Source of the DNA: an uncultured Pseudomonadota bacterium | GTDB lineage: Bacteria > Pseudomonadota > Alphaproteobacteria > Rs-D84 | Direction: 5' to 3' | Length of the DNA stretch: 64,000 nucleotides | Assembly (NCBI GenBank): GCA_902795435.1 | Contig: CADBLE010000006.1 | Span: 45,611 to 109,610 of the forward strand | Part shown: positions 1 through 64,000 of the stretch, piece by piece | How positions within the stretch are numbered: position 1 is the first letter of the stretch | How the letters are laid out: each line of letters begins with the position of its first letter | Made by a program: the position numbers and the translations under genes | The notes under the pieces: model-generated | The model's database searches: none | What the model was told of the DNA's origin: nothing | The model's input: only the letters and a program-made list of their open reading frames with translations

Positions 1-67
1 TGTAAATTTGCTTATATTACGCAAAAGGGACACCACAGAGAGACGAAAAACAGGAAAGAAGGAAAAA

Positions 68-709
68 ATGGCAAAATTACATTTCTTTTACGGTGTTATG
101 GGCGCTGCTAAATCTACAGAACTTATTATAAATGCTTATAAATTAAAAAATTCCGGCAAACAATACGAAGTATTAAAACCTGCTGCTGATAACAGAGATT
201 CAGATTCTGAAATTGTATCTCGTATCGGATTAAGAGAACCAGCCAAGGCCCTACAAAATTTACAATCTTATATTCCAAAAGAAGACACTCAATTTATATT
301 GATTGACGAAATCCAATTTTTTTCGGTTCAAGATATAGATATATTAAACCATATCGCAAAAGATTTAGATAAAACTATATTTTGCTATGGTTTGTTGATT
401 GACAGTAATGGTGGTAAATTTTCTGCATCAGATTGGCTTTTCAAGGTATGTAATGAAAAACACCGTCTTGAAGCGGTTTGCGAATTCCAAGATTGCAGAA
501 AATTAGCAACACATCATTTAAGATTCAGCACAAAAACCGGAGATGTTGTCCGTAATGGAAATCAAGTAGAGATTGGCGATTCAAAAGAACAATCTTCGGA
601 CAAAAGTTTTTATAAATCGGTTTGCCCTTGCCATTTTAATATGGCCTATTTTAAGCAACCATCTTTTAATTGGTACAGATATATAAAAGAAGCACAAAGA
701 ACAAAATAA
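68..709 (+). CDS. tdk: Thymidine kinase
   Basis: ORF 8..709. The ATG at 68 gives MAKLHFFYGVMGAAKSTELI (P-loop). Also LIDEIQFF acidic motif and two C-terminal Cys pairs (CEFQDC, CPCH) as in the TK zinc site. The start (68 rather than 8) is chosen from the canonical N-terminus. Confidence 0.9.
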   Translation: MAKLHFFYGVMGAAKSTELIINAYKLKNSGKQYEVLKPAADNRDSDSEIVSRIGLREPAKALQNLQSYIPKEDTQFILIDEIQFFSVQDIDILNHIAKDLDKTIFCYGLLIDSNGGKFSASDWLFKVCNEKHRLEAVCEFQDCRKLATHHLRFSTKTGDVVRNGNQVEIGDSKEQSSDKSFYKSVCPCHFNMAYFKQPSFNWYRYIKEAQRTK

Positions 710-721
710 TTGTATTTTTAC

Positions 722-749
722 TTGCAATTGAAATAAAATAATATAAAAT
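722..749 (+). promoter_or_regulatory. Sigma70-like promoter for tRNA-Arg (TTGCAA, 16 nt, TAAAAT)
   Basis: TTGCAA at 722-727 and TAAAAT at 744-749, about 10 nt upstream of the tRNA 5-prime end. Confidence 0.4.
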
Positions 750-759
750 ATACCTCGTT

Positions 760-836
760 GCGCCCATGGCTCAATTGGATAGAGCATCTGACTACGGATC
801 AGAAGGTTGAGGGTTCGAATCCTTCTGGGCGCGCCA
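760..836 (+). tRNA. tRNA-Arg (anticodon ACG), CCA encoded
   Basis: Hand-folded cloverleaf. Acceptor GCGCCCA/TGGGCGC, D-arm GCTC/GAGC, anticodon stem TCTGA/TCAGA with loop CTACGGA (ACG at 794-796), T-arm GAGGG-TTCGAAT-CCTTC, then G + CCA. Confidence 0.93.
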
Positions 837-844
837 GAAATTCA

Positions 845-867
845 AAACCGGTTTTATACCGGTTTTT
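845..867 (+). terminator. Rho-independent terminator after tRNA-Arg
   Basis: AAACCGG / CCGGTTT 7-bp stem, 7-nt loop, T-run. Confidence 0.7.
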
Positions 868-880
868 AATTTGTGCCCAG

Positions 881-1053
881 ACGGACGAGAATACTCAACA
901 GGGTTCGACAACAAGTAGATTTTGCAAACGAAGTGCAGCGAAATCGTTACGGTTGCCACGCAGGGCTTTGCCCGAGTGACCACAAGTAGATTTTGCAAAC
1001 GAAGTGCCGTGAAATCGTTACGGTTGCACCGCAGGCATTTATGCCGAGGTAAT
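881..1053 (+). repeat. tRNA-associated conserved element: leader motif GGACGAGAA...GTTCGA plus two tandem 71-bp units (913-979 and 984-1050 cores)
   Basis: AAGTAGATTTTGCAAACGAAGTGC... starts at 913 and again at 984. The core of unit 1 is 62/67 identical (by eye) to 55765-55831 downstream of tRNA-Lys. Each unit ends in a small hairpin (GGGC-TTT-GCCC in unit 1, GGCAT-TT-ATGCC in unit 2). Confidence 0.8.
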
Positions 1054-1104
1054 CTTCTGGGCGCGCCAGAAATTCAAAACCGGTTTTATACCGGTTTTTT
1101 AATT
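1054..1104 (+). repeat. Direct duplication of the tRNA-Arg 3-prime end plus terminator (copy of 822-871)
   Basis: CTTCTGGGCGCGCCAGAAATTCAAAACCGGTTTTATACCGGTTTTT(T)AATT occurs at 822-871 and 1054-1104, identical apart from one extra T. The second copy contains a second terminator hairpin (1077-1100). Confidence 0.9.
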
Positions 1105-1137
1105 GTTTATCACGGGGAATGAATGGGCGCGACAGAA

Positions 1138-2061
1138 TTAATACAACATTGGTTGTTGGCGTATCATCTTTATCCATTGTTCCAGAGATTTCTTAGTCAA
1201 AAACATATTTGGCATTACATCGTCCAATGGTTTTCCGCCATGTCTGTAATAATCATCAAGAAAATGTTCTGCACTCGCCGAATAATCTATTACAAATTTG
1301 TCGTCTTGTTTATCTGCATATATGTATTTAGCATTTTCCATAATTGGTGTTTTATTTATGTTGGCAAATTCTGTCATAAGCGAATAAGTATTTTCTATTG
1401 GTTCTGTGATTGGTGGCAATCTGTATCCCAATGAATAATGAAATGGGAAAGAATTTCCTTCGGCTACGATAAAAGAATTCCCAAGTTTGCATTGTAACAT
1501 TCTTTCTATTCTGATTTGATGCAATCTGACCCCGATTCCCGCATAATCTGTATTTTCCAATGATTTCATATATGAATCTATACGTTCTTCTGTCATAAAT
1601 GCCTTAGTATGTTTGTCTATATCAACACTGTGGCTGACAGATTCAAATCGTGGCATAACCATTTTACGTTCTGTATTTATGTAAAAACGAGTCATACCAA
1701 CAATTCTGTATCTTTTTCCCGCATGTTGTAATTCACCGTTTGAATCTTGCAATGCAATGCCGTATTCTTCTTCGTTTGGTTGCATATTTTCTTTCTGTAA
1801 TTTTACAGCATACGCAACAACTGGTTTTCCGGTCTTTTTATCTATCAAAGTAGTCATTTTCATACCAGTTTCATCAACATTTTTTTCAAGTCTAAATTCA
1901 GGCGTCATCAATTTATAAAATGTTTTAGATGTGATACCCTGTTGATTTACCTTTAACAAATCTAATAAAACATCAAATTCAGTATATCGCACAATAAGTT
2001 TAGGACTTCTGAATTTCAAGAAGTTTTGGAATTTACACTTAAAAAATTCTAATTTATTCAT
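1138..2061 (-). CDS. Hypothetical protein (307 aa)
   Basis: Long ORF with no motif I can assign. Ends just before the duplicated terminator. Confidence 0.6.
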   Translation of the reverse strand: MNKLEFFKCKFQNFLKFRSPKLIVRYTEFDVLLDLLKVNQQGITSKTFYKLMTPEFRLEKNVDETGMKMTTLIDKKTGKPVVAYAVKLQKENMQPNEEEYGIALQDSNGELQHAGKRYRIVGMTRFYINTERKMVMPRFESVSHSVDIDKHTKAFMTEERIDSYMKSLENTDYAGIGVRLHQIRIERMLQCKLGNSFIVAEGNSFPFHYSLGYRLPPITEPIENTYSLMTEFANINKTPIMENAKYIYADKQDDKFVIDYSASAEHFLDDYYRHGGKPLDDVMPNMFLTKKSLEQWIKMIRQQPMLY

Positions 2062-2141
2062 ATTTTTCCTACTTATGATAAAAAATATATTACACCAAAA
2101 AATATTTTTGTCAAATTTTGTTTATTCCCCTATTTTTTGTA

Positions 2142-2170
2142 TTGCACAAAATATAAAAATTATGTAAAAT
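2142..2170 (+). promoter_or_regulatory. Sigma70-like promoter (TTGCAC, 17 nt, TAAAAT)
   Basis: TTGCAC at 2142-2147 and TAAAAT at 2165-2170, 26 nt upstream of the ATG at 2196. Confidence 0.4.
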
Positions 2171-2195
2171 ACAAAGTATTAATGGGAATGTAAGT

Positions 2196-3683
2196 ATGAA
2201 GTTTAAATCCTCTATCTTTGCAATTATGACCGTCATACCATGTGTAACATTGTATGTTAATGATGCAAAAGCTACAAATTGTTCTGCTGGTGATTACCAA
2301 TGGGCACTTGCCTGTCACAAATGCTCAAAAGGTTGCTATTGTGAAGGACACGGCGACAATCAATCATGGGGCGCTTTGACGTGTTATCCTGAATCTGGAT
2401 CATATAAACTTGGCGCAAAATCATTCGGTTCTGCTTATGCTCCTCATAAAATTGGCGTATGTCCAAAAGAATTTCCTGAATCAGATGCAGGTACTAACAG
2501 CGAAAGAAATTGTTATAAAGAATACAACGGAAAAAGATTATATAACAGATCGGAAACCTGTAAAGCTGGATGGTATTTTCCGAAAAACTCTAATGGTTGT
2601 GAACCATGTCCAAAAGGGGAAAAAGATTATTGTCCGGGTGGAACCTTTAAACCAAAAACCATCGACGACCAGGGATTATCCCAATGTTCCAGTTCACAAA
2701 AAGCAAATTCAAATCATTCCGGATGCGAAAACAAAGCTATAAATGTAACTTGTAAAGCGGGACAATATTTACAAGCCGGAATGACATATTGCACACCATG
2801 TCGCGACAGATATTATTGTCTTGGCGGATCATTCACTACAGCATCTATTGACCAAGGGTTAAAAAGTTGTACCAACAACAGCAAACCAAATGCAGCAAAG
2901 ACAGCGTGCGTTATCACTTGCAAGGCGGGACAATATTTACCTGGGAAAGCAGCTTCTTGTAGATCTTGCAAAGACAGATATTATTGTCCAGGCGGAACAT
3001 ATTTTGCCAGTCCAAATGTGTTAGCATACAATCGTGACCAGGGTTTATTATCTTGTCCATCTAATAAAGTACCAAACAAGGACAAGACCGCATGTGAATT
3101 TCAAAAAAATGTCCATGATGCAAAACCTGTAGATTCACAACCTGTAGAAAATGGTCCGGAAACATTTAATTGTTCTGTGGGTCAATATTTACCTGCAAAA
3201 GCAAAAAATTGCCAACAATGTAAATCAGGTTATTATTGTACCGGTGGTGATTATGCTTATGCCGATATTGACCAGGGTGCCGCCCAATGTCCTGCTGGAT
3301 TCCATCCAAACGATGTACAAACAGAATGTGAAAAAGATTTACCAAACGAAGTTACATGTGGCGCAGGATTTTATTTGCCATCCAAAACGATGGAATGTAA
3401 AAAATGTACAAATTCTAAACGCTATTGCCCTGGTGGAAAAACTTTCAAGAAAGCGGATTTTGACCAAGGTATCTATAATTGCCCAACAACCAGTGTGGCA
3501 AACGATGATAAAAGCGCTTGCGTTTTGAAATTGTCAAAATCATTCTTGCAATACGGTTCAAATGAAAAAGCATCATTGTCCGAACAATGTTGGGCAAATA
3601 CAGATTCAGCAAAATATAAAATATGCTTGTTTGGAAACCAAGTCGTTTTGCCAGAAGTTGTCATTGACACTGACGCTGAATAA
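2196..3683 (+). CDS. Secreted Cys-rich repeat protein, paralog 1 (ephrin-receptor-like / furin-like six-Cys modules)
   Basis: N-terminal signal peptide (MKFKSSIFAIMTVIPCVTLYVNDAKA). At least 5 modules of the form C-x-[AV]-G-x-Y-[LF]-P-x(3-5)-C-x2-C-x(3-5)-Y-C-x-G-G-x(6-12)-DQG-x3-C-x(8-10)-C. Conserved C-terminal block CVLKLSKSFLQYG...SEQCW...C. Confidence 0.8.
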   Translation: MKFKSSIFAIMTVIPCVTLYVNDAKATNCSAGDYQWALACHKCSKGCYCEGHGDNQSWGALTCYPESGSYKLGAKSFGSAYAPHKIGVCPKEFPESDAGTNSERNCYKEYNGKRLYNRSETCKAGWYFPKNSNGCEPCPKGEKDYCPGGTFKPKTIDDQGLSQCSSSQKANSNHSGCENKAINVTCKAGQYLQAGMTYCTPCRDRYYCLGGSFTTASIDQGLKSCTNNSKPNAAKTACVITCKAGQYLPGKAASCRSCKDRYYCPGGTYFASPNVLAYNRDQGLLSCPSNKVPNKDKTACEFQKNVHDAKPVDSQPVENGPETFNCSVGQYLPAKAKNCQQCKSGYYCTGGDYAYADIDQGAAQCPAGFHPNDVQTECEKDLPNEVTCGAGFYLPSKTMECKKCTNSKRYCPGGKTFKKADFDQGIYNCPTTSVANDDKSACVLKLSKSFLQYGSNEKASLSEQCWANTDSAKYKICLFGNQVVLPEVVIDTDAE

Positions 3684-3704
3684 TATTCGTTCCTGTTTTT
3701 TATC

Positions 3705-3733
3705 TTGTATAAAATTTATATTTTCTGTATAAT
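3705..3733 (+). promoter_or_regulatory. Sigma70-like promoter (TTGTAT, 17 nt, TATAAT)
   Basis: TTGTAT at 3705-3710 and TATAAT at 3728-3733, upstream of the ATG at 3772. Confidence 0.4.
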
Positions 3734-3771
3734 ATGCAATATATATATGGAAGGATTTTTTACTGTAAAAA

Positions 3772-4902
3772 ATGAAGCAAGAAAAATCTGTATTTTTAAC
3801 GGCAACATTGGTGTCTATATTGTCGCTGTATGGTATTGATTCACACGCAGAATCTGTTGTGTGCGGTGTTGGTTATATGTTACCTGCGGGGCATAAATCT
3901 TGCGTTCCATGTGATGATTTCAATCTGAAAAAAGCATCTAAAAACAACCCTGCTACATTATGGTGTCCGGGTGGTAAATTCGTTATTGAACAAAAGCACC
4001 AGGGAATTCAGATTTGCAGTGCGGAAACGTTGGCTGATTCTAAACACAAAAAATGTGAAAAAAAGAAACTTGTTTCATCTCGTTCCGCTAAAAAAACAAA
4101 TTCTTCTGTTAAACCATCTGCAAAAAATTCTGTTGCACGCGCACCCATTGTAAAAACCGATGCGAAAAAGAAAATAAACCCTACAATTAAATCTGCAAAT
4201 TTTGCACAAATAACCTGCAAACCAGGAACTTATTTACCAATGAACGGTAAATCTGCCAATGATTGTAAAAGTTGTTTGGACGGATATTATTGTACCGGTG
4301 GTAAATGGACACCTGACCCAAGTATGAACCAAGGTTTAACAAAATGTGCCGCTGGGTTGGTTCCTGATTCAACAAAAACAAAATGTTATGATCCTAAATC
4401 AAATGAAATAACTTGTAAACCTGGAACTTATTTGCCAATGGACAGTAAATCCTGTGTTTCCTGTTTGGACGGATATTATTGCACCGGTGGTAAATGGACA
4501 CCAAACCCAAGTATAAATCAGGGTTTAATAAAATGCGCTGCGGGTTTGATTTCTAATTCTGATAAAACATTGTGTAAGACACCTGATGCTATGGATTGCA
4601 AGGCTGGCGAATATATACCTGCTAATTCAACAAAATGCGCAAAATGTACGGGTGATAACAAATATTGTCCGGGTGTGGCTGGTAAAAAATCCGATGTTGA
4701 CCAAGGTATTTATTTATGCCCTGACCCAAGCAAAACTAACGCTGAAAAGACCGCGTGTGTTTTGAAATTGGATAAAAACATGATGCAATACGGTCCAGGC
4801 GGACAAACAGTTGCTATATCTGAACAATGTTGGAAAAACATAAGTGCAGAAGAATATATAAAATGTATGTTCGGTGGCAAGGTTAAATTGCCTCAAAAAT
4901 AG
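3772..4902 (+). CDS. Secreted Cys-rich repeat protein, paralog 2
   Basis: Signal peptide, then a K/S-rich linker, then the same six-Cys modules (CKPGTYLPM...CLDGYYCTGGKW...NQGL.KC). Same C-terminal block (CVLKLDKNMMQYGP...SEQCW). Confidence 0.8.
   Translation: MKQEKSVFLTATLVSILSLYGIDSHAESVVCGVGYMLPAGHKSCVPCDDFNLKKASKNNPATLWCPGGKFVIEQKHQGIQICSAETLADSKHKKCEKKKLVSSRSAKKTNSSVKPSAKNSVARAPIVKTDAKKKINPTIKSANFAQITCKPGTYLPMNGKSANDCKSCLDGYYCTGGKWTPDPSMNQGLTKCAAGLVPDSTKTKCYDPKSNEITCKPGTYLPMDSKSCVSCLDGYYCTGGKWTPNPSINQGLIKCAAGLISNSDKTLCKTPDAMDCKAGEYIPANSTKCAKCTGDNKYCPGVAGKKSDVDQGIYLCPDPSKTNAEKTACVLKLDKNMMQYGPGGQTVAISEQCWKNISAEEYIKCMFGGKVKLPQK
4210..4575 (+). repeat. Intragenic tandem duplication of one Cys-rich module (units 4210-4407 and 4408-4575)
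   Basis: ITCKPGTYLPMNGKSANDCKSCLDGYYCTGGKWTPDPSMNQGLTKCAAGL versus ITCKPGTYLPMDSKSCVSCLDGYYCTGGKWTPNPSINQGLIKCAAGL. The nucleotide sequences are also visibly similar. Confidence 0.85.
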
Positions 4903-4916
4903 GTCTTTAAAAGCGG

Positions 4917-6212
4917 ATGAGAGAAAGTATGATTTTTAATAAGATTCTTCTTTTATCATTATCTGTTTATGCCTTTATCGGTATTGAATCCGTGATGGCT
5001 GCTTGTTACAGTTCTGCCGCGGGTGAATATTGTTTAACAAATAAAAGATATACCTGCCCTGCGGGATGTTATTGCGGTTCTGCATCAGAACCAGATGGTG
5101 CATTAGACAAGAAAGGAAACAAACAAAAAGACATTTATCAAGATGAAGTTGCGGCGTGGTGTAAAAACGGTTCATCTTGTCCTTGGTCTGCGGGTGGCGG
5201 ACAATGTGGAACATCTGATAAAGCAAAGGTTTTTAGATGTCCTGCGAATTTCAGTTTTTCTGACAATGGGGCAAAAACAATAGAAAATTGTTATACACAT
5301 CATGATGGCGATTATAAAAAACCAAAACTGTATTATAAAAAAATCACATGTTCTGCAGGTCAATATTTGCCAAAAAATTCAGATTCTTGCACATCATGTA
5401 AAGATGATACGGGCGCATATTGTCCAGGTGTAAAAAATGTAGTACCTTCTACCTCTATTGACCAGGGATTAAACATTTGCCCAGACAAGCAAAAACCTAA
5501 TTCTGAAAGAACCGCTTGTGAAGACACTTCTATTCATTGTGACGCGGGTCAATATTTACCTGCAAATTCCACTTCGTGTGTCGCATGCAAAGATAAATCT
5601 TATGCATGTACAGGTGGTAAATTTTATCAAGAATCTTTTGACCAAGGCATAACCACTTGTGGCGATGGATATGCACAGAATGATGATAAAACACAATGTA
5701 TATATGTGGCAGATACAGATTATAATTGTGAAGTTGGTTATTATTTACCAGCACACGGAACAAAATGTGAAAGATGTGCTTCCAGTAAAAAATATTGTCC
5801 AGGCGGAACGTTTCACTATTATGATTTAGACCAAGGTATATATACATGCCCGTACACCAGTGTGGCGAATTCAGACCGTTCTGCATGTGTTTTGCGTTTA
5901 AGTCAAGATTCTATGAAATATGGTCCAAATGGTGCAAATACCCCATTATCTGAACAATGTTGGAACAAAAAAACAAGAGAAGATTACACAAGATGTATAT
6001 ATTCTGAAAAAGATACGAAACTAATCCAACCTTTATTAAAAAAGCCATTGGCTAATGTTGGTATTCTTGACAATATAATCGACATAAAAAACACTAATCG
6101 TTCTTTGCCAATGGCAACCCCAGAAGACAAAGCATCAAAATTCCGCAATGCCCCTGTTGTCATTGAAAAAAATTCTGTTGTCCAGGCGCTGGTAGATTCT
6201 GTAACGAAATAA
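4917..6212 (+). CDS. Secreted Cys-rich repeat protein, paralog 3
   Basis: Signal peptide (alternative start at 4929, MIFNKILLL...). Has the six-Cys modules (CSAGQYLPKNSDSCTSC..., CDAGQYLPANSTSCVAC...) and the shared block CVLRLSQDSMKYGP...SEQCW, followed by a unique tail of about 70 aa. Confidence 0.8.
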   Translation: MRESMIFNKILLLSLSVYAFIGIESVMAACYSSAAGEYCLTNKRYTCPAGCYCGSASEPDGALDKKGNKQKDIYQDEVAAWCKNGSSCPWSAGGGQCGTSDKAKVFRCPANFSFSDNGAKTIENCYTHHDGDYKKPKLYYKKITCSAGQYLPKNSDSCTSCKDDTGAYCPGVKNVVPSTSIDQGLNICPDKQKPNSERTACEDTSIHCDAGQYLPANSTSCVACKDKSYACTGGKFYQESFDQGITTCGDGYAQNDDKTQCIYVADTDYNCEVGYYLPAHGTKCERCASSKKYCPGGTFHYYDLDQGIYTCPYTSVANSDRSACVLRLSQDSMKYGPNGANTPLSEQCWNKKTREDYTRCIYSEKDTKLIQPLLKKPLANVGILDNIIDIKNTNRSLPMATPEDKASKFRNAPVVIEKNSVVQALVDSVTK

Positions 6213-6222
6213 TTATTTCTAT

Positions 6223-6252
6223 TTGACTATATCTTATGTGCTTTTGTATAAT
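6223..6252 (+). promoter_or_regulatory. Sigma70-like promoter (TTGACT, 18 nt, TATAAT) for the 6270-11031 operon
   Basis: TTGACT at 6223-6228 and TATAAT at 6247-6252, in the 57-bp gap after paralog 3. Confidence 0.5.
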
Positions 6253-6269
6253 ATCAACCAACTGAACAG

Positions 6270-7253
6270 GTGTTTGATATGTTTTTTATTCCGAAATTTC
6301 TGAAACCTAAAAAAAATCTTGTAAATTTATTACGCGTGTTGGCTGGTGTAAATAAAAAACCAAATATACAAAAATTGATTAAATCTGTTGATGTTTATAA
6401 CGAACCTTTGCAAAAGGTATTCTTGCTGGCGTCGGTGGTATCTAAATTCGACAAATCTTTGTTATCAAAGCAACTGGCCGGGGTTTTAAGCCATGAAAAA
6501 TTTGGGAATGCTATGAATATGGCTGCTTTCCAAAAAATCTGTAAATTATATAACAACAATGGCATTGTACCACTTGCTCAAAAGGGATTGGTGCAAAAAT
6601 TATTATATCCACAGAGCACCCGCCCTATGAATGATGCAGATTTCGCGGTTCCTAAAAATGTTTACCGTAATGCGATAAATTTGGCCACCACAGACGGTTT
6701 TCATATCAACCATGATATGTTATTCAGTGCTGATTTACAATTACGTGACCAGGGCTGTGTTGATGTCCATTACGCTTTATTCAAAGGGGCAAATCCACGC
6801 ATGGACGATGAAATATTTAATCGCGCATCACATTTAAACACAATGGGGTGTGATGTTTTGATTCCGTCCCCAGAAGACATCATTGTTATAATTATGTGCG
6901 AATTTTATGGGAACTTTTTGTTTGAAGCGGGTTCCGCAGATACAGATACAAATAAAATATTTGATTCGCACCCACAATGGGTATTGGATACATATAAAAT
7001 AATTCACGATTATCCTGAATTAAATTGGGGCAAAATTATGAAGACCGCTAAAATGTCTGGATATGATTATCAAATCAGAATTTTAACCAAATTATTAAAC
7101 AAAATTATTCCAAATATTATTCCACACCACGCACAAAAAGTTATGGAATACATGTGTCCAGACCGCGTTGTAAAACATTATCTGAAACGCGATAAAAAGT
7201 TGGTATATATGCATCAGCAAAGTTATAAATACTATCAAATGGAAAACCTGTAA
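6270..7253 (+). CDS. Uncharacterised nucleotidyltransferase-family protein (PF14907-like)
   Basis: GTG start (alternative ATG at 6279). KGLVQKLLYPQSTRPMNDADFAVP resembles the lKG..lY...R...D.D.lV signature of the family that co-occurs with HprK-like and PqqD genes. The stop overlaps the next start (TAATG). Confidence 0.55.
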   Translation: MFDMFFIPKFLKPKKNLVNLLRVLAGVNKKPNIQKLIKSVDVYNEPLQKVFLLASVVSKFDKSLLSKQLAGVLSHEKFGNAMNMAAFQKICKLYNNNGIVPLAQKGLVQKLLYPQSTRPMNDADFAVPKNVYRNAINLATTDGFHINHDMLFSADLQLRDQGCVDVHYALFKGANPRMDDEIFNRASHLNTMGCDVLIPSPEDIIVIIMCEFYGNFLFEAGSADTDTNKIFDSHPQWVLDTYKIIHDYPELNWGKIMKTAKMSGYDYQIRILTKLLNKIIPNIIPHHAQKVMEYMCPDRVVKHYLKRDKKLVYMHQQSYKYYQMENL

Positions 7254-8290
7254 TGCCTACCAATTACATAAAAAATCTTGGTCAAAAAAATTTTGATGAA
7301 ATTTGTAACAAATTTCAAAATGTAATTATGCAAAACAAACCTGTTTGGCGTGGCACAGTATATATCGGCGAAAAACCTTTGTATATTGAATGTAATGTAA
7401 AATGGTTGGCTGAAAAAATTCCTTTGTATTTCGTAAAGGCAATAGAAAACACAAAAATCAACGGATGTAAAGAATTATACATATTGAACCATGGCGTTCA
7501 TAAATTCGTTCCATCTCCCGATTGTTGCACCACAGATTTAGCATTTGTTGGTTCAAATATTTATAAACACCCAGATATAATTATTCATAATAATTGTGTG
7601 TTTGTCAGAAAAAATCCTGTATTTTATCTGTCTATTACCGAAGAATACGGAACTAATTTTTACCATCTGGGCGAAAACCATTTATTGATGCGATTATTAA
7701 ATTACATATTTGATGATGATTCTAATATTGTGTTGCATGGTGCGGCGGTTGGAAATGAAGATTACGGTGTTTTAATTACGGGCTTAAGTGGTTCTGGAAA
7801 ATCTACATTGTCCGCATATTGTTTGGCAAATGGTATGAAATTTGTTGGTGATGACAGAATTGCTCTGCACCGTGAAAACAATACTGTTTTTGCCAACCCG
7901 ATATACACAACATTATCTTTAAACGAAACAATAGACGGTGTAAAAACAACTTTTTCATCGCGTCCAAACGGTTGCAATAAAGATGTTTATGTCGTTGATA
8001 AATCCCAAATTTCAAACCATATTCCAATTAAAGCAATTATTGAACCAATTAAATCTGGGAAAGACAAACCAATTATAGAAAGATGTAATCTATCCCCTAT
8101 TTTAACACGCATTTGTATGGATTATTCGTATTTCAGTTTATTATCCAGAAACACAAATCCTATGAATGATTACAAGAAAATTTCAAACTTGCTTACCGGG
8201 GTAGAATCATTTAACATAGAATTATCAACAGACATAAACGAAAATGCAAAAGCAATTTGTAATTTAATTTCAACCAAAGGGGTTATTTAA
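7253..8290 (+). CDS. HPr kinase/phosphorylase C-terminal-like serine kinase
   Basis: LHGAAVGNEDYGVLITGLSGSGKSTLSAYCLANGMKFVGDDRIAL matches the P-loop plus DD motif pattern of HprK-related kinases. Confidence 0.7.
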   Translation: MPTNYIKNLGQKNFDEICNKFQNVIMQNKPVWRGTVYIGEKPLYIECNVKWLAEKIPLYFVKAIENTKINGCKELYILNHGVHKFVPSPDCCTTDLAFVGSNIYKHPDIIIHNNCVFVRKNPVFYLSITEEYGTNFYHLGENHLLMRLLNYIFDDDSNIVLHGAAVGNEDYGVLITGLSGSGKSTLSAYCLANGMKFVGDDRIALHRENNTVFANPIYTTLSLNETIDGVKTTFSSRPNGCNKDVYVVDKSQISNHIPIKAIIEPIKSGKDKPIIERCNLSPILTRICMDYSYFSLLSRNTNPMNDYKKISNLLTGVESFNIELSTDINENAKAICNLISTKGVI

Positions 8291-8712
8291 TGTATAAAAA
8301 GAATCCAGATTTTTTCTCTGATATAACTGGCTCTCAGGTTATTTTTATAGACATGGAACAAGGTGTTTTTTATTTGCTACCTCTGTTTGCGAGTTTGGTG
8401 TTGAAATTTTTAATCAAAGGTTTTGATTTATCACAAATCAAAGAAACTTTTTCTAAAATCCCTGAAATACCAAGCGATTATGAATCACGTATAGATTCTG
8501 TATTGGAAAATTTGTTGAAATTCAATTTAATCGTTGAATCTGACACACCAGATACAATAGAAGATGTTGTATTAAACGATTTAACATATCAAGATTTACA
8601 AGAAGAAGATTTTGCTTTTGTTATTACACCATCAACAGATGTCCAAAAATTATTATTGGACGACCCTATTCATGATGTATCTTTGGACGGTTGGACACCA
8701 ATTGAAAAATGA
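8290..8712 (+). CDS. PqqD-family (RiPP recognition element-like) protein
   Basis: 140 aa. The pattern GVFYLLPLFASLVLKFLIKGFDLSQIKETF...VLENLLKFNLIV fits PqqD. Its start overlaps the upstream stop (TAATG). Confidence 0.55.
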   Translation: MYKKNPDFFSDITGSQVIFIDMEQGVFYLLPLFASLVLKFLIKGFDLSQIKETFSKIPEIPSDYESRIDSVLENLLKFNLIVESDTPDTIEDVVLNDLTYQDLQEEDFAFVITPSTDVQKLLLDDPIHDVSLDGWTPIEK

Positions 8713-9350
8713 TTTCTGTTATAATACCTGTGTTTAATGGCGAAAAATATCTTGATGAATGTCTATCAAGTGTCAATCACACGGGTATTGAAATAATCGT
8801 TGTAAATGATGCCAGCACAGACAATTCAATCACTATCGCAAAAAAATACACAGATAAAATTATAACTATATCTAAAAGCGGGCCTGTTATCGCACGAAAT
8901 ACAGGACTGAAATCTGCAAGTGGCGAATATGTTATGTTTATGGATGCAGATGATGTTTTGGTTGACAATGCTTTTGATATTTTAACACAACAAATAAAAG
9001 ATTTTGATGCGGTTATTGGATTACGACAAGATTTCATTTCCCCAGATTGTGTTGATAATTACACACCTGTATCAGAACAAAAAAAATCTTCACATGGTGT
9101 TATTTCTGGGTGTGCGTTGCTCAAAAAAACTGTGTTTGATACTGTTGGTGATTTTGATAGTGATTTAATGTGTGGCGATGGATATGATTGGTTATTGCGT
9201 GCCGAAAAAAACGGTGTAAAAATAAATAAAATAGATTCTGTTATATGTCGTCGCAGATTACATAATTCTAATATGGGACGCACATTGAAAGCCCAAGAAT
9301 GTGCCGACTATGTAAAAATAATAAGAAAACATTTTACAAAGAAGAACTGA
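8709..9350 (+). CDS. Family 2 glycosyltransferase
   Basis: ISVIIPVFNGEKYLDECLSSV...VVNDASTDNS...MDADD (DxD). ATGA overlap with the upstream gene. Confidence 0.85.
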   Translation: MISVIIPVFNGEKYLDECLSSVNHTGIEIIVVNDASTDNSITIAKKYTDKIITISKSGPVIARNTGLKSASGEYVMFMDADDVLVDNAFDILTQQIKDFDAVIGLRQDFISPDCVDNYTPVSEQKKSSHGVISGCALLKKTVFDTVGDFDSDLMCGDGYDWLLRAEKNGVKINKIDSVICRRRLHNSNMGRTLKAQECADYVKIIRKHFTKKN

Positions 9351-10327
9351 TGACAAAAATCATTCATGTTTGTGTTGCCGCTGATAATAATTACAAACTG
9401 CCATTGACGGCGGTGCTGAATTCTTTTGTAAAAAATGTTAAAAACAAAACTGTTTTACATATTTTATATACGGGCTTTTCTGAAAAATATAAAAACAAAT
9501 TAAATCGTTTTTGTTGTGGGACAAATATCTCTCTTGATTTCAGAGATATGTCGAAATACGATTTTGATTTTCACGGTCTGGATATGCAACATTGGACACG
9601 TGCTATATTTTACAGAATTATGATTCCAGAAATGTTTTCTGATTTAGACCGTATGATTTATCTGGACGGCGATACTTTGGTTCTGGACGATTTATACGAA
9701 TTATACAACACACCTATGGATAACGATTTTATGTTGGGCATGGTTGTGGACAGGTTTTCCTATAAAACGCGTATTGGCGAATTGAAAACATCTAATTATT
9801 TCAACAGCGGTATGATTTTATTTGATATAAAAAAATGTCTTGAATTTAATTTTTCTGAAAAATGTGTTCAATGGATACACGATAACCCGGAAACCGCTAA
9901 ATTCCCAGACCAAGACGCAATAAACATTATTGCTGACAATAAAATTTTGAGAATAAACAACATATACAACAAACAATTTGCAACAAACGATTCAATAGAT
10001 TGGTCCAAACAATATGTTGTCGCACATTTCTTGTCTGCTATAAAACCATGGCATTATAATGCGCCTTCGTTTTACAGCAAAAAATACAGAAAATATATTC
10101 CAAACAAATTCAGTGCTTTCAAAATTTATGTATCTCAAAAAATACACGAATTAAAATATTTCTGTTTTCATGAAAAATATGTAATGAAATTAGTAAACAT
10201 GAAAATCGTTGAACAAGTTAAATTTTATGTGTTTAATATGTGTATTAAAACAAAAACTTTGGATACTAAAAAACCAAATTTAATAGATGTTCTGCAAAAC
10301 AACAAAGGTGCCAGAAAATGTATATAA
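9350..10327 (+). CDS. Family 8 glycosyltransferase (LgtC/RfaJ-like)
   Basis: MTKIIHVCVAADNNYKLPL..., YLDGDTLVLDD (DxD), FNSGMILFD. The ATG at 9350 overlaps the TGA of the GT2 gene. The ORF track start at 9299 is probably upstream read-through. Confidence 0.8.
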   Translation: MTKIIHVCVAADNNYKLPLTAVLNSFVKNVKNKTVLHILYTGFSEKYKNKLNRFCCGTNISLDFRDMSKYDFDFHGLDMQHWTRAIFYRIMIPEMFSDLDRMIYLDGDTLVLDDLYELYNTPMDNDFMLGMVVDRFSYKTRIGELKTSNYFNSGMILFDIKKCLEFNFSEKCVQWIHDNPETAKFPDQDAINIIADNKILRINNIYNKQFATNDSIDWSKQYVVAHFLSAIKPWHYNAPSFYSKKYRKYIPNKFSAFKIYVSQKIHELKYFCFHEKYVMKLVNMKIVEQVKFYVFNMCIKTKTLDTKKPNLIDVLQNNKGARKCI

Positions 10328-11031
10328 ATTCAGAAAAAATTACACAAATTGTAATCAGAACACTGGATAAACCTGTGTCATACGATTTATTTGAAAATTT
10401 TATACGCAAATCACCTTTTATTCGCCAGATTGCATTTATTGGCAAAGGAATCTTTGATTCACCTGATTTTACAAAAATACTTGATTTATGTCGTCTAAAA
10501 AGTATTGCTTTAATTTTCGGTGAAATGGCACGCAATGTTCCTATTGAAATCGTTGATGCAATGGTTCGTGCAGGTAATATAATCGCAGTAAATATACATG
10601 ACGGCGACCCAAATATAAACAATATGATTGAATTAAAGAACAAATATCAAATGCCTGTACCAGAGGTAAATGCAATTATCCAAACAGAACCACGCACACC
10701 GCAAGATTCATTGTCTGAATCATCATACGCTTTCTATAATCTCGCAGACGATAAAAACAATATACCATGTTGGAATTTATTATATGAACCAATGATTGAA
10801 TTTAATGGTTCCCTGTTGGGTTGCTGGGCAAATCCAGATAAAAAACACCCTATCAATGCATTTGAATTGGGTATGGAATCAGCATTAAACAAATCCCCTT
10901 TTATAAACATGATAAAGATGCTTAAATCTGGAAAAATAAATACAAAATGTCCATGTGCCAGATGTCCTGTATTTGCCAGTTTGGTTTGGGACAATTCAAC
11001 CATAGATATTTATACCAGAACACAAAAATAA
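10318..11031 (+). CDS. Radical-SAM-fold / SPASM-like protein lacking the CxxxCxxC cluster motif
   Basis: IAFIGKGIFDSPDFTKILDLC...IAVNIHDGD resembles the rSAM barrel. The C-terminus CWNLLYEPMIEFNGSLLGCW...KCPCARCP looks SPASM/twitch-like. The N-terminal region (IVIRTLDKPVSYDLF) has no Cys triad. Confidence 0.45.
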   Translation: MYINSEKITQIVIRTLDKPVSYDLFENFIRKSPFIRQIAFIGKGIFDSPDFTKILDLCRLKSIALIFGEMARNVPIEIVDAMVRAGNIIAVNIHDGDPNINNMIELKNKYQMPVPEVNAIIQTEPRTPQDSLSESSYAFYNLADDKNNIPCWNLLYEPMIEFNGSLLGCWANPDKKHPINAFELGMESALNKSPFINMIKMLKSGKINTKCPCARCPVFASLVWDNSTIDIYTRTQK

Positions 11032-11033
11032 AA

Positions 11034-11285
11034 TTATTCTTGCGGTTCATCCTCTTGGTTCTCTGGGATAAATTTGAAAAAATCATTTGGACACGAATTT
11101 GTCGCTTTCAATATTTTTGCAATAGACAACATAGATGGCCAATGTGGTTGTCCATAAAGAGATGAACGTTTGCTTCTGTTAAAAGAAGTTGGATCTAAGC
11201 CACTATATTTTGCCAACCCAGATACAGAAAAACCGTGTTCCTTTGCGAACAATTCTATTGCTTGCCATATTTGATTATGTGTCAT
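11034..11285 (-). CDS. HTH transcriptional regulator (repressor N-terminal domain only)
   Basis: MTHNQIWQAIELFAKEHGFSVSGLAKYSGLDPTSFNRSKR...WPSMLSIAKILKAT resembles the DNA-binding N-terminus of alphaproteobacterial S24/LexA-like repressors. No peptidase domain is present. Confidence 0.6.
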   Translation of the reverse strand: MTHNQIWQAIELFAKEHGFSVSGLAKYSGLDPTSFNRSKRSSLYGQPHWPSMLSIAKILKATNSCPNDFFKFIPENQEDEPQE

Positions 11286-11473
11286 TTTGTTTTCCTCCTG
11301 TTATTCACACATATTATGTTTATATGCTACCATATAACGATACTATTTCAACATATACAACCACAATTAGAATCTAATCCTAAATTTTACGACAAAACAC
11401 ACTATTTTATAAAAACACAAACGATTCGGATTTCTTGTATTTTTAGCATTTAATTTGTGGTATAATATGAATT

Positions 11474-11728
11474 ATGAAAAACACCCTGCATCTTGTCTTG
11501 AAACATCATTGGTTTGATAAAATCGTATCTGGCGAAAAAACTTCTGAATATCGTGTGTGTTCTGAATATTGGAACAAGCGTCTAACAAACAACCACTATG
11601 ATACCGTCATTTTTCACAAGGGCTATACAAACACCACCGCAACATATAAAATTATATCCATCGCAATCACAACAGAACCAAACGATTTGCATCTGCCAAA
11701 ATGTTGGGAAATCAAGTTAAAGAAATAA
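11474..11728 (+). CDS. ASCH (PUA-like) domain protein
   Basis: LVLKHHWFDKIVSGEKTSEYRV... is typical of small ASCH-domain proteins. Confidence 0.55.
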   Translation: MKNTLHLVLKHHWFDKIVSGEKTSEYRVCSEYWNKRLTNNHYDTVIFHKGYTNTTATYKIISIAITTEPNDLHLPKCWEIKLKK

Positions 11729-11929
11729 CCCCCACACAACTACCGGTTGTATGAATATATTCTTACACACAATAAACCGCAATATAAATTCATATAAAAT
11801 TCTACCACAGGTTGAAATTATGTTTTTTACACGCTTATACCTAGTAATAATCTTGCATATTATTTTTTATCTATAATTTCACAATGAAAATATTCTAAAG
11901 ATAAAAAACATAAAAATTTTATAAAACAC

Positions 11930-11958
11930 TTGACTTGCATGCCAAATAGTTATATTAT
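11930..11958 (+). promoter_or_regulatory. Sigma70-like promoter for tRNA-Asn (TTGACT, 17 nt, TATTAT)
   Basis: TTGACT at 11930-11935 and TATTAT at 11953-11958, about 12 nt upstream of the tRNA. Confidence 0.5.
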
Positions 11959-11970
11959 AAGCGCAGTTAT

Positions 11971-12046
11971 TCGGGCATAGTTCAGTCGGTAGAACAACGG
12001 ACTGTTAATCCGTATGTCACTGGTTCGAGTCCAGTTGCCCGAGCCA
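11971..12046 (+). tRNA. tRNA-Asn (anticodon GTT), CCA encoded
   Basis: Acceptor TCGGGCA/TGCCCGA. Anticodon stem-loop CGGA-CTGTTAA-TCCG. T-arm ACTGG-TTCGAGT-CCAGT, then G + CCA. Confidence 0.92.
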
Positions 12047-12116
12047 CAGATTACAAGGCTTTCAAGACTTTTTGTTTTGAGGCCTTTTTTCTTAAATCCT
12101 ACTAAAATCCAACTAA
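12041..12116 (+). repeat. Left island junction (attL-like): tRNA-Asn 3-prime end plus 60-bp direct repeat
   Basis: 12057-12116 (GGCTTTCAAGACTTTTTGTTTTGAGGCCTTTTTTCTTAAATCCTACTAAAATCCAACTAA) matches 33678-33737 at 58/60 by eye. GAGCCA(C)AGATT also recurs at 33663. Weaker similarity continues for about 30 bp further (ATTAATTTCTGTTAATTATGGTTAAT versus ATTAATTCTGGTTAAATCTGGTTAAT). Confidence 0.85.
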
Positions 12117-12361
12117 ATATATTAATTTCTGTTAATTATGGTTAATATCAAATATGTTAGTATTCTGTTATTTTTATGATTTTATTCCCAAACAAATCCC
12201 GATAAAGACACTCTTATATTTGCTATATTGATTATTTGGAATCAAAATTTATCAAGAATATGATTATAGAGATATAAGGATATAAAATAAATAATATATA
12301 GATTGATTTTTACGGTAAAATTCGCTACATTCTCAGCAGAACAAACATATAGGTAAAAATT

Positions 12362-13606
12362 TTGACAGCCGAAGTTATAACTTATAATAAAAATGCAATC
12401 GCTATGGCAGCAGATAGTGCTGTAACCGTGTATGGTAGCAAAACCTATAATTCTGCAAACAAATTATTCATGTTATCTAAATATCACCCTGTAGGAATTC
12501 TGATTTATAATTCTGCATCTATAAATGGTATATATACGGAGATTTTAGTAAAGGAATACCGTAAACAACTAGGAAAAAAATCTTTTGATTCACTCAAAGA
12601 ATATAAAGATAATTTTATATTGTTTTTACGAGATTTTTTACAAACCCACATTAGTGACGAAGATAAAAAATTTAGTATAATAATCCAATTAAATAATCTT
12701 TTCGATTATGTATTTAATCGCTCCGATTTTCCCCAAATTAATCCAGGAGAAAATTTCTTTAATGTCGCAAATAAATTTCTAGAAGGACTAACAACAACTA
12801 TAAAACAAACGTATAATATTGAAAAAGAACTTGATTTGTCTGGAATTGATTTAGCACAAGAAATAAAAAATATCTTTTTGTATCGCATGAAATTACCAGA
12901 CTCTGAAGAATTGAATGGGTTGGTTAGTAAACTAATTGATATTTTTGCTTATTATATCAACATCCCATACAACCCTAATATTACAGGTATAGCTATTTGT
13001 GGTTACGGAGAAAAAGAATTTGCCCCAAAAATATATAATTTTGAAACATTGGGTTTTATAAATAACACTTTTAAAGTTAAAGACATTGGGGATAATGAAA
13101 GCCAAGATCAAGGGGTTATACCCCTTGCACAACGAGATATGACAGATTTGTTCATACAGGGTGTAGATTATAGGGTTTATAGTTTTATTACAGAACAATA
13201 CGAAGCTTTTATTGAAGGTATTGCTGATAAAATAAAAAAAGCAGATGTAGATTTATCCAGATATATAGGAGCTAATAAATATGTGATTTCAAAAAGAATC
13301 AATGAAGTACTTAACAAAGAAAAAGTTAAACCTTTATTGGATGTTATAGGTATTTTATCAAAAGATGAACTTGCAGAACTATCAGAAAGTTTGGTAAATT
13401 TGCAGGCGTTAAAACACAAAATGTCATTGAATCTTGAAACTGTTGGCGGACCTGTCGATGTAGCAATAATTTCAAAACACGATGGTTTTATTTGGAAAAA
13501 AAGAAAACTATATTTTGACAAAGAGCTGAACCCTCATTTTTTTGAAAATTACTTTTCTGAAGAATCTATTTGTGGTATACTAAAAAACAAAGAAGGAGGA
13601 AAATGA
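12362..13606 (+). CDS. Proteasome beta-subunit-like Ntn hydrolase with large insertions (414 aa)
   Basis: TTG start with AGGT 9-12 nt upstream. After Met removal the N-terminus TAEVITYNKNAIAMAADSAVTVYGSKTYNSANKLF places Thr1, Asp17 and Lys33 exactly as in 20S beta subunits (compare [35 protein letters not shown]). The C-terminal GGPVDVAIISKHDGF matches SGGMIDVAVITRKDGY, and ICGYGEKEFAPKIYNFE matches LLVGGIDTAPHVFSID. Confidence 0.7.
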   Translation: MTAEVITYNKNAIAMAADSAVTVYGSKTYNSANKLFMLSKYHPVGILIYNSASINGIYTEILVKEYRKQLGKKSFDSLKEYKDNFILFLRDFLQTHISDEDKKFSIIIQLNNLFDYVFNRSDFPQINPGENFFNVANKFLEGLTTTIKQTYNIEKELDLSGIDLAQEIKNIFLYRMKLPDSEELNGLVSKLIDIFAYYINIPYNPNITGIAICGYGEKEFAPKIYNFETLGFINNTFKVKDIGDNESQDQGVIPLAQRDMTDLFIQGVDYRVYSFITEQYEAFIEGIADKIKKADVDLSRYIGANKYVISKRINEVLNKEKVKPLLDVIGILSKDELAELSESLVNLQALKHKMSLNLETVGGPVDVAIISKHDGFIWKKRKLYFDKELNPHFFENYFSEESICGILKNKEGGK

Positions 13607-13779
13607 TGAATTTGCTCTTACAACAAAAGTATTTTAATCAGGTTACCTCTGTTCCGCTTTTCAGCAAATATAAAAACCTTGGAAAAGATATAGCTGAAGA
13701 ATTTTATAAAAATGCAAAACACAAGACTTGTAAAATTAAAACACACCCTAAAAAGACTTATGTTAAAACAACAAAATAA
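13606..13779 (+). CDS. Small Lys-rich protein (about 57 aa), translationally coupled to the proteasome-like gene
   Basis: A strong SD (AAGGAGG, 13593-13599) lies inside the end of the upstream gene. ATG codons at 13603 and 13606 overlap or abut its TGA. The ORF is in frame with track ORF 13570..13779. Confidence 0.45.
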   Translation: MNLLLQQKYFNQVTSVPLFSKYKNLGKDIAEEFYKNAKHKTCKIKTHPKKTYVKTTK

Positions 13780-13872
13780 AAGACTTATTATATAAATTTT
13801 ATTTGTTTTATATTCTGGTAGAGCACACTATAAAAATTATTATATTATATTTTTCTTGACTTTTATTTTTAA

Positions 13873-13893
13873 TGCAGTACCATTGCTTCTGCA
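13873..13893. promoter_or_regulatory. Palindromic operator-like site TGCAGTACCAT-N5-CTGCA (copy 1)
   Basis: TGCAGTACCATTGCTTCTGCA lies 80 nt upstream of the HTH gene at 13973. A nearly identical site lies at 31769-31789 upstream of the integrase. A half-site TGCAGTA is at 13932-13938. Confidence 0.45.
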
Positions 13894-13972
13894 ATAAAGA
13901 CCACGTCATGGTTTTTCTTTTTAACAACATCTGCAGTAGTACAAATACCGCATACAAACAAAGGAGTAAAAG

Positions 13973-14206
13973 ATGATACAAATTACAGAAAATGCTGATC
14001 CGTTATTAAGTACAGCCGAAGCTGCCAGATATTTAGGAACTACTCCTGGTGTATTGGCAGTATACAGATGCAAAGGAACAAAAGAAGACCTTCCCTATTT
14101 TAAAAATGGGAAAAAGGTCTGTTATTTGAAAAGTACTTTGGATAAATACATAGCAAAACACATGGTTAACTTTACCACAGCAAGATGTGACAACTTTTTA
14201 TTCTAA
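13973..14206 (+). CDS. Excisionase/AlpA-type HTH DNA-binding protein
   Basis: LLSTAEAARYLGTTPGVLAVYRCKG...PYFKNGKKVCYLKSTLDKYI is the typical excisionase-family HTH pattern. SD AAAGGAG is upstream. Confidence 0.7.
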   Translation: MIQITENADPLLSTAEAARYLGTTPGVLAVYRCKGTKEDLPYFKNGKKVCYLKSTLDKYIAKHMVNFTTARCDNFLF

Positions 14207-14425
14207 GTTTTTCAAGCAAATCATGTGTTATACACAATATATAACACCAAGGACTATCGTCATAAATACAGTAGTTCTAAATAATATAAAAGTAATCTGT
14301 GTTAAAGATCCTGTCTTTATCAATTTGATTACTGGTCAAACAAAATATTCAACCCACAATGTAAGAGAAATTGCTGGGTTGAAATACTATTAATAATAAT
14401 ACTAATAATAAATAAGGAGGATTAA

Positions 14426-15400
14426 TTGAAACCTACCACAAATATAAAATCATTAAGTAATGAAGAATTAGAAATATTAACATCTAAGTATGGTGAAGTA
14501 ATAAAAACAAAGTCTTTTTATACAGGGTGGGATAAGAAAAAATATCATTTATCTCTACAAGAGTTATTAAGAGTTTATGGTGGTGAATTTGATTATACAG
14601 ACAAAGGAAAATTCAGACAAAAAACATCTGAATACACAGATTATCCAGAAGATGTAATTTTAACAAGCTATCAACAAGAATGGTTTGATAATCTTAGTCA
14701 GTATAATCCCACGTATTTTATTACAATAAAATTACCGCACGCTAATAAAGAGGGATTAAAAAGAACTCGTAATCATGATTTAGCTAAGAAATTATATAGA
14801 CAGATTCTCAGAGAGTTTGAATATTATTTTGTAGGATCTAATAGATGGAAGAAACCTGGTTGTGCATTACCTTTTAAAGGTGTTATGGAGTGTTGTGAGA
14901 AAGGGTTTTATCATATACATTTATTTATTATTGATTGGGAACCCACATGGAGAGAGAGGTTTTTCGATAATATTGTAACACAATTAGATATGGCAGCATC
15001 TGCAGTTATAAAAAAACACAAATTTTATAAAACTGTATTTAAAATTCAAAGGGTTTATTATAAACCAGGATTATTGGCATATATGCTAAAAAATCTAAAA
15101 GAAACAACAGCAGAGCAAGAAAAAAGCTATATATTTGATTTAAAGACATGGTTTAATATTGATTGGGAACAGTATGTAAATAAAACACCAAAAATTAAAC
15201 AAATATATACTACTGGATTTGGAACACCTATTTATACTTCAGTCAAAGAGACAACTTTTAAGCTTTATGAGATAATATTCTCATGGTTATCTGTCTGGTT
15301 TGTTATAATGAAGCATCCAAATATTATAAAAGGAAAGGTTTTAGACAAAGCCAAGTGGATAACTTTAAAGATGATTCGATATACAATAATCAATAAATAA
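14426..15400 (+). CDS. Putative HUH-type replication initiator (Rep-like)
   Basis: TTG start preceded by AAGGAGG. GFYHIHLFII is a candidate HUH motif and GLLAYMLKNLKE a candidate catalytic Tyr motif. The assignment is tentative. Confidence 0.4.
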   Translation: MKPTTNIKSLSNEELEILTSKYGEVIKTKSFYTGWDKKKYHLSLQELLRVYGGEFDYTDKGKFRQKTSEYTDYPEDVILTSYQQEWFDNLSQYNPTYFITIKLPHANKEGLKRTRNHDLAKKLYRQILREFEYYFVGSNRWKKPGCALPFKGVMECCEKGFYHIHLFIIDWEPTWRERFFDNIVTQLDMAASAVIKKHKFYKTVFKIQRVYYKPGLLAYMLKNLKETTAEQEKSYIFDLKTWFNIDWEQYVNKTPKIKQIYTTGFGTPIYTSVKETTFKLYEIIFSWLSVWFVIMKHPNIIKGKVLDKAKWITLKMIRYTIINK

Positions 15401-15426
15401 CGAAAGGATAACTAGAAACAGAAGAT

Positions 15427-15657
15427 CTAAAAAAAGTTTATGGGTTTACTGAATTCTTTATCTATCATGTCTTTGACATCGCTAGTTCTATAAAAGATAC
15501 GTCCACCCAGCTTTATATGAGGTAACAAAGGTCTAGTGTGTTTTTGTTTGGCTTTATAAATATCATGGTACAGGAAGCTTTTACTAAGATGTAACATATC
15601 TGCAAGTTCTGCCACTGTGATCAAAGGACATTCATAAAGCATCTTATTATTGATCAT
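15427..15657 (-). CDS. Excisionase/AlpA-type HTH DNA-binding protein
   Basis: LITVAELADMLHLSKSFLYHDIYK...LPHIKLGGRIFYRTSDVKDMI. An internal Met (MINNKMLYE...) is chosen as the start. The longer ORF to 15810 adds an implausible hydrophobic leader. Confidence 0.6.
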   Translation of the reverse strand: MINNKMLYECPLITVAELADMLHLSKSFLYHDIYKAKQKHTRPLLPHIKLGGRIFYRTSDVKDMIDKEFSKPINFF

Positions 15658-15967
15658 AATATTCCTTGTGTTCTTATATATAAGAACCTCAAAAACATAT
15701 GGAAGTGCACTCATAAAAATTAATAAAAAACTGCTTATATACAGTATTTTTGTGGGAATCTGTGAGCTTAGTACCGAAAACATACCCCTTTTCTGAACAT
15801 GTATAAGCATAGCATATAATCACATTATATAGCAAATAGTTTGTTGTTTTATCTCCTGTTTCAACCACTAAAAAAATTTTTTCAGAAAATATTTTTACAA
15901 AACGAGTTCTATTTATATGTACAGATAACACGTACAAATAATAGTTACTAAACCTAAGGAGTACATT

Positions 15968-16810
15968 ATGTCTAACAATATAATAAATAATAAAATAAAA
16001 ATGGGGGTAAAAGTACAAAACTGCAACCCGGACACCAGAATAGCTTTCAGAGGGGAAGGATTTTTTTGCCCATATACAGTCACAGAGTTAGCAAAGAAAC
16101 ATATCGAAAACAAAATTATGAAACAGGCCAAGGATTTCTCGTGGTTAAAAACCAATACAAACGAAAAATCATTTGCAGATCTGATTTTCCAGTATAAAAA
16201 CTCTGTATTTGCTATAAAATTTGTGTATTTCATCAATGGAGAACGACAAGAAGAAGAATTTCCACCTGATGAAATAAATCCAACAGAAGAATTCATAAGC
16301 TACTCATATGAGTATAAGTTTATTCCGTGCTTTTTATATATTTATGGAAAAGATACAGGTATATCACGAACCTTTTCTGTAGCTTTAAAATTGGTGGACG
16401 TAGAGACAGAACAAGAAATAAATCCTTTAACTGTCGCATCTGATGATCCGACACCAATATCCACATACGAAAGACTTCTTATTTCCGTAAGAACAATAAT
16501 TGGTGCAATGGAAAGCAAAGAGATGGAAATATTTTCATGTAACATCTTTCGGGATGACTGGCCTTTCGACAATATACGCTTTTGCGATTTCGAAGGAAAT
16601 GTCTGTCAGGTTTTTGTAAAGCAAGTCGATAACAGGGAAAAACTACAAACATATAACGCAACCGATTTTAAAAATAATTATTTTATTGATGATCGTTATA
16701 AATGCTATGTTGCCCCTATTTGCCTTGGTGACGGCACAAACGAGATATATAGAAACGGTATATGCACTATTAGTTATTTAGAAGATATTCTGATAGAGAT
16801 ACCAAAATAA
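15968..16810 (+). CDS. Hypothetical protein (280 aa)
   Basis: ATG preceded by AAGGAG. No recognisable motif. Confidence 0.6.
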   Translation: MSNNIINNKIKMGVKVQNCNPDTRIAFRGEGFFCPYTVTELAKKHIENKIMKQAKDFSWLKTNTNEKSFADLIFQYKNSVFAIKFVYFINGERQEEEFPPDEINPTEEFISYSYEYKFIPCFLYIYGKDTGISRTFSVALKLVDVETEQEINPLTVASDDPTPISTYERLLISVRTIIGAMESKEMEIFSCNIFRDDWPFDNIRFCDFEGNVCQVFVKQVDNREKLQTYNATDFKNNYFIDDRYKCYVAPICLGDGTNEIYRNGICTISYLEDILIEIPK

Positions 16811-17040
16811 ACACAAATAGAAACATGCATTTTGGCACTTTTACAAAGCTAGGCGATGTCAACTCTATAAACAAAAGGATTAGACAATAGACTAATAAAA
16901 TCCTGACCAACCATAGGAGACAAAAAACATCAAGATCTTATCAATTCATCACCTAGCTTATGTATACAGAACAACAAAAAAACTCCAGACACATATTTTC
17001 GGAATTAAAAACGAGTTCTATTAAATATGAGAGGTTTATC

Positions 17041-17367
17041 ATGCAAATTACAAAATTAAAGACAGAAGCAAAGGATGGAAACGTAAACAAGCAAGAAGTA
17101 GTATTAGTTTTAGATAATTATATCCAAATTTCTGGATTTATTGTATCTTTTGATGAAAGTGGCGAATTTTCGTCTATAGACATTCCTGTAAATATAGAGT
17201 TCCTGGATAAAGAGTTTGAACTTAAGATGATTGCTGATTTGATAAATAAGTTAAGTATGCTCATGCAGGCTGCCCCAGAGGCATTTGAAGAAAACAACTA
17301 CAAAGGAAGCAAGTTTGGGAAATACGTTAAAGAACAAGAGCAGAAAATATTGAATAAAGAATATTAG
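17041..17367 (+). CDS. Hypothetical protein (about 108 aa)
   Basis: The ATG at 17041 is preceded by GAGAGG. The track ORF starts further upstream at 16960. Confidence 0.45.
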   Translation: MQITKLKTEAKDGNVNKQEVVLVLDNYIQISGFIVSFDESGEFSSIDIPVNIEFLDKEFELKMIADLINKLSMLMQAAPEAFEENNYKGSKFGKYVKEQEQKILNKEY

Positions 17368-17918
17368 ACATTAGCCAATTCTTTTAAAACAGATTCTCTG
17401 TATGCTTCTTTCGAAATATAACAAGAGAAATGTTTTATTTTTACAATAGTATATTCACCAGATAGATATTTTACCAGTGCATTATACACCTTGTCTCCAA
17501 GAGCTATTAGCACAGGTTTTATGCCCAATAATGCGATTTCTTGTGTAAATGCTTGTACATCATCAGCCGAAACAGAAACCTTGTTAGAATCCGTTTCTTT
17601 TACACCATTAAGATCTGTGATATAAGCACCCCAGAATTTAGTGTTTTTTATAGCATATCTTAATTTATAATCGTTTTGCCTTTTTGTATCGGTGCTGTGA
17701 AAATTATGCCAAATTTCTTCACTGGTATCTTGAACAGAGGGATTTAAACCAACAAACACATAATTTGGGTTTAGTCTTTTATAGATTTCAAGATCGTCAA
17801 ATATACTTAAATCACCAATGTTTGATTTCGGGGTATTCCATTCTTCTGCCCAAACAGCCCAACTAGCAGATTTGCCATATTCGCATTTTATCTGATTATA
17901 TATTTCTGGTTGTAACAT
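17364..17918 (-). CDS. Uracil-DNA-glycosylase-superfamily-like protein (tentative)
   Basis: VFVGLNPS (motif-A-like, compare GINPG/GEAPG), AYITDL, KPVLIALGDKVYNAL and IKHFS (motif-B-like HPS) appear in the order and spacing expected of the UDG fold. It lies 2 nt downstream of the helicase-nuclease gene. Confidence 0.45.
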   Translation of the reverse strand: MLQPEIYNQIKCEYGKSASWAVWAEEWNTPKSNIGDLSIFDDLEIYKRLNPNYVFVGLNPSVQDTSEEIWHNFHSTDTKRQNDYKLRYAIKNTKFWGAYITDLNGVKETDSNKVSVSADDVQAFTQEIALLGIKPVLIALGDKVYNALVKYLSGEYTIVKIKHFSCYISKEAYRESVLKELANV

Positions 17919-17920
17919 GT

Positions 17921-20431
17921 TTATATTCCTAAAAGATTATCTAATGTCTTGATTAATTTGGTCTTTTCTTGGCTACCGTCTGTTCTGAAACGTATAAGAG
18001 GTAGGTTATATATTGCAAATATATTGTCCTTCATCTTATCCCTTTTACCTTGTGTGGAGTTTTCTTGGTGATATCGTGTTCCATCTACCTCAATACCTAG
18101 AATTGGATTTTTGGTTATACGGTTAAAGATTATAAAATCACAATGAGCGAGGATGTTATTTGCGTACTCGTATTCTGATCCTTCTAACTTTGATAAATCC
18201 CTAAATATGTATTTCAAAGGGACATGTGTTGCTACATTCAGAGAATTGAAACGACTGATAGCTAAAACTTCTTTTATTAAATCATACATAAGATTTTCAC
18301 TATCAAATTCTGAAACTTTAGACTTAATAAGTGATTTTCTTTTTGATTCATAACATTTATACAAACAATCAAAAATTGAGCAAACTTCACTTTTGACTAT
18401 TGTTAAATTGTTATAGTTTATGTAATCTATTAAGGATTTTACGTTTGTATCTTTTTCTTCTTCATTACCATTGGTAACGATTATCAATTGGTCTATAGCA
18501 CGAGATACTGCAACATTTAATCTATTAGGTTGGTCGGCAAAATCAGATATGCTATTATCAACCATAGATAACACGATAATATCTTTTTCTCTGCCCTGAA
18601 ACTTGTCGACTGTATCTGCTTGGATAGATGTGTCTTTAAACATTTTTTGTAATGCAGTTACCTGATTTCTGTAAGGTGTAACTATGCCGATTGAATCTTT
18701 ATTTACATCTAGTTTCTGTTGAGGAATGACTTCATCAATAATTACATCTATTTGTCTATTATTAACATGGTTTCTAGCATGGTTACCAGGTTTGGTTTTA
18801 TAAACGACCAAAGGTATCCTATCTGATTTTGGTTTACTTAATGTTATAAGTTGACCGTTATAAAATTTCTGGTTACAAAACTCAATAATTTTTGGATGAC
18901 ATCTATAATGTTCTCGTAATAACACAGAAGGAATATCAGGAATTAATTCCGTTATAGCAGATAAAATGCTGTGATTTTTATATCTATATGTCTCTGGAAG
19001 CGTGTATTGTTTGAATATGTTGTCCGTAGTCTTTGCAGATTGATCATCCACAACATTTGGTAATTGCTTTAAATCGCCAACTATAACTGCATTGCTTGCA
19101 CATCCCAAAGCCAATGCACCAGTAACTAAGTCTACCTGTGATGATTCATCTATAATTACATAATCATACAACCCATCAAAGATACAATTAGATAAAGAAT
19201 ATGCTGTACTCAGAATAACAGGGTATTCTTTAAGAAATTGCTTTGAACGAATTGATAGGTTTGCACGTTTGCTATCACGATACTTATGAGCCAATTTATG
19301 TTTAAATAACATCATGGATAGTTCAGAATATCTGGCAATTTTAGCATTAAAATCAAACTTTGATAGATGAGCTTCGGCTTTCTTTATGCTGGATTCTAAA
19401 TCTTTTGTGTGTTCATTATACCAATTTTTTTGACACATTAATATTATTTGATCTGGTGTATCCAAATAAAAAGAAAAATCATGAATTCTGTATTTGAAAT
19501 AGTTTATTATTTTGCGTAACAGATTTATTGTCTTATTGTTACCAGAATATTGTTCTGTTTCCAGCCATAAACTCATGCTTTTATCAGCATTTAAATGGTG
19601 TATTTTATCTGTGTTAATATTCGGGTGTTCAATACAGAAATGTTTGTATTCTATTTCTAGAACATCCAATTCTTGTTTGTTTTTTGCTAGATTGTTTTGT
19701 ATTTCTAACATATCCAGCAATTCGTTGTACAGATTATTTAAATCTTTTCTGGTTGTAATTTTCCATCTAAAATCTTTTTCCCATGTGGACATATCTGGCA
19801 AATCGTGTTTAGCTTCATTGAAAGCCGAGACGTTACTACTATTACCTAAGAAAGCCACCATAAAATCCAGGTTATACTTTTGTAATTTCTCAACAATATT
19901 AGCCGTAGCTGAATTATTGGCAGACGTAACAGCTACTGTCTGATCAGACATAATTATATTGGCAATAATATTCAATATAGTTTGTGTTTTACCTGTTCCC
20001 GGTGGACCTTCTATTACAGACAATCGATTAGACATAGCATTATCTGTTGCTTGTCTTTGGCTAAGATTGAATCCAAAAGGATAAATTGGGGTTTGGTTAG
20101 GCTCATGTTTCATATGTTTTATTTCCCCAGATAAAACATTAAACAATATAGATTCTTCGGATAAATTTTCGACTTTAGAAAAGTTATTCAATAAAATATT
20201 ACGATTATGTTCGTCTTTCAGTCCCACAACTTCAGCTACGGTTTTGAAATAATTCAGGATGTTATTAATTTCTTGATTTTTCTCTTCTATTCTCACATTT
20301 TGTCTGTTATAGGTATAAGAACGACCGTTTTTATACATAACATTTATCTTGGTGCCGTCTAATTCAACATCCAAAATATCATTGGTTACATCTTGATCTT
20401 TTATGAAAATCTTGAATTTTTCTAAATCCAT
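17921..20431 (-). CDS. SF1 (Upf1/DNA2-like) helicase fused to a C-terminal Vsr/DUF559-like endonuclease domain
   Basis: VIEGPPGTGKTQT (Walker A), YVIIDESSQV (Walker B), LREHYRCHPKI, VDKFQGREKDIIVLS, NRLNVAVSRA. The C-terminus HCDFIIFNRITKNPILGIEVDGTRYH is typical of the Vsr-like/DUF559 nuclease fold. Confidence 0.8.
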   Translation of the reverse strand: MDLEKFKIFIKDQDVTNDILDVELDGTKINVMYKNGRSYTYNRQNVRIEEKNQEINNILNYFKTVAEVVGLKDEHNRNILLNNFSKVENLSEESILFNVLSGEIKHMKHEPNQTPIYPFGFNLSQRQATDNAMSNRLSVIEGPPGTGKTQTILNIIANIIMSDQTVAVTSANNSATANIVEKLQKYNLDFMVAFLGNSSNVSAFNEAKHDLPDMSTWEKDFRWKITTRKDLNNLYNELLDMLEIQNNLAKNKQELDVLEIEYKHFCIEHPNINTDKIHHLNADKSMSLWLETEQYSGNNKTINLLRKIINYFKYRIHDFSFYLDTPDQIILMCQKNWYNEHTKDLESSIKKAEAHLSKFDFNAKIARYSELSMMLFKHKLAHKYRDSKRANLSIRSKQFLKEYPVILSTAYSLSNCIFDGLYDYVIIDESSQVDLVTGALALGCASNAVIVGDLKQLPNVVDDQSAKTTDNIFKQYTLPETYRYKNHSILSAITELIPDIPSVLLREHYRCHPKIIEFCNQKFYNGQLITLSKPKSDRIPLVVYKTKPGNHARNHVNNRQIDVIIDEVIPQQKLDVNKDSIGIVTPYRNQVTALQKMFKDTSIQADTVDKFQGREKDIIVLSMVDNSISDFADQPNRLNVAVSRAIDQLIIVTNGNEEEKDTNVKSLIDYINYNNLTIVKSEVCSIFDCLYKCYESKRKSLIKSKVSEFDSENLMYDLIKEVLAISRFNSLNVATHVPLKYIFRDLSKLEGSEYEYANNILAHCDFIIFNRITKNPILGIEVDGTRYHQENSTQGKRDKMKDNIFAIYNLPLIRFRTDGSQEKTKLIKTLDNLLGI

Positions 20432-20445
20432 ACTTTTATATGTCT

Positions 20446-23232
20446 TTAATTCAATAATTTTTGAATTTCAGTTGTAACTTCAGATGCTCTGGTGACTTTT
20501 TTCCATTTTACGTTTTCTATTTTATCAAATAACTTTTCTTGTGCGTTCAAAGCAATAATGTCGGTATCTCTGAGATTATCGGATTTTGTTTCAACAAATA
20601 AAGTTAATTTTATATTATTACCATTTGTAACCGCGTAAACAAAATCAGGCGAAGTTGTCCCGCCAACATATGTCGGGATTTTTATACACTTTCTTGGTAA
20701 TTTACCGAAAACATTGACTTTATTGTCCGGAGTTAATTTTAACACTTCTCGTTCTATTGAAGTATCGTACACCTTCTTGTCATAAAGATAATTAGGTTCC
20801 ACCATCAAATCTGTAGCTTCGTGTGTTCCAACTAAACCTTGTGTTATTTCATCTACAAAATTGCCATCTTTAATAAGAGTTGTATTGGCTGAAAAATCTA
20901 AAGATTGGTAATTAAACTTCTGCATAAATGTAGACAAGAATTTTTCATGAAACCTTTTTAATACATTATCTAAACTGCCCTCGTTGATTCTGTCCGGGAC
21001 CATACCACAACCATACAATTCACACATTGCTTTATGCCATGTGTTTACGGGTATCAATGTTCGTTCGGATAATCTACGCATAAACTTACCATAACTCAAT
21101 CTGATTAATGGTGTACTAATGTGTTTTGTTGTAGCTTTTGAAACAATTTTTCCGTCTTGTGACTCTAAACTGTAAGTTGTAATTTGACCTTCTGAAGGGG
21201 TAAAAGATTCAAGTAAAGCATGCTTTAAAATGCTATTTAAATCTTCATCGGATATTTTGTCGTACACAACCATGTATCTTTTTGTAACTTCTTGCCAGAC
21301 ATCTTTCAATTTTTCCCAGTTTTCTTTTCTTAGTTTTACGACAGGCTTTTTCTCTGAGTTAACAGTCACAACACCTTTTCTTAGCGAATAATTATCTGGT
21401 AATAGTTTTATCAAACCATCAACGTCTACTATATCATCAGATGCATTTATGACACCAGCAAACAACAAACCACCTTTAGCTCTATCAACACTGTCTGCAT
21501 ATCCATTTGCTACCAAAGCTTCCAAAATATTAATATTAATCTTCATATTTTGTACTATGCCACCATCACTATTAATTTCATTAATAAGTTTATCTGCAAA
21601 ATCTTTTTCGGACCAATCTATCAAGAAATCTAATCTAAATTCTTGTGTTGATATACGTTTGTGATTTTCGTCCACAGGCAAACGCAAACCACGTCCTACT
21701 TCTTGAATTTTACTGCTTTCGCTACCACTGGTTCTTAATTTAGCAATAGTGAATACATTTGTATTATCCCACCCTTCACGTAAAGTCCATTTAGAGAACA
21801 AGAAGCGTCGTAAAACCCAATTCCCTTTTTCGTCTTTAAATGAAGTTAATTTATCTCTATTCCTTAAAATATCGTTTACTTCTGCTTGTATCCCGTCATC
21901 TTTTGCTGTTGCTCTGTCTTCTGCAAAATAACCACCATGTGTTTCCGCTATATTTGCTAAACTTTGTTCCAGGAAATCTTTATATTCTTGGTTCTTTTCT
22001 AAACCTATTAATTCCCTTAACTTGGCTCTTAAAAGACGTTCGAATGTTTGTTTTAGCCAACCATCTTCATTTCTGTATGACGCTATATTATCAATAAAGA
22101 ATAAGGTTAAGGTCTTTATTTTTGCAGGATTCATCCCACAATTTTCCCTAAACCAATTTTCACGTTCCTTTTTAAAATGGGATTCTATGGCTTGTTTAAT
22201 CAATAATTCTTGATAACTTGATGAAAATAGTGACGGAATTAAAATCATACCATCTGATAATTCCAAACCAGTAGATAACATTTTATTACCATCAAAGGTG
22301 ATTCCGCCTTCAAATTCGCTCGGCAAAGCATCACCTATGGCCATCTCATATCTATTACCAGATTCGGTTAATGTTAAACTTCTATTTGTTACTGATGTTA
22401 CCCTATATTTGCGTGCCGCTTGAGCTTGATTTATTTCTGGAAAAATGACGTTTATCCCTTTTACCAACCCATTATTAAAAGCATTAACAGCATTCAAATC
22501 ATATACAAGGTCTTCAAAATCATCTTTTTCGACCTTATTCCTTCCTGATCCAACTGTAATTTTTGGAAAAGTTGCACCAAATCTTACAATTAATTGCGGT
22601 TCTAATCCTTGAATTGCCTGCCAAGCCTTTGTTGTTTTAGCAAATCTGTGTGGTTCATCAATAATAACGACAGGTTTTACAGCCTTAATTGAATCAATCG
22701 GGCAAGAATAAGAATTAATCAAAGTTTGATCGTAATCATCACGTGTCATTGATTTGCTGATTAACATATCATCGTTAAGCAACAAGCATTTTATGGTCTT
22801 AGAATCATTTCTGGTTCCTTCTAAAAAATCCATCAAAGCAGCAGGGATTGTTTTTCGTCCCTTCTTTGTATTAAAATCACCAGCATTAATCATATCCAAA
22901 TCGATATGAATATTTTCATATAATCCAGAAAAATGTTGTTTTGTATCTTTGTGTGTGATAAAAGCTTTTGTGCCTTCTTTAATAGCCAAAGATGGAACAA
23001 AAATTATAAATTTGTTTAACCCGTATTGTTTAAACATCTCGTACATCATACGTGTATAAACATATGTTTTACCAGTAGCAGTTTCCATTTTTACATCAAT
23101 ATTCTGTTGAATATTAATGTTATGATTTGCATATGGATTATCGTTGTCTTGAACATTATCACGACAACCATTCATAGCATCCATAATGGCTTTTATCGCG
23201 TCTGATTGATGGGGCAGTTGTTCCAGATACAT
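20446..23232 (-). CDS. res: Type III restriction enzyme, Res subunit
   Basis: METATGKTYVY (motif I) and VIIDEPHRF (DEPH box). C-terminal PD-ExK-like motif TSPDFVYAV...LFVETKSD. Lies immediately downstream of mod (2-nt gap). Confidence 0.85.
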   Translation of the reverse strand: MYLEQLPHQSDAIKAIMDAMNGCRDNVQDNDNPYANHNINIQQNIDVKMETATGKTYVYTRMMYEMFKQYGLNKFIIFVPSLAIKEGTKAFITHKDTKQHFSGLYENIHIDLDMINAGDFNTKKGRKTIPAALMDFLEGTRNDSKTIKCLLLNDDMLISKSMTRDDYDQTLINSYSCPIDSIKAVKPVVIIDEPHRFAKTTKAWQAIQGLEPQLIVRFGATFPKITVGSGRNKVEKDDFEDLVYDLNAVNAFNNGLVKGINVIFPEINQAQAARKYRVTSVTNRSLTLTESGNRYEMAIGDALPSEFEGGITFDGNKMLSTGLELSDGMILIPSLFSSSYQELLIKQAIESHFKKERENWFRENCGMNPAKIKTLTLFFIDNIASYRNEDGWLKQTFERLLRAKLRELIGLEKNQEYKDFLEQSLANIAETHGGYFAEDRATAKDDGIQAEVNDILRNRDKLTSFKDEKGNWVLRRFLFSKWTLREGWDNTNVFTIAKLRTSGSESSKIQEVGRGLRLPVDENHKRISTQEFRLDFLIDWSEKDFADKLINEINSDGGIVQNMKININILEALVANGYADSVDRAKGGLLFAGVINASDDIVDVDGLIKLLPDNYSLRKGVVTVNSEKKPVVKLRKENWEKLKDVWQEVTKRYMVVYDKISDEDLNSILKHALLESFTPSEGQITTYSLESQDGKIVSKATTKHISTPLIRLSYGKFMRRLSERTLIPVNTWHKAMCELYGCGMVPDRINEGSLDNVLKRFHEKFLSTFMQKFNYQSLDFSANTTLIKDGNFVDEITQGLVGTHEATDLMVEPNYLYDKKVYDTSIEREVLKLTPDNKVNVFGKLPRKCIKIPTYVGGTTSPDFVYAVTNGNNIKLTLFVETKSDNLRDTDIIALNAQEKLFDKIENVKWKKVTRASEVTTEIQKLLN

Positions 23233-23234
23233 GA

Positions 23235-25070
23235 TTAAAATCTCTCTATAATTTCAACGTTTCCTTCTAAAACCGACTTCATGTTGTTTTTTAATTCCGT
23301 TAAAGTTTTAAAATCAAACGAATGGTTGTAAACAATTATTGTTTGTACACTTAATTCGTTACGCCCAATCAAATTTAACAATTCACGAGTATTATCGGTT
23401 GTCCATCCCACAGATATCAAATATAAACGGTGTGAATCTTTTGGTAAATAGGCAGTGTAATCACCAAATTTGATTTCTTGTATTGGCGTGGTCAAAGTAT
23501 ACCCATCATCAACCATCCATGTGGTTAATATTGTTTCTATCCCAGAAGCCATTAATTTGGTTCCTAAATCTTTACCAGAGAAAGGTTTAATCATATCATC
23601 CGCTAATAAATTAGGTTTAGTTGGATCAAACGTATCGATTTTATCTAAAACCAAATTATCAGATATTTTTGCCAATTTATAATGTTTAAATCCAGATTTA
23701 TCACCGATTTTATCAGCAGCCAGTTTTATACGATCACGGGATATTTCATCAATCGTTTTATATCCAGCTTTTTCTGCTTCACTGCCACTTGCAACAGGTT
23801 CATCCAATTGCACCATTATATACTTACGATTACCTTTATCTTCAGAATTCAATTGCATAACCGCATGTGCAGTTGTTGACGAACCTGCGAAAAAATCTAA
23901 AATTAGAGAATTTTTATCTGATGCTAAATTTAATATGACTTCCAACAAAGAAACAGGTTTTGGAAAATCAAACACATCATCAAGGGACAAATCTCTTAAA
24001 TTATCTGTTCCCAAATTATTCACATATTTAGAACTCATCAAATCATTTGTTGTCAATATCAGATTAGGATCCTTATCAACTAATATATTAGTTCCAACTT
24101 GAAATTCTTTATTTATATAGTTTCTAACTCTTAACGTCGAAGCCGTTTCTACTACTATACCTAATTCTATGGCCTTCTGCATTCTGTCCTTTGTCCAAAG
24201 CCAACGTCTTCTATTGCCTTTAGAATCAACAGGCTTATAAATTTTTCCATTAAACTCTATATCATAATCCCCACCTGCTGAATATCCTTGAGTTGAACTA
24301 GCTAAAATTGGGCTTGTATCACCCTCCAAATATGTACCTTTGTCATCATGCTTTAAATTTGTCAAATTTCTTTGTACAACATGATGAAAATCATATTGCT
24401 TGTGTTTCGTGTAAACAACAATATAATCGTTAGTTTTAGATATATATTTTTCCTGTGCGGGTCTTTGTGCTGAACTTAATCTAGGTACTAATGCGATAAA
24501 GTTATCTTCTCCGAATATTTCATCACATATTAGTTTTAAATTGGTTACTTCATTATCATCTATTGATATAAATATAGCCCCATCATCTGCTAACATCCTT
24601 TTTGCAAGAACAAGACGTGGCAACATAAAGGTCAGCCATGCTGAATGCGAACATTTGCCGTTAAGTGCACGCAACCGTGCAACATCTGAATCTGCCATAC
24701 CTAATTTTTCTTTTAATTGGGCATCTGTAAAATTAAATGTATCATTATAAACAAAACCATCCGACCCCGTATTGTATGGAGGGTCTATATAAATACATTT
24801 TATCTGTCTTTCATAAGCATTAACCAAATGTTTCAATGCATCTAAATTATCCCCTGTAATGAATATGTTTTGACTATCTTTATTTTCAGCCTTGTTATTC
24901 CATTCTTTATCAGGGACCAAAACAGTTTCCGTTGGTAGTGTAGATACAAATTTGGCGTAATCTTTACCAACAAAACGCAACTGATACCCATCACGAATTT
25001 CATCGCGATCAGGATTTGTAATTGTCGCATTTTCTATTTCTTCACGAATTGCTTTAAGTCCTTCAAACAT
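23235..25070 (-). CDS. mod: Type III DNA methyltransferase, Mod subunit (beta-class N6A/N4C)
   Basis: IYIDPPYNTG (motif IV) is N-terminal and LDFFAGSSTTAHAV (motif I) is C-terminal, with a variable region between them. This is the beta-class order typical of Type III Mod. Confidence 0.85.
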   Translation of the reverse strand: MFEGLKAIREEIENATITNPDRDEIRDGYQLRFVGKDYAKFVSTLPTETVLVPDKEWNNKAENKDSQNIFITGDNLDALKHLVNAYERQIKCIYIDPPYNTGSDGFVYNDTFNFTDAQLKEKLGMADSDVARLRALNGKCSHSAWLTFMLPRLVLAKRMLADDGAIFISIDDNEVTNLKLICDEIFGEDNFIALVPRLSSAQRPAQEKYISKTNDYIVVYTKHKQYDFHHVVQRNLTNLKHDDKGTYLEGDTSPILASSTQGYSAGGDYDIEFNGKIYKPVDSKGNRRRWLWTKDRMQKAIELGIVVETASTLRVRNYINKEFQVGTNILVDKDPNLILTTNDLMSSKYVNNLGTDNLRDLSLDDVFDFPKPVSLLEVILNLASDKNSLILDFFAGSSTTAHAVMQLNSEDKGNRKYIMVQLDEPVASGSEAEKAGYKTIDEISRDRIKLAADKIGDKSGFKHYKLAKISDNLVLDKIDTFDPTKPNLLADDMIKPFSGKDLGTKLMASGIETILTTWMVDDGYTLTTPIQEIKFGDYTAYLPKDSHRLYLISVGWTTDNTRELLNLIGRNELSVQTIIVYNHSFDFKTLTELKNNMKSVLEGNVEIIERF

Positions 25071-25108
25071 ATAGGTATCCTTTGTTTTGTTTCTATTCTA
25101 CAATATTT

Positions 25109-25624
25109 TTAAAACTTTGTCCAATCACCAAATCTGCTGGTCCGCGTTTTAAATTTGTTTTTAATAGTAATATGATGATCATCTGAAAAATCTTTGTATT
25201 TAAAATCATTAAACGTGCCATAGTGCCCTCTGAAAAAGCCTATTTTTTTATAACAAGCATTGCAAAGAGGTAATTTACGCATTCCACCGCGATCCAATCT
25301 GAACATATTAGAATTATCGTATTTTACAACCCCAGTATAATCTTTTTCTTCCCCACGGTTCTTTTTATTGCTTAATGCATTGCAAAAATACATATGCACA
25401 CTAACATCTCTGCTACTATTTTTATCTTCGCCAGGCATATACAAGAAAACAACCTCTCCATTTGGGGTGCGGAATAATTCACCAGGTCTTGGTGGCAAAA
25501 TATCCCCACGTTTGACCATATCATCGATAGATCCTCTAAAAACGCCTAAAGGCAAAGCACCAATCTTGTTGGCTATTTCTTTTAATTTTACAATACAACC
25601 TTCAAATCCGTTTTCTGTTTTCAT
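25109..25624 (-). CDS. Hypothetical protein (171 aa), last gene of the MotAB-like module
   Basis: 14-nt gap after the MotB-like gene. Two C-N-A-[LC] pairs (FCNAL, LCNAC) but no motif I can name. Confidence 0.6.
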   Translation of the reverse strand: MKTENGFEGCIVKLKEIANKIGALPLGVFRGSIDDMVKRGDILPPRPGELFRTPNGEVVFLYMPGEDKNSSRDVSVHMYFCNALSNKKNRGEEKDYTGVVKYDNSNMFRLDRGGMRKLPLCNACYKKIGFFRGHYGTFNDFKYKDFSDDHHITIKNKFKTRTSRFGDWTKF

Positions 25625-25638
25625 ATATTACCAACTTT

Positions 25639-26382
25639 TTATTTTAATATTGTTTCCATGTTTGCTTCTGCTTTTAACAACACTTTAAACTCAACTCGTC
25701 TGGAAGCTTTCTGATTTTCAGAACCATCTGCATAGGTGATCAATTTTGAATAACTTAAGCCGTTGGCTGTTACATATTGTTTCATATATGCAAAATCAGG
25801 GTCCAAAGTTAAACAATACGACAATACATTTCTGGCACGGGCTTGAGACAAACCCATGTTGTATAAATAATTCTTTTGTTCGTTAGTATATTTACCAGCA
25901 ACAGCATAGGGACCTTCTTTCATAACACATTCTTCATTAGAATTAATCTTACATGGTCCGGAAGTATCTGTATGCCCTTCAATTCTAATTTCTTGAATTT
26001 GATCTTTATATGGCATAATCGTTTTTATATATCTTGGAAAGAATTCTTTTAACTTAGCTTGGAATTCTTCTTTTAAAACCGCTTCATTTTTATCAAATTG
26101 TGGGGTTCTTTCATTAAACTTGAATGATAAATCTTTATTTATTTCTGCGTCCCACTTAGATAAATCTTTGCTAAATTCTTGTTGCAAATCTGTATATAAA
26201 TTCTCTTTCTTATCAAAATATTCTTTGGTTATACGTTCACAACGACCATGATCTGCATATTTTTTTTGAATATCAAGAATAACCGATACTGATATAAACA
26301 AGAAAACCAGCATTAAAGCAGTCATAATATCTGACAAGGATATATAATGCGAATTATCTTCTTTTGCATTTGAAAATGACAT
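25639..26382 (-). CDS. MotB/ZorB-like protein (TM anchor with conserved Asp plus OmpA-like peptidoglycan-binding domain)
   Basis: ISLSDIMTALMLVFLFI is a MotB-type plug/TM region with Asp. The C-terminus IRIEGHTDTSG...LSQARARNVLSYCL...RRVEFKV is OmpA_C-like. Confidence 0.8.
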   Translation of the reverse strand: MSFSNAKEDNSHYISLSDIMTALMLVFLFISVSVILDIQKKYADHGRCERITKEYFDKKENLYTDLQQEFSKDLSKWDAEINKDLSFKFNERTPQFDKNEAVLKEEFQAKLKEFFPRYIKTIMPYKDQIQEIRIEGHTDTSGPCKINSNEECVMKEGPYAVAGKYTNEQKNYLYNMGLSQARARNVLSYCLTLDPDFAYMKQYVTANGLSYSKLITYADGSENQKASRRVEFKVLLKAEANMETILK

Positions 26383-26398
26383 TTAATATACCCTTTTA

Positions 26399-27511
26399 TT
26401 ATTTGTTTTTCTTTTTATTGTCTTTAACTACTTCATCTATACGCTTTTTTAATTCATCTATGGAATCAGGCAATGTTTTAGAGGCGTTTTCAAGGGCTTC
26501 ATTAACAGAATCAAAATTATCAGTTAGTTTTTGCATTATACCAGCAGCATAATTGCCGGCTTCTACCATCTGCGTATTGTGTTCAACCGCAACTTTTTCA
26601 AAGAATCTATTAGTAGAGTTTTTATATTCTTCTGTCATAATATTGATCTTTTGTGTTGCATCATCAATCAACGTATTTACAGTTGCAATTGATTCTGGAA
26701 TTGTTTTCAAAGAATCAACAGCATTTATAGATTTTTCTCCCAAATCTTTTATGGCCTTTAATGGTTTGTCTAAAGATTCTATGTTTTCGGAAATAACTGT
26801 TAACATATTTGTTGTTTTATTGGCAACTTGATTCATTTTTTCCATTTGTTCATCATATTTTTCTTGCAATCCAGATAACAAACTAATTTGAGTCGACAAA
26901 TTATTTACAGATTCTGTAAAATTATCTATGCTTTCTGTAAATTTTGAGGAAATATCGTCTGTTAAATTATTTAAAGCTTCTGCTAAACCTTCTTGAAGTT
27001 GATTACCAAAACTTTTCCCTATTTTCTTTATAAAAACGTCAAAGTTGCCATTCATTTGTTCCAATTGATCATATTCACTTTTTTCTATAATTGTAGAAAT
27101 ACCAAGTTTTGATAACCCTGTACGTATCATTGAAAAACCAACACCAGCAATACTTGTTATAAAGGCCAATTTTAATCCATCTAAAAGATTTGGTAAACTG
27201 TTACCTATATCTGTTGTATCAAAACCTTTTAACCCCAAATAAATACCAATAAAAGTACCGAACATACCAATTGTAGGATACCAACTTTTGCTATAAGTAT
27301 GCTTTACACAATCGTAAATCAATAAACCTGTTAAAGCAGAAATAAAGATTATATTAATGATTGTCGAAACAAATCTGATATTATCTGTACTCGAACTAAG
27401 CACAATCACTGCAATTATTAAGATAACAGCCAAAGACAAAAACAATACGTTTTTAACAGACATCTTGCCTATCACTTGTTCTATATATGATTCCTGTTTC
27501 GTTTTCTTCAT
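26399..27511 (-). CDS. MotA/ExbB/ZorA-like proton-channel protein with helical tail
   Basis: Four predicted TM helices, including WYPTIGMFGTFIGIYLGL and LKLAFITSIAGVGFSMI (MotA_ExbB signature region). They are followed by about 240 aa of heptad-like repeats (TESIDNFTESVNNLSTQISLL...). Confidence 0.75.
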   Translation of the reverse strand: MKKTKQESYIEQVIGKMSVKNVLFLSLAVILIIAVIVLSSSTDNIRFVSTIINIIFISALTGLLIYDCVKHTYSKSWYPTIGMFGTFIGIYLGLKGFDTTDIGNSLPNLLDGLKLAFITSIAGVGFSMIRTGLSKLGISTIIEKSEYDQLEQMNGNFDVFIKKIGKSFGNQLQEGLAEALNNLTDDISSKFTESIDNFTESVNNLSTQISLLSGLQEKYDEQMEKMNQVANKTTNMLTVISENIESLDKPLKAIKDLGEKSINAVDSLKTIPESIATVNTLIDDATQKINIMTEEYKNSTNRFFEKVAVEHNTQMVEAGNYAAGIMQKLTDNFDSVNEALENASKTLPDSIDELKKRIDEVVKDNKKKNK

Positions 27512-27525
27512 TATATTAACCTTTA

Positions 27526-28143
27526 TTACATTTGCATTAACCTTGCATAAGTTTTGGTTTTGGTAAATTCAGGGAATGTTTTTGCAAAATTCTTAACTGA
27601 AACATCTACCTTTACACCCTTATCAAGCAATAAGTTTACTATATTTAACTTATTTAATTCAATAGCTATCATCAATGCAGTATAGCCAAATTTATCTTGC
27701 GAATTGATAGCTGCATGTGCATCTAGCAATATTTGTACAATTTCCACGTCACAATGCATACAAGCCAACATTAACGGGGTTGCCATAGAATAATCTTCCA
27801 GCTTTATGTTTATATTTGCCCCAGAATCAATCAAAGTTTTAATATTTTCTTTTTTATTTCCAGCTAAAGCTGCTATCAACGCAGTTCGTCCGCTATTATC
27901 TCGCGTAGAAACAGAGAGTCCTGCTTGTAATAACATTCTTAAACATTCTGGATCATCTATTGTATTAGCCGCTTTCATCAACGGAGTTTGACCTTCTTCA
28001 TCAACAATATTGACATCCGCACCAGCATCCAACAACTTTTTTAAATCAGTACTATTCTTAATAATACCTGCCTGCCAACCACTTATAAGTTTTTCTGTGG
28101 CTTGATCTGCTGTTAACGAATTTATACTATTCAATTCTGACAT
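27526..28143 (-). CDS. Ankyrin-repeat protein (about 5 repeats)
   Basis: Repeated G-x-TPLM/TALI-x-A...(D/N)V(N/S) units: GQTPLMKAA, GRTALIAALAGN, ATPLMLACMHCDVEIVQILLDAHAAINSQD, GYTALMIAIELNKLNIVNLLLDKGVKVD. The start codon abuts the SNF2 stop with a 0-nt gap. Confidence 0.85.
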   Translation of the reverse strand: MSELNSINSLTADQATEKLISGWQAGIIKNSTDLKKLLDAGADVNIVDEEGQTPLMKAANTIDDPECLRMLLQAGLSVSTRDNSGRTALIAALAGNKKENIKTLIDSGANINIKLEDYSMATPLMLACMHCDVEIVQILLDAHAAINSQDKFGYTALMIAIELNKLNIVNLLLDKGVKVDVSVKNFAKTFPEFTKTKTYARLMQM

Positions 28144-30897
28144 TTACACCAACTTCCATCTAAAATTAAACAAATCAACAGCGTTAACAACCATGCCTAA
28201 TCTATTACGCAATTCTTCTATTAACTGTTTACGTTTAAGATCTAATTCATCTTGAGCATCCCAATATTCTCTTTTCAAGTCTCTTTGTCTTTTTTCTATA
28301 TTAGCAATTTGCTCTTGTAACAAAAGTTTTCTGGAAGGATCAGAAGCAGTCAATTCTTCTTTGGTCAATCTTTTCAATTCCGCCTGGTTTTCTTTCTCTT
28401 CTCTTTCTAGTGGTTGTAATTTATCCGCTATATATTTATCAATCTTTTCCACTTCTTCACGCACAAACAATGAATTTCTTTCATTTGACTCAAACTTTGT
28501 ATTTTCAATATTTTTCTTTTTAATTGCCTCTATTTTATTAATTTGTTCATTTGACATATCTGGTATAGCATTTTCAGATAAAATTGATACTTTAAATAAT
28601 CTTGATAACATTTCTGGATTAACCTCATTTAAATTATCATCTATGCCAGATAAAACTAAATACTCTTCTTTTTCTAAAGTTTCTATAGTTACCAGCTGAC
28701 AATTACACCACCCAGAAATTCCTTTTCTAAAAGCGTCCTGCAACAAAGGTTCATTATTATTATTGCTCACATCAAAAAGCACCTCTTCAGATGGAATATT
28801 ATCATTCTTTGCTACATTTAATACATGTTCACTAATTGGATGAGATAAACGCAAAATTAAAGAACTATCAACATTCTGTCTTTTATCATCATATGTTATA
28901 AAATAATACTTTCCAATCGTACCGAGTTCTGAATTTTGTAATGTGAAAGAAAATTCATTATCATCAAAAACACCATCATCCTTAAGAATAAATTTACATA
29001 AATCCCAAAACATCTTCTGATATGAGGTTAACTGTTTTGTTGTTTCTGCTAAATTACCTTTTAATCTGTCCAAAACAGGTTGTGCAAAACCAGATAACAG
29101 CTTTTCTTTTGTTTTTTTGAGTTGTTCTGCAATAGCCTCTTCCATCATTTTTTGAAGTTCATTAAAAGCCCTTTCTATTTCTTCAGCTGTTCTACAGGTC
29201 TGATTTATTCTTAAAATACGCTGTTCTATATCTACGCCATCCTCGATTGTTCCTAAAACCTCATCAGAAACCCCGAACACACCCTCAAACAAATGGAATT
29301 TATCTCTTAAAAGTTCAAAAACCCTTTGATCTGCTTTATTAGATTGATTTACAAAATTTATAACTATAACATCATGCTTTTGCCCATATCGATGACAACG
29401 ACCAATTCTTTGTTCCACTCTTTGTGGATTCCATGGTAAATCATAATTAACAACGACGGAGCAAAATTGTATATTTAAGCCTTCCGCTCCCGCTTCTGTT
29501 GATATCATTATTTCTGCGTCACCTTTAAACTTTTCTAAAGTTTCTCTTTTTTGTGCTTTATTTCCACCGTTAAATAAAACTATTTTATCTCTATAACCAT
29601 TTTCTGTCAGATAATTAAACAAATAATCCTGGGTTCGTCTGCTTTCAGTAAATATCAACGCTTTCTTTAACGGCGGTTCCGCATCTTTTGAATTTTCTAT
29701 ATGAGAAAAGGTAACCTCTAAGGCTTTTTTTAAAGCCTCTGTCTTTTTATCAATTTTTATGGTGTTTGCACATTCAATAAAATGTTTAACCTTCGTTATT
29801 TCTTTATTAAGTTTTTCTTTATCTATTTTTCCTTCATCTTCGGTGGAGACTTCATCTATTTCATCCAGATCATCTATCATTAAACCTAATTTTTCATCTT
29901 CTTCAGAAGTATCTATTCCTGCTTTAAGGTTTTCTAATCTGACCAATATGGTTTCAAAAGTACCCGCAATAGCAGCCGAAGAAGATGCCAACAATTTATA
30001 TACAACCAAACTCACAAGCTGTCTTGATTTTTTTGGTAACGCGTACTCGCTTTCATGTAAATAGTCTTTTATTTCATTGTACAAACTAAGTTCTTCATCA
30101 GATGGAGTAAAAGGAAATGTAGACGCTTTACGTTTTGTATATCTTATGTATTCTAAAACATTTCGTCTTAATGTTCTTTTGCAAAAAACGTTTAATCTTT
30201 CTTGCAATCTTTCATCATTTTGCTTTATACCTGTAGTATATTGGGCCCTGAAAGATTTTGCATCGCTAAATATACCAGGATCAATAATTTGGCTCAAGCC
30301 GTATAATTCCATTAATGAATTTTGAAGTGGAGTAGCCGTTAACAACAGTTTCTTTCTACCGTTCAAAGCGGTTTTTAAGGTATTACTCATAATGCTACTT
30401 TCTTTATAAACATTACGTAATTTATGAGCTTCATCCATAACCACTAAATCCCAACAAACTGGCTGCAAATCCGCCTCTACCCGAACAGCAAAATTGTACG
30501 ACATTATTATGATTTTATCTTTAAGATTTAAAATCCCTTTTGAATAATTTCCCTTATCTACAATAACTGCTTTTAATCCAAATTTATCTTCTAATTCACT
30601 TTTCCATTGTTCTCGTAAAGATGCAGGACAAATAACTATCAAATGTCTTTTGTTTTCAGCCCAAAATTGAGCCAACACCATACCAGCTTCAATAGACTTT
30701 CCCAATCCTACCTCGTCAGCCAATAAAACACCTTTTGATAAAGGAGAATGAAGTGCAAAAACAGCAGCATCAACTTGGTGTGGCTGCAGATCCACTTGAG
30801 CGTCCATAAGTGTTCTGGATAAAGCCCCTAAAGTATCATCCTTATTGATTCTAGTCAATTCGTATGCAAAATATTTGGCCTGTTGTCGAGAAATCAT
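28144..30897 (-). CDS. SNF2-family helicase with C-terminal coiled-coil region
   Basis: LQPHQVDAAVFAL, LLADEVGLGKSIEAG (motif I), VVMDEAHKLRN (DEAH), LLLTATPLQNS, QRIGRCHRYGQ (motif VI). The last 350 aa or so are coiled-coil rich. Confidence 0.85.
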   Translation of the reverse strand: MISRQQAKYFAYELTRINKDDTLGALSRTLMDAQVDLQPHQVDAAVFALHSPLSKGVLLADEVGLGKSIEAGMVLAQFWAENKRHLIVICPASLREQWKSELEDKFGLKAVIVDKGNYSKGILNLKDKIIIMSYNFAVRVEADLQPVCWDLVVMDEAHKLRNVYKESSIMSNTLKTALNGRKKLLLTATPLQNSLMELYGLSQIIDPGIFSDAKSFRAQYTTGIKQNDERLQERLNVFCKRTLRRNVLEYIRYTKRKASTFPFTPSDEELSLYNEIKDYLHESEYALPKKSRQLVSLVVYKLLASSSAAIAGTFETILVRLENLKAGIDTSEEDEKLGLMIDDLDEIDEVSTEDEGKIDKEKLNKEITKVKHFIECANTIKIDKKTEALKKALEVTFSHIENSKDAEPPLKKALIFTESRRTQDYLFNYLTENGYRDKIVLFNGGNKAQKRETLEKFKGDAEIMISTEAGAEGLNIQFCSVVVNYDLPWNPQRVEQRIGRCHRYGQKHDVIVINFVNQSNKADQRVFELLRDKFHLFEGVFGVSDEVLGTIEDGVDIEQRILRINQTCRTAEEIERAFNELQKMMEEAIAEQLKKTKEKLLSGFAQPVLDRLKGNLAETTKQLTSYQKMFWDLCKFILKDDGVFDDNEFSFTLQNSELGTIGKYYFITYDDKRQNVDSSLILRLSHPISEHVLNVAKNDNIPSEEVLFDVSNNNNEPLLQDAFRKGISGWCNCQLVTIETLEKEEYLVLSGIDDNLNEVNPEMLSRLFKVSILSENAIPDMSNEQINKIEAIKKKNIENTKFESNERNSLFVREEVEKIDKYIADKLQPLEREEKENQAELKRLTKEELTASDPSRKLLLQEQIANIEKRQRDLKREYWDAQDELDLKRKQLIEELRNRLGMVVNAVDLFNFRWKLV

Positions 30898-30994
30898 AGT
30901 CGATCCTATATGTTTGTCTTCCTATAAAATACAACACATAACAAAAGTTATCAACTAATAAAACGAATATTTATTAAGATATATTCAAGATTAA

Positions 30995-31651
30995 TTATTC
31001 AGCCACAATACTATTATAAACAAGCTCCATTCCCATACAATAATCTTTGGTTGCTTGTTTATATTTATCCTCTATACGCTTTTTTTCTTCGTTCAAACTA
31101 TCCGTTAATTTACGAAAGTTTGATTGTGCTTTACGAATTTCAGCAACGATTTTACGTTGTTCTTCTATGCTTTTTTTAGGGACAGATACAGAAGATAAAT
31201 AATCTTTGGTTAATAATCTTACACTAGGTTTTTTACCTTCTTTTATCTTTTCTTGTTCTTGTTTTTCCAACATATCTTGAAATTCTTGACGTTCAAAGAA
31301 ACAATTAATAAACGCAGATACATATTCAGGAAGATATTCTGTGCTATTTAAACGTATAATAAAGAGACCTGAATTTGCAATAACTGGTCCGGTTAACCAT
31401 TCTTCTTTCACAACCATTGATACAAATTTATGTCTTATTGAGCATAAAATATCACCAGATCTTAATAATCTGTCTTGGAGAACGCCAACTTTTTCCCTTT
31501 TAACAAAGATTGCATCATCTATGCTTTCGGAAAAAACCTCTTTTGGTTGCAATACCTTTATATCGCCTTCCTTATCTGCCTTAATAGAGCCTCTAAAATC
31601 TCTACCAAGACTTATATCTGATATTTCACCCAATGTCGCAATTTTTGACAT
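30995..31651 (-). CDS. Type I restriction S-subunit-like protein (single target-recognition domain)
   Basis: N-terminal ATLGEISDISLGRDF. LRSGDIL. The conserved-region signature VSVPKKSIEEQRKIVAEIRKA matches IPxPPLxEQxxIxxxL, followed by a coiled coil. No hsdM or hsdR in the window. Confidence 0.6.
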   Translation of the reverse strand: MSKIATLGEISDISLGRDFRGSIKADKEGDIKVLQPKEVFSESIDDAIFVKREKVGVLQDRLLRSGDILCSIRHKFVSMVVKEEWLTGPVIANSGLFIIRLNSTEYLPEYVSAFINCFFERQEFQDMLEKQEQEKIKEGKKPSVRLLTKDYLSSVSVPKKSIEEQRKIVAEIRKAQSNFRKLTDSLNEEKKRIEDKYKQATKDYCMGMELVYNSIVAE

Positions 31652-31734
31652 AAAAGACTCCTATTTATGTATTCATTTTTATGTATTCATTAAGCACATT
31701 GTACAAAAAATTTTCAAAAAATCAACAAAAAAGC

Positions 31735-31763
31735 TTGCAATATTGAAACTATTGCATTATATT
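31735..31763 (+). promoter_or_regulatory. Sigma70-like promoter of the integrase gene (TTGCAA, 17 nt, TATATT)
   Basis: TTGCAA at 31735-31740 and TATATT at 31758-31763. The predicted transcription start falls inside the palindrome at 31769-31789. Confidence 0.45.
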
Positions 31764-31768
31764 AGTAT

Positions 31769-31789
31769 TGCAGTACCATAACTACTGCA
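31769..31789. promoter_or_regulatory. Palindromic operator-like site TGCAGTACCAT-N5-CTGCA (copy 2)
   Basis: TGCAGTACCATAACTACTGCA. The first 11 nt and the last 5 nt are identical to 13873-13893. Confidence 0.45.
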
Positions 31790-31843
31790 TTATTTAGAAC
31801 CAGATTTACAGTATAATAACTATTGCAACCAAAGGAGTGATAA

Positions 31844-33190
31844 ATGGAAATTAAAAAGTCATTAAAATTAAGTAGCAAAACAAAAGTACAAGAATTACAA
31901 CCAGATCCAAACAAAAAGTACAGAGTACACGATAGCGACCAAAGCGAATTATGTATTCTTGTCTACCCTTCCGGTAAAAAGAGCTGGGAAATTTATAAAA
32001 AAATTAAGGGCACTAACAAAATCAAAGAAACTATTTTGGGGAACTTCCCGGATTTACTATATGAAAGAGCACGTGCAGAAGTACAGAAACAACTATTAGA
32101 AATGGCTTCAAACGCCCTTAATCCTAAAGCTAACTTATGTCCAAAATTGGACCCTAAAACCACTTTATCAGAATGGTTTTATAATGAATACATTCCTAAA
32201 TTTTGTTGTGATAGAGATCCCAAAACAAACAGCAAAGATGAAGGGATGTTTAGAATTTTATTAAATAGTTTACACGATAAACCTATCTTCTCTATTCAGA
32301 AAGCAGAATTAATGCAACTACATAAACAGATAAAAGATTCTAATCTAAGCCCACAAACAGCAAATCGGGCAATAGGTATATTAAAAGCAATGTTCAACAT
32401 ACTAATAAGGGAAGATTTGGCTCCAGATACATTCAGAAATCCTGCTATTGGTATAAAATATTACCCAGAAGAAGCAAGACACGTATTTATAACACCCGAA
32501 CATCTGCCATTTTTTATAGAAGAATTAGAAAACTGGCCAAATCCGGGATTCATAAATTTCGTCAAACTAAGTTTGTTTTCTGGTCTAAGGGAAAATGAAA
32601 TCTTACAATTAAAATGGTCAAATCTGAAAACAATAGACTTAACAACATCAACTGTGACCCCAAATGAGGTTGTACACATTGAACAACCCAAAGGGCATAA
32701 CAAAAGTGGTGCGAAAGATTTTGCCATATCGGCAGAATTCAAAAACGTATTGAAACAAATGAATTCTATAAACCATAACCCAGAAGATTATTTATTTCCT
32801 AGTCGAGAAGATACGACAAAACATGTAAAAAACTATACACACGTTTGGCATAGATTTTTAGACCGCCTGAAGGCCAGATTGAAACAAGAAGGGATTGAGT
32901 TTCACGATCCTATAGACGAAGAACCAGACACATATATACAATATAAAGTCAATGGTAAAATTGTTACAAGAAAAAAACGTAAAAATCATATGTACAGAAT
33001 CCATGACCTTAGACGTAGTGTCGGGGCTTATATGATCAAGGCCGGCAGATCTTGTGAGCAGATAGCCAAGGTATTAGGAAACACACCAGCTGTTGTACAG
33101 AAAACTTATTCCCCTATGCTTAAAGAAGACCAACAGGTTTATCTTGAATCTGGCATGGCTGAACTTACTGATGCAATGAAAATAAAATAA
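31844..33190 (+). CDS. int: Tyrosine recombinase / phage-type integrase
   Basis: SAM-like N-domain. Catalytic residues are in the expected order: GLRENEILQLKW (Arg), HDLRRSVGAYM (His-x-x-Arg), VVQKTYSPM (Tyr). SD AAAGGAG. Confidence 0.85.
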   Translation: MEIKKSLKLSSKTKVQELQPDPNKKYRVHDSDQSELCILVYPSGKKSWEIYKKIKGTNKIKETILGNFPDLLYERARAEVQKQLLEMASNALNPKANLCPKLDPKTTLSEWFYNEYIPKFCCDRDPKTNSKDEGMFRILLNSLHDKPIFSIQKAELMQLHKQIKDSNLSPQTANRAIGILKAMFNILIREDLAPDTFRNPAIGIKYYPEEARHVFITPEHLPFFIEELENWPNPGFINFVKLSLFSGLRENEILQLKWSNLKTIDLTTSTVTPNEVVHIEQPKGHNKSGAKDFAISAEFKNVLKQMNSINHNPEDYLFPSREDTTKHVKNYTHVWHRFLDRLKARLKQEGIEFHDPIDEEPDTYIQYKVNGKIVTRKKRKNHMYRIHDLRRSVGAYMIKAGRSCEQIAKVLGNTPAVVQKTYSPMLKEDQQVYLESGMAELTDAMKIK

Positions 33191-33215
33191 CCCTTATTGT
33201 TTTGTATATGAATTT

Positions 33216-33239
33216 AGCACCCGTTATGGGTGCTTTTTA
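33216..33239 (+). terminator. Rho-independent terminator after int
   Basis: AGCACCC / GGGTGCT stem, 5-nt loop, T-run. Confidence 0.7.
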
Positions 33240-33306
33240 TTTCTTATATTTGACTAAATTTCTATTATAATAGAAAAAATATTTGTGAGATCCGGTAGGA
33301 TTTTTC

Positions 33307-33326
33307 AATCCTACCAAAATCCAACT
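33307..33326 (+). repeat. Third copy of the att-core-like 20-mer AATCCTACCAAAATCCAACT
   Basis: Matches 12095-12114 and 33716-33735 with 1-2 mismatches. The following CCATTAATTAACCACGATTAAATCT resembles the sequence following the other two copies. Confidence 0.7.
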
Positions 33327-33502
33327 TGTTGCCTTAAAAACCATTAATTAACCACGATTAAATCTATGTTGTTTTGTAAAAAATTAACACTAAAAGACAC
33401 CTATATTAAATGATTCACAACATGCTTACACAGCAGATTTCCGGGGTTTTATTAACAAACAATCCGTATCAAGTTACAGCCCATTTTTACAGTAGCACTA
33501 CT

Positions 33503-33520
33503 ACTGTTAATCCGTCTGTC
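33503..33520 (+). pseudogene. tRNA-Asn anticodon-arm fragment
   Basis: ACTGTTAATCCGTcTGTC versus the tRNA 12001-12018 ACTGTTAATCCGTaTGTC. It overlaps a perfect 7-bp inverted repeat ACAGTAG-N5-CTACTGT (33489-33507). Confidence 0.6.
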
Positions 33521-33662
33521 GAGGTCTACAAAGTACCAAAATAGTAAAAAATCCCAGATTCCTCTATTGTTTATCGATTTTTGGTAGGTTTATCTTATTT
33601 AGGTCAGAGGTTAAAGATAGTACCTCTTCATAACATTCTTTTTGAATCGATTTTAACGCTGG

Positions 33663-33737
33663 GAGCCAGATTTCCGGGGCTTTCAAGACTTTTTGTTTTG
33701 AGGCCTTTTTTCTTAAATCCTACCAGAATCCAACTAA
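33663..33737 (+). repeat. Right island junction (attR-like) direct repeat
   Basis: GAGCCAGATTTCCGG followed by the 60-bp repeat at 33678-33737 (see 12041-12116). CAGATTTCCGGGG also occurs at 33434-33446. Confidence 0.85.
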
Positions 33738-33871
33738 TTCCATTAATTCTGGTTAAATCTGGTTAATAATCCTACCAATTTTATCGCTAGCTCTTTAGGA
33801 TTAAATTTACATAAATCTATTGAAAAATCCGCTTTTATACCTATATAAATAGCAATAAAAAAGGTAAAAAA

Positions 33872-34720
33872 ATGGAATCCAACAACACAGCACGAAAATC
33901 TATATTTGAAATTCTTGAAGACCAGTATGATTTCAACAAAGAATTCAGAAAAATTTCGCATTTATTTGCTTGTAATATGGTTCATATCAATATGTACGGA
34001 TATCCAATAGAGATGTTCGTGAATAACATTTTTTATAAATGGAAGGGGCGTGGCAGTTGCGTTAATTGTGGAGACATGCGAACAGAACTAAATATTGATA
34101 CGATATTAAAACTCCAAACACCATCTCAAAACGACATTATTTTATGCCTCGAATATTATTCAAATATTTTGTATGTATTTTTGACAAAGTGGGCCACCGG
34201 TGCAGATTCAAACTGCATTAGCAAAGATATTGAGATATTAAAAACTAACTTAGATTTATTAATAGACCATATGAATTTAACAAAACAAATCGTAGAAGAC
34301 GAAGAAAGGGTAATTTTAGTTTCTAAAAATCCAGCTGCAACTGCTGTCGCAGAAACCGCATCAAAAGAGATTGCTTTTGCAATACTAAAATACAATCATG
34401 CCTCATTAAAAGGTCAGACAGAAGAAAAACGTAAGTTATTACATTCCATTGCCAATGAGTACGAAGATTTGCTAGATAAACCAACAAATGGTTTTAGTGA
34501 ATATTTTAAAACCGCTCGTGGTTTATTAAATAATTTGAATATTCGTCATAATAATAAGAGCGGTAAAAATAAAAACGATCTAGTACAAAAAATGTCCAAA
34601 GAAGAATTGGAAAAACAATATGATGAATTATATCAACTGCTTCTGTTCTGTATTTTAACTAAGGAAAATGTAGAACGCAAAAAAGCGGCAGATGAACTTT
34701 TAAAACAAATAAAAGGATAA
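33872..34720 (+). CDS. Hypothetical protein (282 aa), first gene of a three-gene cassette
   Basis: Long ORF with no motif assigned. 4-nt gap to the next gene. Confidence 0.6.
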   Translation: MESNNTARKSIFEILEDQYDFNKEFRKISHLFACNMVHINMYGYPIEMFVNNIFYKWKGRGSCVNCGDMRTELNIDTILKLQTPSQNDIILCLEYYSNILYVFLTKWATGADSNCISKDIEILKTNLDLLIDHMNLTKQIVEDEERVILVSKNPAATAVAETASKEIAFAILKYNHASLKGQTEEKRKLLHSIANEYEDLLDKPTNGFSEYFKTARGLLNNLNIRHNNKSGKNKNDLVQKMSKEELEKQYDELYQLLLFCILTKENVERKKAADELLKQIKG

Positions 34721-34724
34721 TAAC

Positions 34725-35006
34725 ATGGAAGCTATTGGTGTTATATTATTTATAGTTATTTCTATATGGTTTAACTATTTTAAACGCAAATTACGTAGAG
34801 ATTATTATAGAAATGATTATTTAAAATCTGAAGCATGGCAAAGGAAACGCTATCTTGTTTTAAAAAGAGATAACTGGAGATGTGTATACTGTGGAGCTAG
34901 AGCAACCCAAGTACATCATTTAAAGTATGCAAAAAACATCGGTCGAGAACCGATCGACTGGCTAGTTTCTATTTGTGATGAATGTCATAAAACCAAACAT
35001 AAATGA
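34725..35006 (+). CDS. Small HNH endonuclease with N-terminal transmembrane helix
   Basis: MEAIGVILFIVISIWFNYF (TM helix), then YLKSEAWQRKRYLVLKRDNWRCVYCGARATQVHHLKY...ICDECHKTKH (HNH with CxxC...CxxC zinc pairs). Confidence 0.75.
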   Translation: MEAIGVILFIVISIWFNYFKRKLRRDYYRNDYLKSEAWQRKRYLVLKRDNWRCVYCGARATQVHHLKYAKNIGREPIDWLVSICDECHKTKHK

Positions 35007-35029
35007 CCTAATAAAAACATGGTGTTATT

Positions 35030-35812
35030 ATGGATACAACTAAATATTTAAGTTATATAAAAGATTATCAAATAGCTGTTGACAACATCGTTCCTTTAAA
35101 TGGAAATGTACCAGGATTAAACCTAAAATTGTTAAACAAACGATTACATGATGCCAAAGAGGCTTTTTTGTGTTTGCATTATAAGAATATGCATATGGAC
35201 GCCATGTTAATAGCAGGACATATTTTAGAAATTTGTGCAGCAATATATTATATTAAATCGGCTAAAGACAAATTATTAAACACAAGAATTTATGTTGCAA
35301 AATCAACCGTTCAAAGTTTGTACGATTTGTTAAACGTAGATAAAACAGAACAACAAGATAAACTATACAAAGACACGATTAACGATTTTCTTAATTATTT
35401 GGAAGATATGGGGCACTTAATACTAAAACCCATTAATAAAGAGAACAAAAAAGAATTTAATAAACAACTTGTTGCAAAAATCAGATCCGAAAATTTAACA
35501 AATATCGAAAAAACAAAACTCATCAAGAAATACTATGACAAACCTATAGTAAACGATTCCATCGTTTACTTTATAGAAGGAATGAAAGAAAGAGCAAAAA
35601 ACAATCCAAATGAAAATGTTCAAAAAATAGAAGAAGCTATGAATCTTTTCTATGTTTCTTATTGCAGAATAAAACACGCAAGTGCGTTATTATATCCAGG
35701 GCATTTAGAAGAAGATAATATTGTAATAGACAATAACAAACCAGAGCTATCTATCCCTGCAGTATTTTTGTGTTTAGATATGATATCCGATAATCCTGTA
35801 CATCTAATTTAA
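35030..35812 (+). CDS. Hypothetical helical protein (260 aa), faint AbiV/DUF5677-like N-terminus
   Basis: LNKRLHDAKEAFLCLHYKNMHMDAMLIAGHILEICAAIYYIK vaguely resembles the N-terminal helices of AbiV-type proteins. Not a confident assignment. Confidence 0.5.
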   Translation: MDTTKYLSYIKDYQIAVDNIVPLNGNVPGLNLKLLNKRLHDAKEAFLCLHYKNMHMDAMLIAGHILEICAAIYYIKSAKDKLLNTRIYVAKSTVQSLYDLLNVDKTEQQDKLYKDTINDFLNYLEDMGHLILKPINKENKKEFNKQLVAKIRSENLTNIEKTKLIKKYYDKPIVNDSIVYFIEGMKERAKNNPNENVQKIEEAMNLFYVSYCRIKHASALLYPGHLEEDNIVIDNNKPELSIPAVFLCLDMISDNPVHLI

Positions 35813-35870
35813 CACTATTCTCAGAGTAAAAAGACTAAAAAACAGCCAAAAACTCATAAAAATTCATTTT

Positions 35871-37196
35871 TTACATTTTTTCTTGTTTTTTCTTTATATC
35901 AAGAATTGTTTGAAACGTTCCTATCAAATCAGCTGTTTTCAAATCTTGTTGTAAATTTATTTGGGCTGTTGTTACATAGACATCTTTCTCTGTTGTATTT
36001 TTCTTTTTTGTATCCTCATCTACATTTAATTTATATCTATGTTTTTCCTGTACAGTTTCATCTGTTGCTGGGTATAGCAATATAGCTTTACCAGAATTAT
36101 GTAATTTACAATATGTAACTACCTGGAATATATCAGCATTGTCAAAATCACCGCGATCGCCTGACTTAAGTTTATATTTAGTATCAATAACTATTCCTGG
36201 TTTTTTCTTTTCTTTTTTAACAAACATATCAACAAATGTATTTGCATAATAATGTTGATTATCTGTGGATTCTAGTAATCTGCGTCCCTTTTGATACTGC
36301 ACATCATATATACCAATAGATTCACAATTTCGTTTTAAGAATTCAAATACAAATTCTTCAAATAAAAGATTCATATCCCAAATTAGTGCAATATTATCAA
36401 ACTGATGTTTTGACATATCCACAGAAGAATGTTCTAAAAACATCTTTGCCAAATTAAATGGCTGCGCAAAAACCTGCTGTGATCGATTTAATCGTATACG
36501 CTTTAAATCGTGTTTTGTAAAGTGTTTAAAAGATATATCAGAATATATGTTAATAATAAACTTTAATATTTTTTTATTGTGTGCATCTTGTGACACAGAT
36601 TGCAATCGTGTAGCAACATACAAAAACAATTGATTTAATTCTGTGTCTTCTGTGAAAGAATCAAATTCACAAAAGAACTTGGCTTTATTAGCTAAATTAT
36701 ACCTGATATTTTCAGCAATTTTTAATTTCCCTTTAAACGCAGACGTATTTTCTTCACAAATTTCATAATTTTTCGGGATAAAACGCTTAAGAGCATCAAA
36801 CAAACGATTTGCAAATACTCTGATTAGTGTTTCTATAAAAGGGTTTGGACACGATGTTATATTTGCAACTTCATTATCCTTGATATCCAGTTGTTTTGTA
36901 TAAGACAACATATATAACAAATTCTTTAAAATTTGTTCTCTTGAATCATTTTTACCCAGTAATTTTGGTAAAATTTCAAACTGAATATTCTTGTACTTTA
37001 TTACACCGACATAATGAGTTGGTTTAATATGAGCCCTATCAAAAGAAATTACATTATCCAAATTATTTCTTTCTAAAAAATGCTCTATATTTAATACAAA
37101 ATTATTATCATTCAAAAATTTTTCAGAGACAACAGTATCAGTTATCTCTGAAAAATTTAATTTTGTATGTTCAAAAAGTGGTATCGATACAAACAT
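35871..37196 (-). CDS. mcrC: McrC-like endonuclease subunit
   Basis: PD-(D/E)xK core GIVIDTKYKL...DIFQVVTYCKL near the C-terminus. Immediately downstream of the McrB-like GTPase (1-nt gap). Confidence 0.75.
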   Translation of the reverse strand: MFVSIPLFEHTKLNFSEITDTVVSEKFLNDNNFVLNIEHFLERNNLDNVISFDRAHIKPTHYVGVIKYKNIQFEILPKLLGKNDSREQILKNLLYMLSYTKQLDIKDNEVANITSCPNPFIETLIRVFANRLFDALKRFIPKNYEICEENTSAFKGKLKIAENIRYNLANKAKFFCEFDSFTEDTELNQLFLYVATRLQSVSQDAHNKKILKFIINIYSDISFKHFTKHDLKRIRLNRSQQVFAQPFNLAKMFLEHSSVDMSKHQFDNIALIWDMNLLFEEFVFEFLKRNCESIGIYDVQYQKGRRLLESTDNQHYYANTFVDMFVKKEKKKPGIVIDTKYKLKSGDRGDFDNADIFQVVTYCKLHNSGKAILLYPATDETVQEKHRYKLNVDEDTKKKNTTEKDVYVTTAQINLQQDLKTADLIGTFQTILDIKKKQEKM

Positions 37197-37197
37197 T

Positions 37198-39414
37198 TTA
37201 TGCTAACTTATTTACCATCTCAACAAACTTTTTATCACCTAGATTATCTGGATTATCTGGATTATCTTCAATAAATTTATAAAATGTTTCACCATTGCAA
37301 TATTCTTTGATATCTTTTGGTATATCGTCTATCGGTACTACAAAATCACCTAATACCATCTTGATTTTTTCCCAATCGCCATAAAAATATTCGTTTATTA
37401 ATGGCATAATTTCGTTAAACCATGCTTTTCTTACATCTTCCACAGATTGACATTTCATCAAAAAGCTGTGTCCAATCATATGATCTTCATCCAATAAAAT
37501 TTCTATCTTTTTATTCATTTTTTTGAAAATAGAATTTAATTGGATATCCTTTACATCTTTTACCAAATTATCTTCTGGTCTCATAGCACGGAAAGAAAAT
37601 CTGCGTCTTAATGCGATGTCCAGAGAAGCAATTGACCGATCAGACGTATTCATTGTACCTATGATATACAAGTTGGCTGGCACCCCAAAAGGTTTCTTAG
37701 AATACGGCAATGTAACATATAATGTTTCGTCCGCACCGATACGTTTAGTTGGTTCTAATAATGTTATCAATTCTCCAAATATTTTAGATATGTTACCACG
37801 ATTAATTTCATCTATAATTAACACGTATTTCTTGTCTTTATTAGATGATTCTTTGCCAGATATAAGTTTGTTCAAATACTCTGTGTTTATATTTGTATTG
37901 TATTCAGACGTTCCTTTTTTGCTTTCGTTATAAAAAGCATAAATAGACTGCATAGATAAATTTTTATTATAAATTGCTTTTATAGGAATATCTCCCTTGT
38001 ATAACCACTTAACTTTTCTAAAATTAGTGTAATCGATTTCTGTATCTGTTTTATATTCATATTTTCCTTTCACTTGTGCAATGGCTGCCACAGATGATTT
38101 ACCATCTGCAATCAAGACAATATCACCTGGTTTCATCCATAAGATAAAACGCTTCATAGCTTCCACAGAGAAATCATATTTATTATCAGATTTTACTTTT
38201 TTGATAATATCTTGTTTATTTTTTACCCCGCTAAAATCAATACCATTGCCATATCCATTAGCAATAACGTTATTTTCCATACAATATTTAAATATGTCAT
38301 TGTCCGTTCCCTGACCTAAAGACATCTTGAATATGCGTGTCTTGGTAAAATCTATACTTTCTCCATGCAAAGAAATTGTTTCCGCACCAGCTCGCTTTGC
38401 TATCCGTTTGAAAATACCGTCTTCTATTTTGTATTGCAAATCAGATTGTTCTTCCGATTCCTGCATCACCGGTTTTATACCCTCAACAAATTCTTCATAT
38501 GAAGTCGATGGATGAAAGGTAACAAATTCTATCTGTCCCTGGTCTTTTAATTTATTAAATTCAGCCAAATATTCTTTATATTGTTCTTTTCGTTCTTGCA
38601 AATCATTAGATAATTTATATGTTTTACCAGTTATTATTTCCAATGCTTTGATAACCGTGTTATATGTTTTGCCCGTCCCCGGTGCACCATATAAAATTTG
38701 ATTTAATGGTATATCTGATCCCGAACCATTATTTTTTTGTTGTTTTGTTGTTTTATCTGAATCTTCTGCTTGTGAATTTTCTATTGTTGAATTCAATTCA
38801 TCGACTTCTTTTTTATAATTTTTTAAATTTTCTATTATTTGTCCCATCATATTTCCATTTTCTTGTATTTGTATTGTTTCACAATATTTATCTTCCATTT
38901 TGGCATTATCCCATATACCAACAGACAATGTGCCGTTTTCAAATCTTATAAACAAAGCATTATCGTTATTATCTTTTGAGGTCCAAACGTTATAAATCTT
39001 AGGAATTACCGTGTTTTTATACAAAACTGTTTTTTCTTGTTTATATTTATCCAACTTTACTTCTTTTGTTATACAATCACAAACATGTTCAAATTTGGTT
39101 TTAACATTTTCTTTGTCTGTAAGAAAGAATGGCCACAAGTTTTCGAATGTAATTTCTCTACCATTCAATAAGTCTTTTATTTGTTCTTCGTCTAAATTTT
39201 CATTATTTTCTAAATTATCAGCTAAATCATACCATGATGTTTTAAGTGGTCCGTCTTGTCCTTCATAGTTATTTCGTACTTCTTCAAAAACATTATTTTC
39301 AAGTTCATTTAATCTTTGTACTAAATCATTTTCACTTAAATCTTTCATTTCTTGTACTTCGTTGGTTTTTTCAGAAAGTTCTGCTATATATGTATTCAGT
39401 GTATCTGTATCCAT
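37198..39414 (-). CDS. mcrB: McrB-like AAA+ GTPase with novel N-terminal domain and an inserted domain between Walker A and B
   Basis: ILYGAPGTGKTY (Walker A), VTFHPSTSYEEFVEGIKP, YVLIIDEINRGNISKIFGELITLLE (Walker B / McrB signature), IIGTMNTSDRS, LRRRF. About 170 aa lie between IEDGIFKRIAKRA and the Walker B. Confidence 0.8.
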   Translation of the reverse strand: MDTDTLNTYIAELSEKTNEVQEMKDLSENDLVQRLNELENNVFEEVRNNYEGQDGPLKTSWYDLADNLENNENLDEEQIKDLLNGREITFENLWPFFLTDKENVKTKFEHVCDCITKEVKLDKYKQEKTVLYKNTVIPKIYNVWTSKDNNDNALFIRFENGTLSVGIWDNAKMEDKYCETIQIQENGNMMGQIIENLKNYKKEVDELNSTIENSQAEDSDKTTKQQKNNGSGSDIPLNQILYGAPGTGKTYNTVIKALEIITGKTYKLSNDLQERKEQYKEYLAEFNKLKDQGQIEFVTFHPSTSYEEFVEGIKPVMQESEEQSDLQYKIEDGIFKRIAKRAGAETISLHGESIDFTKTRIFKMSLGQGTDNDIFKYCMENNVIANGYGNGIDFSGVKNKQDIIKKVKSDNKYDFSVEAMKRFILWMKPGDIVLIADGKSSVAAIAQVKGKYEYKTDTEIDYTNFRKVKWLYKGDIPIKAIYNKNLSMQSIYAFYNESKKGTSEYNTNINTEYLNKLISGKESSNKDKKYVLIIDEINRGNISKIFGELITLLEPTKRIGADETLYVTLPYSKKPFGVPANLYIIGTMNTSDRSIASLDIALRRRFSFRAMRPEDNLVKDVKDIQLNSIFKKMNKKIEILLDEDHMIGHSFLMKCQSVEDVRKAWFNEIMPLINEYFYGDWEKIKMVLGDFVVPIDDIPKDIKEYCNGETFYKFIEDNPDNPDNLGDKKFVEMVNKLA

Positions 39415-39504
39415 TATTATTACTCCTTATGTGAAGATTATCTCATTTATTGAAATGAAAAACAAGCAAAACCATACTATTACCCCACCATAGTTATCAT
39501 TATA

Positions 39505-39533
39505 TTGATTTTATTTCGGTGGTTTGTTATACT
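39505..39533 (+). promoter_or_regulatory. Sigma70-like promoter of metK (TTGATT, 17 nt, TATACT)
   Basis: TTGATT at 39505-39510 and TATACT at 39528-39533. Implies a leader of about 175 nt. Confidence 0.45.
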
Positions 39534-39539
39534 ATTCTT

Positions 39540-39713
39540 AATCAAGGTGGATTTAACCTGACTTGTCCTACCTCTAAATGGACTAAACAAGGAGTTGTTA
39601 TATGCAAATTTTCCTATACTTTATGCCGCATTTTGCACAGTGCTTTTGCACCTGTGTTGGTAGCTACATGAATCCACCTTTGGTTCTTATTGCAAAAACC
39701 AAAGGAGTGAATT
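39540..39713 (+). promoter_or_regulatory. Structured metK leader (candidate riboswitch or leader-peptide control region)
   Basis: 10-bp long-range pairing AAGGTGGATT (39544-39553) with AATCCACCTT (39671-39680). 9-bp hairpin CCTTTGGTT (39677-39685) with AACCAAAGG (39697-39705) that buries the metK SD. The two structures compete for CCTT. An SD-preceded uORF lies at 39602-39757. Confidence 0.4.
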
Positions 39714-40727
39714 ATGCAAAGAACAGCAGAAGCGGTGTCGCTTGGACACCCAGATAAAGTCGCCGATTACATTTCCAGTTACATTTTAGACCGTATGATT
39801 GAACAAGATAAAAATGTTCGTTATGCGGTAGAGGTTATGATAAAAGATAACACTATCGTTTTAGGTGGTGAAATAACCAGCACCGCAACACTAAACAATG
39901 CAACTGAATATGTCAAATGTGCACTGGCTGAAATCTGTTACGATAATAGATATGCTGATATCTGGGGCAAATATGCCATTGAACCAGATAAAATCAAAGT
40001 TATAAATATAATTGGTATCCAATCACCTGAAATATCACAAGGTGTTGATAATAACGGCTGGGGTGACCAAGGTGTTTTTGTTGGCTATGCCTGTCAAGGC
40101 GAAGGCAAGATAAATCGGGAATTATTCCTAGCAAAAAAACTGAATAAAGCCCTGTATGATAAAGCCCGTAGTTCTCACAATCTTGGCATAGATATCAAGA
40201 CACAAATCACATTGAACGACGATAAGATAGAAACGGCTATTGTGGCAATACCAATGCTGCACGATGAAGATTTGACGGATTTTGTGATTTCTGTCCTGGG
40301 CGAAAAGCCAGCGAACATTATCATAAATGGCACCGGACGTTATACATATCATGGTTCCATCGCTGATTGTGGCATTACGGGACGAAAATTGGCCTGTGAT
40401 TTTTATTCCACCGCCGCCCCGATTGGTGGTGGCTCTCCATGGACAAAGGATGCCAGCAAGGCAGATTTGACCCTTAATATCTATGCCCGTATCTTAGCAT
40501 GCGAAAACTTGGCCGACAATGACGAATGTTTTGTTTACCTGTCTTCGTGCATTGGGCGTAGCGAATTACCAAGTGGTCTGATAAAAACTATAAAAAACGG
40601 CATTGTTTCTTATCACGATTTATGGTGCAATCAGAAACCAAGTAACCTGATAAAAGCATACGGGTTGGATAAACCGATTTATACCAAACTTTGTCTGAAA
40701 GGAATCTCTGGCATTTTACCAGAATAA
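39714..40727 (+). CDS. metK: S-adenosylmethionine synthetase, short divergent form (337 aa)
   Basis: SLGHPDKVADYIS (GHPDK), GDQGVFVGYA, ITGRKLACDFY, GGGSPWTKDASKADL. The order matches MetK, but several signatures are degenerate and the protein is shorter than usual. Confidence 0.8.
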   Translation: MQRTAEAVSLGHPDKVADYISSYILDRMIEQDKNVRYAVEVMIKDNTIVLGGEITSTATLNNATEYVKCALAEICYDNRYADIWGKYAIEPDKIKVINIIGIQSPEISQGVDNNGWGDQGVFVGYACQGEGKINRELFLAKKLNKALYDKARSSHNLGIDIKTQITLNDDKIETAIVAIPMLHDEDLTDFVISVLGEKPANIIINGTGRYTYHGSIADCGITGRKLACDFYSTAAPIGGGSPWTKDASKADLTLNIYARILACENLADNDECFVYLSSCIGRSELPSGLIKTIKNGIVSYHDLWCNQKPSNLIKAYGLDKPIYTKLCLKGISGILPE

Positions 40728-40754
40728 AAAAGGTGCCGATTGGCACCTTTTCTT
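40728..40754. terminator. Bidirectional rho-independent terminator between convergent metK and the SEDS gene
   Basis: AGGTGCC / GGCACCT stem flanked by an A-run and a T-run. Confidence 0.7.
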
Positions 40755-41801
40755 TTATTTCTTGTTTGTTGCGAATACAAAACCGAACAACATACACCAC
40801 ATCATATACATTGAAGCATAAAAACCAATAAATGGCCAATTTGCAGACGCAGACACCAAACCAAATGCCATTACAAATGATACAAATAAACATGTCGCAA
40901 ACAAAGTCAATGTTCCAATGGTTACATTTTTGCTGAATTTATCAGTAGTGTTTTTAATCATACCGGAAAGTTTTGCCAAAATACATCCATATAACCCCAA
41001 TATCAATAAACCAAACAACAAACCAAATTTAGCAATTATGCTGGTAACCATAAAATCATTGATTGAACCAGGTAATCTTGACAACGCACTTAAAGATTGT
41101 GTTGTATTACCGATAATAGCACTGTGTGTGATTGCATTTAACGACATTTGTGTAGCGTAATTACCAAAATTTAATATTCTGTATTGAACATGTGGCATAA
41201 CCAAAGCAGATATTACAAAAGCACCCAACACAATCAACATTCCGATATAGAAAAACTTTGGTTTAATTCTGTGTGATGCAACAACCATTATTCCGAACAG
41301 CAACAAATAAAGTTCTGCCATAAATACATACGGTGCCAAAAATGCGATAGTTGCGATAAACAATGTTATCAAGAACCCAACAGGCATTGCCCATTTATTA
41401 TTTTCATCAGACAGCCATTTTGACAGCAAAACAATATACGCCGGCAACATTAATGTAAAAGGATTTATCATTGTGCCAAACAAAAACACATAACGCGAAG
41501 AACCTGCAACATAATGTGGCGACACAGCAGTCATCAAAATTAAAATCAAAGAGATTATTCCGACAGCCCAACTGGTTGTGAATACAATTTTTTTAGACAT
41601 GCGACTGCACAACAACATAACCAGGAACCCCATTAACACAATTTGCCAATATCTGTGGAATAAAATATTTCTGCCCAATCTGGTTATTGTATATGGTGCG
41701 ACAAAATACATTGCTATAACACCGATAACCATCAAAGAACAAACAGAAAACCACAATAAATTATTGTCTGTTTTTAACCAATTTTTTAATTTTGATAACA
41801 T
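40755..41801 (-). CDS. SEDS-family (FtsW/RodA-like) polytopic membrane protein, divergent
   Basis: About 10 TM helices. GSSRYVFLFGTMINPFTLMLPAYIVLL aligns with Ga.RWi.lg..iQPSEf.K. LPGSINDFMVTSIIAKFG aligns with LPe.htDFIf..igEE.G. The C-terminal PFIGFYASM stands in place of PfiSYGGSS. Confidence 0.6.
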   Translation of the reverse strand: MLSKLKNWLKTDNNLLWFSVCSLMVIGVIAMYFVAPYTITRLGRNILFHRYWQIVLMGFLVMLLCSRMSKKIVFTTSWAVGIISLILILMTAVSPHYVAGSSRYVFLFGTMINPFTLMLPAYIVLLSKWLSDENNKWAMPVGFLITLFIATIAFLAPYVFMAELYLLLFGIMVVASHRIKPKFFYIGMLIVLGAFVISALVMPHVQYRILNFGNYATQMSLNAITHSAIIGNTTQSLSALSRLPGSINDFMVTSIIAKFGLLFGLLILGLYGCILAKLSGMIKNTTDKFSKNVTIGTLTLFATCLFVSFVMAFGLVSASANWPFIGFYASMYMMWCMLFGFVFATNKK

Positions 41802-41944
41802 ATTTTCCCCCTTTTGTTTTGAAAAAACTATACATTAAATTTTTGTATTTTCAAGACCACGAGAGAAATATTTTTATCCATATACAAAAAACCGCTGAAC
41901 AATGTATCCAGCGGTTAAATGTGTCTTGTTTTGTTTAAAACAAT

Positions 41945-43285
41945 TTATCTTTGACGCTGTGGCGCGCAATAAATTAATTCAAGACCAGTTGCGGTTCCAC
42001 TGTCGTTTGTGCGGTCTGTACCACCAAAACAGAACGTAAATGAAACCCTGTCAGAATTTGTATAATCTTCCCTGTATCCGTTACCCACAACTTCTACTTT
42101 ACCATATAAGTCTAAGAAATTACTCCTTGAAAGATTGGTTTTAAAACCATTGTTTTCGTTTTCTTCGTATGAACCAACCATGGCGAACAAACTGTTTGGC
42201 AAAATGGTTTCCATGTATTCATTTTCAACTTTATCTGTATGTATAAATTGCCATTGTGATGGAACAATATTTGCAGAATCAGTCATATATGAATATAAAT
42301 AACCAGGTGTTTTAATAATTGTGACGGTATACCAATTTTTGAAAGGCATCACAATTGTTTCGTTTTTTGCCTCATCGATAACATATCTGGCAGAATCTTT
42401 ACCCGTGCTGAGCAACAATTGTTCACTATCGCCACCCGGCCCACGTCTTTTAACATTTGCGAATGCAGTTAAATTCATTGATGTAGCAGGACAATTGTAA
42501 ACACTTGTTCTTGTTTCATCTTCCATATTTGGTGCTGAATACATTTGTGTTTCAGATTGGGTGCCATCTGTATATGTAAACGTTCCAAAATCAGAATGTT
42601 GCAACCCCTGTTGTGCACCTTTGGAATTAAATTGAACTGAGAAAGGATTATTTTGTGTAAATGTTCCAGAACGACCAGTATAAATATTTGCCCAAATACT
42701 GTCTGCATACGCTGTTTCATTCGGATTTCTCTGCAAAATAAAACTTCTTGCAACATCCGCTCTTTGTGCAGATGTAAGATTTTCTAAATTATTTACTTCA
42801 GATGCAGGGATATCTTCAATAGACCATGTGCGTGTTTCATTATTTTGTGTTTGATAAGAAGCAGTATAAGTCCATGTTGGTTCTGAAATAAAATGTGCGG
42901 TTCCATTTACAGATTGGTTATCTGTTCTGGTAAAATTCAAAGGATATAAAATATCTGTGCTTTTTTGTGCAACATCACGAACCTCTGTCATTTTATTGAC
43001 ATCACCATTTGCTGTTGAAAAATAAATCTGATGATTATCTTCCCTTGGTTGATAAAATTTTACATTTTCGATATTTGGAACATGTTTCATAAAAGAATCA
43101 ACCGGCATATCATTGAAAGGTGCATCATAAGAGAAAGATGTGTTTGGGTATTTTGATGGGTTTTCTGGTTCATTTATTTGCTGTTTGCAAGCAGGCATCA
43201 ACCCAATCAGCCCAGCCAACAATAATACTTTATTTTTTTTTGATTTAATTTTGTCAAAACCAAACAAGTTTTTTATATTTTTCAT
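41945..43285 (-). CDS. Putative lipoprotein / secreted protein (446 aa)
   Basis: N-terminal basic region plus hydrophobic stretch ending LIGLMPAC (lipobox-like Cys). The remainder is unassigned. Confidence 0.6.
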   Translation of the reverse strand: MKNIKNLFGFDKIKSKKNKVLLLAGLIGLMPACKQQINEPENPSKYPNTSFSYDAPFNDMPVDSFMKHVPNIENVKFYQPREDNHQIYFSTANGDVNKMTEVRDVAQKSTDILYPLNFTRTDNQSVNGTAHFISEPTWTYTASYQTQNNETRTWSIEDIPASEVNNLENLTSAQRADVARSFILQRNPNETAYADSIWANIYTGRSGTFTQNNPFSVQFNSKGAQQGLQHSDFGTFTYTDGTQSETQMYSAPNMEDETRTSVYNCPATSMNLTAFANVKRRGPGGDSEQLLLSTGKDSARYVIDEAKNETIVMPFKNWYTVTIIKTPGYLYSYMTDSANIVPSQWQFIHTDKVENEYMETILPNSLFAMVGSYEENENNGFKTNLSRSNFLDLYGKVEVVGNGYREDYTNSDRVSFTFCFGGTDRTNDSGTATGLELIYCAPQRQR

Positions 43286-43424
43286 ATCTTGTCCTTTCGT
43301 TGTTATTTATACTAAAAATGTGGCACAAAAAGATTACCTTGTCAACAATATATTTGAGCATGTAAAAAATTGGTCATATCCCTATAATTTTTATGGTATA
43401 ATACCAATTTAGAGAGAGAATATC

Positions 43425-44039
43425 ATGGCATTTATTATATTTGATACAGAATACACATCATGGCGCGGATGTCAGGAACACGGTTGGCGTGGTTCACAAA
43501 AGCGTGAAATTGTACAAATTGCCGCTATCAAGGTATCTGATGATTTAAGAGTTATTGGGACATTGAACATTTTATGCAAACCAATTATAAACCCTGTTTT
43601 GTCAGATTATTTTGTAAATTTAACAGGAATCACAAATTCTGCAATTAAATCACGTGGAATAAAATTCCAAAATGCCTATAAGAAATTCAAACAATTTGTT
43701 GGCGATTACCCTTGCCTGTCACATGGATTTGGTGGCAAATGGTTGGATAAATGCGATGGAGAAATTATTATTGAAAATATGAAACTGTATAAAATGCCAA
43801 TAGATAACGATATAAAATATTTCAATATATCCGCATGGTTATTGCCAAATTATAAAAAAGCGAGATTACGCGAATACCCAAAAAATTCGGGTCATATTGC
43901 AAAGGCATTGGGTATGGATTCATACATAAAAAATTTGGGCATAGATGAACACAATGCCCTGTATGATTCTTATTCTATTTTAATGGGAATAAAATATTTC
44001 CGCAAAGACATAAAATCATTATTGAAAAATATGAAATAA
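43425..44039 (+). CDS. DEDDh 3-prime to 5-prime exonuclease (KapD/ERI-1-like)
   Basis: FIIFDTEYTSW (Exo I, DxE), EIVQIAAIKV, HNALYDSYS (Exo III, H-x4-D). Confidence 0.75.
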   Translation: MAFIIFDTEYTSWRGCQEHGWRGSQKREIVQIAAIKVSDDLRVIGTLNILCKPIINPVLSDYFVNLTGITNSAIKSRGIKFQNAYKKFKQFVGDYPCLSHGFGGKWLDKCDGEIIIENMKLYKMPIDNDIKYFNISAWLLPNYKKARLREYPKNSGHIAKALGMDSYIKNLGIDEHNALYDSYSILMGIKYFRKDIKSLLKNMK

Positions 44040-45903
44040 AATTATCCTTCGTTTTCCGAACTTTTATCTGTCCCATCAAAAATTGCATTTTCTTTCTAGC
44101 CCTTTCGGTGTGTTTTACAAATAAATTATCCCCACTGAATAATTCTGTCAATATTTCTTTATCTTGTTGGGAAGAACCTGTTTGTGCGAATGTTTTTAAT
44201 ATTTTACGAAATTTGCTTGTTGCGTTTTTAGATATATCATACATTATATCAAATAATTCTTGTTTATCTTCATCTCTGACAGATATATATAAATTTATTA
44301 TTTTTTCAGCCGAAGAATCATCATTAAATTTTGTTATATTTTCCATATATTTTAATAAAATTTTTTTACGAATATCAAAATTTAAATTTTCATAATTTTT
44401 TAGATTTATTTTTCCTTCTGTATATCTTTCAATACATTTGTTCAATAAATCATTTAAATTTTCTGAAAATTTAGTTATGTAAAACTCTCTTATTTCCAGA
44501 GTTTCTTTGTTTCTGTTTATTAGCCAAGACATATCCAGATGTTCAAAATGATGATTTTTAAGGTAATCTGTATCAGAAATTTCAGATTGAATATTTTTCA
44601 ATTTATGTTCTATATCTTCTAATTTTTGTTTATATTCTGATACAGTTTTTTGATATTTTTGTATTTGTTGTTCAGAATCAAAATATTCAGAAAATTGTAC
44701 TGTATGTGTAAAGCCCGGACCTTCTGATAAATGCATTTTACCTAATTCATCAAATAACAAATCTAATTGTTTTTCTATTTCTTTAATTTTCTGATTTTGT
44801 AATTCAATTTTTTGTTGTTCTGCATTTCGTTGTTGAACCCGAGAATCTATATTAGATTGGACTGTTTCTAAATTTCCATCTTTCACAGGCATATAAGTTT
44901 TATTTTTTCCTTTTTCAGCAAGCCATGCATTAAATCTTTCATTTTTAGAATAACTTAAATATTCAGTGTTTGGTCTGGTGTATTCTTTTAACAACTGAAA
45001 TTCAGGTGAATTTTCATCTATTTTATACAAATAAAAATCGTTTGGATTATCCATAAAAGACCAAACAATATATGTTCCTTTGGTTTTGTTATCAAAACGA
45101 TTTACCATTGTTTCGTTGTGTGTTGACGGATTAGATTGAGTTTTATGTAATTCTATTCCTGCGTTATCGAAAAATATTGAATTTGGTGTTTGTTCGTATT
45201 CATAAACAAAACCAAATCTTATTTTTGACACCGGCAATTTATTTTCATGGCCGCTATAATCTTTTGCACCAAAAATTCCAGAAAATGTAATTCCATAACC
45301 AACGTCTGTCGTGGCATATCTTAAAAAACGAGTATTATAACCACTTACAACGGAATAAGCATCTGGTATGGTTGAACCACATAAAAGTGTTCCGTATGGA
45401 AAAACTTTTCTCAAATCTTCTTGATAACGTGAAGATTTTCTATCTATATTTATAACATCTGGTGATTTTTGTAATTTTGATAAAACATCGGCAATATCTT
45501 TTTCTTTTGGTCCATTTTGTGTTTGTCCTCTGTTATAACCAACCAATCTATTTAAATCAAGTATATGTGGATAAAAAATTTCTGTATCATCTGTGCCATA
45601 TTGTTCCCTGCGGGCAAGTTCGTATTCTTGCAGTCCCTGTTTTAACACATTCCAAAAAGTTTTTCTGTCTGCTGGTTGCAATGCCGGTGTAATAATTGAA
45701 TATGTTTTTATATCAGGGTGATTATCTATTCTTTCGTCTATTAAAATTTTATCTGTTTCCTTGCCATCAGTTGTTGTCTGGAAACCAAGACTTTCAAGGA
45801 AATCACGCAAAGCATAAATATTTTGTGTTTTTATTGGTATTTCTATTGCCACTGGTTCATTTACATTATGACCCAAGAAAAAATTATCATATCTATCAAG
45901 CAT
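43975..45903 (-). CDS. Hypothetical protein (642 aa) with C-terminal coiled-coil half
   Basis: Long uninterrupted ORF. The 3-prime end overlaps the convergent exonuclease gene by 65 nt. No motif assigned. Confidence 0.6.
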   Translation of the reverse strand: MLDRYDNFFLGHNVNEPVAIEIPIKTQNIYALRDFLESLGFQTTTDGKETDKILIDERIDNHPDIKTYSIITPALQPADRKTFWNVLKQGLQEYELARREQYGTDDTEIFYPHILDLNRLVGYNRGQTQNGPKEKDIADVLSKLQKSPDVINIDRKSSRYQEDLRKVFPYGTLLCGSTIPDAYSVVSGYNTRFLRYATTDVGYGITFSGIFGAKDYSGHENKLPVSKIRFGFVYEYEQTPNSIFFDNAGIELHKTQSNPSTHNETMVNRFDNKTKGTYIVWSFMDNPNDFYLYKIDENSPEFQLLKEYTRPNTEYLSYSKNERFNAWLAEKGKNKTYMPVKDGNLETVQSNIDSRVQQRNAEQQKIELQNQKIKEIEKQLDLLFDELGKMHLSEGPGFTHTVQFSEYFDSEQQIQKYQKTVSEYKQKLEDIEHKLKNIQSEISDTDYLKNHHFEHLDMSWLINRNKETLEIREFYITKFSENLNDLLNKCIERYTEGKINLKNYENLNFDIRKKILLKYMENITKFNDDSSAEKIINLYISVRDEDKQELFDIMYDISKNATSKFRKILKTFAQTGSSQQDKEILTELFSGDNLFVKHTERARKKMQFLMGQIKVRKTKDNFISYFSIMILCLCGNILFPLK

Positions 45904-45954
45904 AATAATACACCTATATTTAATATAGGTATTATATCATAAATAGTGTATATA

Positions 45955-46524
45955 TTAAATAGTTTTTGGGTTATATAAACCCTTTTTATATAATGCCTGA
46001 CGCAAACTTCTGTAATATTCAACACGACTGCGTAAATAATGATTATACAATGTTGAATTATTACTTATCATAACGATATTTACACCTTTGTCTAAACAGC
46101 CCTGAACAACGTATGGTGAATCATCAAAATGATATGTAGGTTTGATTTCTAATAATATATCTGATTTTTTACCTTCTTGATCAAAAACCTGACTGAAATC
46201 ACAATCTATTCCAGCCTTTTTCAATTGCATAAATGTTTTTTCAGGTTGTTTTAATCTGCGTTCTGTGACGAATAAAACCTCAACATCTGGTTGTTTCATC
46301 AAATTATTTAACATATAAGGCATTTTTTTATCCAACACAGGCATTTCATATAAAATATCATCAGACCATAATTGTTTAAGATTGTTGCAAACCGTTGGAC
46401 TATATATAGAATCTACATCCCAAGATGTTTGTTGCACATATTTTTCACCAGCCATTGCAAATGCCTTGCGACAAAGTGGTCGCAAATCAAAAATCACTGA
46501 ATCTAAATCAAATGTCAATCTCAT
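45955..46524 (-). CDS. HAD-superfamily 5-prime(3-prime)-deoxyribonucleotidase-like protein
   Basis: An internal Met gives MRLTFDLDSVIFDL (DxDxV nucleophile motif at the N-terminus, as in NT5C-type HAD phosphatases). Confidence 0.55.
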   Translation of the reverse strand: MRLTFDLDSVIFDLRPLCRKAFAMAGEKYVQQTSWDVDSIYSPTVCNNLKQLWSDDILYEMPVLDKKMPYMLNNLMKQPDVEVLFVTERRLKQPEKTFMQLKKAGIDCDFSQVFDQEGKKSDILLEIKPTYHFDDSPYVVQGCLDKGVNIVMISNNSTLYNHYLRSRVEYYRSLRQALYKKGLYNPKTI

Positions 46525-46564
46525 AGCGGGGCTATTATAACAAAAAACACTGAAAATCAAATAT

Positions 46565-47488
46565 TTATTTAATCAGATATATTACATACATAACATACAG
46601 CAAAACAAACAGAAATCCGCCAATTTTTCCCAATCTGAAATTTCTGTATGTGAATATCCACAATAATACCGCAGCGACAATCCCAATGGCAGAATCAACC
46701 AAAAACGCTGATTCAAATGCAATCGGACGGATAAGACCAGTTATTCCCAACACAAACAAAATGTTAAATATATTAGAACCGATAATATTTCCGATTGCTA
46801 AATCTGGTTTCTTTTTTATGGCCGCCACTATACAAGTTACTAATTCAGGCAAACTGGTTCCAAATGCAATTATAGTCAAACCGATAACACGTTCTGATAT
46901 GTGTAAAATGTTTGCAATATTTACTGCTGATTTTACAGTCAATTCACTGCCCAATACCAATGCAGCAATACCAAATATTATGAATAAAATCATTTTCCAT
47001 ACCGACATAGGTTTTGTGGTATCTGGTGTTTCAATAGAATCTGTTGAAACCTTAAACAAATAAAACAAAAACAAACAAAACAACAAACATAAAATAAACG
47101 CACAACCAAAATTTATTTGACCAAACAAAGCCCCCATACCCATCAATAATACGGATATAAAACATACAAACGGAATTTCAAATCTGACCGTATTTTTTTG
47201 GACCGGCAACGCAGAAATCATTGCGGTTATACCCAATATGAACAATATGTTTGCAATATTAGACCCCAACACATTTCCAACACCAACACCATTTGCCCCC
47301 TGAATCACAGATGATATTGAAACGGCTGCCTCTGGCGCGCTGGTTCCCATGGCAACGATTGTTAAACCGATTATAATTTCTGAAATATGAAATTTTTTTG
47401 CCATATAAGATGCGCCATCAACAAAAATGTCTGCACCACGCATCATTAAAAACATACCCGCCAATAAAATCAAAATATTTATAAACAT
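46565..47488 (-). CDS. Ca2+/cation antiporter (CaCA / YrbG family)
   Basis: Two alpha-repeat signatures, GTSAPE and GTSLPE, in a polytopic protein with about 10 TM helices. Confidence 0.85.
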   Translation of the reverse strand: MFINILILLAGMFLMMRGADIFVDGASYMAKKFHISEIIIGLTIVAMGTSAPEAAVSISSVIQGANGVGVGNVLGSNIANILFILGITAMISALPVQKNTVRFEIPFVCFISVLLMGMGALFGQINFGCAFILCLLFCLFLFYLFKVSTDSIETPDTTKPMSVWKMILFIIFGIAALVLGSELTVKSAVNIANILHISERVIGLTIIAFGTSLPELVTCIVAAIKKKPDLAIGNIIGSNIFNILFVLGITGLIRPIAFESAFLVDSAIGIVAAVLLWIFTYRNFRLGKIGGFLFVLLYVMYVIYLIK

Positions 47489-47497
47489 TTTTTTACC

Positions 47498-49255
47498 CTA
47501 TGCTAAAAAACCAGATGTTTGCATATCCCACAATTTTTTATATTCACCGTTTTTACGCAACAATTGTTTGTGAGAGCCAGATTCAACAATTTTTCCGTTT
47601 TTGATAATAACAATTCTGTCCATGTTACGCAATGTTGATAATCTGTGTGCAATAACCAAAGTTGTTTTTCCACGCATAGCAGTTTTCAATGATTTTTGTA
47701 TTGCGATTTCGTTTTCAGAATCCAGTGCAGAAGTTGCTTCGTCTAATATCAATATTGGTGAATTTTTCAATAATGCACGTGCGATAGAAACGCGTTGTCT
47801 TTGCCCGCCAGACAATTTGATTCCATTATTACCAACCAATGTATCATAACCATTTGGCAAAGATTTTATAAAATCGTGAATATTTGCTTTCTTGGCCGCG
47901 GATACGACTTCGGCACGGGTTGCGTGTGGTTTTGCATATTTTATATTTTCATATATTGAACGGTTAAACATACCTGTTTCTTGTGGAACAAAAGAAATCT
48001 GTTTCAACAAAGATTCTTGTTTAATATCACGAATATCATGTCCATCTATACTGATAGAACCATTATTCACATCATACATGCGCAAAATTAAATTACATAA
48101 TGTGGTTTTACCCGCCCCAGACAAACCAACAATTCCGACCTTTTCTTTACCAGATATAGACAGATTAAAATTCTTGAATACTTGGTTTTTACCATAACCA
48201 AAATCAACATTGTTAAAATCTATTTCTGCATTTTTTACAACTAATTTTTTTGCATTTGGTTTATCTGTTATATTTATTGGTTGAATCAGTTTTTCGTATG
48301 CTTTTTTTGCAGATGCTAAATCTTTAGAATAATTTTGTAATTCTTTGTTTAATTGTGCAAACGCATTATTTATTGTTGCCGAAGAAGTCATCACAAACAC
48401 AGCATCTGCCAAAGACAGAGAACCATTTTTTATTAAATAAAAGCATAAAACCAGCATAAACATACGAACACCAACCCACAAAAGGTTTGTTGGCAACCAT
48501 CTTAATCTGCTTAAAAAATATCCGCGTTTGGACAAAGCAATCAATTTATTTCTGCCATTATAGATGTATTTGTTTTCAAATTCAGTATTTGCAAAATATT
48601 TTACGATAAAGGCGTTATTTACACTGTCACTTAATATACCGTCATAAATCGCGCTTTCTTCCATTGATTTTGCAGAATTTTCTTTAATCTTTTGTTGAAT
48701 TGCCCATTCCCAAACCAATTTTATTATTCCATAAGATAATAAAATCACAACGAACCAAATATTCATTTTCCACAGAGAACCAACAATCAACAAAAACCCA
48801 GAAAAAACACCAACGAATTTCGCCCAAAATCCGTCCATTAAATTGTGTATTTTACCATTTACAGCGGCAGATTGACTGATTATTTGACCACTTGGTTTAT
48901 CCAAGAAAAAAGCCATATCGTTTTCATAAATTCTTTTATACAAAACATATAATTTATATCTGTTGAAAATCTGTTCCCGTTTTCCACGAATAACATTTTC
49001 TATCAAATTTAATACAATGCCATAAGAATACATCAACAACAACAAAAGAACCAAAACACCGACATCACGAAATTGCAGGTTTATTGCATTCTCAAAAATT
49101 TCAACCAACCATTTGGAAGACAGTGGTTGAAACAACATATTTAACATATACCCAAAAACACCACATAAAAAAACTATACCGACAGAAAACGGAAATTTTT
49201 TTATAACCAACCAATAAAAACCACGAACAGTTTTTGGAAAATCAGATTGAGACAT
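47498..49255 (-). CDS. ABC transporter, fused permease/ATPase (MsbA-like exporter)
   Basis: N-terminal 6-TM domain. GLSGAGKTT (Walker A), LSGGQRQR (signature), ILILDEATSALD (Walker B). Confidence 0.9.
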   Translation of the reverse strand: MSQSDFPKTVRGFYWLVIKKFPFSVGIVFLCGVFGYMLNMLFQPLSSKWLVEIFENAINLQFRDVGVLVLLLLLMYSYGIVLNLIENVIRGKREQIFNRYKLYVLYKRIYENDMAFFLDKPSGQIISQSAAVNGKIHNLMDGFWAKFVGVFSGFLLIVGSLWKMNIWFVVILLSYGIIKLVWEWAIQQKIKENSAKSMEESAIYDGILSDSVNNAFIVKYFANTEFENKYIYNGRNKLIALSKRGYFLSRLRWLPTNLLWVGVRMFMLVLCFYLIKNGSLSLADAVFVMTSSATINNAFAQLNKELQNYSKDLASAKKAYEKLIQPINITDKPNAKKLVVKNAEIDFNNVDFGYGKNQVFKNFNLSISGKEKVGIVGLSGAGKTTLCNLILRMYDVNNGSISIDGHDIRDIKQESLLKQISFVPQETGMFNRSIYENIKYAKPHATRAEVVSAAKKANIHDFIKSLPNGYDTLVGNNGIKLSGGQRQRVSIARALLKNSPILILDEATSALDSENEIAIQKSLKTAMRGKTTLVIAHRLSTLRNMDRIVIIKNGKIVESGSHKQLLRKNGEYKKLWDMQTSGFLA

Positions 49256-49317
49256 AAAAACCCCCGTACATATATACAGGGGTTATTATAACACAAAACA
49301 TTTTGTAAAAACAATTA

Positions 49318-51180
49318 TTATCTGATAATGCCACTGATTTGTTTTGCAAAAGACACTACATTTGATGGGTGTTTGTAAAAGTAATCAAACACTTTTTCCA
49401 TTTCAGGAATTTGTCCTTGCTTATACAATGAAACCAACGGCATAATATCTATATGAAATTGTTGCTGTATAAATTCTGCATCGCGTTCCAACATTTGTGC
49501 TTCACCCTGCAAGATTTTTTCACATCTTTGTATCAAACGAATATCTCTGTGTGCGTCATCTTTGACTTTTTCCGCGTTGTATGTGCGAGTGTTTTTTATA
49601 AACAATTTAATAATGTTTAACATTGTTTCTTGTTTAGTCACTATCGCAGGAACACTTTTTTTGCGAGAATTAGCCAAATAATCTGGACGGAACAATTCTT
49701 GAAAATCGTCCGGATTTAAATACGGATTAGATGCATTTATATTTGGATTCAATATCCTAATATCTGGCAAAACGGTTCTGTTTGCACCATTTACATAGAA
49801 AGGTTCTTTGTAATCTGGCGAAATAGAATGTCGTACAACCTTTCGTTCTTTTTTAACAGATGTTTTTTCAAGAACTTTTTCTGTTGCTTTTTCTTCAACA
49901 AAAGGTATTTCCAATTCTTTGATTGGTGTGTTTTGTGGTGCATTTTCTTGTTTTTTCTTTTTTTGTGCATCACGTTGTTTAACATACCTTTTTGCATAAT
50001 CAGAAAATACAGCTGTATAATTTGGGTTCAAGAAAGGATAAGGATATTCTTTTCCGTTTCTTGTTTCGTATCTGACCAAATCTGCATAGACTGGTTTTTG
50101 TGCCATATCTTCAAGAATTTCTGCGATTGTATCAGAAGATAAATTTACCAATCTGGTCAAACTTCCCACAGAAAGCCATGGATTTTTTCTGCGTAAATAC
50201 AGTTCCCATAATTCAGGATATTCATCTTCAAAAAATGCTTCGAATTCTGTTGCCTGCAAATAAATATTTTTTTTCATATCTTTTTGCAATTCGGACATTC
50301 CACAATGTTCAAATGCAGAACTTGCCAATAATTTATCGCGCACTTCCTGAACAGAAAATCTGTTTGCAAATACCGACATAGTCCCCATCTTTTTGTAAAT
50401 GTCGGCAATAGACAAATAATCTTTGTGAATTCTGTCTAATAATCTGCTTGCAAGATTGCTGATATATTCCATGACATACGACAATGTACCCGCAGATTCA
50501 ATCACAACAACATCTTGTTGGAGATATATTTCTTTACCAGAAAACAAAGAATCTTGTGAAGTAATCGCTTTAAAATGTTTTTTTATACCTGCATCATAGA
50601 CTGTTTCTGGGTCTAATTTGCATTTTTGTTGCATTACTTCTTTCAGATAATCAACCGAAACCCTGGCAACAGTTTTGTGTGTTGTTTTATCTTGTTCAAA
50701 AAAGATTTTAGGTTTTTGCTGTGAATCTAACAGAATTTCACTTTGTGCACTTGAATCTCTTTTTAAATATTTAGAAACAACGAAACCTGGCAATAACTCA
50801 GCCTTGATAAACTGCTCGTGATAATCATGCCCCATTTTTGTTGTGGCCATACTAACAACATTGTATTTATCGCCAGTTTTTACAATTCTGTCAATCAAAT
50901 CGGTGTAATAATAGGCATTTGGTCCCAAAACATCTTTTATTATTTCATGGGCCTTGCCTACTTCAATATAAGTTTTATCAAATTCACGACGTAAACCTGC
51001 TATGATAGAATCAAAATTTCCATTGATTTCTATGGCATAATCGCCGTAATACAAACAATAAGGTTTACGACTTTTTAAGCCCTGTAATATGAAATTATGT
51101 ATTTCCTCTATCTCGAAAGCATTGGTATTTGCACCGAATAATGCCCTGCAGATATCGAAATATGTATATTTTTTGGCCAT
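49318..51180 (-). CDS. Hypothetical protein (620 aa)
   Basis: Long ORF with no motif assigned. Contains a K/E-rich central linker. Confidence 0.6.
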   Translation of the reverse strand: MAKKYTYFDICRALFGANTNAFEIEEIHNFILQGLKSRKPYCLYYGDYAIEINGNFDSIIAGLRREFDKTYIEVGKAHEIIKDVLGPNAYYYTDLIDRIVKTGDKYNVVSMATTKMGHDYHEQFIKAELLPGFVVSKYLKRDSSAQSEILLDSQQKPKIFFEQDKTTHKTVARVSVDYLKEVMQQKCKLDPETVYDAGIKKHFKAITSQDSLFSGKEIYLQQDVVVIESAGTLSYVMEYISNLASRLLDRIHKDYLSIADIYKKMGTMSVFANRFSVQEVRDKLLASSAFEHCGMSELQKDMKKNIYLQATEFEAFFEDEYPELWELYLRRKNPWLSVGSLTRLVNLSSDTIAEILEDMAQKPVYADLVRYETRNGKEYPYPFLNPNYTAVFSDYAKRYVKQRDAQKKKKQENAPQNTPIKELEIPFVEEKATEKVLEKTSVKKERKVVRHSISPDYKEPFYVNGANRTVLPDIRILNPNINASNPYLNPDDFQELFRPDYLANSRKKSVPAIVTKQETMLNIIKLFIKNTRTYNAEKVKDDAHRDIRLIQRCEKILQGEAQMLERDAEFIQQQFHIDIMPLVSLYKQGQIPEMEKVFDYFYKHPSNVVSFAKQISGIIR

Positions 51181-51251
51181 AATGCCCCCTTTTATTACAG
51201 GACTATTTTAGTATCTTTTTTTATGATTGCAAGAAAAAAATTGACAAATTT

Positions 51252-51830
51252 TTATTTTGTGTTTATTTTGCTAAATTTATAAAACATAGGAAACAATCCC
51301 GCATTTTCTTGTGGTAAAACACCATTTGGATATTTGATACGTTCCACATTCCATCTGAATGGATTGAAAAATTCACCTGTGTTTATTGGGAAATACGTAA
51401 AAGTATTTCTGTCATTTAACACTTGTTGCACCAATTTTTCATCATATATCTTGGTCAAATACATAACATCTATCAAATTGTGTTCCAGCGCATATTTATA
51501 AATAACAGCCCCACCACAAATAAAAATTTTATCTTGGTCAGTATTGTTTTTTGCAAAATCTATGGCGTTTTCAAGGGTTGACGCATAAAAAACACCATCT
51601 TTTGTTTCATTTTTATATTGGCTTGAACAAACTATATTCAACCTTTTTGGCAAAGGTTTCTTTGGCATATTATCGTATGTATTACGTCCAAATATACATG
51701 GATACGGTATTGTAATTGCCTTGAAATGATAGAAATCTTGTTTGCTGTGCCATGGCATAGAACCATTTAACCCTATGACATCATAAGGTCCCACCGCAAC
51801 AGATGCACAAATAGATAAATCTTTGTTCAT
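51252..51830 (-). CDS. folA: Dihydrofolate reductase
   Basis: VIGLNGSMPWH, IFGRNTYDNMP, KRLNIVCS, IFICGGAVIYKYAL. Start uncertain: ATG at 51830 or 51839, or TTG at 51866. Confidence 0.8.
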   Translation of the reverse strand: MNKDLSICASVAVGPYDVIGLNGSMPWHSKQDFYHFKAITIPYPCIFGRNTYDNMPKKPLPKRLNIVCSSQYKNETKDGVFYASTLENAIDFAKNNTDQDKIFICGGAVIYKYALEHNLIDVMYLTKIYDEKLVQQVLNDRNTFTYFPINTGEFFNPFRWNVERIKYPNGVLPQENAGLFPMFYKFSKINTK

Positions 51831-51949
51831 GCTATACATATTTGTATAAAAAATATATTTTGTCAATGTTTTTCTTGATTTCTGTTGTTTATTATGCTAA
51901 TCTCATATTCCCTTGCCCACTTGAGAAAAAAGTTAAAAGAGGTATAAAA

Positions 51950-52159
51950 ATGAGTATTTATATTGAAAAATTTGAACAAATAGACAATGTCAAAGCACCT
52001 GTTATGCCAATGAAGAAAGGTTTATTGGTTTGCTATGTTCCATATTCTATCAACGGTGTTTGGTCCAGACATTATTGTCATGATATTTTACAGGCATCTG
52101 AATTCTTTGCCGCAGTAAGAAAAAATATTGCAAAAAGAACAAATCAAAAATCACTTTAA
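51950..52159 (+). CDS. Small hypothetical protein (69 aa)
   Basis: The ATG at 51950 is preceded by AAAAGAGGT. The longer track ORF (51842) has no SD. Confidence 0.4.
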   Translation: MSIYIEKFEQIDNVKAPVMPMKKGLLVCYVPYSINGVWSRHYCHDILQASEFFAAVRKNIAKRTNQKSL

Positions 52160-52292
52160 TTCTATCAAAATTATTTAATGTACGGACACTGAATTGTGCC
52201 CGTTTTTTTTATTCATAAAGACCCATATAAAAAGACACTTGACCAAATTTGCTTATTTGTTCTAAGATACCTATTAAGAAAGGGAGCGTATT

Positions 52293-55200
52293 GTGAAAAA
52301 TATCTATAATATTATATTGAAAACCATTGGTTTTTCGGCCTTTTGTTTATTGTTTAATACAAATTCGTTTGCGGCGTATTCAGATGCTGAATGTTTTGGT
52401 GGCACAGATGGTGTACCATTTCCAACAGCCAATCTCACCATTGTAGATTCTAGTAGCGAAGTTGCTTATGGTTCTACGGTATTAAATGCCGAAACTTTAC
52501 TCTATAACAACCCTAAACAAACATCTGCGGTTTTACACGAAGACGGCATTATTAAATGTACCGGCACGACCAATTGTACTTTAAAAGATTATAAATCATC
52601 TGGCATGGACGAAAATGCTTATACATCAGAATTAATACAATGGATTGATGGCATGTCTTGGTCTGTCAATTTCCAAGGAAAAGGAACGGTTAGTGGTTAT
52701 GCTTTTTGTGGTCCATCTGGTTGGTCAACAGATAAACAAATAAAAACTGGTAAGGTAGGTGGCACTTATAGTGGTTGCGGTTGTACAATAACTGATTTCT
52801 CTGACGAAAATACTACTGTTGCACAACATACATTTGTTGTTAATAAATACACACAATCATCAGGCGATTGGCAACAGAAAACTAATGACTGCCGTTCTAA
52901 ATGTCCGGCTTTGTGTGCAAACCGTATAGCAACAGATTCCGCGTTCCGTCAAATTTTATTCCAAGAATGCCCTGTATTTGAAACTGGTGGTGGTACTGGT
53001 GGTGAAGACACCCCAACCCAAATACATTGTGATGCCGGTTCTTATTTACCAGCGGGCGCAACAACATGTCAAACATGTGATGGCACAAATAATTATTGTG
53101 AAGGCGGTGATTTCTATCAAGATAACACTCAAAACCAAGGTATTGCAGAATGTCCATTTGGTTTTGAACCAAACAACTCTCATTCTGCATGTTCACCTTT
53201 GTCTATTATTTGCGAAGCTGGTGAATATTTGCCTGCTACAAAGACAATATGTGAAAAATGTAAAGACAATTATTATTGCGAAGAAGACATATTTAATTAT
53301 TCCACAACAGAAAACCAAGGATTAAAGACATGCGAATTTGGTTACGAACCAAACAGCGGACATACCGCATGCCAATTAAAATCTATACATTGTGGTAATG
53401 GTTATTATTTACCAAAGAATTCATTAACATGTACTGCATGTATCGGATTCGAATATTGCCCTGAAAACACATATAATTTCTCGGCTTCTGATGAACAAGG
53501 TAAAAACATCTGTGGTGCTGGAACGGTTCCAAATGAAAATCATTCTGCCTGTATTGAAAAAACAATCGTATGTCCTGCTGGAAAATATTTACCAAATAAC
53601 AGCCATGACGAATATGATTGCCAATGGTGTCCAGATCCTTATGAAGCCGGCGATTATTACTACTGTCCTGGCGGTGAATATGATGCAAATTATCCATCAA
53701 ATAATGGTATGAATTTATGTCCAGAATATTCATACAGCGAAGAAGAATCTTCATACTGCACATGTAATGAAGGTTACACAACCGATGGTAAAACCGCAAA
53801 TGCATCAAACAAAACAACAACTACAACTGCTTGTGTTCCAGAAGGTTCCGCTGTCTATAATGCAAGTTATTATTGCGACACAGACACAGAATCTTTAGGG
53901 TCTGCAACAATAAGCGTTGGTTCTTTGTTCACTTTGATATCAAATATTGATTTTGATAATCATGTGTTATGTGAAAAATCTGGTTATGATTTCGGTGGTT
54001 GGCGTGATGAATTTGGAAACGAATATTCCGCAGGTGATTCATTCACGTGGAATTATGAAACAGATGTCAGATTTACAGCCATTTGGAATCAAAAACCTGT
54101 TTATACCGTATCTTATTCATGCGGCAGTGACGCAACGGGTGGATATGCACCTGATTCAGACGATGTTGTTTCTGGTGACCAATACACAACACGTGCAAAC
54201 ACATGTGAAAAAACCGGAAATAATTTCTTAGGTTGGGTATATAATGATGACGATTTATACGAAGCCGGCGAAACATTCACATATAATTATAACTCTGGAA
54301 TCACACTTGTTCCATTATGGGAAGAAATAACCATAACTTGCCAACCTGGATTCTGGGCAACTGGAAACGCAACAACATGTGATTCAGAATGTTTGCAAGG
54401 ATACTATTGTGGTGGTGAAACATATAAATTTGACGGACAAACACACGGTCTGACAAAATGTGATTCAAATTTACCATCATGGGCATCAGCACATGTGTAT
54501 AGCGAATTTGGTGCTACATCCGAAAACGATTGCAGAATTTCTGTCGCGATGGGCGTTTATGCAGACGAAGACGGCCTGCACCAATGCGAAGAAATGTTCT
54601 ATTGTCCTGGGTTCAGCGGTTCTGTTGTTGAATTCAATTCTGCACTGAACAATTCTGGCTTCGTTGGTTTGGCAGATTGCAGTGATGCACCAAACTATAA
54701 AGATTGGGGTTGGACACATGGTATAACCAGCGCACAAGGTTCAACATCTGTCAATGATTGCAAAATCATTATCGCACCTGCGACATATATGGACACAGAA
54801 GGCGTATTACACCAATGCCCTGCTGACCATTTCTGTCCTGGTCATACATACGAATATATTGATGCAGATACATTCTTTGTTGATTTGGTTTCATTAGGTG
54901 CTGGTATCTATGAATGCCCTGTGAATGCAACATCTGACAGCGGTTCAACATCTTGCCATTGTGCAGATGGATATATGTTAAACACAGACACAGGTATGTG
55001 TACCGCAGAATGTGGCGCGGGATTCTATCTGCCAACAAATGCAAACGCATGTATAGAAGTTGGCGCGGGATATTATTCACCAAACGGCGATTCTGAAAGA
55101 TACAAATGCCCAGATTATTTAACAACCACTGGTTCTGGCATTGGTGCTGATGAATACAGCGATTGCGGTAGAACATTACATATTGGTAACGAAACATTGC

Positions 55201-55373
55201 GTATGCGCAGTGTCCGTAAAACAACACCATCATTAAATGTAAAAATTGGAAACGCAGTATATTATGGCGACATGACATTGGTTCCAACAAATATAAATGC
55301 GAACACAACCAAAAAATTACGTGTAAAATATGGTAATGTTGAACAATATGTTCATGACACTACAATAGATTAA
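52293..55373 (+). CDS. Large secreted Cys-rich repeat protein, paralog 4, with Listeria-Bacteroides-type repeats
   Basis: GTG start after AGGGAG. Signal peptide. Six-Cys modules (CDAGSYLPAGATTCQTCDGTNNYCEGG..., CEAGEYLPATKTICEKC...). Two Flg_new-like repeats (CEKSGYDFGGWRDEFGNEYSAGDSFTWNYETDVRFTAIW; CEKTGNNFLGWVYNDDDLYEAGETFTYNYNSGITLVPLW). The C-terminus differs from paralogs 1-3. Confidence 0.8.
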   Translation: MKNIYNIILKTIGFSAFCLLFNTNSFAAYSDAECFGGTDGVPFPTANLTIVDSSSEVAYGSTVLNAETLLYNNPKQTSAVLHEDGIIKCTGTTNCTLKDYKSSGMDENAYTSELIQWIDGMSWSVNFQGKGTVSGYAFCGPSGWSTDKQIKTGKVGGTYSGCGCTITDFSDENTTVAQHTFVVNKYTQSSGDWQQKTNDCRSKCPALCANRIATDSAFRQILFQECPVFETGGGTGGEDTPTQIHCDAGSYLPAGATTCQTCDGTNNYCEGGDFYQDNTQNQGIAECPFGFEPNNSHSACSPLSIICEAGEYLPATKTICEKCKDNYYCEEDIFNYSTTENQGLKTCEFGYEPNSGHTACQLKSIHCGNGYYLPKNSLTCTACIGFEYCPENTYNFSASDEQGKNICGAGTVPNENHSACIEKTIVCPAGKYLPNNSHDEYDCQWCPDPYEAGDYYYCPGGEYDANYPSNNGMNLCPEYSYSEEESSYCTCNEGYTTDGKTANASNKTTTTTACVPEGSAVYNASYYCDTDTESLGSATISVGSLFTLISNIDFDNHVLCEKSGYDFGGWRDEFGNEYSAGDSFTWNYETDVRFTAIWNQKPVYTVSYSCGSDATGGYAPDSDDVVSGDQYTTRANTCEKTGNNFLGWVYNDDDLYEAGETFTYNYNSGITLVPLWEEITITCQPGFWATGNATTCDSECLQGYYCGGETYKFDGQTHGLTKCDSNLPSWASAHVYSEFGATSENDCRISVAMGVYADEDGLHQCEEMFYCPGFSGSVVEFNSALNNSGFVGLADCSDAPNYKDWGWTHGITSAQGSTSVNDCKIIIAPATYMDTEGVLHQCPADHFCPGHTYEYIDADTFFVDLVSLGAGIYECPVNATSDSGSTSCHCADGYMLNTDTGMCTAECGAGFYLPTNANACIEVGAGYYSPNGDSERYKCPDYLTTTGSGIGADEYSDCGRTLHIGNETLRMRSVRKTTPSLNVKIGNAVYYGDMTLVPTNINANTTKKLRVKYGNVEQYVHDTTID

Positions 55374-55567
55374 AATGAATATCAGCCCAGGAAAACATAC
55401 CACCCAAATAGGTATATAAACAATTTGGTTTCCTGGGCTGTTTTTTGGCATAATACAAACATGGATTCGGGTATATCTTTGTCAACAAATTTTGTTTTCC
55501 AATTCAAGAAACGATTAAATACCCGAATTCATAAATTTATAAAAAAACAAAAAAACGCAATTTTTTC

Positions 55568-55596
55568 TTGATTTTATTTTTTTATTATGTCATAAT
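55568..55596 (+). promoter_or_regulatory. Sigma70-like promoter for tRNA-Lys (TTGATT, 17 nt, CATAAT)
   Basis: TTGATT at 55568-55573 and CATAAT at 55591-55596. Confidence 0.4.
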
Positions 55597-55623
55597 TCCC
55601 GTCAGCGACACACAGAACGCTAT

Positions 55624-55699
55624 GGAGGCATAGCTCAGTTGGTAGAGCAAATGACTTTTAATCATTGGGTCCAGGGTTCGAGTCCCTGTGCCTCCACCA
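55624..55699 (+). tRNA. tRNA-Lys (anticodon TTT), CCA encoded
   Basis: Acceptor GGAGGCA/TGCCTCC, D-arm GCTC/GAGC, anticodon stem-loop AATGA-CTTTTAA-TCATT, T-arm CAGGG-TTCGAGT-CCCTG, then A + CCA. Confidence 0.93.
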
Positions 55700-55710
55700 A
55701 AAAGATTTAA

Positions 55711-55732
55711 CGACCAGATTGGTCGTTTTTTT
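55711..55732 (+). terminator. Rho-independent terminator after tRNA-Lys
   Basis: CGACCA / TGGTCG stem, 3-nt loop, T7 run. Confidence 0.7.
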
Positions 55733-55742
55733 ATTGCACATG

Positions 55743-55831
55743 GGACGAGAACCCGTTCGAAAATAAGTAGATTTTGCAAACGCAGTGCAGCGAAATCGTC
55801 ACGTTTTGCACGCAGGGCTTTGCCCGAGTGA
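55743..55831 (+). repeat. tRNA-associated conserved element (single unit), homologous to 881-979
   Basis: GGACGAGAA...GTTCGA leader plus the 67-nt core at 55765-55831, which is 62/67 identical by eye to 913-979 and includes the GGGC-TTT-GCCC hairpin. Confidence 0.8.
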
Positions 55832-55885
55832 GTCCCTGTGCCTCCACCAGAAAAATAAAAATGCGACCTTTTGGTCGTTTTTTTT
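55832..55885 (+). repeat. Duplicated tRNA-Lys 3-prime end (copy of 55682-55699) plus diverged second terminator
   Basis: GTCCCTGTGCCTCCACCA is repeated exactly. It is followed by a CGACC-TTTT-GGTCG hairpin plus T-run (55864-55885), a diverged copy of the first terminator. Confidence 0.85.
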
Positions 55886-55901
55886 ATTTTCGCACATGCC
55901 C

Positions 55902-56603
55902 CTATTTCTCTTTTCTTTTCATTTTCATACGGGTTGTATATCCGGTGGCAGAAAACCAATCGTCTATCATTGACAATGTTGTTTCAATATATCGTGCGAT
56001 TTCGCGTTTGGAATTATGATATTTACATTCGTTTAATATTTGATTTATCTCTTGTGTTATGAAAGACAATATTTGTGTATGTTGGGAATCCAAGACATCT
56101 ATTTTGTCTGATTTATACAGTAATTCTTCCAATTCGTTTAATTCACGACGAATTGACCGCAGATATTTTCGTTCTGGGTTTAATTTTCTGAAATTCAGAT
56201 TCAAATCTTGCATTGGGATTTCTATGCGTGGCAACCCTATCATATTTTTCATTTGTGATAAAATTTTCAACAAATGACCATCTATGGTATTTATCAGATT
56301 ATTGTGTATATGTTTATGAACGCGTCGTGTGATTAAAAAATTAGAATAATCATAAAACAAAAACACCAACGGTATTGCCAACAAAGATGCGGCTACATTA
56401 TCCATTAAATCTATCCAGCCCGGATCATGCAAATATTGTTGTGAAAAATCAAAAACAATCACCCCGCCCGCAATAGACAGTACATACGGAATCATTTTCA
56501 GAAGAACAGTTGCAAAATTCATATAAAAAATTATACATAAAAATCCAAACTTTAACACAGGAAACAAAACCCAGAAAAGATTCCCCTGATTCTTGAAAAG
56601 CAC
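55902..56603 (-). CDS. Hypothetical membrane protein
   Basis: The N-terminal half has 3-4 hydrophobic helices. Start uncertain: GTG at 56603 or ATG at 56522. Confidence 0.5.
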   Translation of the reverse strand: MLFKNQGNLFWVLFPVLKFGFLCIIFYMNFATVLLKMIPYVLSIAGGVIVFDFSQQYLHDPGWIDLMDNVAASLLAIPLVFLFYDYSNFLITRRVHKHIHNNLINTIDGHLLKILSQMKNMIGLPRIEIPMQDLNLNFRKLNPERKYLRSIRRELNELEELLYKSDKIDVLDSQHTQILSFITQEINQILNECKYHNSKREIARYIETTLSMIDDWFSATGYTTRMKMKRKEK

Positions 56604-56658
56604 CTAGAAAAATGATATAATATGCACATAGGAATTGGTAAAGCCAAAAGGTTTTGTT

Positions 56659-59289
56659 ATGTCTTTAGAGGACTTTCTTAAAAAATATTATCGGCAGTTG
56701 CATTTTAACTCTATGGAACCAGAGGTTATGGCGCGTCTGCAAGAACTTATCAAGAAAGGTAATCTTACAGACAAAATGCAATTGTGGGTTTCTAAATATA
56801 TGCATCGTAATGCGGCCGGCAAATACGAACTGAACGCATTACCAGATACAACATCCACAAACGATTTACCAGATGATGTCGCGAGAGATTTATTCCAGGC
56901 ATGCCACCAGGCATTTGTTGGAATGGCGGGTGCCCGTGCAACATTTGCAGATTCTAATCCTCAGGCACGCGATTTCTTGGACAAATATTTCGGCCAAGGA
57001 AAAATGTTCAATGTTTCCAAGGCGACAGACGCCTGTAGAAACGGTATCATTGCCATAACAAATTTAATCAAAACAGACCATTATGTTAAACGTTGGTTAT
57101 TGACACAAACATATACCAACGAAAAAGGCGAACAAAAAAAACTGTTTGATAACGAAGAAAAACTGAACGATTTTCTTGCCAAATGCGACCGCGAAGAATA
57201 TAACACCAAAGGTAATGTTCAAGATAAAGTAAAGAAAGTTGCTGAAGCATTTGAAAGAGCAACCTATCAAGATTTATCAAACACCAGATTGGCCGCTATC
57301 ACCGGCATAACAGACCATATCAGTAATGTAACAGATTCTGGTGCATTTGCTCTGGACCAAACCAGCATTAATGCTCAATTACAGGCATTCAGGAATAACA
57401 TAAACGAAGACCAAGGTATTCTGCAGGTTCTTTATAAAAATAAAAACATTCGTTCACAATTTGCCAAACACGACAATGGTACAATAACCAGCATCATAGA
57501 AGGCAAAGCAATAGACGAAATTAATTATCAGAAAAAAGATTCTCCAGATTATATTGACCCAAAAGTAAATGATGTATTAACACCATTACAACAACTTGAA
57601 AAATGGGCGGGCGATACATATAGCGACACCTTGAAAAAATACGAAGAATTGCGCGGTGGGCATTTATTCTTTAAGGCAGAATCACAAGATATCTGCAAAG
57701 CAATAGATAAAGTCAGCGATAAAGCAAAAAATCCTGAAGATAAAATAACACCTGCAAACGGGTTGTTAAAATTACTTGAAAAATCCGAAGATGTTAAAAA
57801 GAAATTGGGGGCAAACCCGGTTGCAAGACAACATTTTGAATGGTTCGTTGAAACAATGAACGATGTAAAAGATAAAATTCCAAAAGCAATTGATGGTTGT
57901 TGGAAAAACGCAGAACAAATGAAGTGCGTTATTGAACAAATTATATTAAAGGCAACTGACCCTCAAAATTCTGACCCACATGCGATGGAAAAAGCAAAAA
58001 CCGCGATGGAAATCATGACCGTTATGAAATACGGTATGTTGACCAGCAAAGTTATGGACGCCATGCGCCGAGAAGAATTCAGTATGTTTTCCGATGGTAA
58101 ATTGTCATGGAATAAAAACGAAGGAATTCAATTCGTTACCAAGGCATTTGATAAATCTGTAAAAGCGGCATTTTTAGGGGTTGGATACGGCGTAACATTT
58201 GTTCGCAACAAAATTATGATGAGTGGTATGGAATTCACAAACCAAAACAATCGAAATGGCGCGTTGGGAAACAGAATGAACCAAGAACACCAAAGAATAG
58301 CCAGCGAACGAAATCTGGCCACTAATGAATTGAACTCTGCATTGGCAAACCGAACAAACGTACAAAATAATTTAAACGCATTAAATCAAGCGGGGGTTAA
58401 TGAACAAACTGTTAACGGTCAAGGCGGACTTAGGGAACAAAAAGAACAAATAGAACAAGTATTAAATCAACACGCACAAGCACGCGATAACGCTGCAACC
58501 CAAATGGAAGAAGCCGAAAGAAGACGTAACGAAGCACAAGGAATAATGGATACAAATCAACAGGCACATCAAAGAGGTCAAGAATTAGATGATATCTTGC
58601 ACGACAGGGACATTGATGCAAACGTTCAAAATTTGCAGAACCAAATGCAAACAATCACAGACCAAATAAATGAAATAAACAATAAATTAAATGCAAACCC
58701 ATTACTTGATGAACAAGGAAACCCTATTACCGACAACCGCGCGGCGGCCGCATATAAAAGACAACTATATGATACATTGGGGAATTTGTATAACCAAAAC
58801 AGACAATTGACCGCACAAATAAATGCAGAAAATGCAAGACGTGGCGACCAAGCAAGACATAATCAAGCAACCGCGGAATTGGCCACTATTCAAGATCAGA
58901 TAAACGCTTATAATAATGCACAAACTGCTTATAATGCTGCTGATGCTGACTACACTGCGGCCGAAAACGATTATAACAATGCCGACAATGCATACAATAA
59001 TTATGCCCAGGCACACAATTATGGCGACATATCAGACAAAGTAAATCGTTTTAATGACGCGACAAGCAATTTAACAGAAATCAACGACACGATTGATAAA
59101 AAACAACGTCTTTTGCAAGAAATGACACCAGAACAACAAAACAAGGTTGTTCAATTAGAAAACTTTTGGAACCTTTTGCAAAGTGGTCGCGCAACCACAT
59201 GGCGTTTATTTACAAGTCGTGCCCAGGCACAATTTAACCCAAACCAAGTTTATCAAAACTATGTCAACGACTATGGATTAGCGGCTTGA
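56659..59289 (+). CDS. Large hypothetical protein with Q/N/A-rich coiled-coil C-terminal third
   Basis: The ATG at 56659 is preceded by AAAGG (the track start at 56635 is TTG). The C-terminal 300 aa or so are low-complexity (NQ...AQ...NN repeats). Confidence 0.65.
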   Translation: MSLEDFLKKYYRQLHFNSMEPEVMARLQELIKKGNLTDKMQLWVSKYMHRNAAGKYELNALPDTTSTNDLPDDVARDLFQACHQAFVGMAGARATFADSNPQARDFLDKYFGQGKMFNVSKATDACRNGIIAITNLIKTDHYVKRWLLTQTYTNEKGEQKKLFDNEEKLNDFLAKCDREEYNTKGNVQDKVKKVAEAFERATYQDLSNTRLAAITGITDHISNVTDSGAFALDQTSINAQLQAFRNNINEDQGILQVLYKNKNIRSQFAKHDNGTITSIIEGKAIDEINYQKKDSPDYIDPKVNDVLTPLQQLEKWAGDTYSDTLKKYEELRGGHLFFKAESQDICKAIDKVSDKAKNPEDKITPANGLLKLLEKSEDVKKKLGANPVARQHFEWFVETMNDVKDKIPKAIDGCWKNAEQMKCVIEQIILKATDPQNSDPHAMEKAKTAMEIMTVMKYGMLTSKVMDAMRREEFSMFSDGKLSWNKNEGIQFVTKAFDKSVKAAFLGVGYGVTFVRNKIMMSGMEFTNQNNRNGALGNRMNQEHQRIASERNLATNELNSALANRTNVQNNLNALNQAGVNEQTVNGQGGLREQKEQIEQVLNQHAQARDNAATQMEEAERRRNEAQGIMDTNQQAHQRGQELDDILHDRDIDANVQNLQNQMQTITDQINEINNKLNANPLLDEQGNPITDNRAAAAYKRQLYDTLGNLYNQNRQLTAQINAENARRGDQARHNQATAELATIQDQINAYNNAQTAYNAADADYTAAENDYNNADNAYNNYAQAHNYGDISDKVNRFNDATSNLTEINDTIDKKQRLLQEMTPEQQNKVVQLENFWNLLQSGRATTWRLFTSRAQAQFNPNQVYQNYVNDYGLAA

Positions 59290-59386
59290 TTTTTATGCTA
59301 TTTTGTGATATAATATAAACCAATCTGACGGGGAAATTCCTCGTCTTTTTTATTTCCCATTTATTTAACAAAAAAAAGGATTTATT

Positions 59387-59953
59387 ATGACAAGAATTTT
59401 ACAAATTCGCAGGGGCACATCTGCACAAAACGATAATTTCACAGGATTGTCTGGCGAAATAACTTTTGATACAACAAATAAAACTGTGCGTGTGCATGAT
59501 GGCGAAACATTGGGCGGTTTTACACTCGCAAAATTTAGTGATGTTGAAAATGTTGTGTTTGATATAAATGATGTTTCGCCTGTATTCTGGACAGAATTAT
59601 TTGACACATACCAAAAAACATCTATCCAAAAATATGAAACCCAACCACAAACAATTTCATCTGAATCTGTATTCACAGATATAACGACCACTTTTGATAC
59701 AATTCCGTGTGTTTGTAATGCCGTTTTGGTGTGCATAACCCCAGATTGTGGATACAGCATAAATGACGAAGTAACCGCATTTGGAATTGGTATTTTTGAC
59801 ACACCGAAAATCAACACTTATATCAAAAATAATTTGATGCACATTCGCATGTTCACAGCGGGACAACCATTTTGGGTATGCAACAAAGACACAGGCGAAA
59901 AAACCAATATAACCCCAGAAAACTGGAAATTAAAATTTATAGTTTGTTATTGA
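59387..59953 (+). CDS. Protein with phage tail-fibre-type N-terminal motif (Mtd_N-like)
   Basis: MTRILQIRRGTSAQNDNFTGLSGEITFDTTNKTVRVHDGETLGG matches the LQLRRGT...GE...DT....R.GDG.T.GG motif found at the N-terminus of phage tropism determinants and tail fibres. Confidence 0.55.
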   Translation: MTRILQIRRGTSAQNDNFTGLSGEITFDTTNKTVRVHDGETLGGFTLAKFSDVENVVFDINDVSPVFWTELFDTYQKTSIQKYETQPQTISSESVFTDITTTFDTIPCVCNAVLVCITPDCGYSINDEVTAFGIGIFDTPKINTYIKNNLMHIRMFTAGQPFWVCNKDTGEKTNITPENWKLKFIVCY

Positions 59954-60019
59954 AACCTGTAAAATGATTTGCTATTCTTCGCATTGTAAAAAGAAATAAT
60001 CATAAAAAAAGGATAACAA

Positions 60020-61276
60020 ATGTCTTATGTACTCGCTTTGAATTGTGGGTCATCTTCCCTTAAATATCAGGTATTTGATGCAGATTCTTTGAAACCTGTT
60101 ATCAGTGGTAATGTTGAAAAAATCGGTATTGCTGATTCTTTCGTAACACAAAAATATCCTGATGGAACAAAGCAAAAGAAAGAAACAGAAATGAAAGACC
60201 ACAAAGAAGCATTAAATGTGGTTATGTTCATGTTACGCGAAGCATCTATTGACATGAATGAAATCGTTGCTGTTGGTCACCGTGTTGTTATGGGTGGTGA
60301 TAAATTCGCATCTTCTGTTAAAATAACTGACGAAGTTATCAAAACATTGCAAGAATTGTCCCCATTGGCACCTCTGCACAACCCAAGCGGTATCTTAGGC
60401 ATTGTCACAGCACAACAATTATTCCCAAATGCAACACACGTTGCTGTATTTGATACTGCGTTTCACCAAACAATGAAACCAGTTGCATATCGTTATCCTG
60501 TTCCAGAAGAATGGTACAAAGAATTGGGTGTTCGCAGATACGGTTTCCATGGAACATCTCATTTGTATGTTTCTAAACGCGCCGCAGCAATGTTGGGCAA
60601 ACCAGCCAGCGAATGCAATTTAATCACAGCACACATTGGTTCGGGTGCGTCTATTACGGCAATACGTAACGGTGTTTCCGTAGATACATCTATGGGTATG
60701 ACACCAACCGCAGGCTTGGTAATGGGCACACGTTCTGGTGATATTGACCCATCTATCCCATCTTATGTTGCATCACGCAAAGGTATTTCTATTGAATTGG
60801 TTCAAAACGAATTGAACAAAAAATCAGGTCTGATGGGTATTACAAAATGTTTCTCTGACAGACGCGACATAGAAGAAAACAAAGATGCAAACAATGACTG
60901 TATGCTGGCCATTGAAATGGAAGCACACAATGTTAAAAAATACATTGGTTCATATATGGCAGAATTGGGTCATGTAGATGCACTTGTATTCACCGCAGGC
61001 GTTGGTGAAAACGACGATTATTTGCGTGAAAAATTCTGTGAAGGTTTGGAAGAATTGGGTCTTAAATTGGACAAAGAAGCAAACAAAACTGCCCTGGCCC
61101 GCAAAGGTGTTGACGAAGCAGTTATCAGCACACCTGATTCCAAGGTTAAAATCTTTATGGTTGCTACAAACGAAGAATTGGTTATCGTAGAAGATACACT
61201 TGCAATTATGAACGGAACTTATAATCCAGACCATTTGAAAATGGCTTATTCATTTGCAGGTCAAAAAACAAGATAA
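60020..61276 (+). CDS. ackA: Acetate kinase
   Basis: VLALNCGSSSLKYQVF, GHRVVMGG, FDTAFHQTM, RYGFHGTSH, TAHIGSGASI, FTAGVGEN. Confidence 0.93.
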   Translation: MSYVLALNCGSSSLKYQVFDADSLKPVISGNVEKIGIADSFVTQKYPDGTKQKKETEMKDHKEALNVVMFMLREASIDMNEIVAVGHRVVMGGDKFASSVKITDEVIKTLQELSPLAPLHNPSGILGIVTAQQLFPNATHVAVFDTAFHQTMKPVAYRYPVPEEWYKELGVRRYGFHGTSHLYVSKRAAAMLGKPASECNLITAHIGSGASITAIRNGVSVDTSMGMTPTAGLVMGTRSGDIDPSIPSYVASRKGISIELVQNELNKKSGLMGITKCFSDRRDIEENKDANNDCMLAIEMEAHNVKKYIGSYMAELGHVDALVFTAGVGENDDYLREKFCEGLEELGLKLDKEANKTALARKGVDEAVISTPDSKVKIFMVATNEELVIVEDTLAIMNGTYNPDHLKMAYSFAGQKTR

Positions 61277-61302
61277 TCAACAGATTATAAAAAAAATAAA
61301 AT

Positions 61303-61328
61303 CGGTGGGATTTCCCACCGGTTTTTTT
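61303..61328 (+). terminator. Rho-independent terminator after ackA
   Basis: CGGTGGGA / TCCCACCG stem, 2-nt loop, G + T7. Confidence 0.75.
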
Positions 61329-61365
61329 ATTGGCTAAAATCAAAAATATTTGCTAAGTTTATAAT

Positions 61366-63432
61366 ATGGACAAAGAATTATTTGATTTTTTGTATACAGA
61401 TTTGCAATTTATCCACGGTGTTGGGCCGGTTTTGGCGTCTAAATTTAATGATTTTTTGGGCAACCGCAGGGTTCTTGATTTCTTGTTGCATATACCGTCT
61501 TATGTTCGCCCACGTGAAATTCTTGATTCTGTGGTTGGTGCGCAAAACGGTGATACAATTACAATTTCTTTGATGGTAAAATCTCACAAGAAAGGTGGCG
61601 CATTTCGTGGTCGCAGACGTCCAACACAAATATTATGCAACGACAGATTTGGTGCGCCGGTTGTTATTCAATTTTTCAATGTAAAATTTCTTGATTATTG
61701 GACTGAAAAATTACCAATTGGTCAATGGCGAATTGTCAGCGGTAAATTAGATGTAACAAATCGTGGTGCAACAATAAATCACCCTGAATTTATAGAATTA
61801 CCTGAAAATGCGGAAAAGATTCCTACACATCAGGCTATTTATCCATCTGGTATGGGATTGACCCAGAAAACTTTTGCAAATGTTCGCGACCAGATATTTA
61901 ATATTTTGCATGACAAAATCGCAAAAAACAGTTTCAGCGAAAATATGTTGGAATTTATGGACGCATTGGAACATGTGCATTATCCACAAACAAATGATGA
62001 TTTGGCACCAAATGGAACTTATATTTCTAAATTGGCATATTGCGAATTATTGGCTCACCAGAGCGCGATTGCTATCAACCGCCGTAATCGTCAAGAAAAA
62101 AAGAATATTCGTCCTGTGCGTGCAAAAAAATACGATTTAATGGATAAATTTTACAGCATATTGCCATTTCAATTAACAAACGCGCAACAACGAACAATAG
62201 ACGACATTTTCAATGATTTCCAAAAACCAACACCTATGATGCGTCTGGTCCAGGGTGATGTTGGTTCTGGTAAAACAATGGTTGCAATGGCGGCGGCTGT
62301 TAAAATGGCTGAAATGGGTGCACAATCTGTGTTATTGGCACCAACCGACACATTGGCACAACAGCATTTTGCAAAATTGTCTGTTATGTGTGAAAAACTG
62401 GGTATATATTGTGATGTTTTAACCGGTCGGGACAAAGGTGTTGCCAGACGCGAAAAATTGACTTCATTAAAATCTGGTCGCACAAAATTTGCCATTGGAA
62501 CACACGCTCTATTTTCAGAAGATGTAGAATACAAAGATTTGGGTTTGGTTATCATTGACGAACAACACCGTTTTGGTGTTGCACAACGAACCGCCATGCG
62601 TGCAAAAGGAAACAATCCAGATATGTTGGCATTGTCTGCAACCCCTATTCCACGAACTTTGTCTATGACGGTTTATGGCGATATGGATGTTTCAATTATA
62701 AACGAAAAACCGGCGGGTCGAATTCCAATTAAAACAACAAAATTACCGATTGCACGTGCGAATACTTTGATAGAACGCATTGTACCCCAGGTTAAAAGCG
62801 GCGCAAAAATATTCTGGGTTTGTCCGTTGGTTGAACAATCTGAAATCAGCGATATGACCGCGGCCCAAGAAAGATTTGATGAATTGAAAAAATATTTTCC
62901 AGGCACGGGTTTATGCCATGGTCAAATGGATAAAAAAGAACGCGACAAAGTTATGTCTGAATTCGCAGACCCAAATTCTAAAATGCGTGTATTGGTTTCA
63001 ACCACGGTGATAGAGGTTGGAATTGATGTCCCGTCTGCGACAATTATGGTTATTGAAAATGCGGAAAGATTTGGTCTGGCGGCATTGCACCAATTACGTG
63101 GTCGTGTTGGTCGTGGAAATTTACAATCATTTTGTGTATTGGTTTATGGCAACAATATTTCCCCAGACGGCATAAAAAGATTAGATGTGTTATGCGAAAC
63201 CGAAGACGGATTTGTAATCGCAGAACAAGATTTAATGATGCGTGGTGTTGGCGAATTATTGGGAACTAAACAAAGTGGTTGGATTCAATATCATTTTGTA
63301 GATTATCGCGAACACAGGGATTTATTCAAATTGGCACAATCTGCCGCTATGAATAATAATAGCGAAAATGAATCTGTGTGGTCTGCCAAATTGCGCAAGA
63401 TTTTTGATTGTTCAACAACTGTGGGTGCATAA
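61366..63432 (+). CDS. recG: ATP-dependent DNA helicase RecG
   Basis: Wedge-domain N-terminus. LVQGDVGSGKT (motif I), VIIDEQHRFGV (DEQH), LSATPIPRT, HQLRGRVGRG (motif VI). Confidence 0.92.
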   Translation: MDKELFDFLYTDLQFIHGVGPVLASKFNDFLGNRRVLDFLLHIPSYVRPREILDSVVGAQNGDTITISLMVKSHKKGGAFRGRRRPTQILCNDRFGAPVVIQFFNVKFLDYWTEKLPIGQWRIVSGKLDVTNRGATINHPEFIELPENAEKIPTHQAIYPSGMGLTQKTFANVRDQIFNILHDKIAKNSFSENMLEFMDALEHVHYPQTNDDLAPNGTYISKLAYCELLAHQSAIAINRRNRQEKKNIRPVRAKKYDLMDKFYSILPFQLTNAQQRTIDDIFNDFQKPTPMMRLVQGDVGSGKTMVAMAAAVKMAEMGAQSVLLAPTDTLAQQHFAKLSVMCEKLGIYCDVLTGRDKGVARREKLTSLKSGRTKFAIGTHALFSEDVEYKDLGLVIIDEQHRFGVAQRTAMRAKGNNPDMLALSATPIPRTLSMTVYGDMDVSIINEKPAGRIPIKTTKLPIARANTLIERIVPQVKSGAKIFWVCPLVEQSEISDMTAAQERFDELKKYFPGTGLCHGQMDKKERDKVMSEFADPNSKMRVLVSTTVIEVGIDVPSATIMVIENAERFGLAALHQLRGRVGRGNLQSFCVLVYGNNISPDGIKRLDVLCETEDGFVIAEQDLMMRGVGELLGTKQSGWIQYHFVDYREHRDLFKLAQSAAMNNNSENESVWSAKLRKIFDCSTTVGA

Positions 63433-64000
63433 TGAAGAAAATATTTGCGATTTTATTTTCATGTCTGATTATGTTTTCCGCAAATTCGGCAACACTTATC
63501 AACGATACCGAAACAGAAAAACAAATAACAGAAATCATATTGCCAATTGCACGTGCGGCGAAAATTCCAGATACCAGATTAAAAATATACATTGTCCGGG
63601 ATGACGATTTTAACGCCTTTGTCCGTGGTGGCGAAGATGTGTTTATATATACCGGTCTGTTGAAAAGAATCAAAGACCCAAACGCGTTGCGCGCGGTTGT
63701 TGCACACGAAATGGGACATACAATCGGCGGACACATGGTTCAAATGTCTGACAGAATGCAGGCCGAAATGATGCGCACAATGATAATCCAGGCATTGGGT
63801 GTTGGTTTAATGGTTGCTGGCGGAAATCCAACGGCGGGTGCTGGCATTATGGCGGGCGCAACGGGAATTGCGCAACAATCTATGTTATCTTTTTCAAGGG
63901 ACGAAGAAAGAATTGCAGACGATATGGCAATTGATTTAATGGTGAAAGCGGGCTATGACCCAAATTCTTTGATAGATGTATTTACACAAATGCGCGATAT
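63432..64000 (+). CDS. M48-family zinc metallopeptidase (partial, continues beyond the window)
   Basis: The ATG overlaps the recG TAA by one base. Signal peptide MKKIFAILFSCLIMFSANSA. HEMGHTIGGH (HExxH). Hand translation shows the frame stays open to the end of the window. Absent from the ORF track because there is no stop. Confidence 0.8.
   Translation, partial: MKKIFAILFSCLIMFSANSATLINDTETEKQITEIILPIARAAKIPDTRLKIYIVRDDDFNAFVRGGEDVFIYTGLLKRIKDPNALRAVVAHEMGHTIGGHMVQMSDRMQAEMMRTMIIQALGVGLMVAGGNPTAGAGIMAGATGIAQQSMLSFSRDEERIADDMAIDLMVKAGYDPNSLIDVFTQMRD

Follow-up and report, generated by a model that had tools for sequence, protein, structure and literature searches.

A candidate Zorya type II offshoot with SNF2 and ankyrin components in an alphaproteobacterial defence island

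Five consecutive minus-strand genes in the window (the whole stretch of DNA analysed, 64,000 nt) probably make up one phage-defence system of Zorya type II descent. Judging from homology, the cassette looks like an undescribed and rare offshoot of that type, which would lack a DNA-cutting domain and carry an ankyrin protein and an SNF2 helicase in addition. Its genes are:

28144..30897, minus strand, SNF2 ATPase/translocase gene (917 aa), first gene of the cassette
27526..28143, minus strand, ankyrin-repeat gene (205 aa, about five repeats)
26399..27511, minus strand, ZorA-like (MotA/ExbB-type) gene (370 aa; ZorA')
25639..26382, minus strand, ZorB-like (MotB-type) gene (247 aa; ZorB')
25109..25624, minus strand, ZorE' gene (171 aa)

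The gaps between the five ORFs are 0, 14, 16 and 14 nt. This layout had been given in a preliminary description made from the sequence alone and is identical in the ORF listing; the motifs reported there (LLADEVGLGKS, VVMDEAHKLRN, QRIGRCHRYGQ and LSDIMTALM) were all found in the translations. The locus had been regarded as Zorya-like but non-canonical, a view that is borne out: the gene set matches no named subtype, none of the five proteins reaches an NCBIfam equivalog cut-off, and no such subtype was found in the searched literature, where Zorya I to III are the only ones described.

The five-gene order is repeated in eight more distinct loci (L001, L003, L004, L005, L007, L008, L010 and L011), all of them metagenomic and limited to MAGs of gut Alphaproteobacteria, a narrow group. 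Their flanks are unrelated and the only families common to all of them are the five of the cassette. Outside the window's own subclade, identity to the window proteins is 57-61% for SNF2, 37-42% for the ankyrin protein, 42-47% for ZorA, 58-72% for ZorB and 37-43% for ZorE'. Purifying selection acts on each of the five genes, with dN/dS between the window and L001 of 0.02-0.26 at dS 0.5-1.0 (ZorB' 0.02, SNF2 0.05, ZorE' 0.08, ankyrin protein 0.13). Because of these ratios and the recurrence of the block in eight further loci, the cassette genes can be considered real. The ankyrin and 171-aa genes travel with the ZorAB pair in other genomes, so the lack of co-conservation that the preliminary description had envisaged as an objection does not hold.

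The preliminary description had also recognised a MotA-type and a MotB-type protein, the latter with a transmembrane Asp and an OmpA-like domain, and the profile searches agree (Pfam MotA_ExbB, 23.0 bits for a cut-off of 22.9, in ZorA'; Pfam OmpA, 37.1 bits, corresponding to the OmpA-like peptidoglycan-binding domain, in ZorB'). Their best PADLOC models are ZorA2 (2.9e-24) and ZorB2 (7.1e-71), which makes the pair a ZorA/ZorB of type II flavour; against the NCBIfam ZorA2 cut-off of 700, ZorA' obtains 48.8 bits. The transmembrane region of ZorA' (residues ~20-135) is followed by a helical tail (~140-370; alignment A1) that had rightly been described as short: members of the ZorA' family measure 356-405 aa, whereas ordinary ZorA2 matches from Zorya type II measure 450-580 aa. 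The family (43-98% identity, 13 clusters at 90% identity) is separated by a gap from ordinary ZorA2, which does not exceed 31% identity. In ZorB', the transmembrane Asp18 is unchanged across nine homologues and, unlike in Zorya type II, the peptidoglycan-binding domain carries an insert peculiar to this family, about 20 aa long and containing two Cys.

Contrary to the other proteins, ZorE' has no direct profile match in Pfam, PADLOC or NCBIfam and had been taken for an orphan without recognisable motif, a description that does not stand. The proteins at the same position in L005, L007 and L008 (40-43% identity, BLAST 1e-36 to 1e-43) carry Pfam DUF8245 and match PADLOC ZorE2 (1.5e-11) over profile positions 63-158 of 283, that is, its N-terminal half only. 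Through this transitive homology, ZorE' appears to correspond to the N-terminal part of ZorE, the type II effector: the DUF8245 domain is there and the HNH nuclease is not. Residues H77, C81, C121 and C124, a putative zinc site, are invariant, full ZorE included, and ZorE' stops before the HNH region (alignment A4). ZorE consists of DUF8245 and HNHc, and the DUF8245 residue H90 is essential for defence (PMC13192584). The homology to the ZorE N-domain therefore suggests that the module comes from Zorya type II, with which it shares the ZorA-ZorB-third gene order, and not from a ZorC/ZorD-like arrangement. The type II third gene encodes a catalytic HNH nuclease that the cassette lacks, and the SNF2 and ankyrin genes placed before zorA and strictly co-inherited with it are extra relative to type II. 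The earlier observation that nothing resembles ZorC or an HNH-type ZorE is correct: the five proteins have no ZorC match, no HNH domain and no recognisable nuclease domain of any kind in profile searches and structures (for ZorE', in sequence searches only). Since the PADLOC ZorE2 model PDLC00646 (162 positions) spans only the DUF8245 part, HNH-less ZorE proteins may already fall within what is called type II. L005, L008 and L010 additionally possess a full-length, bona fide ZorE (PADLOC ZorE2 1.6e-50 in L005; the L010 copy is 71% identical to it).

An exhaustive HMMER search among 1.84 billion representatives retrieved only 16 relatives of ZorE', and the nearest ones beyond its own clade are fusion proteins encoded by the third gene of ZorA-ZorB operons in L012-L015, in Candidatus Enterousia and related MAGs, the same host group as that of the cassette. 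These fusions combine DUF8245, a CxxC..CxxC ribbon devoid of the HNH His and Asn (a catalytically dead HNH) and ankyrin repeats; a UvrD/GajB-like helicase adjoins the operon in all four loci, in two arrangements, and a WYL regulator lies within ~2 kb of it in three (L012, L014 and L015). The sister variant thus resembles the cassette in its ZorAB, DUF8245, ankyrin repeats, helicase and missing HNH catalytic residues, but it joins in one polypeptide, together with the zinc ribbon, what the cassette has as separate proteins, its helicase is SF1 and not SNF2, and its ZorA has an ordinary length (474-476 aa). The fusion of DUF8245 to ankyrin repeats next to a helicase links the three kinds of components. 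The ankyrin protein of the window (Pfam Ank_2 2e-30, Ank 1e-27) itself matches the C-terminal ankyrin part of these fusions (profile match 98.7%, E 2.8e-16), and every related locus has a homologue of 190-205 aa at this position. Its ATG adjoins the SNF2 stop codon, as previously noticed, and the start also abuts or overlaps that stop in L005, L007 and L008: SNF2 and ANK are translationally coupled. The preliminary description knew of no described prokaryotic defence system with ankyrin repeats as a core component; such repeats do occur in defence catalogues, the protein matching NCBIfam MzaA (MZA system), PADLOC "Ankyrin" and PDC-M72A.

The cassette helicase is DrmD/RapA-like and not ZorD-like. 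Beyond the Pfam domains SNF2-rel_dom (1e-35) and Helicase_C (3e-22), it matches PADLOC DrmD at 8e-179 (594.6 bits) versus 1.6e-39 for ZorD, and obtains 80 bits against the NCBIfam ZorD cut-off of 1500; together with a sister clade made up of SNF2 proteins from Mod-Res triads, these scores rule out a ZorD counterpart, and no ZorD-like nuclease or N-terminal region was found in it. Zorya type I (ZorA-ZorB-ZorC-ZorD) similarly pairs a ZorAB-type motor with an SNF2-family ATPase, but its helicase gene comes last and not first, and the cassette has no ZorC. The similarity to the DrmD of class 1 DISARM concerns the core: NCBIfam DISARM_DrmD_b scores 591.7 bits, below its cut-off of 950, and aligns with residues 28-627 only. 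The C-terminal third lies beyond that model, and a PADLOC scan of island ORFs gave no match to DrmA, DrmB, DrmC or DrmMI. In Foldseek, the AF2 model (pLDDT 80) retrieved E. coli RapA, the RNA-polymerase-recycling Swi2/Snf2 ATPase, first and over its full length, C-terminal region included (about 1000 columns, TM 0.46-0.56, E 1e-25, identity only 17-19%), whereas ZorD (8qy7) ranked 49th with 565 columns. RapA differs wholly in genomic context. The C-terminus had been described as a coiled coil, which holds for an antiparallel hairpin inserted at 783-898; the model also contains long helices (571-637) and a beta-rich domain (~640-777 plus 903-916).

The cassette lies on an island with the following further features:

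11971-12046, tRNA-Asn
12057..12147, left direct repeat, 91 nt, 10 nt past tRNA-Asn
20446..23232, minus strand, Type III R-M Res subunit (928 aa), a neighbour (PADLOC REase_III 4.9e-271, Pfam ResIII + RE_endonuc)
23235..25070, minus strand, Type III R-M Mod methyltransferase (611 aa), a neighbour outside the five-gene block
31844..33190, plus strand, tyrosine integrase of the island (Pfam Phage_integrase, Arm-DNA-bind_3, Int_N)
33678..33768, right direct repeat, 91 nt, just outside the integrase gene

The two repeats (89% identity, spacing 21621) bound an island of 21.6 kb. Its location among defence genes had been correctly identified: across the loci, the neighbours are overwhelmingly of this kind (Type III R-M, an MkoA/C-like helicase with DUF2726, McrC, SIR2, NERD, AbiEii, MmeI and a WYL protein). 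Mod (PADLOC MTase_III 5.9e-176; Pfam N6_N4_Mtase + T3RM_EcoP15I_C), which the preliminary description had overlooked, begins 38 nt downstream of ZorE', no terminator is predicted in between, and the two are possibly co-transcribed. A 57-aa remnant of the Mod N-terminus (52% identity to residues 5-75) follows the cassette in L001-L004 and is absent, as is Mod, from L005-L011; ancestrally, the window's closest relatives possessed this Mod too.

If the five genes act together, homology to characterised ZorAB and ZorE proteins suggests the first steps. ZorA' and ZorB' would form a proton-driven inner-membrane motor of the ZorA5B2 type, anchored to peptidoglycan by the OmpA-like domain and with Asp18 in its channel, and the ~230-aa tail would relay the envelope perturbation caused by phage entry. 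In known systems, the ZorA tail serves the recruitment of soluble effectors by ZorAB (PMC11946911) and ZorE is directed to the membrane by ZorAB on infection (PMC11890865); the ZorE of Zorya II also cooperates with a Druantia III helicase-nuclease (PMC13192584). In place of the ZorE nickase (DUF8245 + HNH), ZorE' would keep the zinc site without cutting DNA and could be an adaptor or DNA-engaging module coupling to the activated motor. Gene fusion, gene order and co-inheritance point to the subsequent steps: the ankyrin protein may bridge ZorE' to the SNF2 ATPase, and this translocase may be the effector on incoming DNA near the membrane, either displacing proteins or blocking replication or transcription, or else passing the DNA to a nuclease in trans. 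Such a nuclease could come from the Type III R-M that directly follows in the window or, in some relatives, from the full-length ZorE whose gene lies just upstream.

The absence of a recognisable nuclease domain counts against the one-system interpretation and leaves the killing or blocking step unexplained. Moreover, since the nearest SNF2 proteins outside the clade work with a Type III Mod/Res and a Type III Mod/Res directly follows the cassette in the window, the helicase could be part of an R-M-type system, either entirely or in addition. Two neighbouring systems might then be present, acting independently or only in synergy: SNF2 (perhaps with ANK) would serve a Type III-like R-M as accessory helicase, and the Zorya II-derived module would have been inserted between SNF2 and Mod. 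We regard this as rather unlikely. In L016-L021, full-length SNF2 homologues (45-59% identity) do lie directly before a Type III Mod of ~990 aa (PADLOC MTase_III 1.5e-218) and a Res of ~1046 aa (REase_III 3e-193), and L021, whose integrase is 99% identical to that of the window, has the same island backbone (a 218-aa protein is 96% identical) with SNF2-Mod-Res as cargo in the cassette's stead. The proximity of Mod in the window, its remnant in L001-L004 and the known co-localisation and synergy of Zorya II with systems that contain a helicase point in the same direction. Yet, in L005, L007, L008, L010 and L011, SNF2 is intact and selectively constrained, although the 8-10 kb on either side contain no homologue of a Type III Mod/Res. 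The Zorya-linked SNF2 proteins form a single clade (bootstrap 100/100) apart from their Mod/Res-linked sisters, in which a methyltransferase gene follows SNF2 and the ankyrin gene is missing; the window Mod and Res belong to other subfamilies than those of the triads, and the ankyrin protein, although coupled to SNF2, shares homology with the repeats fused to DUF8245 in the sister variant.

The lack of an HNH and of other nuclease domains could also mark the cassette as a relic of Zorya II, which lost its effector nuclease, no longer defends and is kept only by linkage to functional defence genes. The rarity of the ZorA' and ZorE' families would fit, as would a patch in the ZorA transmembrane region that differs between L001 and L003, altering otherwise invariant residues with a dN/dS of 0.94. 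Nevertheless, the five ORFs are intact in the eight other loci, even where identity drops to 37-72%, according to the protein, the low window/L001 dN/dS ratios speak for constraint, and the SNF2 GLGK and DEAH residues and ZorB D18 are invariant. The flanks vary by locus, so that linkage to a constant neighbour cannot explain the retention. We consider a relic improbable. Very improbable is a role outside defence, in which a ZorAB-like stator and a DNA translocase would perform an envelope-linked DNA transaction for a mobile element (for instance regulating how DNA enters or leaves, or maintaining the element). The DNA around the cassette is in every case mobile or variable: the window has an integrase island, and L005 and L007 have neighbouring terminase and ParB-methylase genes. 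RapA, which the SNF2 protein resembles, is not a defence protein either; but the neighbours are overwhelmingly defence genes and all characterised tailed ZorAB homologues are anti-phage.

The five consecutive minus-strand genes listed in the preliminary description were reproduced at the same positions by an ORF listing, with intergenic gaps of 0, 14, 16 and 14 nt, and the SNF2, ankyrin, MotA-like and MotB/OmpA-like identities proposed there are each backed by a Pfam domain match. The cassette is composed as follows:

28144-30897, minus strand: SNF2 helicase, 917 aa; Pfam SNF2-rel_dom and Helicase_C
27526-28143, minus strand: ankyrin protein (ANK), 205 aa; Pfam ankyrin repeats
26399-27511, minus strand: MotA-like protein (ZorA), 370 aa; marginal Pfam MotA_ExbB match followed by a helical tail
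25639-26382, minus strand: MotB-like protein (ZorB), 247 aa; Pfam OmpA domain
25109-25624, minus strand: ZorE', 171 aa; no Pfam match

The complete block is present in eight further distinct loci (L001, L003, L004, L005, L007, L008, L010 and L011); L002 repeats L001, and L006 and L009 are incomplete copies of L005 and L008, so that none of these three was counted as distinct. Two of the eight loci come from named gut Alphaproteobacteria MAGs, RGIG5256 (sheep colon) and SIG50. The preliminary description had staked its proposal on the co-conservation of the ankyrin and 171-aa genes with the MotAB pair, which holds in all eight. Outside the window's own subclade, identity to the window's proteins is 57-61% for SNF2, 37-42% for ANK, 42-47% for ZorA, 58-72% for ZorB and 37-43% for ZorE'. 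An all-against-all clustering of every ORF in the cassette loci found only these five families to be common to all, and the neighbouring genes differ between loci (Fic, SIR2, NERD, DUF2130, an MmeI-type enzyme, terminase and ParB-methylase genes, a WYL protein). The 260-aa ORFs that flank the cassette in L007, L008 and L010 were considered as a sixth conserved gene and rejected, as they are mutually unrelated. The dN/dS ratios between the window and L001 (dS 0.5-1.0) are low in all five genes (SNF2 0.05, ANK 0.13, ZorA 0.26, ZorB 0.02 and ZorE' 0.08), which indicates that all of them are maintained as functional genes. As judged from these sequence comparisons, the cassette is real and rare, and it is so far restricted to low-GC gut Alphaproteobacteria and unbinned metagenome contigs.

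In the window, the cassette lies in a 21.6-kb integrative island bordered by direct repeats, the left copy of which begins 10 nt after a tRNA-Asn (span with the tRNA 11971-33768). The main features of the island and of its right border are:

12057-12147 and 33678-33768: island direct repeat, 91 nt, copies 89% identical
17364-17918, minus strand: 184-aa ORF, 3' of the SF1 helicase gene; no matches
17921-20431, minus strand: SF1 helicase, 3' of Res; AAA_11/AAA_12 and C-terminal DUF2726; PADLOC MkoC/MkoA 1e-50
20446-23232, minus strand: Type III restriction subunit (Res), 928 aa, 3' of Mod
23235-25070, minus strand: Type III methyltransferase (Mod), 611 aa; starts 38 nt after the ZorE' gene
30995-31651, minus strand: 218-aa protein, between the integrase and SNF2 genes; PADLOC HsdS/mad5 2e-11
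31844-33190: tyrosine integrase, just inside the right repeat copy
within 33872-37196: 282-aa protein, outside the right repeat; no matches
34725-35006: standalone HNH protein, 93 aa, outside the island repeat
35030-35812: 260-aa protein, 69% identical to an ORF 3' of the cassette in L008
35871-37196: McrC-like protein; Pfam McrBC 6.5e-62

Among the island ORFs of at least 135 aa, PADLOC and Pfam searches show the Type III Mod and Res and the MkoA/C-like SF1 helicase; the latter, with its DUF2726, may be a further defence gene of the island. The ORFs of 414, 324 and 280 aa (12362-16810) are without Pfam or PADLOC match. The 218-aa protein resembles one target-recognition half of a Type I HsdS and is kept together with the integrase in L021, one of the loci with an SNF2-Type III Mod-Res triad; the island ORFs examined include neither HsdM nor HsdR. 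L021 shares the backbone of the window's island (integrase 99% and 218-aa protein 96% identical) but carries a different cargo, SNF2-Type III Mod-Res-SF1 helicase, with the SF1 helicase 3' of Res, which suggests that this family of islands swaps its defence cargo. The McrC-like protein and its neighbours just outside the repeat suggest that further defence genes flank the island. A scan for promoters and terminators gave counts at the level of chance (55 for 48 expected and 4 for 3.2, respectively) and thus carries no information on the limits of the operon.

The third and fourth proteins of the cassette combine the core features of the Zorya motor, a tailed MotA/ExbB-type ZorA and a MotB-type ZorB with a transmembrane Asp and an OmpA-like domain. 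The best PADLOC model for ZorA is ZorA2 (2.9e-24), although ZorA1 tail models also match residues 149-360; its Pfam MotA_ExbB score barely exceeds the cut-off (23.0 vs 22.9 bits) and its NCBIfam ZorA2 score (48.8) does not reach the equivalog cut-off of 700. ZorB is best matched by ZorB2 (7.1e-71), with 37.1 bits for Pfam OmpA and 124.6 bits for NCBIfam ZorB2 (cut-off 400). Both proteins are therefore of the same type II flavour according to their best PADLOC models. The transmembrane Asp18 of ZorB (LSDIMTALM) is invariant in nine homologues, and the peptidoglycan-binding domain is interrupted by a family-specific insert of roughly 20 residues, two of them cysteines. The tail of ZorA, already noticed as short in the preliminary description, does measure only about 230 aa, which is shorter than usual: searches with ZorA delineate a compact family (356-405 aa, 43-98% identity) separated by a wide gap from ordinary ZorA2 (at most 31% identity, 450-580 aa), and the contigs coding for these compact ZorAs have the same five genes in the same order. 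Viral contigs (IMG/VR) scanned with the ZorA alignment contained no relatives and thus provide no evidence of a phage-borne cassette; nevertheless, the cassettes of L005 and L007 adjoin terminase and ParB-methylase genes.

Contrary to its preliminary description as a 171-aa orphan without motif, ZorE' corresponds to the N-terminal DUF8245 domain of ZorE, as identified via intermediate homologues. Direct profile searches (Pfam, NCBIfam, and PADLOC at E-values up to 10) gave no match, and a word-indexed search retrieved four close clusters only. The proteins at the same position in the more distant loci L005, L007 and L008 (169-172 aa) match Pfam DUF8245 (PF26739); they share 40-43% identity with ZorE' (BLAST 1e-36 to 1e-43) and match PADLOC ZorE2 (1.5e-11 to 2e-10) at profile positions 63-158 of 283 only, that is, in the N-terminal half. 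By this transitive homology, the cassette would possess the third gene of type II Zorya, a zorE with an N-terminal DUF8245. ZorE has been described as an N-terminal DUF8245 with a zinc site, in which H90 is essential, followed by an HNHc nuclease (2026 preprint, PMC13192584). When these short proteins are aligned with bona fide ZorEs and with the fusions discussed below, H77, C81, C121 and C124 (window numbering) are invariant, and the short proteins end just before the HNH motif of the full ZorE. An exhaustive HMMER search of 1.84 billion representatives with ZorE' yielded 16 matches only, among them two clusters of the short type, followed by DUF8245-ankyrin fusions of 346-371 aa and a 258-aa full ZorE. 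The AF2 model of ZorE', built from five close sequences, was unusable (mean pLDDT 41).

No full-length ZorE was found elsewhere in the window. The 93-aa HNH protein was rejected as a split-off ZorE nuclease, since its similarity is that of a generic HNH (E = 0.004) and it lies outside the island repeat. In one subclade, a full ZorE (DUF8245 and HNH, 246-254 aa) is encoded directly upstream of SNF2 (L005 5826-6566, L008 2359-3114 and L010 5749-6486); the L005 copy matches PADLOC ZorE2 at 1.6e-50 and the L010 copy is 71% identical to it. These three loci therefore have two DUF8245 paralogues each, one with and one without the nuclease. One of the PADLOC ZorE2 models (162 positions) is restricted to the DUF8245 part, so HNH-less ZorEs are probably already among the loci classed as type II, which lowers the novelty of that single feature.

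The ankyrin protein matched generic ankyrin models only (PADLOC/NCBIfam PDC-M72A, 'Ankyrin' and MzaA). PDC-M72A (5e-27) was considered as a possible named candidate system and rejected as a generic ankyrin match, since the DUF8245-ankyrin fusions do not match it. In the window, as in L001-L005, L007 and L008, the ankyrin gene starts directly at the SNF2 stop codon or overlaps it. Four loci of Candidatus Enterousia and a related MAG (L012, 12121-13311; L015, 12001-13161; also L013 and L014) encode a ZorA of ordinary length (474-476 aa), a ZorB and, after these, a fusion protein of 386-396 aa made up of a DUF8245 (ZorE2 matches down to 2.7e-15), an HNH-fold CxxC..CxxC zinc ribbon devoid of the catalytic His/Asn, and ankyrin repeats. 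A profile-to-profile comparison relates the ankyrin protein of the cassette to the ankyrin part of these fusions (98.7%, E 2.8e-16). A UvrD/GajB-like helicase adjoins in all four loci, in two different arrangements. In three of them, a WYL regulator lies no more than about 2 kb from the operon. These loci represent a second undescribed Zorya II variant. The cassette and this sister variant, from the same host group, have in common ZorAB, DUF8245, ankyrin repeats, a helicase and the lack of a working HNH; it is chiefly on these two parallel architectures that we base the proposal of a joint adaptor, formed by ZorE' and the ankyrin protein, for a helicase effector.

The best-scoring family for the SNF2 helicase is DrmD, both in PADLOC (8.2e-179, 594.6 bits, vs 1.6e-39 for ZorD) and in NCBIfam, where DISARM_DrmD_b (591.7 bits, residues 28-627 only) stays below its curated cut-off of 950. 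The coiled-coil C-terminus of the preliminary description is right in part: the AF2 model (76 homologues, pLDDT 80) has an inserted coiled-coil hairpin (residues 783-898) after the SNF2 core, but also long helices and a beta-rich domain. No nuclease domain was seen in this model. Foldseek aligned it over its full length to Escherichia coli RapA (TM 0.46-0.56) and ranked ZorD 49th with 565 aligned columns only; a C-terminal nuclease was rejected because the full model returned RapA and chromatin remodellers only.

The full-length SNF2 architecture is shared by thousands of proteins at 43-46% identity. The SNF2s of 45-59% identity that were looked up (L016-L021) head operons that also code for Mod (about 990 aa) and Res (about 1046 aa) subunits, both of Type III class, and that have no ankyrin gene. 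The helicase could thus also, or instead, serve a restriction-modification system, a reading that we keep alive given that the Type III Mod lies 3' of the cassette in the window and that L001-L004 retain a 57-aa remnant of the N-terminus of the same Mod, so that the tie is not fully severed in the window's subclade. Nevertheless, in the triads SNF2 is directly followed by Mod, whereas four genes separate them in the window, and the window's Mod (PDLC03641) and Res (PDLC03649) belong to other subfamilies than those of the triads (PDLC03646 and PDLC03654). Moreover, the sequence fetched around the cassette in the more distant loci contains no Type III Mod or Res genes. In a neighbour-joining tree, all the Zorya-linked SNF2s form one clade apart from all the Mod/Res-linked ones (100/100 bootstrap), which indicates a single capture of the helicase, followed by joint inheritance with the ankyrin-ZorAB-ZorE' genes. 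The cassette family would then document the passage of a helicase from a Type III-like restriction-modification context to a Zorya one.

Few defence systems are as widespread as Zorya. The literature searched describes three subtypes, type I with ZorCD, type II with ZorE and type III with ZorFG; no paper in it ties Zorya to ankyrin proteins, and the 2026 preprint (PMC13192584) is the only one on DUF8245. Type II has three genes, zorA-zorB-zorE, while here five are co-inherited, with SNF2 and ankyrin genes in every related locus, and the catalytic HNH nickase domain of ZorE has no counterpart in ZorE'. In keeping with the initial remark that nothing resembled ZorC or an HNH-type ZorE, no protein of the locus or its neighbours matched a ZorC model and none of the five gave an HNH match (Pfam, PADLOC). 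The other type I effector, ZorD, is an SNF2 protein with a nuclease part, whereas the window's SNF2 scores 80.4 bits against the NCBIfam ZorD cut-off of 1500 and its model has no nuclease domain. The ZorF (DUF3348) and ZorG (DUF2894) of type III had no PADLOC or Pfam matches at the locus. As for class 1 DISARM, no model of DrmB (DUF1998), DrmC (PLD) or DrmMI was matched by the island ORFs of at least 135 aa (PADLOC, Pfam), and DrmA was matched only by the SNF2 protein, with a score far lower than that for DrmD. On these profile comparisons, the locus has the ZorAB core and lacks defining features of each of Zorya I, II and III and of DISARM. In the profile libraries used, the five genes match no complete named system, the zorE position being without ZorE match and the helicase being closest to DrmD; defence annotation may therefore have a blind spot for this cassette, an expectation derived from individual profile matches.

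In known Zorya systems, the ZorA5B2 motor is driven by protons and becomes anchored to peptidoglycan when phages attack (PMC11890865, PMC11946911). Soluble effectors are recruited by the ZorA tail and activated close to the membrane (PMC11946911); in type II, the ZorE nickase is directed there by ZorAB (PMC11890865). By homology, the ZorA and ZorB of the cassette would be the same sensor-motor, and both the fusion proteins and the gene order suggest that ZorE' and the ankyrin protein couple it to a RapA/DrmD-like translocase. As no nuclease domain is detectable in the five proteins, this translocase might interfere with incoming DNA without cutting it, or it might work with a nuclease in trans, the full ZorE in some loci and the Type III system in the window. 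Zorya II has been reported to act in synergy with Druantia III, a helicase-nuclease system (PMC13192584), which can serve as a loose parallel. Tentatively, and with somewhat less than even confidence, we propose a fourth Zorya architecture, one that, to judge from the domain searches, does not act through a nuclease: DUF8245 would be a general plug of effectors into the ZorAB motor, and the HNH would have been swapped for an ankyrin adaptor recruiting a DNA translocase, of the SNF2 type in the cassette and UvrD-like in the sister variant. Rather than cutting incoming phage DNA directly, the activated motor would thereby tether an ATP-driven helicase to it. If so, these loci would bear on how the ZorAB motor signals to soluble effectors and would offer a natural domain dissection of ZorE, with DUF8245 standing by itself in one variant and joined to a dead HNH and ankyrin repeats in the other, predicting that DUF8245 is a motor- or DNA-coupling module whose effector is exchangeable. 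It would also raise the hypotheses that ZorE' binds the ZorA tail and that the ankyrin protein binds the helicase.

A last observation concerns the motor. The cassettes of L001 (8126-9226) and L003 (8111-9226) are 99-100% identical in nucleotide sequence except for one patch of about 500 nt over the transmembrane region of ZorA, in which identity falls to 68-90% (ZorA 86% identical in amino acids, dN/dS 0.94). In L001, the patch changes otherwise invariant residues (SWYPTIGM to SLYLTIGM). The patch may mark a site of frequent recombination or diversification within the motor's sensor part, or it may reflect decay.

Follow-up and report, generated by a model that had tools for sequence, protein, structure and literature searches.

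A folded cassette set into the T-loop of partial tRNA copies behind several tRNA genes of gut and rumen Alphaproteobacteria

Results

Core copies behind tRNA-Lys and tRNA-Arg

The window, by which we mean the whole 64-kb stretch of DNA analysed here, is AT-rich (33% G+C). ARAGORN and Rfam identified three tRNA genes in it, Arg(ACG) at 760-836, Asn(GUU) at 11971-12046 and Lys(UUU) at 55624-55699. Three copies of the 18-mer AAGTAGATTTTGCAAACG are present in the window (at 913, 984 and 55765), compared with 0.16 expected from shuffles, and each of them opens a copy of a short core that lies 3' of tRNA-Arg or tRNA-Lys. A profile search revealed no core copy beyond these three in the 64-kb window. 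By 18-mer count and profile search the tRNA-Asn is without a core, as an earlier note on this DNA had stated.

The tRNA-Lys locus comprises the following features.

55624-55699, + strand: intact tRNA-Lys(UUU) gene with encoded CCA (ARAGORN; Rfam tRNA model, 76.5 bits)
55680-55734, + strand: first direct-repeat copy with the 3' half of the T-loop, the 3' strands of T-stem and acceptor, CCA and terminator 1 (repeat search; terminator at 55709-55727)
55736-55754, + strand: degenerate copy, in inverted orientation, of the T-arm and part of the acceptor strand of tRNA-Lys (GCACATGGGACGAGAACCC; GCACATGGGAC GAGAACCC), read from the sequence
55755-55760, + strand: half T-loop GTTCGA, immediately 5' of the cassette
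55761-55831, + strand: core cassette, consisting of the 4-nt prefix AAAT (5' strand of helix P1) and the 67-nt core, with helices P1, P2, P3a and P3 and the tail GAGTGA
55832-55849, + strand: last 18 nt of tRNA-Lys in exact copy, comprising the 3' strands of T-stem and acceptor and ACCA (source 55682-55699)
55850-55898, + strand: diverged terminator copy, then GCACATG, with which a second inverted segment begins

The Lys core at 55765-55831 is identical to the first Arg core at 913-979 in 62 of 67 ungapped positions. This match, the exact copy of the tRNA-Lys end and the diverged terminator had been described in the earlier note, and all of its coordinates hold; the stretch that it quoted upstream of the core (GGACGAGAA...GTTCGA) proved to be the inverted tRNA-Lys copy followed by the half T-arm. 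The repeat search detected the duplication as direct repeats of 27 nt with 93% identity (55680-55706 and 55830-55856). For the inverted segment, a duplex of -17.7 kcal/mol is predicted with the cognate tRNA 3' end, compared with -12.8 kcal/mol or weaker with non-Lys ends. Strains L027 and L028 retain a fuller second copy of this segment (CACGGGACGAGAACCC), which shows that the repeat unit of the Lys locus measures about 80 nt and extends from the T-loop across the terminator up to and including the inverted copy.

The tRNA-Arg locus carries two cores in tandem.

760-836, + strand: tRNA-Arg(ACG) gene (ARAGORN, Rfam)
822-874, + strand: first direct-repeat copy with tRNA 3' end and terminator (repeat search; terminator at 844-866)
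875-899, + strand: T-arm and acceptor of tRNA-Arg in inverted copy, with 76% complementarity to 806-830 over 25 nt (repeat search)
901-908, + strand: half T-arm GGGTTCGA
909-979, + strand: core cassette 1, prefix CAAC
980-1051, + strand: core cassette 2, prefix CCAC, a tandem copy of cassette 1 (89% identity over 63 nt), the changes in P3 being compensatory
1052-1106, + strand: second direct-repeat copy with partial tRNA 3' end and terminator
1103-1137, + strand: remnant of the right end of another element type, 'B' (TTGTTTATCACGGGGAATGA), then a third tRNA-Arg 3' end in degenerate form (TGGGCGCGACAGAA) (repeat search)

Here the direct repeats span 53 nt (822-874 and 1054-1106) with 96% identity, and the repeat search revealed a third, partial and degenerate copy at 1124-1137. 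The 'B' motif TTGTTTATCAAGGGGAATGAATGGGTGCGCCA is also present in the related loci L004, L005, L006, L013 and L019. The 'B' element is intact in L004, L005 and L032, and in L007 it lies on the strand of a tRNA-Gln.

Terminator-like hairpins stand 3' of the tRNA and 3' of the duplicated end at both the Arg and the Lys locus. The promoter-like sites that a promoter scan detected at the two loci are those of the tRNAs only, leaving the cassette without a promoter of its own, and at both loci a terminator separates the cassette from the tRNA promoter.

The core is a structured module

An alignment of 20 distinct core copies was analysed with RNAalifold. The consensus showed three helices, P1, P2 and P3a, and a variable hairpin P3 inside P3a, arranged as two hairpin domains in which P1 encloses P2 and P3a encloses P3. 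In P1 the first 4-5 nt of the cassette (CAAC, AACC or AAAAU) pair with GGUUG or GUUUU; in P2 GAUUUUGC pairs with GCGAAAUC around the loop AAACGNAGUGCA; and in P3a C-N-C pairs with G-N'-G in the tail GAGNGA. Pair-forming cells amount to 95.6% in the core alignment compared with 84.6% in shuffles, and the covariation score (0.262 vs. 0.097) was reached by 0 of 500 shuffles. When the partners were slid by 1-3 columns, pairing fell to 35-47%.

The middle pair of P3a is G-C in 8, C-G in 6 and A-U in 3 copies, P1 alternates between CG and AU pairs and P2 varies through G.U only. A U.G pair in P2 is conserved in 18 of the 20 sequences; since it would be a C.A mismatch on the opposite strand, the + strand is the folding strand. 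Compensatory changes in P3 are seen between the two Arg cores (GGGC/GCCC in core 1, GGCAU/AUGCC in core 2) and between the window Lys core and its orthologue in L022 (GGGC/GCCC vs. GGAU/AUCC). The core is a structured module, and compensatory substitutions maintain its helices on one strand. The cassette extends from the opening nucleotide of P1 to one nucleotide beyond P3a, so that its boundaries as DNA are also its boundaries as a structure. A leader hairpin, GTTGC-GAA-GCAAC, occurs with its strands swapped in L010 (GCAAC-GAA-GTTGC) and L017 (GCAATC-GTAA-GATTGC). Single-sequence fold energies of the window copies are unremarkable (z of -0.4 to -1.6), and longer units fold better (z of -4.6 for L006 and -2.9 for L022).

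Searches of the window and 22 loci against Rfam 15 brought only tRNAs to the gathering score and gave no match for the core, and searches with the elements alone at E up to 10 revealed terminator-like chance matches only. The earlier note had not recognised a described repeat family here, and the Rfam result agrees with this. A tmRNA, brought to mind by a leader like GGGAUUUGCGAAACCC and a UAG..GCAAACGA like the resume codon, was rejected, as ARAGORN finds no tmRNA; for a tmRNA as for a protein-coding core, the variable positions are not synonymous and the length changes are not multiples of three. Comparison by eye with hammerhead, HDV-like, hatchet and hairpin ribozymes and with the K-turn gave no fit. 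A resemblance of the leader hairpin (ACGAGAA) to the sarcin-ricin loop, also noted by eye, was discarded, as the loop reads ATGCGAA or AACGAA elsewhere and is not conserved.

Position of the cassette junctions in the T-loop of partial tRNA copies

The cassette is joined to a partial tRNA copy inside the T-loop, between TTCGA and RTC. In nearly all loci the first cassette is preceded by (G)GGTTCGA, and the last is followed by ATCC.. or GTCC.., the remaining T-loop and the T-stem 3' strand of the local tRNA. The earlier note had proposed, as one of two possibilities, that tRNA 3' ends are targeted generically; this proposal has to be replaced, as the target appears to be a position in the T-loop of a partial tRNA copy.

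The half T-arm is separated from the first terminator by an inverted copy of the T-arm and acceptor strand of the local tRNA. Cleaner inverted copies were found in L022 (GCACAGGGAC) and in L016 and L019 (GCACCAGAAGGAACGAACCC, compared with the exact complement GCACCCAGAAGGATTCGAACCC). A matrix of cognate and non-cognate duplexes showed that the inverted segment matches its own tRNA in about two thirds of the loci and is decayed in the rest. A helix closed by the inverted and the direct copy is no general, conserved requirement, being decayed in four loci. Palindromic footprints of hairpin opening and fold-back priming at the T-arm were rejected as origins of the inverted copy, since the order of the pieces does not fit and the inverted piece copies an intact T-arm and acceptor. 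The TCGA at the junction is a palindrome, and a recombinase cutting there might join the ends in either orientation, which might explain the inverted copies.

The layout recurs behind at least five tRNA species

Core loci were obtained from a scan of species-representative genomes (13 loci) and a metagenome scan (9 loci), and more were found via neighbouring proteins. All 13 genome-scan loci belong to metagenome-assembled Alphaproteobacteria, three of which are titled Candidatus Enterousia, and most have rumen or gut sample names; the nine metagenome contigs bear no taxonomy. The layout was found again in about 23 loci of gut and rumen Alphaproteobacteria, and the core sits behind at least five tRNA species, namely Arg(ACG), Arg(TCT), Lys, Pro and Tyr. 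A copy of the cognate tRNA 3' end follows the core at 16 of the 18 tRNA-linked loci, and no such copy follows the tRNAs without a core (Asn, Gly and Gln). These observations uphold the view that a conserved internal element is flanked by a duplication specific to each tRNA; missing duplications at tRNA-linked copies had been named beforehand as evidence against it, and 16 of 18 copies keep theirs.

In 295 kb of related sequence each standard core, that of L007 excepted, either lies 17-350 nt 3' of a tRNA on the same strand (Arg-ACG, Arg-UCU, Lys, Pro or Tyr) or stands beside partial tRNA-like ends (L010, L011 and L015). The core of L007 is inverted and stands beside the tRNA-Gln that bears the other element type; L003 has the module layout of L007, but no tRNA was detected there. 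Copies away from tRNAs, likewise sought as a refutation, were not encountered: no core stands in a plainly non-tRNA context in these 295 kb. At a given tRNA the layout has been retained between species that share 47-81% identity in the neighbouring proteins.

No core match was detected in viral contigs or in plasmid and phage collections, and none of the copies has a recombinase, transposase or reverse transcriptase gene linked to it. The ORFs adjoining both window loci have no Pfam domain, and an all-vs-all comparison of the locus ORFs revealed synteny only, with no protein family recurring at different tRNAs. A literature search found no description of such an element, the paper on tycheposons (10.1101/2020.12.28.424599) being the nearest precedent. 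The feature is real, conserved across many species and present in none of the RNA and repeat libraries searched.

Turnover and probable exchange of cassettes

L016 and L019 share an identical leader, which is followed by a core and a 'C' cassette in L016 and by a variant core and a core in L019. Four loci are syntenic with the thymidine kinase (TK)/tRNA-Arg locus of the window.

L030, TK 81% identical to that of the window: variant core only
L031, TK 56% identical: short scar ending in a tRNA-Arg 3' end, other allele
L032, TK 52% identical: 'B' element only
L033, TK 47% identical: shortened core without P2

Among the relatives at tRNA-Lys, L022 and L035 carry cores (the P2 loop differs in L035) and L034 a variant core. 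The tRNA-Lys site of L037 is empty: behind tRNA and terminator the sequence is unrelated and contains neither an inverted copy nor a duplication. Since it is empty of all parts, inverted copy, half T-arm, cassette and duplicated end appear to be acquired only as a set.

The window Lys core is nearest to core 1 of the window Arg locus (0.90 identity, identical P3) and not to the orthologous L022 copy, which argues for an exchange of cassettes between loci within the genome. Seven near-identical contigs bear identical arrays, and strain-level polymorphism as proof of recent movement was dropped for this reason. Among near-identical strains cassettes are neither gained nor lost, which suggests slow movement, and what looks like movement could also be the product of gene conversion. 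Position 70 distinguishes the proximal from the distal tRNA-Arg end in L012 and L031 (C vs. U), and the odd allele, paired with the resident 5' strand, would form G3.U70 or A3.C70. This allele difference suggests that one of the two tRNA-Arg end copies comes from another lineage. Neither a cassette-free partial T-arm nor a circular junction was seen, so that tRNA duplication and cassette were not observed separately.

An ordinary integrase island at tRNA-Asn

The tRNA-Asn is followed by an island bounded by a direct repeat of about 90 nt, which starts from the last tRNA bases, includes the terminator and occurs again at about 33664-33757. The island encodes a P4-type tyrosine integrase with an arm-binding domain (31844-33190), the only Phage_integrase match of the window, and carries type III restriction-modification and helicase genes as cargo. 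Its repeat starts at the very 3' end of the tRNA and not in the T-loop. The Asn island is an ordinary integrase island and shows the origin of duplications of tRNA end and terminator in this genome, and also which components are absent from the Arg and Lys units. Since a real integrase accompanies such a duplication here, a classical integrase is possible for the duplications at the Arg and Lys loci as well. The earlier note had argued against a classical integrase with one fixed attB. As to the duplications the argument fails, as ordinary tRNA integration leaves them; it stands in so far as one fixed attB cannot explain a shared cassette with tRNA-specific direct and inverted flanks.

Discussion

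Proposed reading: arrays of partial tRNA ends housing an exchangeable cassette

The reading that we favour, at a probability of a little under one half (about 0.45), is that the loci are arrays of partial tRNA 3' ends of the integration type, which house an exchangeable, T-loop-specific structured cassette that is probably read through from the tRNA promoter. In a first layer, the array units of the Arg and Lys loci (T-loop 3' half, acceptor 3' strand, CCA and terminator) would originate from circular DNA that carries a copy of a tRNA 3' end and integrates site-specifically at the tRNA gene. New units would enter beside the tRNA, and older ones would be pushed outward and decay. The number, the outward decay and the foreign alleles of the duplicated ends fit serial site-specific integration at a tRNA gene, and serial integration that leaves partial tRNAs has been described for tycheposons (10.1101/2020.12.28.424599).

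In a second layer, the 67-nt core would belong to a separate, self-contained structured cassette of about 71-88 nt between TTCGA and RTC. Cassettes (core, variant core, 'C' and 'B') would be added, lost or swapped at exact boundaries, and they may also be exchanged between the tRNA loci of one genome. The working tRNA would be lost if its T-loop took up an insertion, which may be why insertions are seen in the spare copy only. As the + strand folds, the cassette is co-oriented with the tRNA and a terminator stands at its end, its product is most likely an RNA made by read-through from the tRNA promoter. Two layers are preferred since serial integration alone fails to explain the same interior behind five tRNAs, the inverted copy and a T-loop cassette that varies independently. 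A point against two layers is that ordinary integration offers no explanation for the 3' third of the local tRNA in inverted copy. The lack of a linked recombinase, of separately observed layers, of cassette gain or loss among near-identical strains and of a promoter behind the intervening terminator, together with the unremarkable single-sequence fold energies of the window copies, likewise tells against the favoured reading.

A bolder proposal, which we regard as rather doubtful, is that T-loop-specific cassettes themselves create or recruit the inverted and direct copies of the tRNA 3' third, and that the unit is expressed as a tRNA-framed RNA, an acceptor/T-stem minihelix in which the cassette replaces the T-loop. 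If true, this would imply a new form of bacterial DNA mobility together with a new family of tRNA-mimicking RNAs in gut Alphaproteobacteria with reduced genomes.

Alternative explanations

It is unlikely that the cores are simply a family of small-RNA genes that do not move. In this case the core would be co-transcribed with the tRNA, the inverted and direct copies would form a closing helix with an NCCA tail, a minihelix mimic that tRNA-processing enzymes trim and stabilise, and gene conversion would keep the copies alike. Covariation and folding on the + strand, the orientation shared with the tRNA, the terminator after each unit and the conservation of the arrangement at the same tRNA across species all suit such a gene, as does the 18-nt tRNA-Lys end, which is exact although the terminator has drifted; yet the core is dispensable at a given tRNA, being absent from L030, L031, L032 and L037. 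The closing helix speaks on both sides. Inverted and direct copies are able to pair in about two thirds of the loci, and this helix closes the minimum free energy structures of the units of the window Lys locus, L009, L018 and (short) L006, but not that of the L022 unit; the helix is decayed in L001, L002, L004 and L012, and in the Lys units it spans only part of the acceptor strand. An RNA gene of this kind would moreover lack a promoter and have a terminator intervening upstream, and the distal units of arrays lie behind two terminators.

There is a slimmer chance that the loci are remnants of deleted, cis-mobilisable integrative elements, in which leader and core are the arms beside attL and attR of elements with a tRNA-specific integrase and the interior has been lost. 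Such an origin would account for tRNA 3' ends and terminators repeated up to three times per locus, with the most degenerate one outermost at the window Arg locus, for the allele differences between proximal and distal ends in L012 and L031 and for the unit of L011 that lies beyond the apparent end of another element, and it has a local precedent in the Asn island and a published one in the tycheposons (10.1101/2020.12.28.424599). However, leader and core are separated by genes in 0 of about 23 loci, and the same arms would need to serve the core sites of at least five tRNAs. Number and type of the cassettes vary independently of the frame, and protein-binding arms would not give compensatory changes in four helices.

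Very improbable is a recombination site that acts as folded single-stranded DNA (of the integron attC or CTX phage attP type, the inverted and direct tRNA copies rebuilding a T-arm duplex mimic in a single strand) or a cassette mobilised by an IS200/IS605- or REP/RAYT-type HUH enzyme that recognises hairpins, with the hairpins as substrates: the strand-specific structure, the variable stem and conserved boxes, the cassette boundaries that all follow a hairpin and end in ..GA, the GTAG immediately 5' of the P2 stem as in REP sequences, the tandem cassettes and arrays and the palindromic TCGA of the T-loop, which could permit joining in either orientation and hence inverted copies, would agree with it, but no Y1 transposase, integron integrase or Rep gene was found in the window or beside any copy, attC R boxes are absent, the left and right hairpins are unrelated and the right one varies in sequence, and HUH transposition does not duplicate 50-100 nt of target.

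Comparison with known systems

Mobile DNA classically lands at transfer RNA genes, and the usual view assigns one integrase to each tRNA. The cassette family does not agree with this view, as at least five tRNAs are followed by a gene-less folded module that keeps its sequence within frames specific to each tRNA. In the case of autonomous movement of the cassette, a recombination activity not known so far would be aimed at the most conserved sequence of tRNA genes; if it is an RNA gene, it would add a new bacterial case to the RNAs that are presented on tRNA-like frames. In both cases the loci offer a concrete, testable object in poorly studied gut bacteria with small genomes.

Of the marks of a classical tRNA-integrative element, direct repeats that include the tRNA 3' end occur at 16 of the 18 tRNA-linked loci. 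An integrase inside the repeats is absent, the interval between them being about 95-180 nt, and in place of one attB for the family the core is found behind Arg(ACG), Arg(TCT), Lys, Pro and Tyr. The partial-tRNA arrays of islands, tycheposons and cis-mobilisable remnants are similar in that an intact tRNA is followed by direct copies of its 3' end, with newer units proximal to the tRNA and degenerate remnants; as at the island hotspots of tRNA genes, the site is conserved across species. Unlike in those arrays, the units described here are gene-free, 130-250 nt long and have the same interior behind at least five tRNAs, and each adds an inverted copy of the local tRNA 3' third and a covarying module inside the T-loop.

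MITEs have constant terminal inverted repeats, target duplications of 2-10 bp and many copies, whereas here the flanks change with the tRNA, the duplications measure 20-100 nt and the three copies in 64 kb are all at tRNAs. With integron attC and CTX phage attP sites the cassettes share a strand-specific compensatory structure, a variable stem beside conserved boxes and an arrangement in arrays, and the inverted copies could rebuild a duplex target in a single strand. In contrast to these systems, no IntI or Xer context was found, the one Phage_integrase match of the window being the P4-type enzyme of the Asn island, and there are no R'' (RYYYAAC) and R' (GTTRRRY) boxes; the alignment shows two separate hairpin domains and not the single long imperfect palindrome of attC, and unlike integron cassettes these are non-coding, with tRNA-derived repeats between them. 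REP/BIME sequences and the palindromes of the IS200/IS605 type are likewise short, non-coding, hairpin-based and gene-free, with GTAG by the stem and tandem copies. The elements described here differ from REP/BIME in their low copy number, their strict linkage to tRNAs and their long direct and inverted flanks derived from the target, and no RAYT or TnpA (Y1_Tnp) was found among the Pfam matches of the scanned window ORFs of at least 150 aa.

As to a possible RNA product, MALAT1 mascRNA, the tRNA-miRNA units of gammaherpesviruses and engineered tRNA scaffolds also present a structured RNA in a tRNA-like frame with an NCCA end and a strong tRNA promoter. These examples are eukaryotic, viral or synthetic, whereas here the frame would consist of acceptor and T-stem only, with the insert in the T-loop. 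Non-canonical archaeal tRNA introns can likewise lie in the T-loop, with related inserts in several tRNAs; they interrupt a working tRNA and are spliced at a bulge-helix-bulge, whereas in the bacterium described here the working tRNA is intact and the insert lies in a downstream partial copy. A known kind of locus, the partial-tRNA array, is extended here in an unexpected way, and if the cassettes have the putative function discussed above, such arrays would be able to hold functional passengers and not scars alone.

Variant cores and a second tRNA-framed element

The T-loop slot that holds the 67-nt core, the TTCGA/RTC junction in a spare partial tRNA copy, also holds a variant core, either singly or in tandem with the core. 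The variant core has the layout CAATGAGTAAAC...GAGTGCTAACGAATGCCCC..hairpin..GAGGGA. Its 3' domain is common to both cassettes, whereas its 5' domain is different and shows its own compensatory change (AAAC/GTTT versus GAAC/GTTC). It was detected at four related loci from other genomes or metagenome contigs:

L005, 1968-2045
L019, about 1900-1975
L030, about 3342-3416
L034, tRNA-Lys locus

A second type of tRNA-framed element, termed 'B', lies behind tRNA-Arg and tRNA-Gln:

Window, 1103-1137
L004, 3690-3810, minus strand
L005, 1740-1890
L032, 3290-3430
L007, 2350-2470, minus strand

'B' begins with the tRNA 3' end copied in inverted orientation, followed by a GC-rich hairpin (..GGCGCAGCACCA), which looks like a fossil tRNA end, and by AATACGCA. 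After these come a long hairpin rich in A and T (GATGAACAATTAG...TTATTGTTTATC), AAGGGGAATGA and a direct tRNA 3' end.

A short way 3' of the core, L003 (380-450) and L007 (2265-2335) carry an 11-bp inverted pair, AGTTCGAAAGT...ACTTTCGAACT, enclosing about 30 nt. As this pair is built on the T-loop-like GTTCGA, it suggests that GTTCGA/TCGAAC half-sites are boundaries of other modules too.

tRNA-Arg and tRNA-Lys loci

At the tRNA-Arg loci of L012 and L031, acceptor position 70 differs between the working tRNA and the downstream partial copy (C versus U). The partial-copy allele is that of tRNA-Arg in other lineages, which indicates that one copy, either the working tRNA or the partial one, was acquired horizontally.

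The tRNA-Lys is adjoined by a conserved gene for a 206-aa membrane-like protein (window 55902-56522), which has more than 500 close homologues and belongs to no annotated family. Relative to this gene, the tRNA is inverted in L034 and L037 compared with the window (55624-56522) and L035; in L034 the array is inverted together with the tRNA. L036 and L038 contain the 206-aa gene without any adjoining tRNA.

Four long ORFs flank the Arg and Lys arrays, and none of them gave a Pfam match:

1138-2061, 307 aa
2196-3683, 495 aa
52293-55373, 1026 aa
56635-59289, 884 aa

The window ORF at 59387-59953 encodes an Mtd_N domain; in diversity-generating retroelements, this domain is the N-terminus of the major tropism determinant.

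A genomic island at tRNA-Asn

The tRNA-Asn marks a classical genomic island:

11971-33757, island
31844-33190, tyrosine integrase (Phage_integrase and Arm-DNA-bind_3 domains)
About 33664-33757, second copy of a repeat of about 90 nt, which spans the last bases of tRNA-Asn through the terminator

Among the Pfam matches of the window's first 22 ORFs, taken as one set (3772-34720), are type III restriction-modification, helicases of the SNF2 and AAA_11/12 types, DUF2726 and ankyrin repeats; these matches make the genes concerned likely cargo of the island. The motif TCCTACCAAAATCCAAC, repeated close to both island ends (about 12096, 33309 and 33718), may be an integrase arm site.
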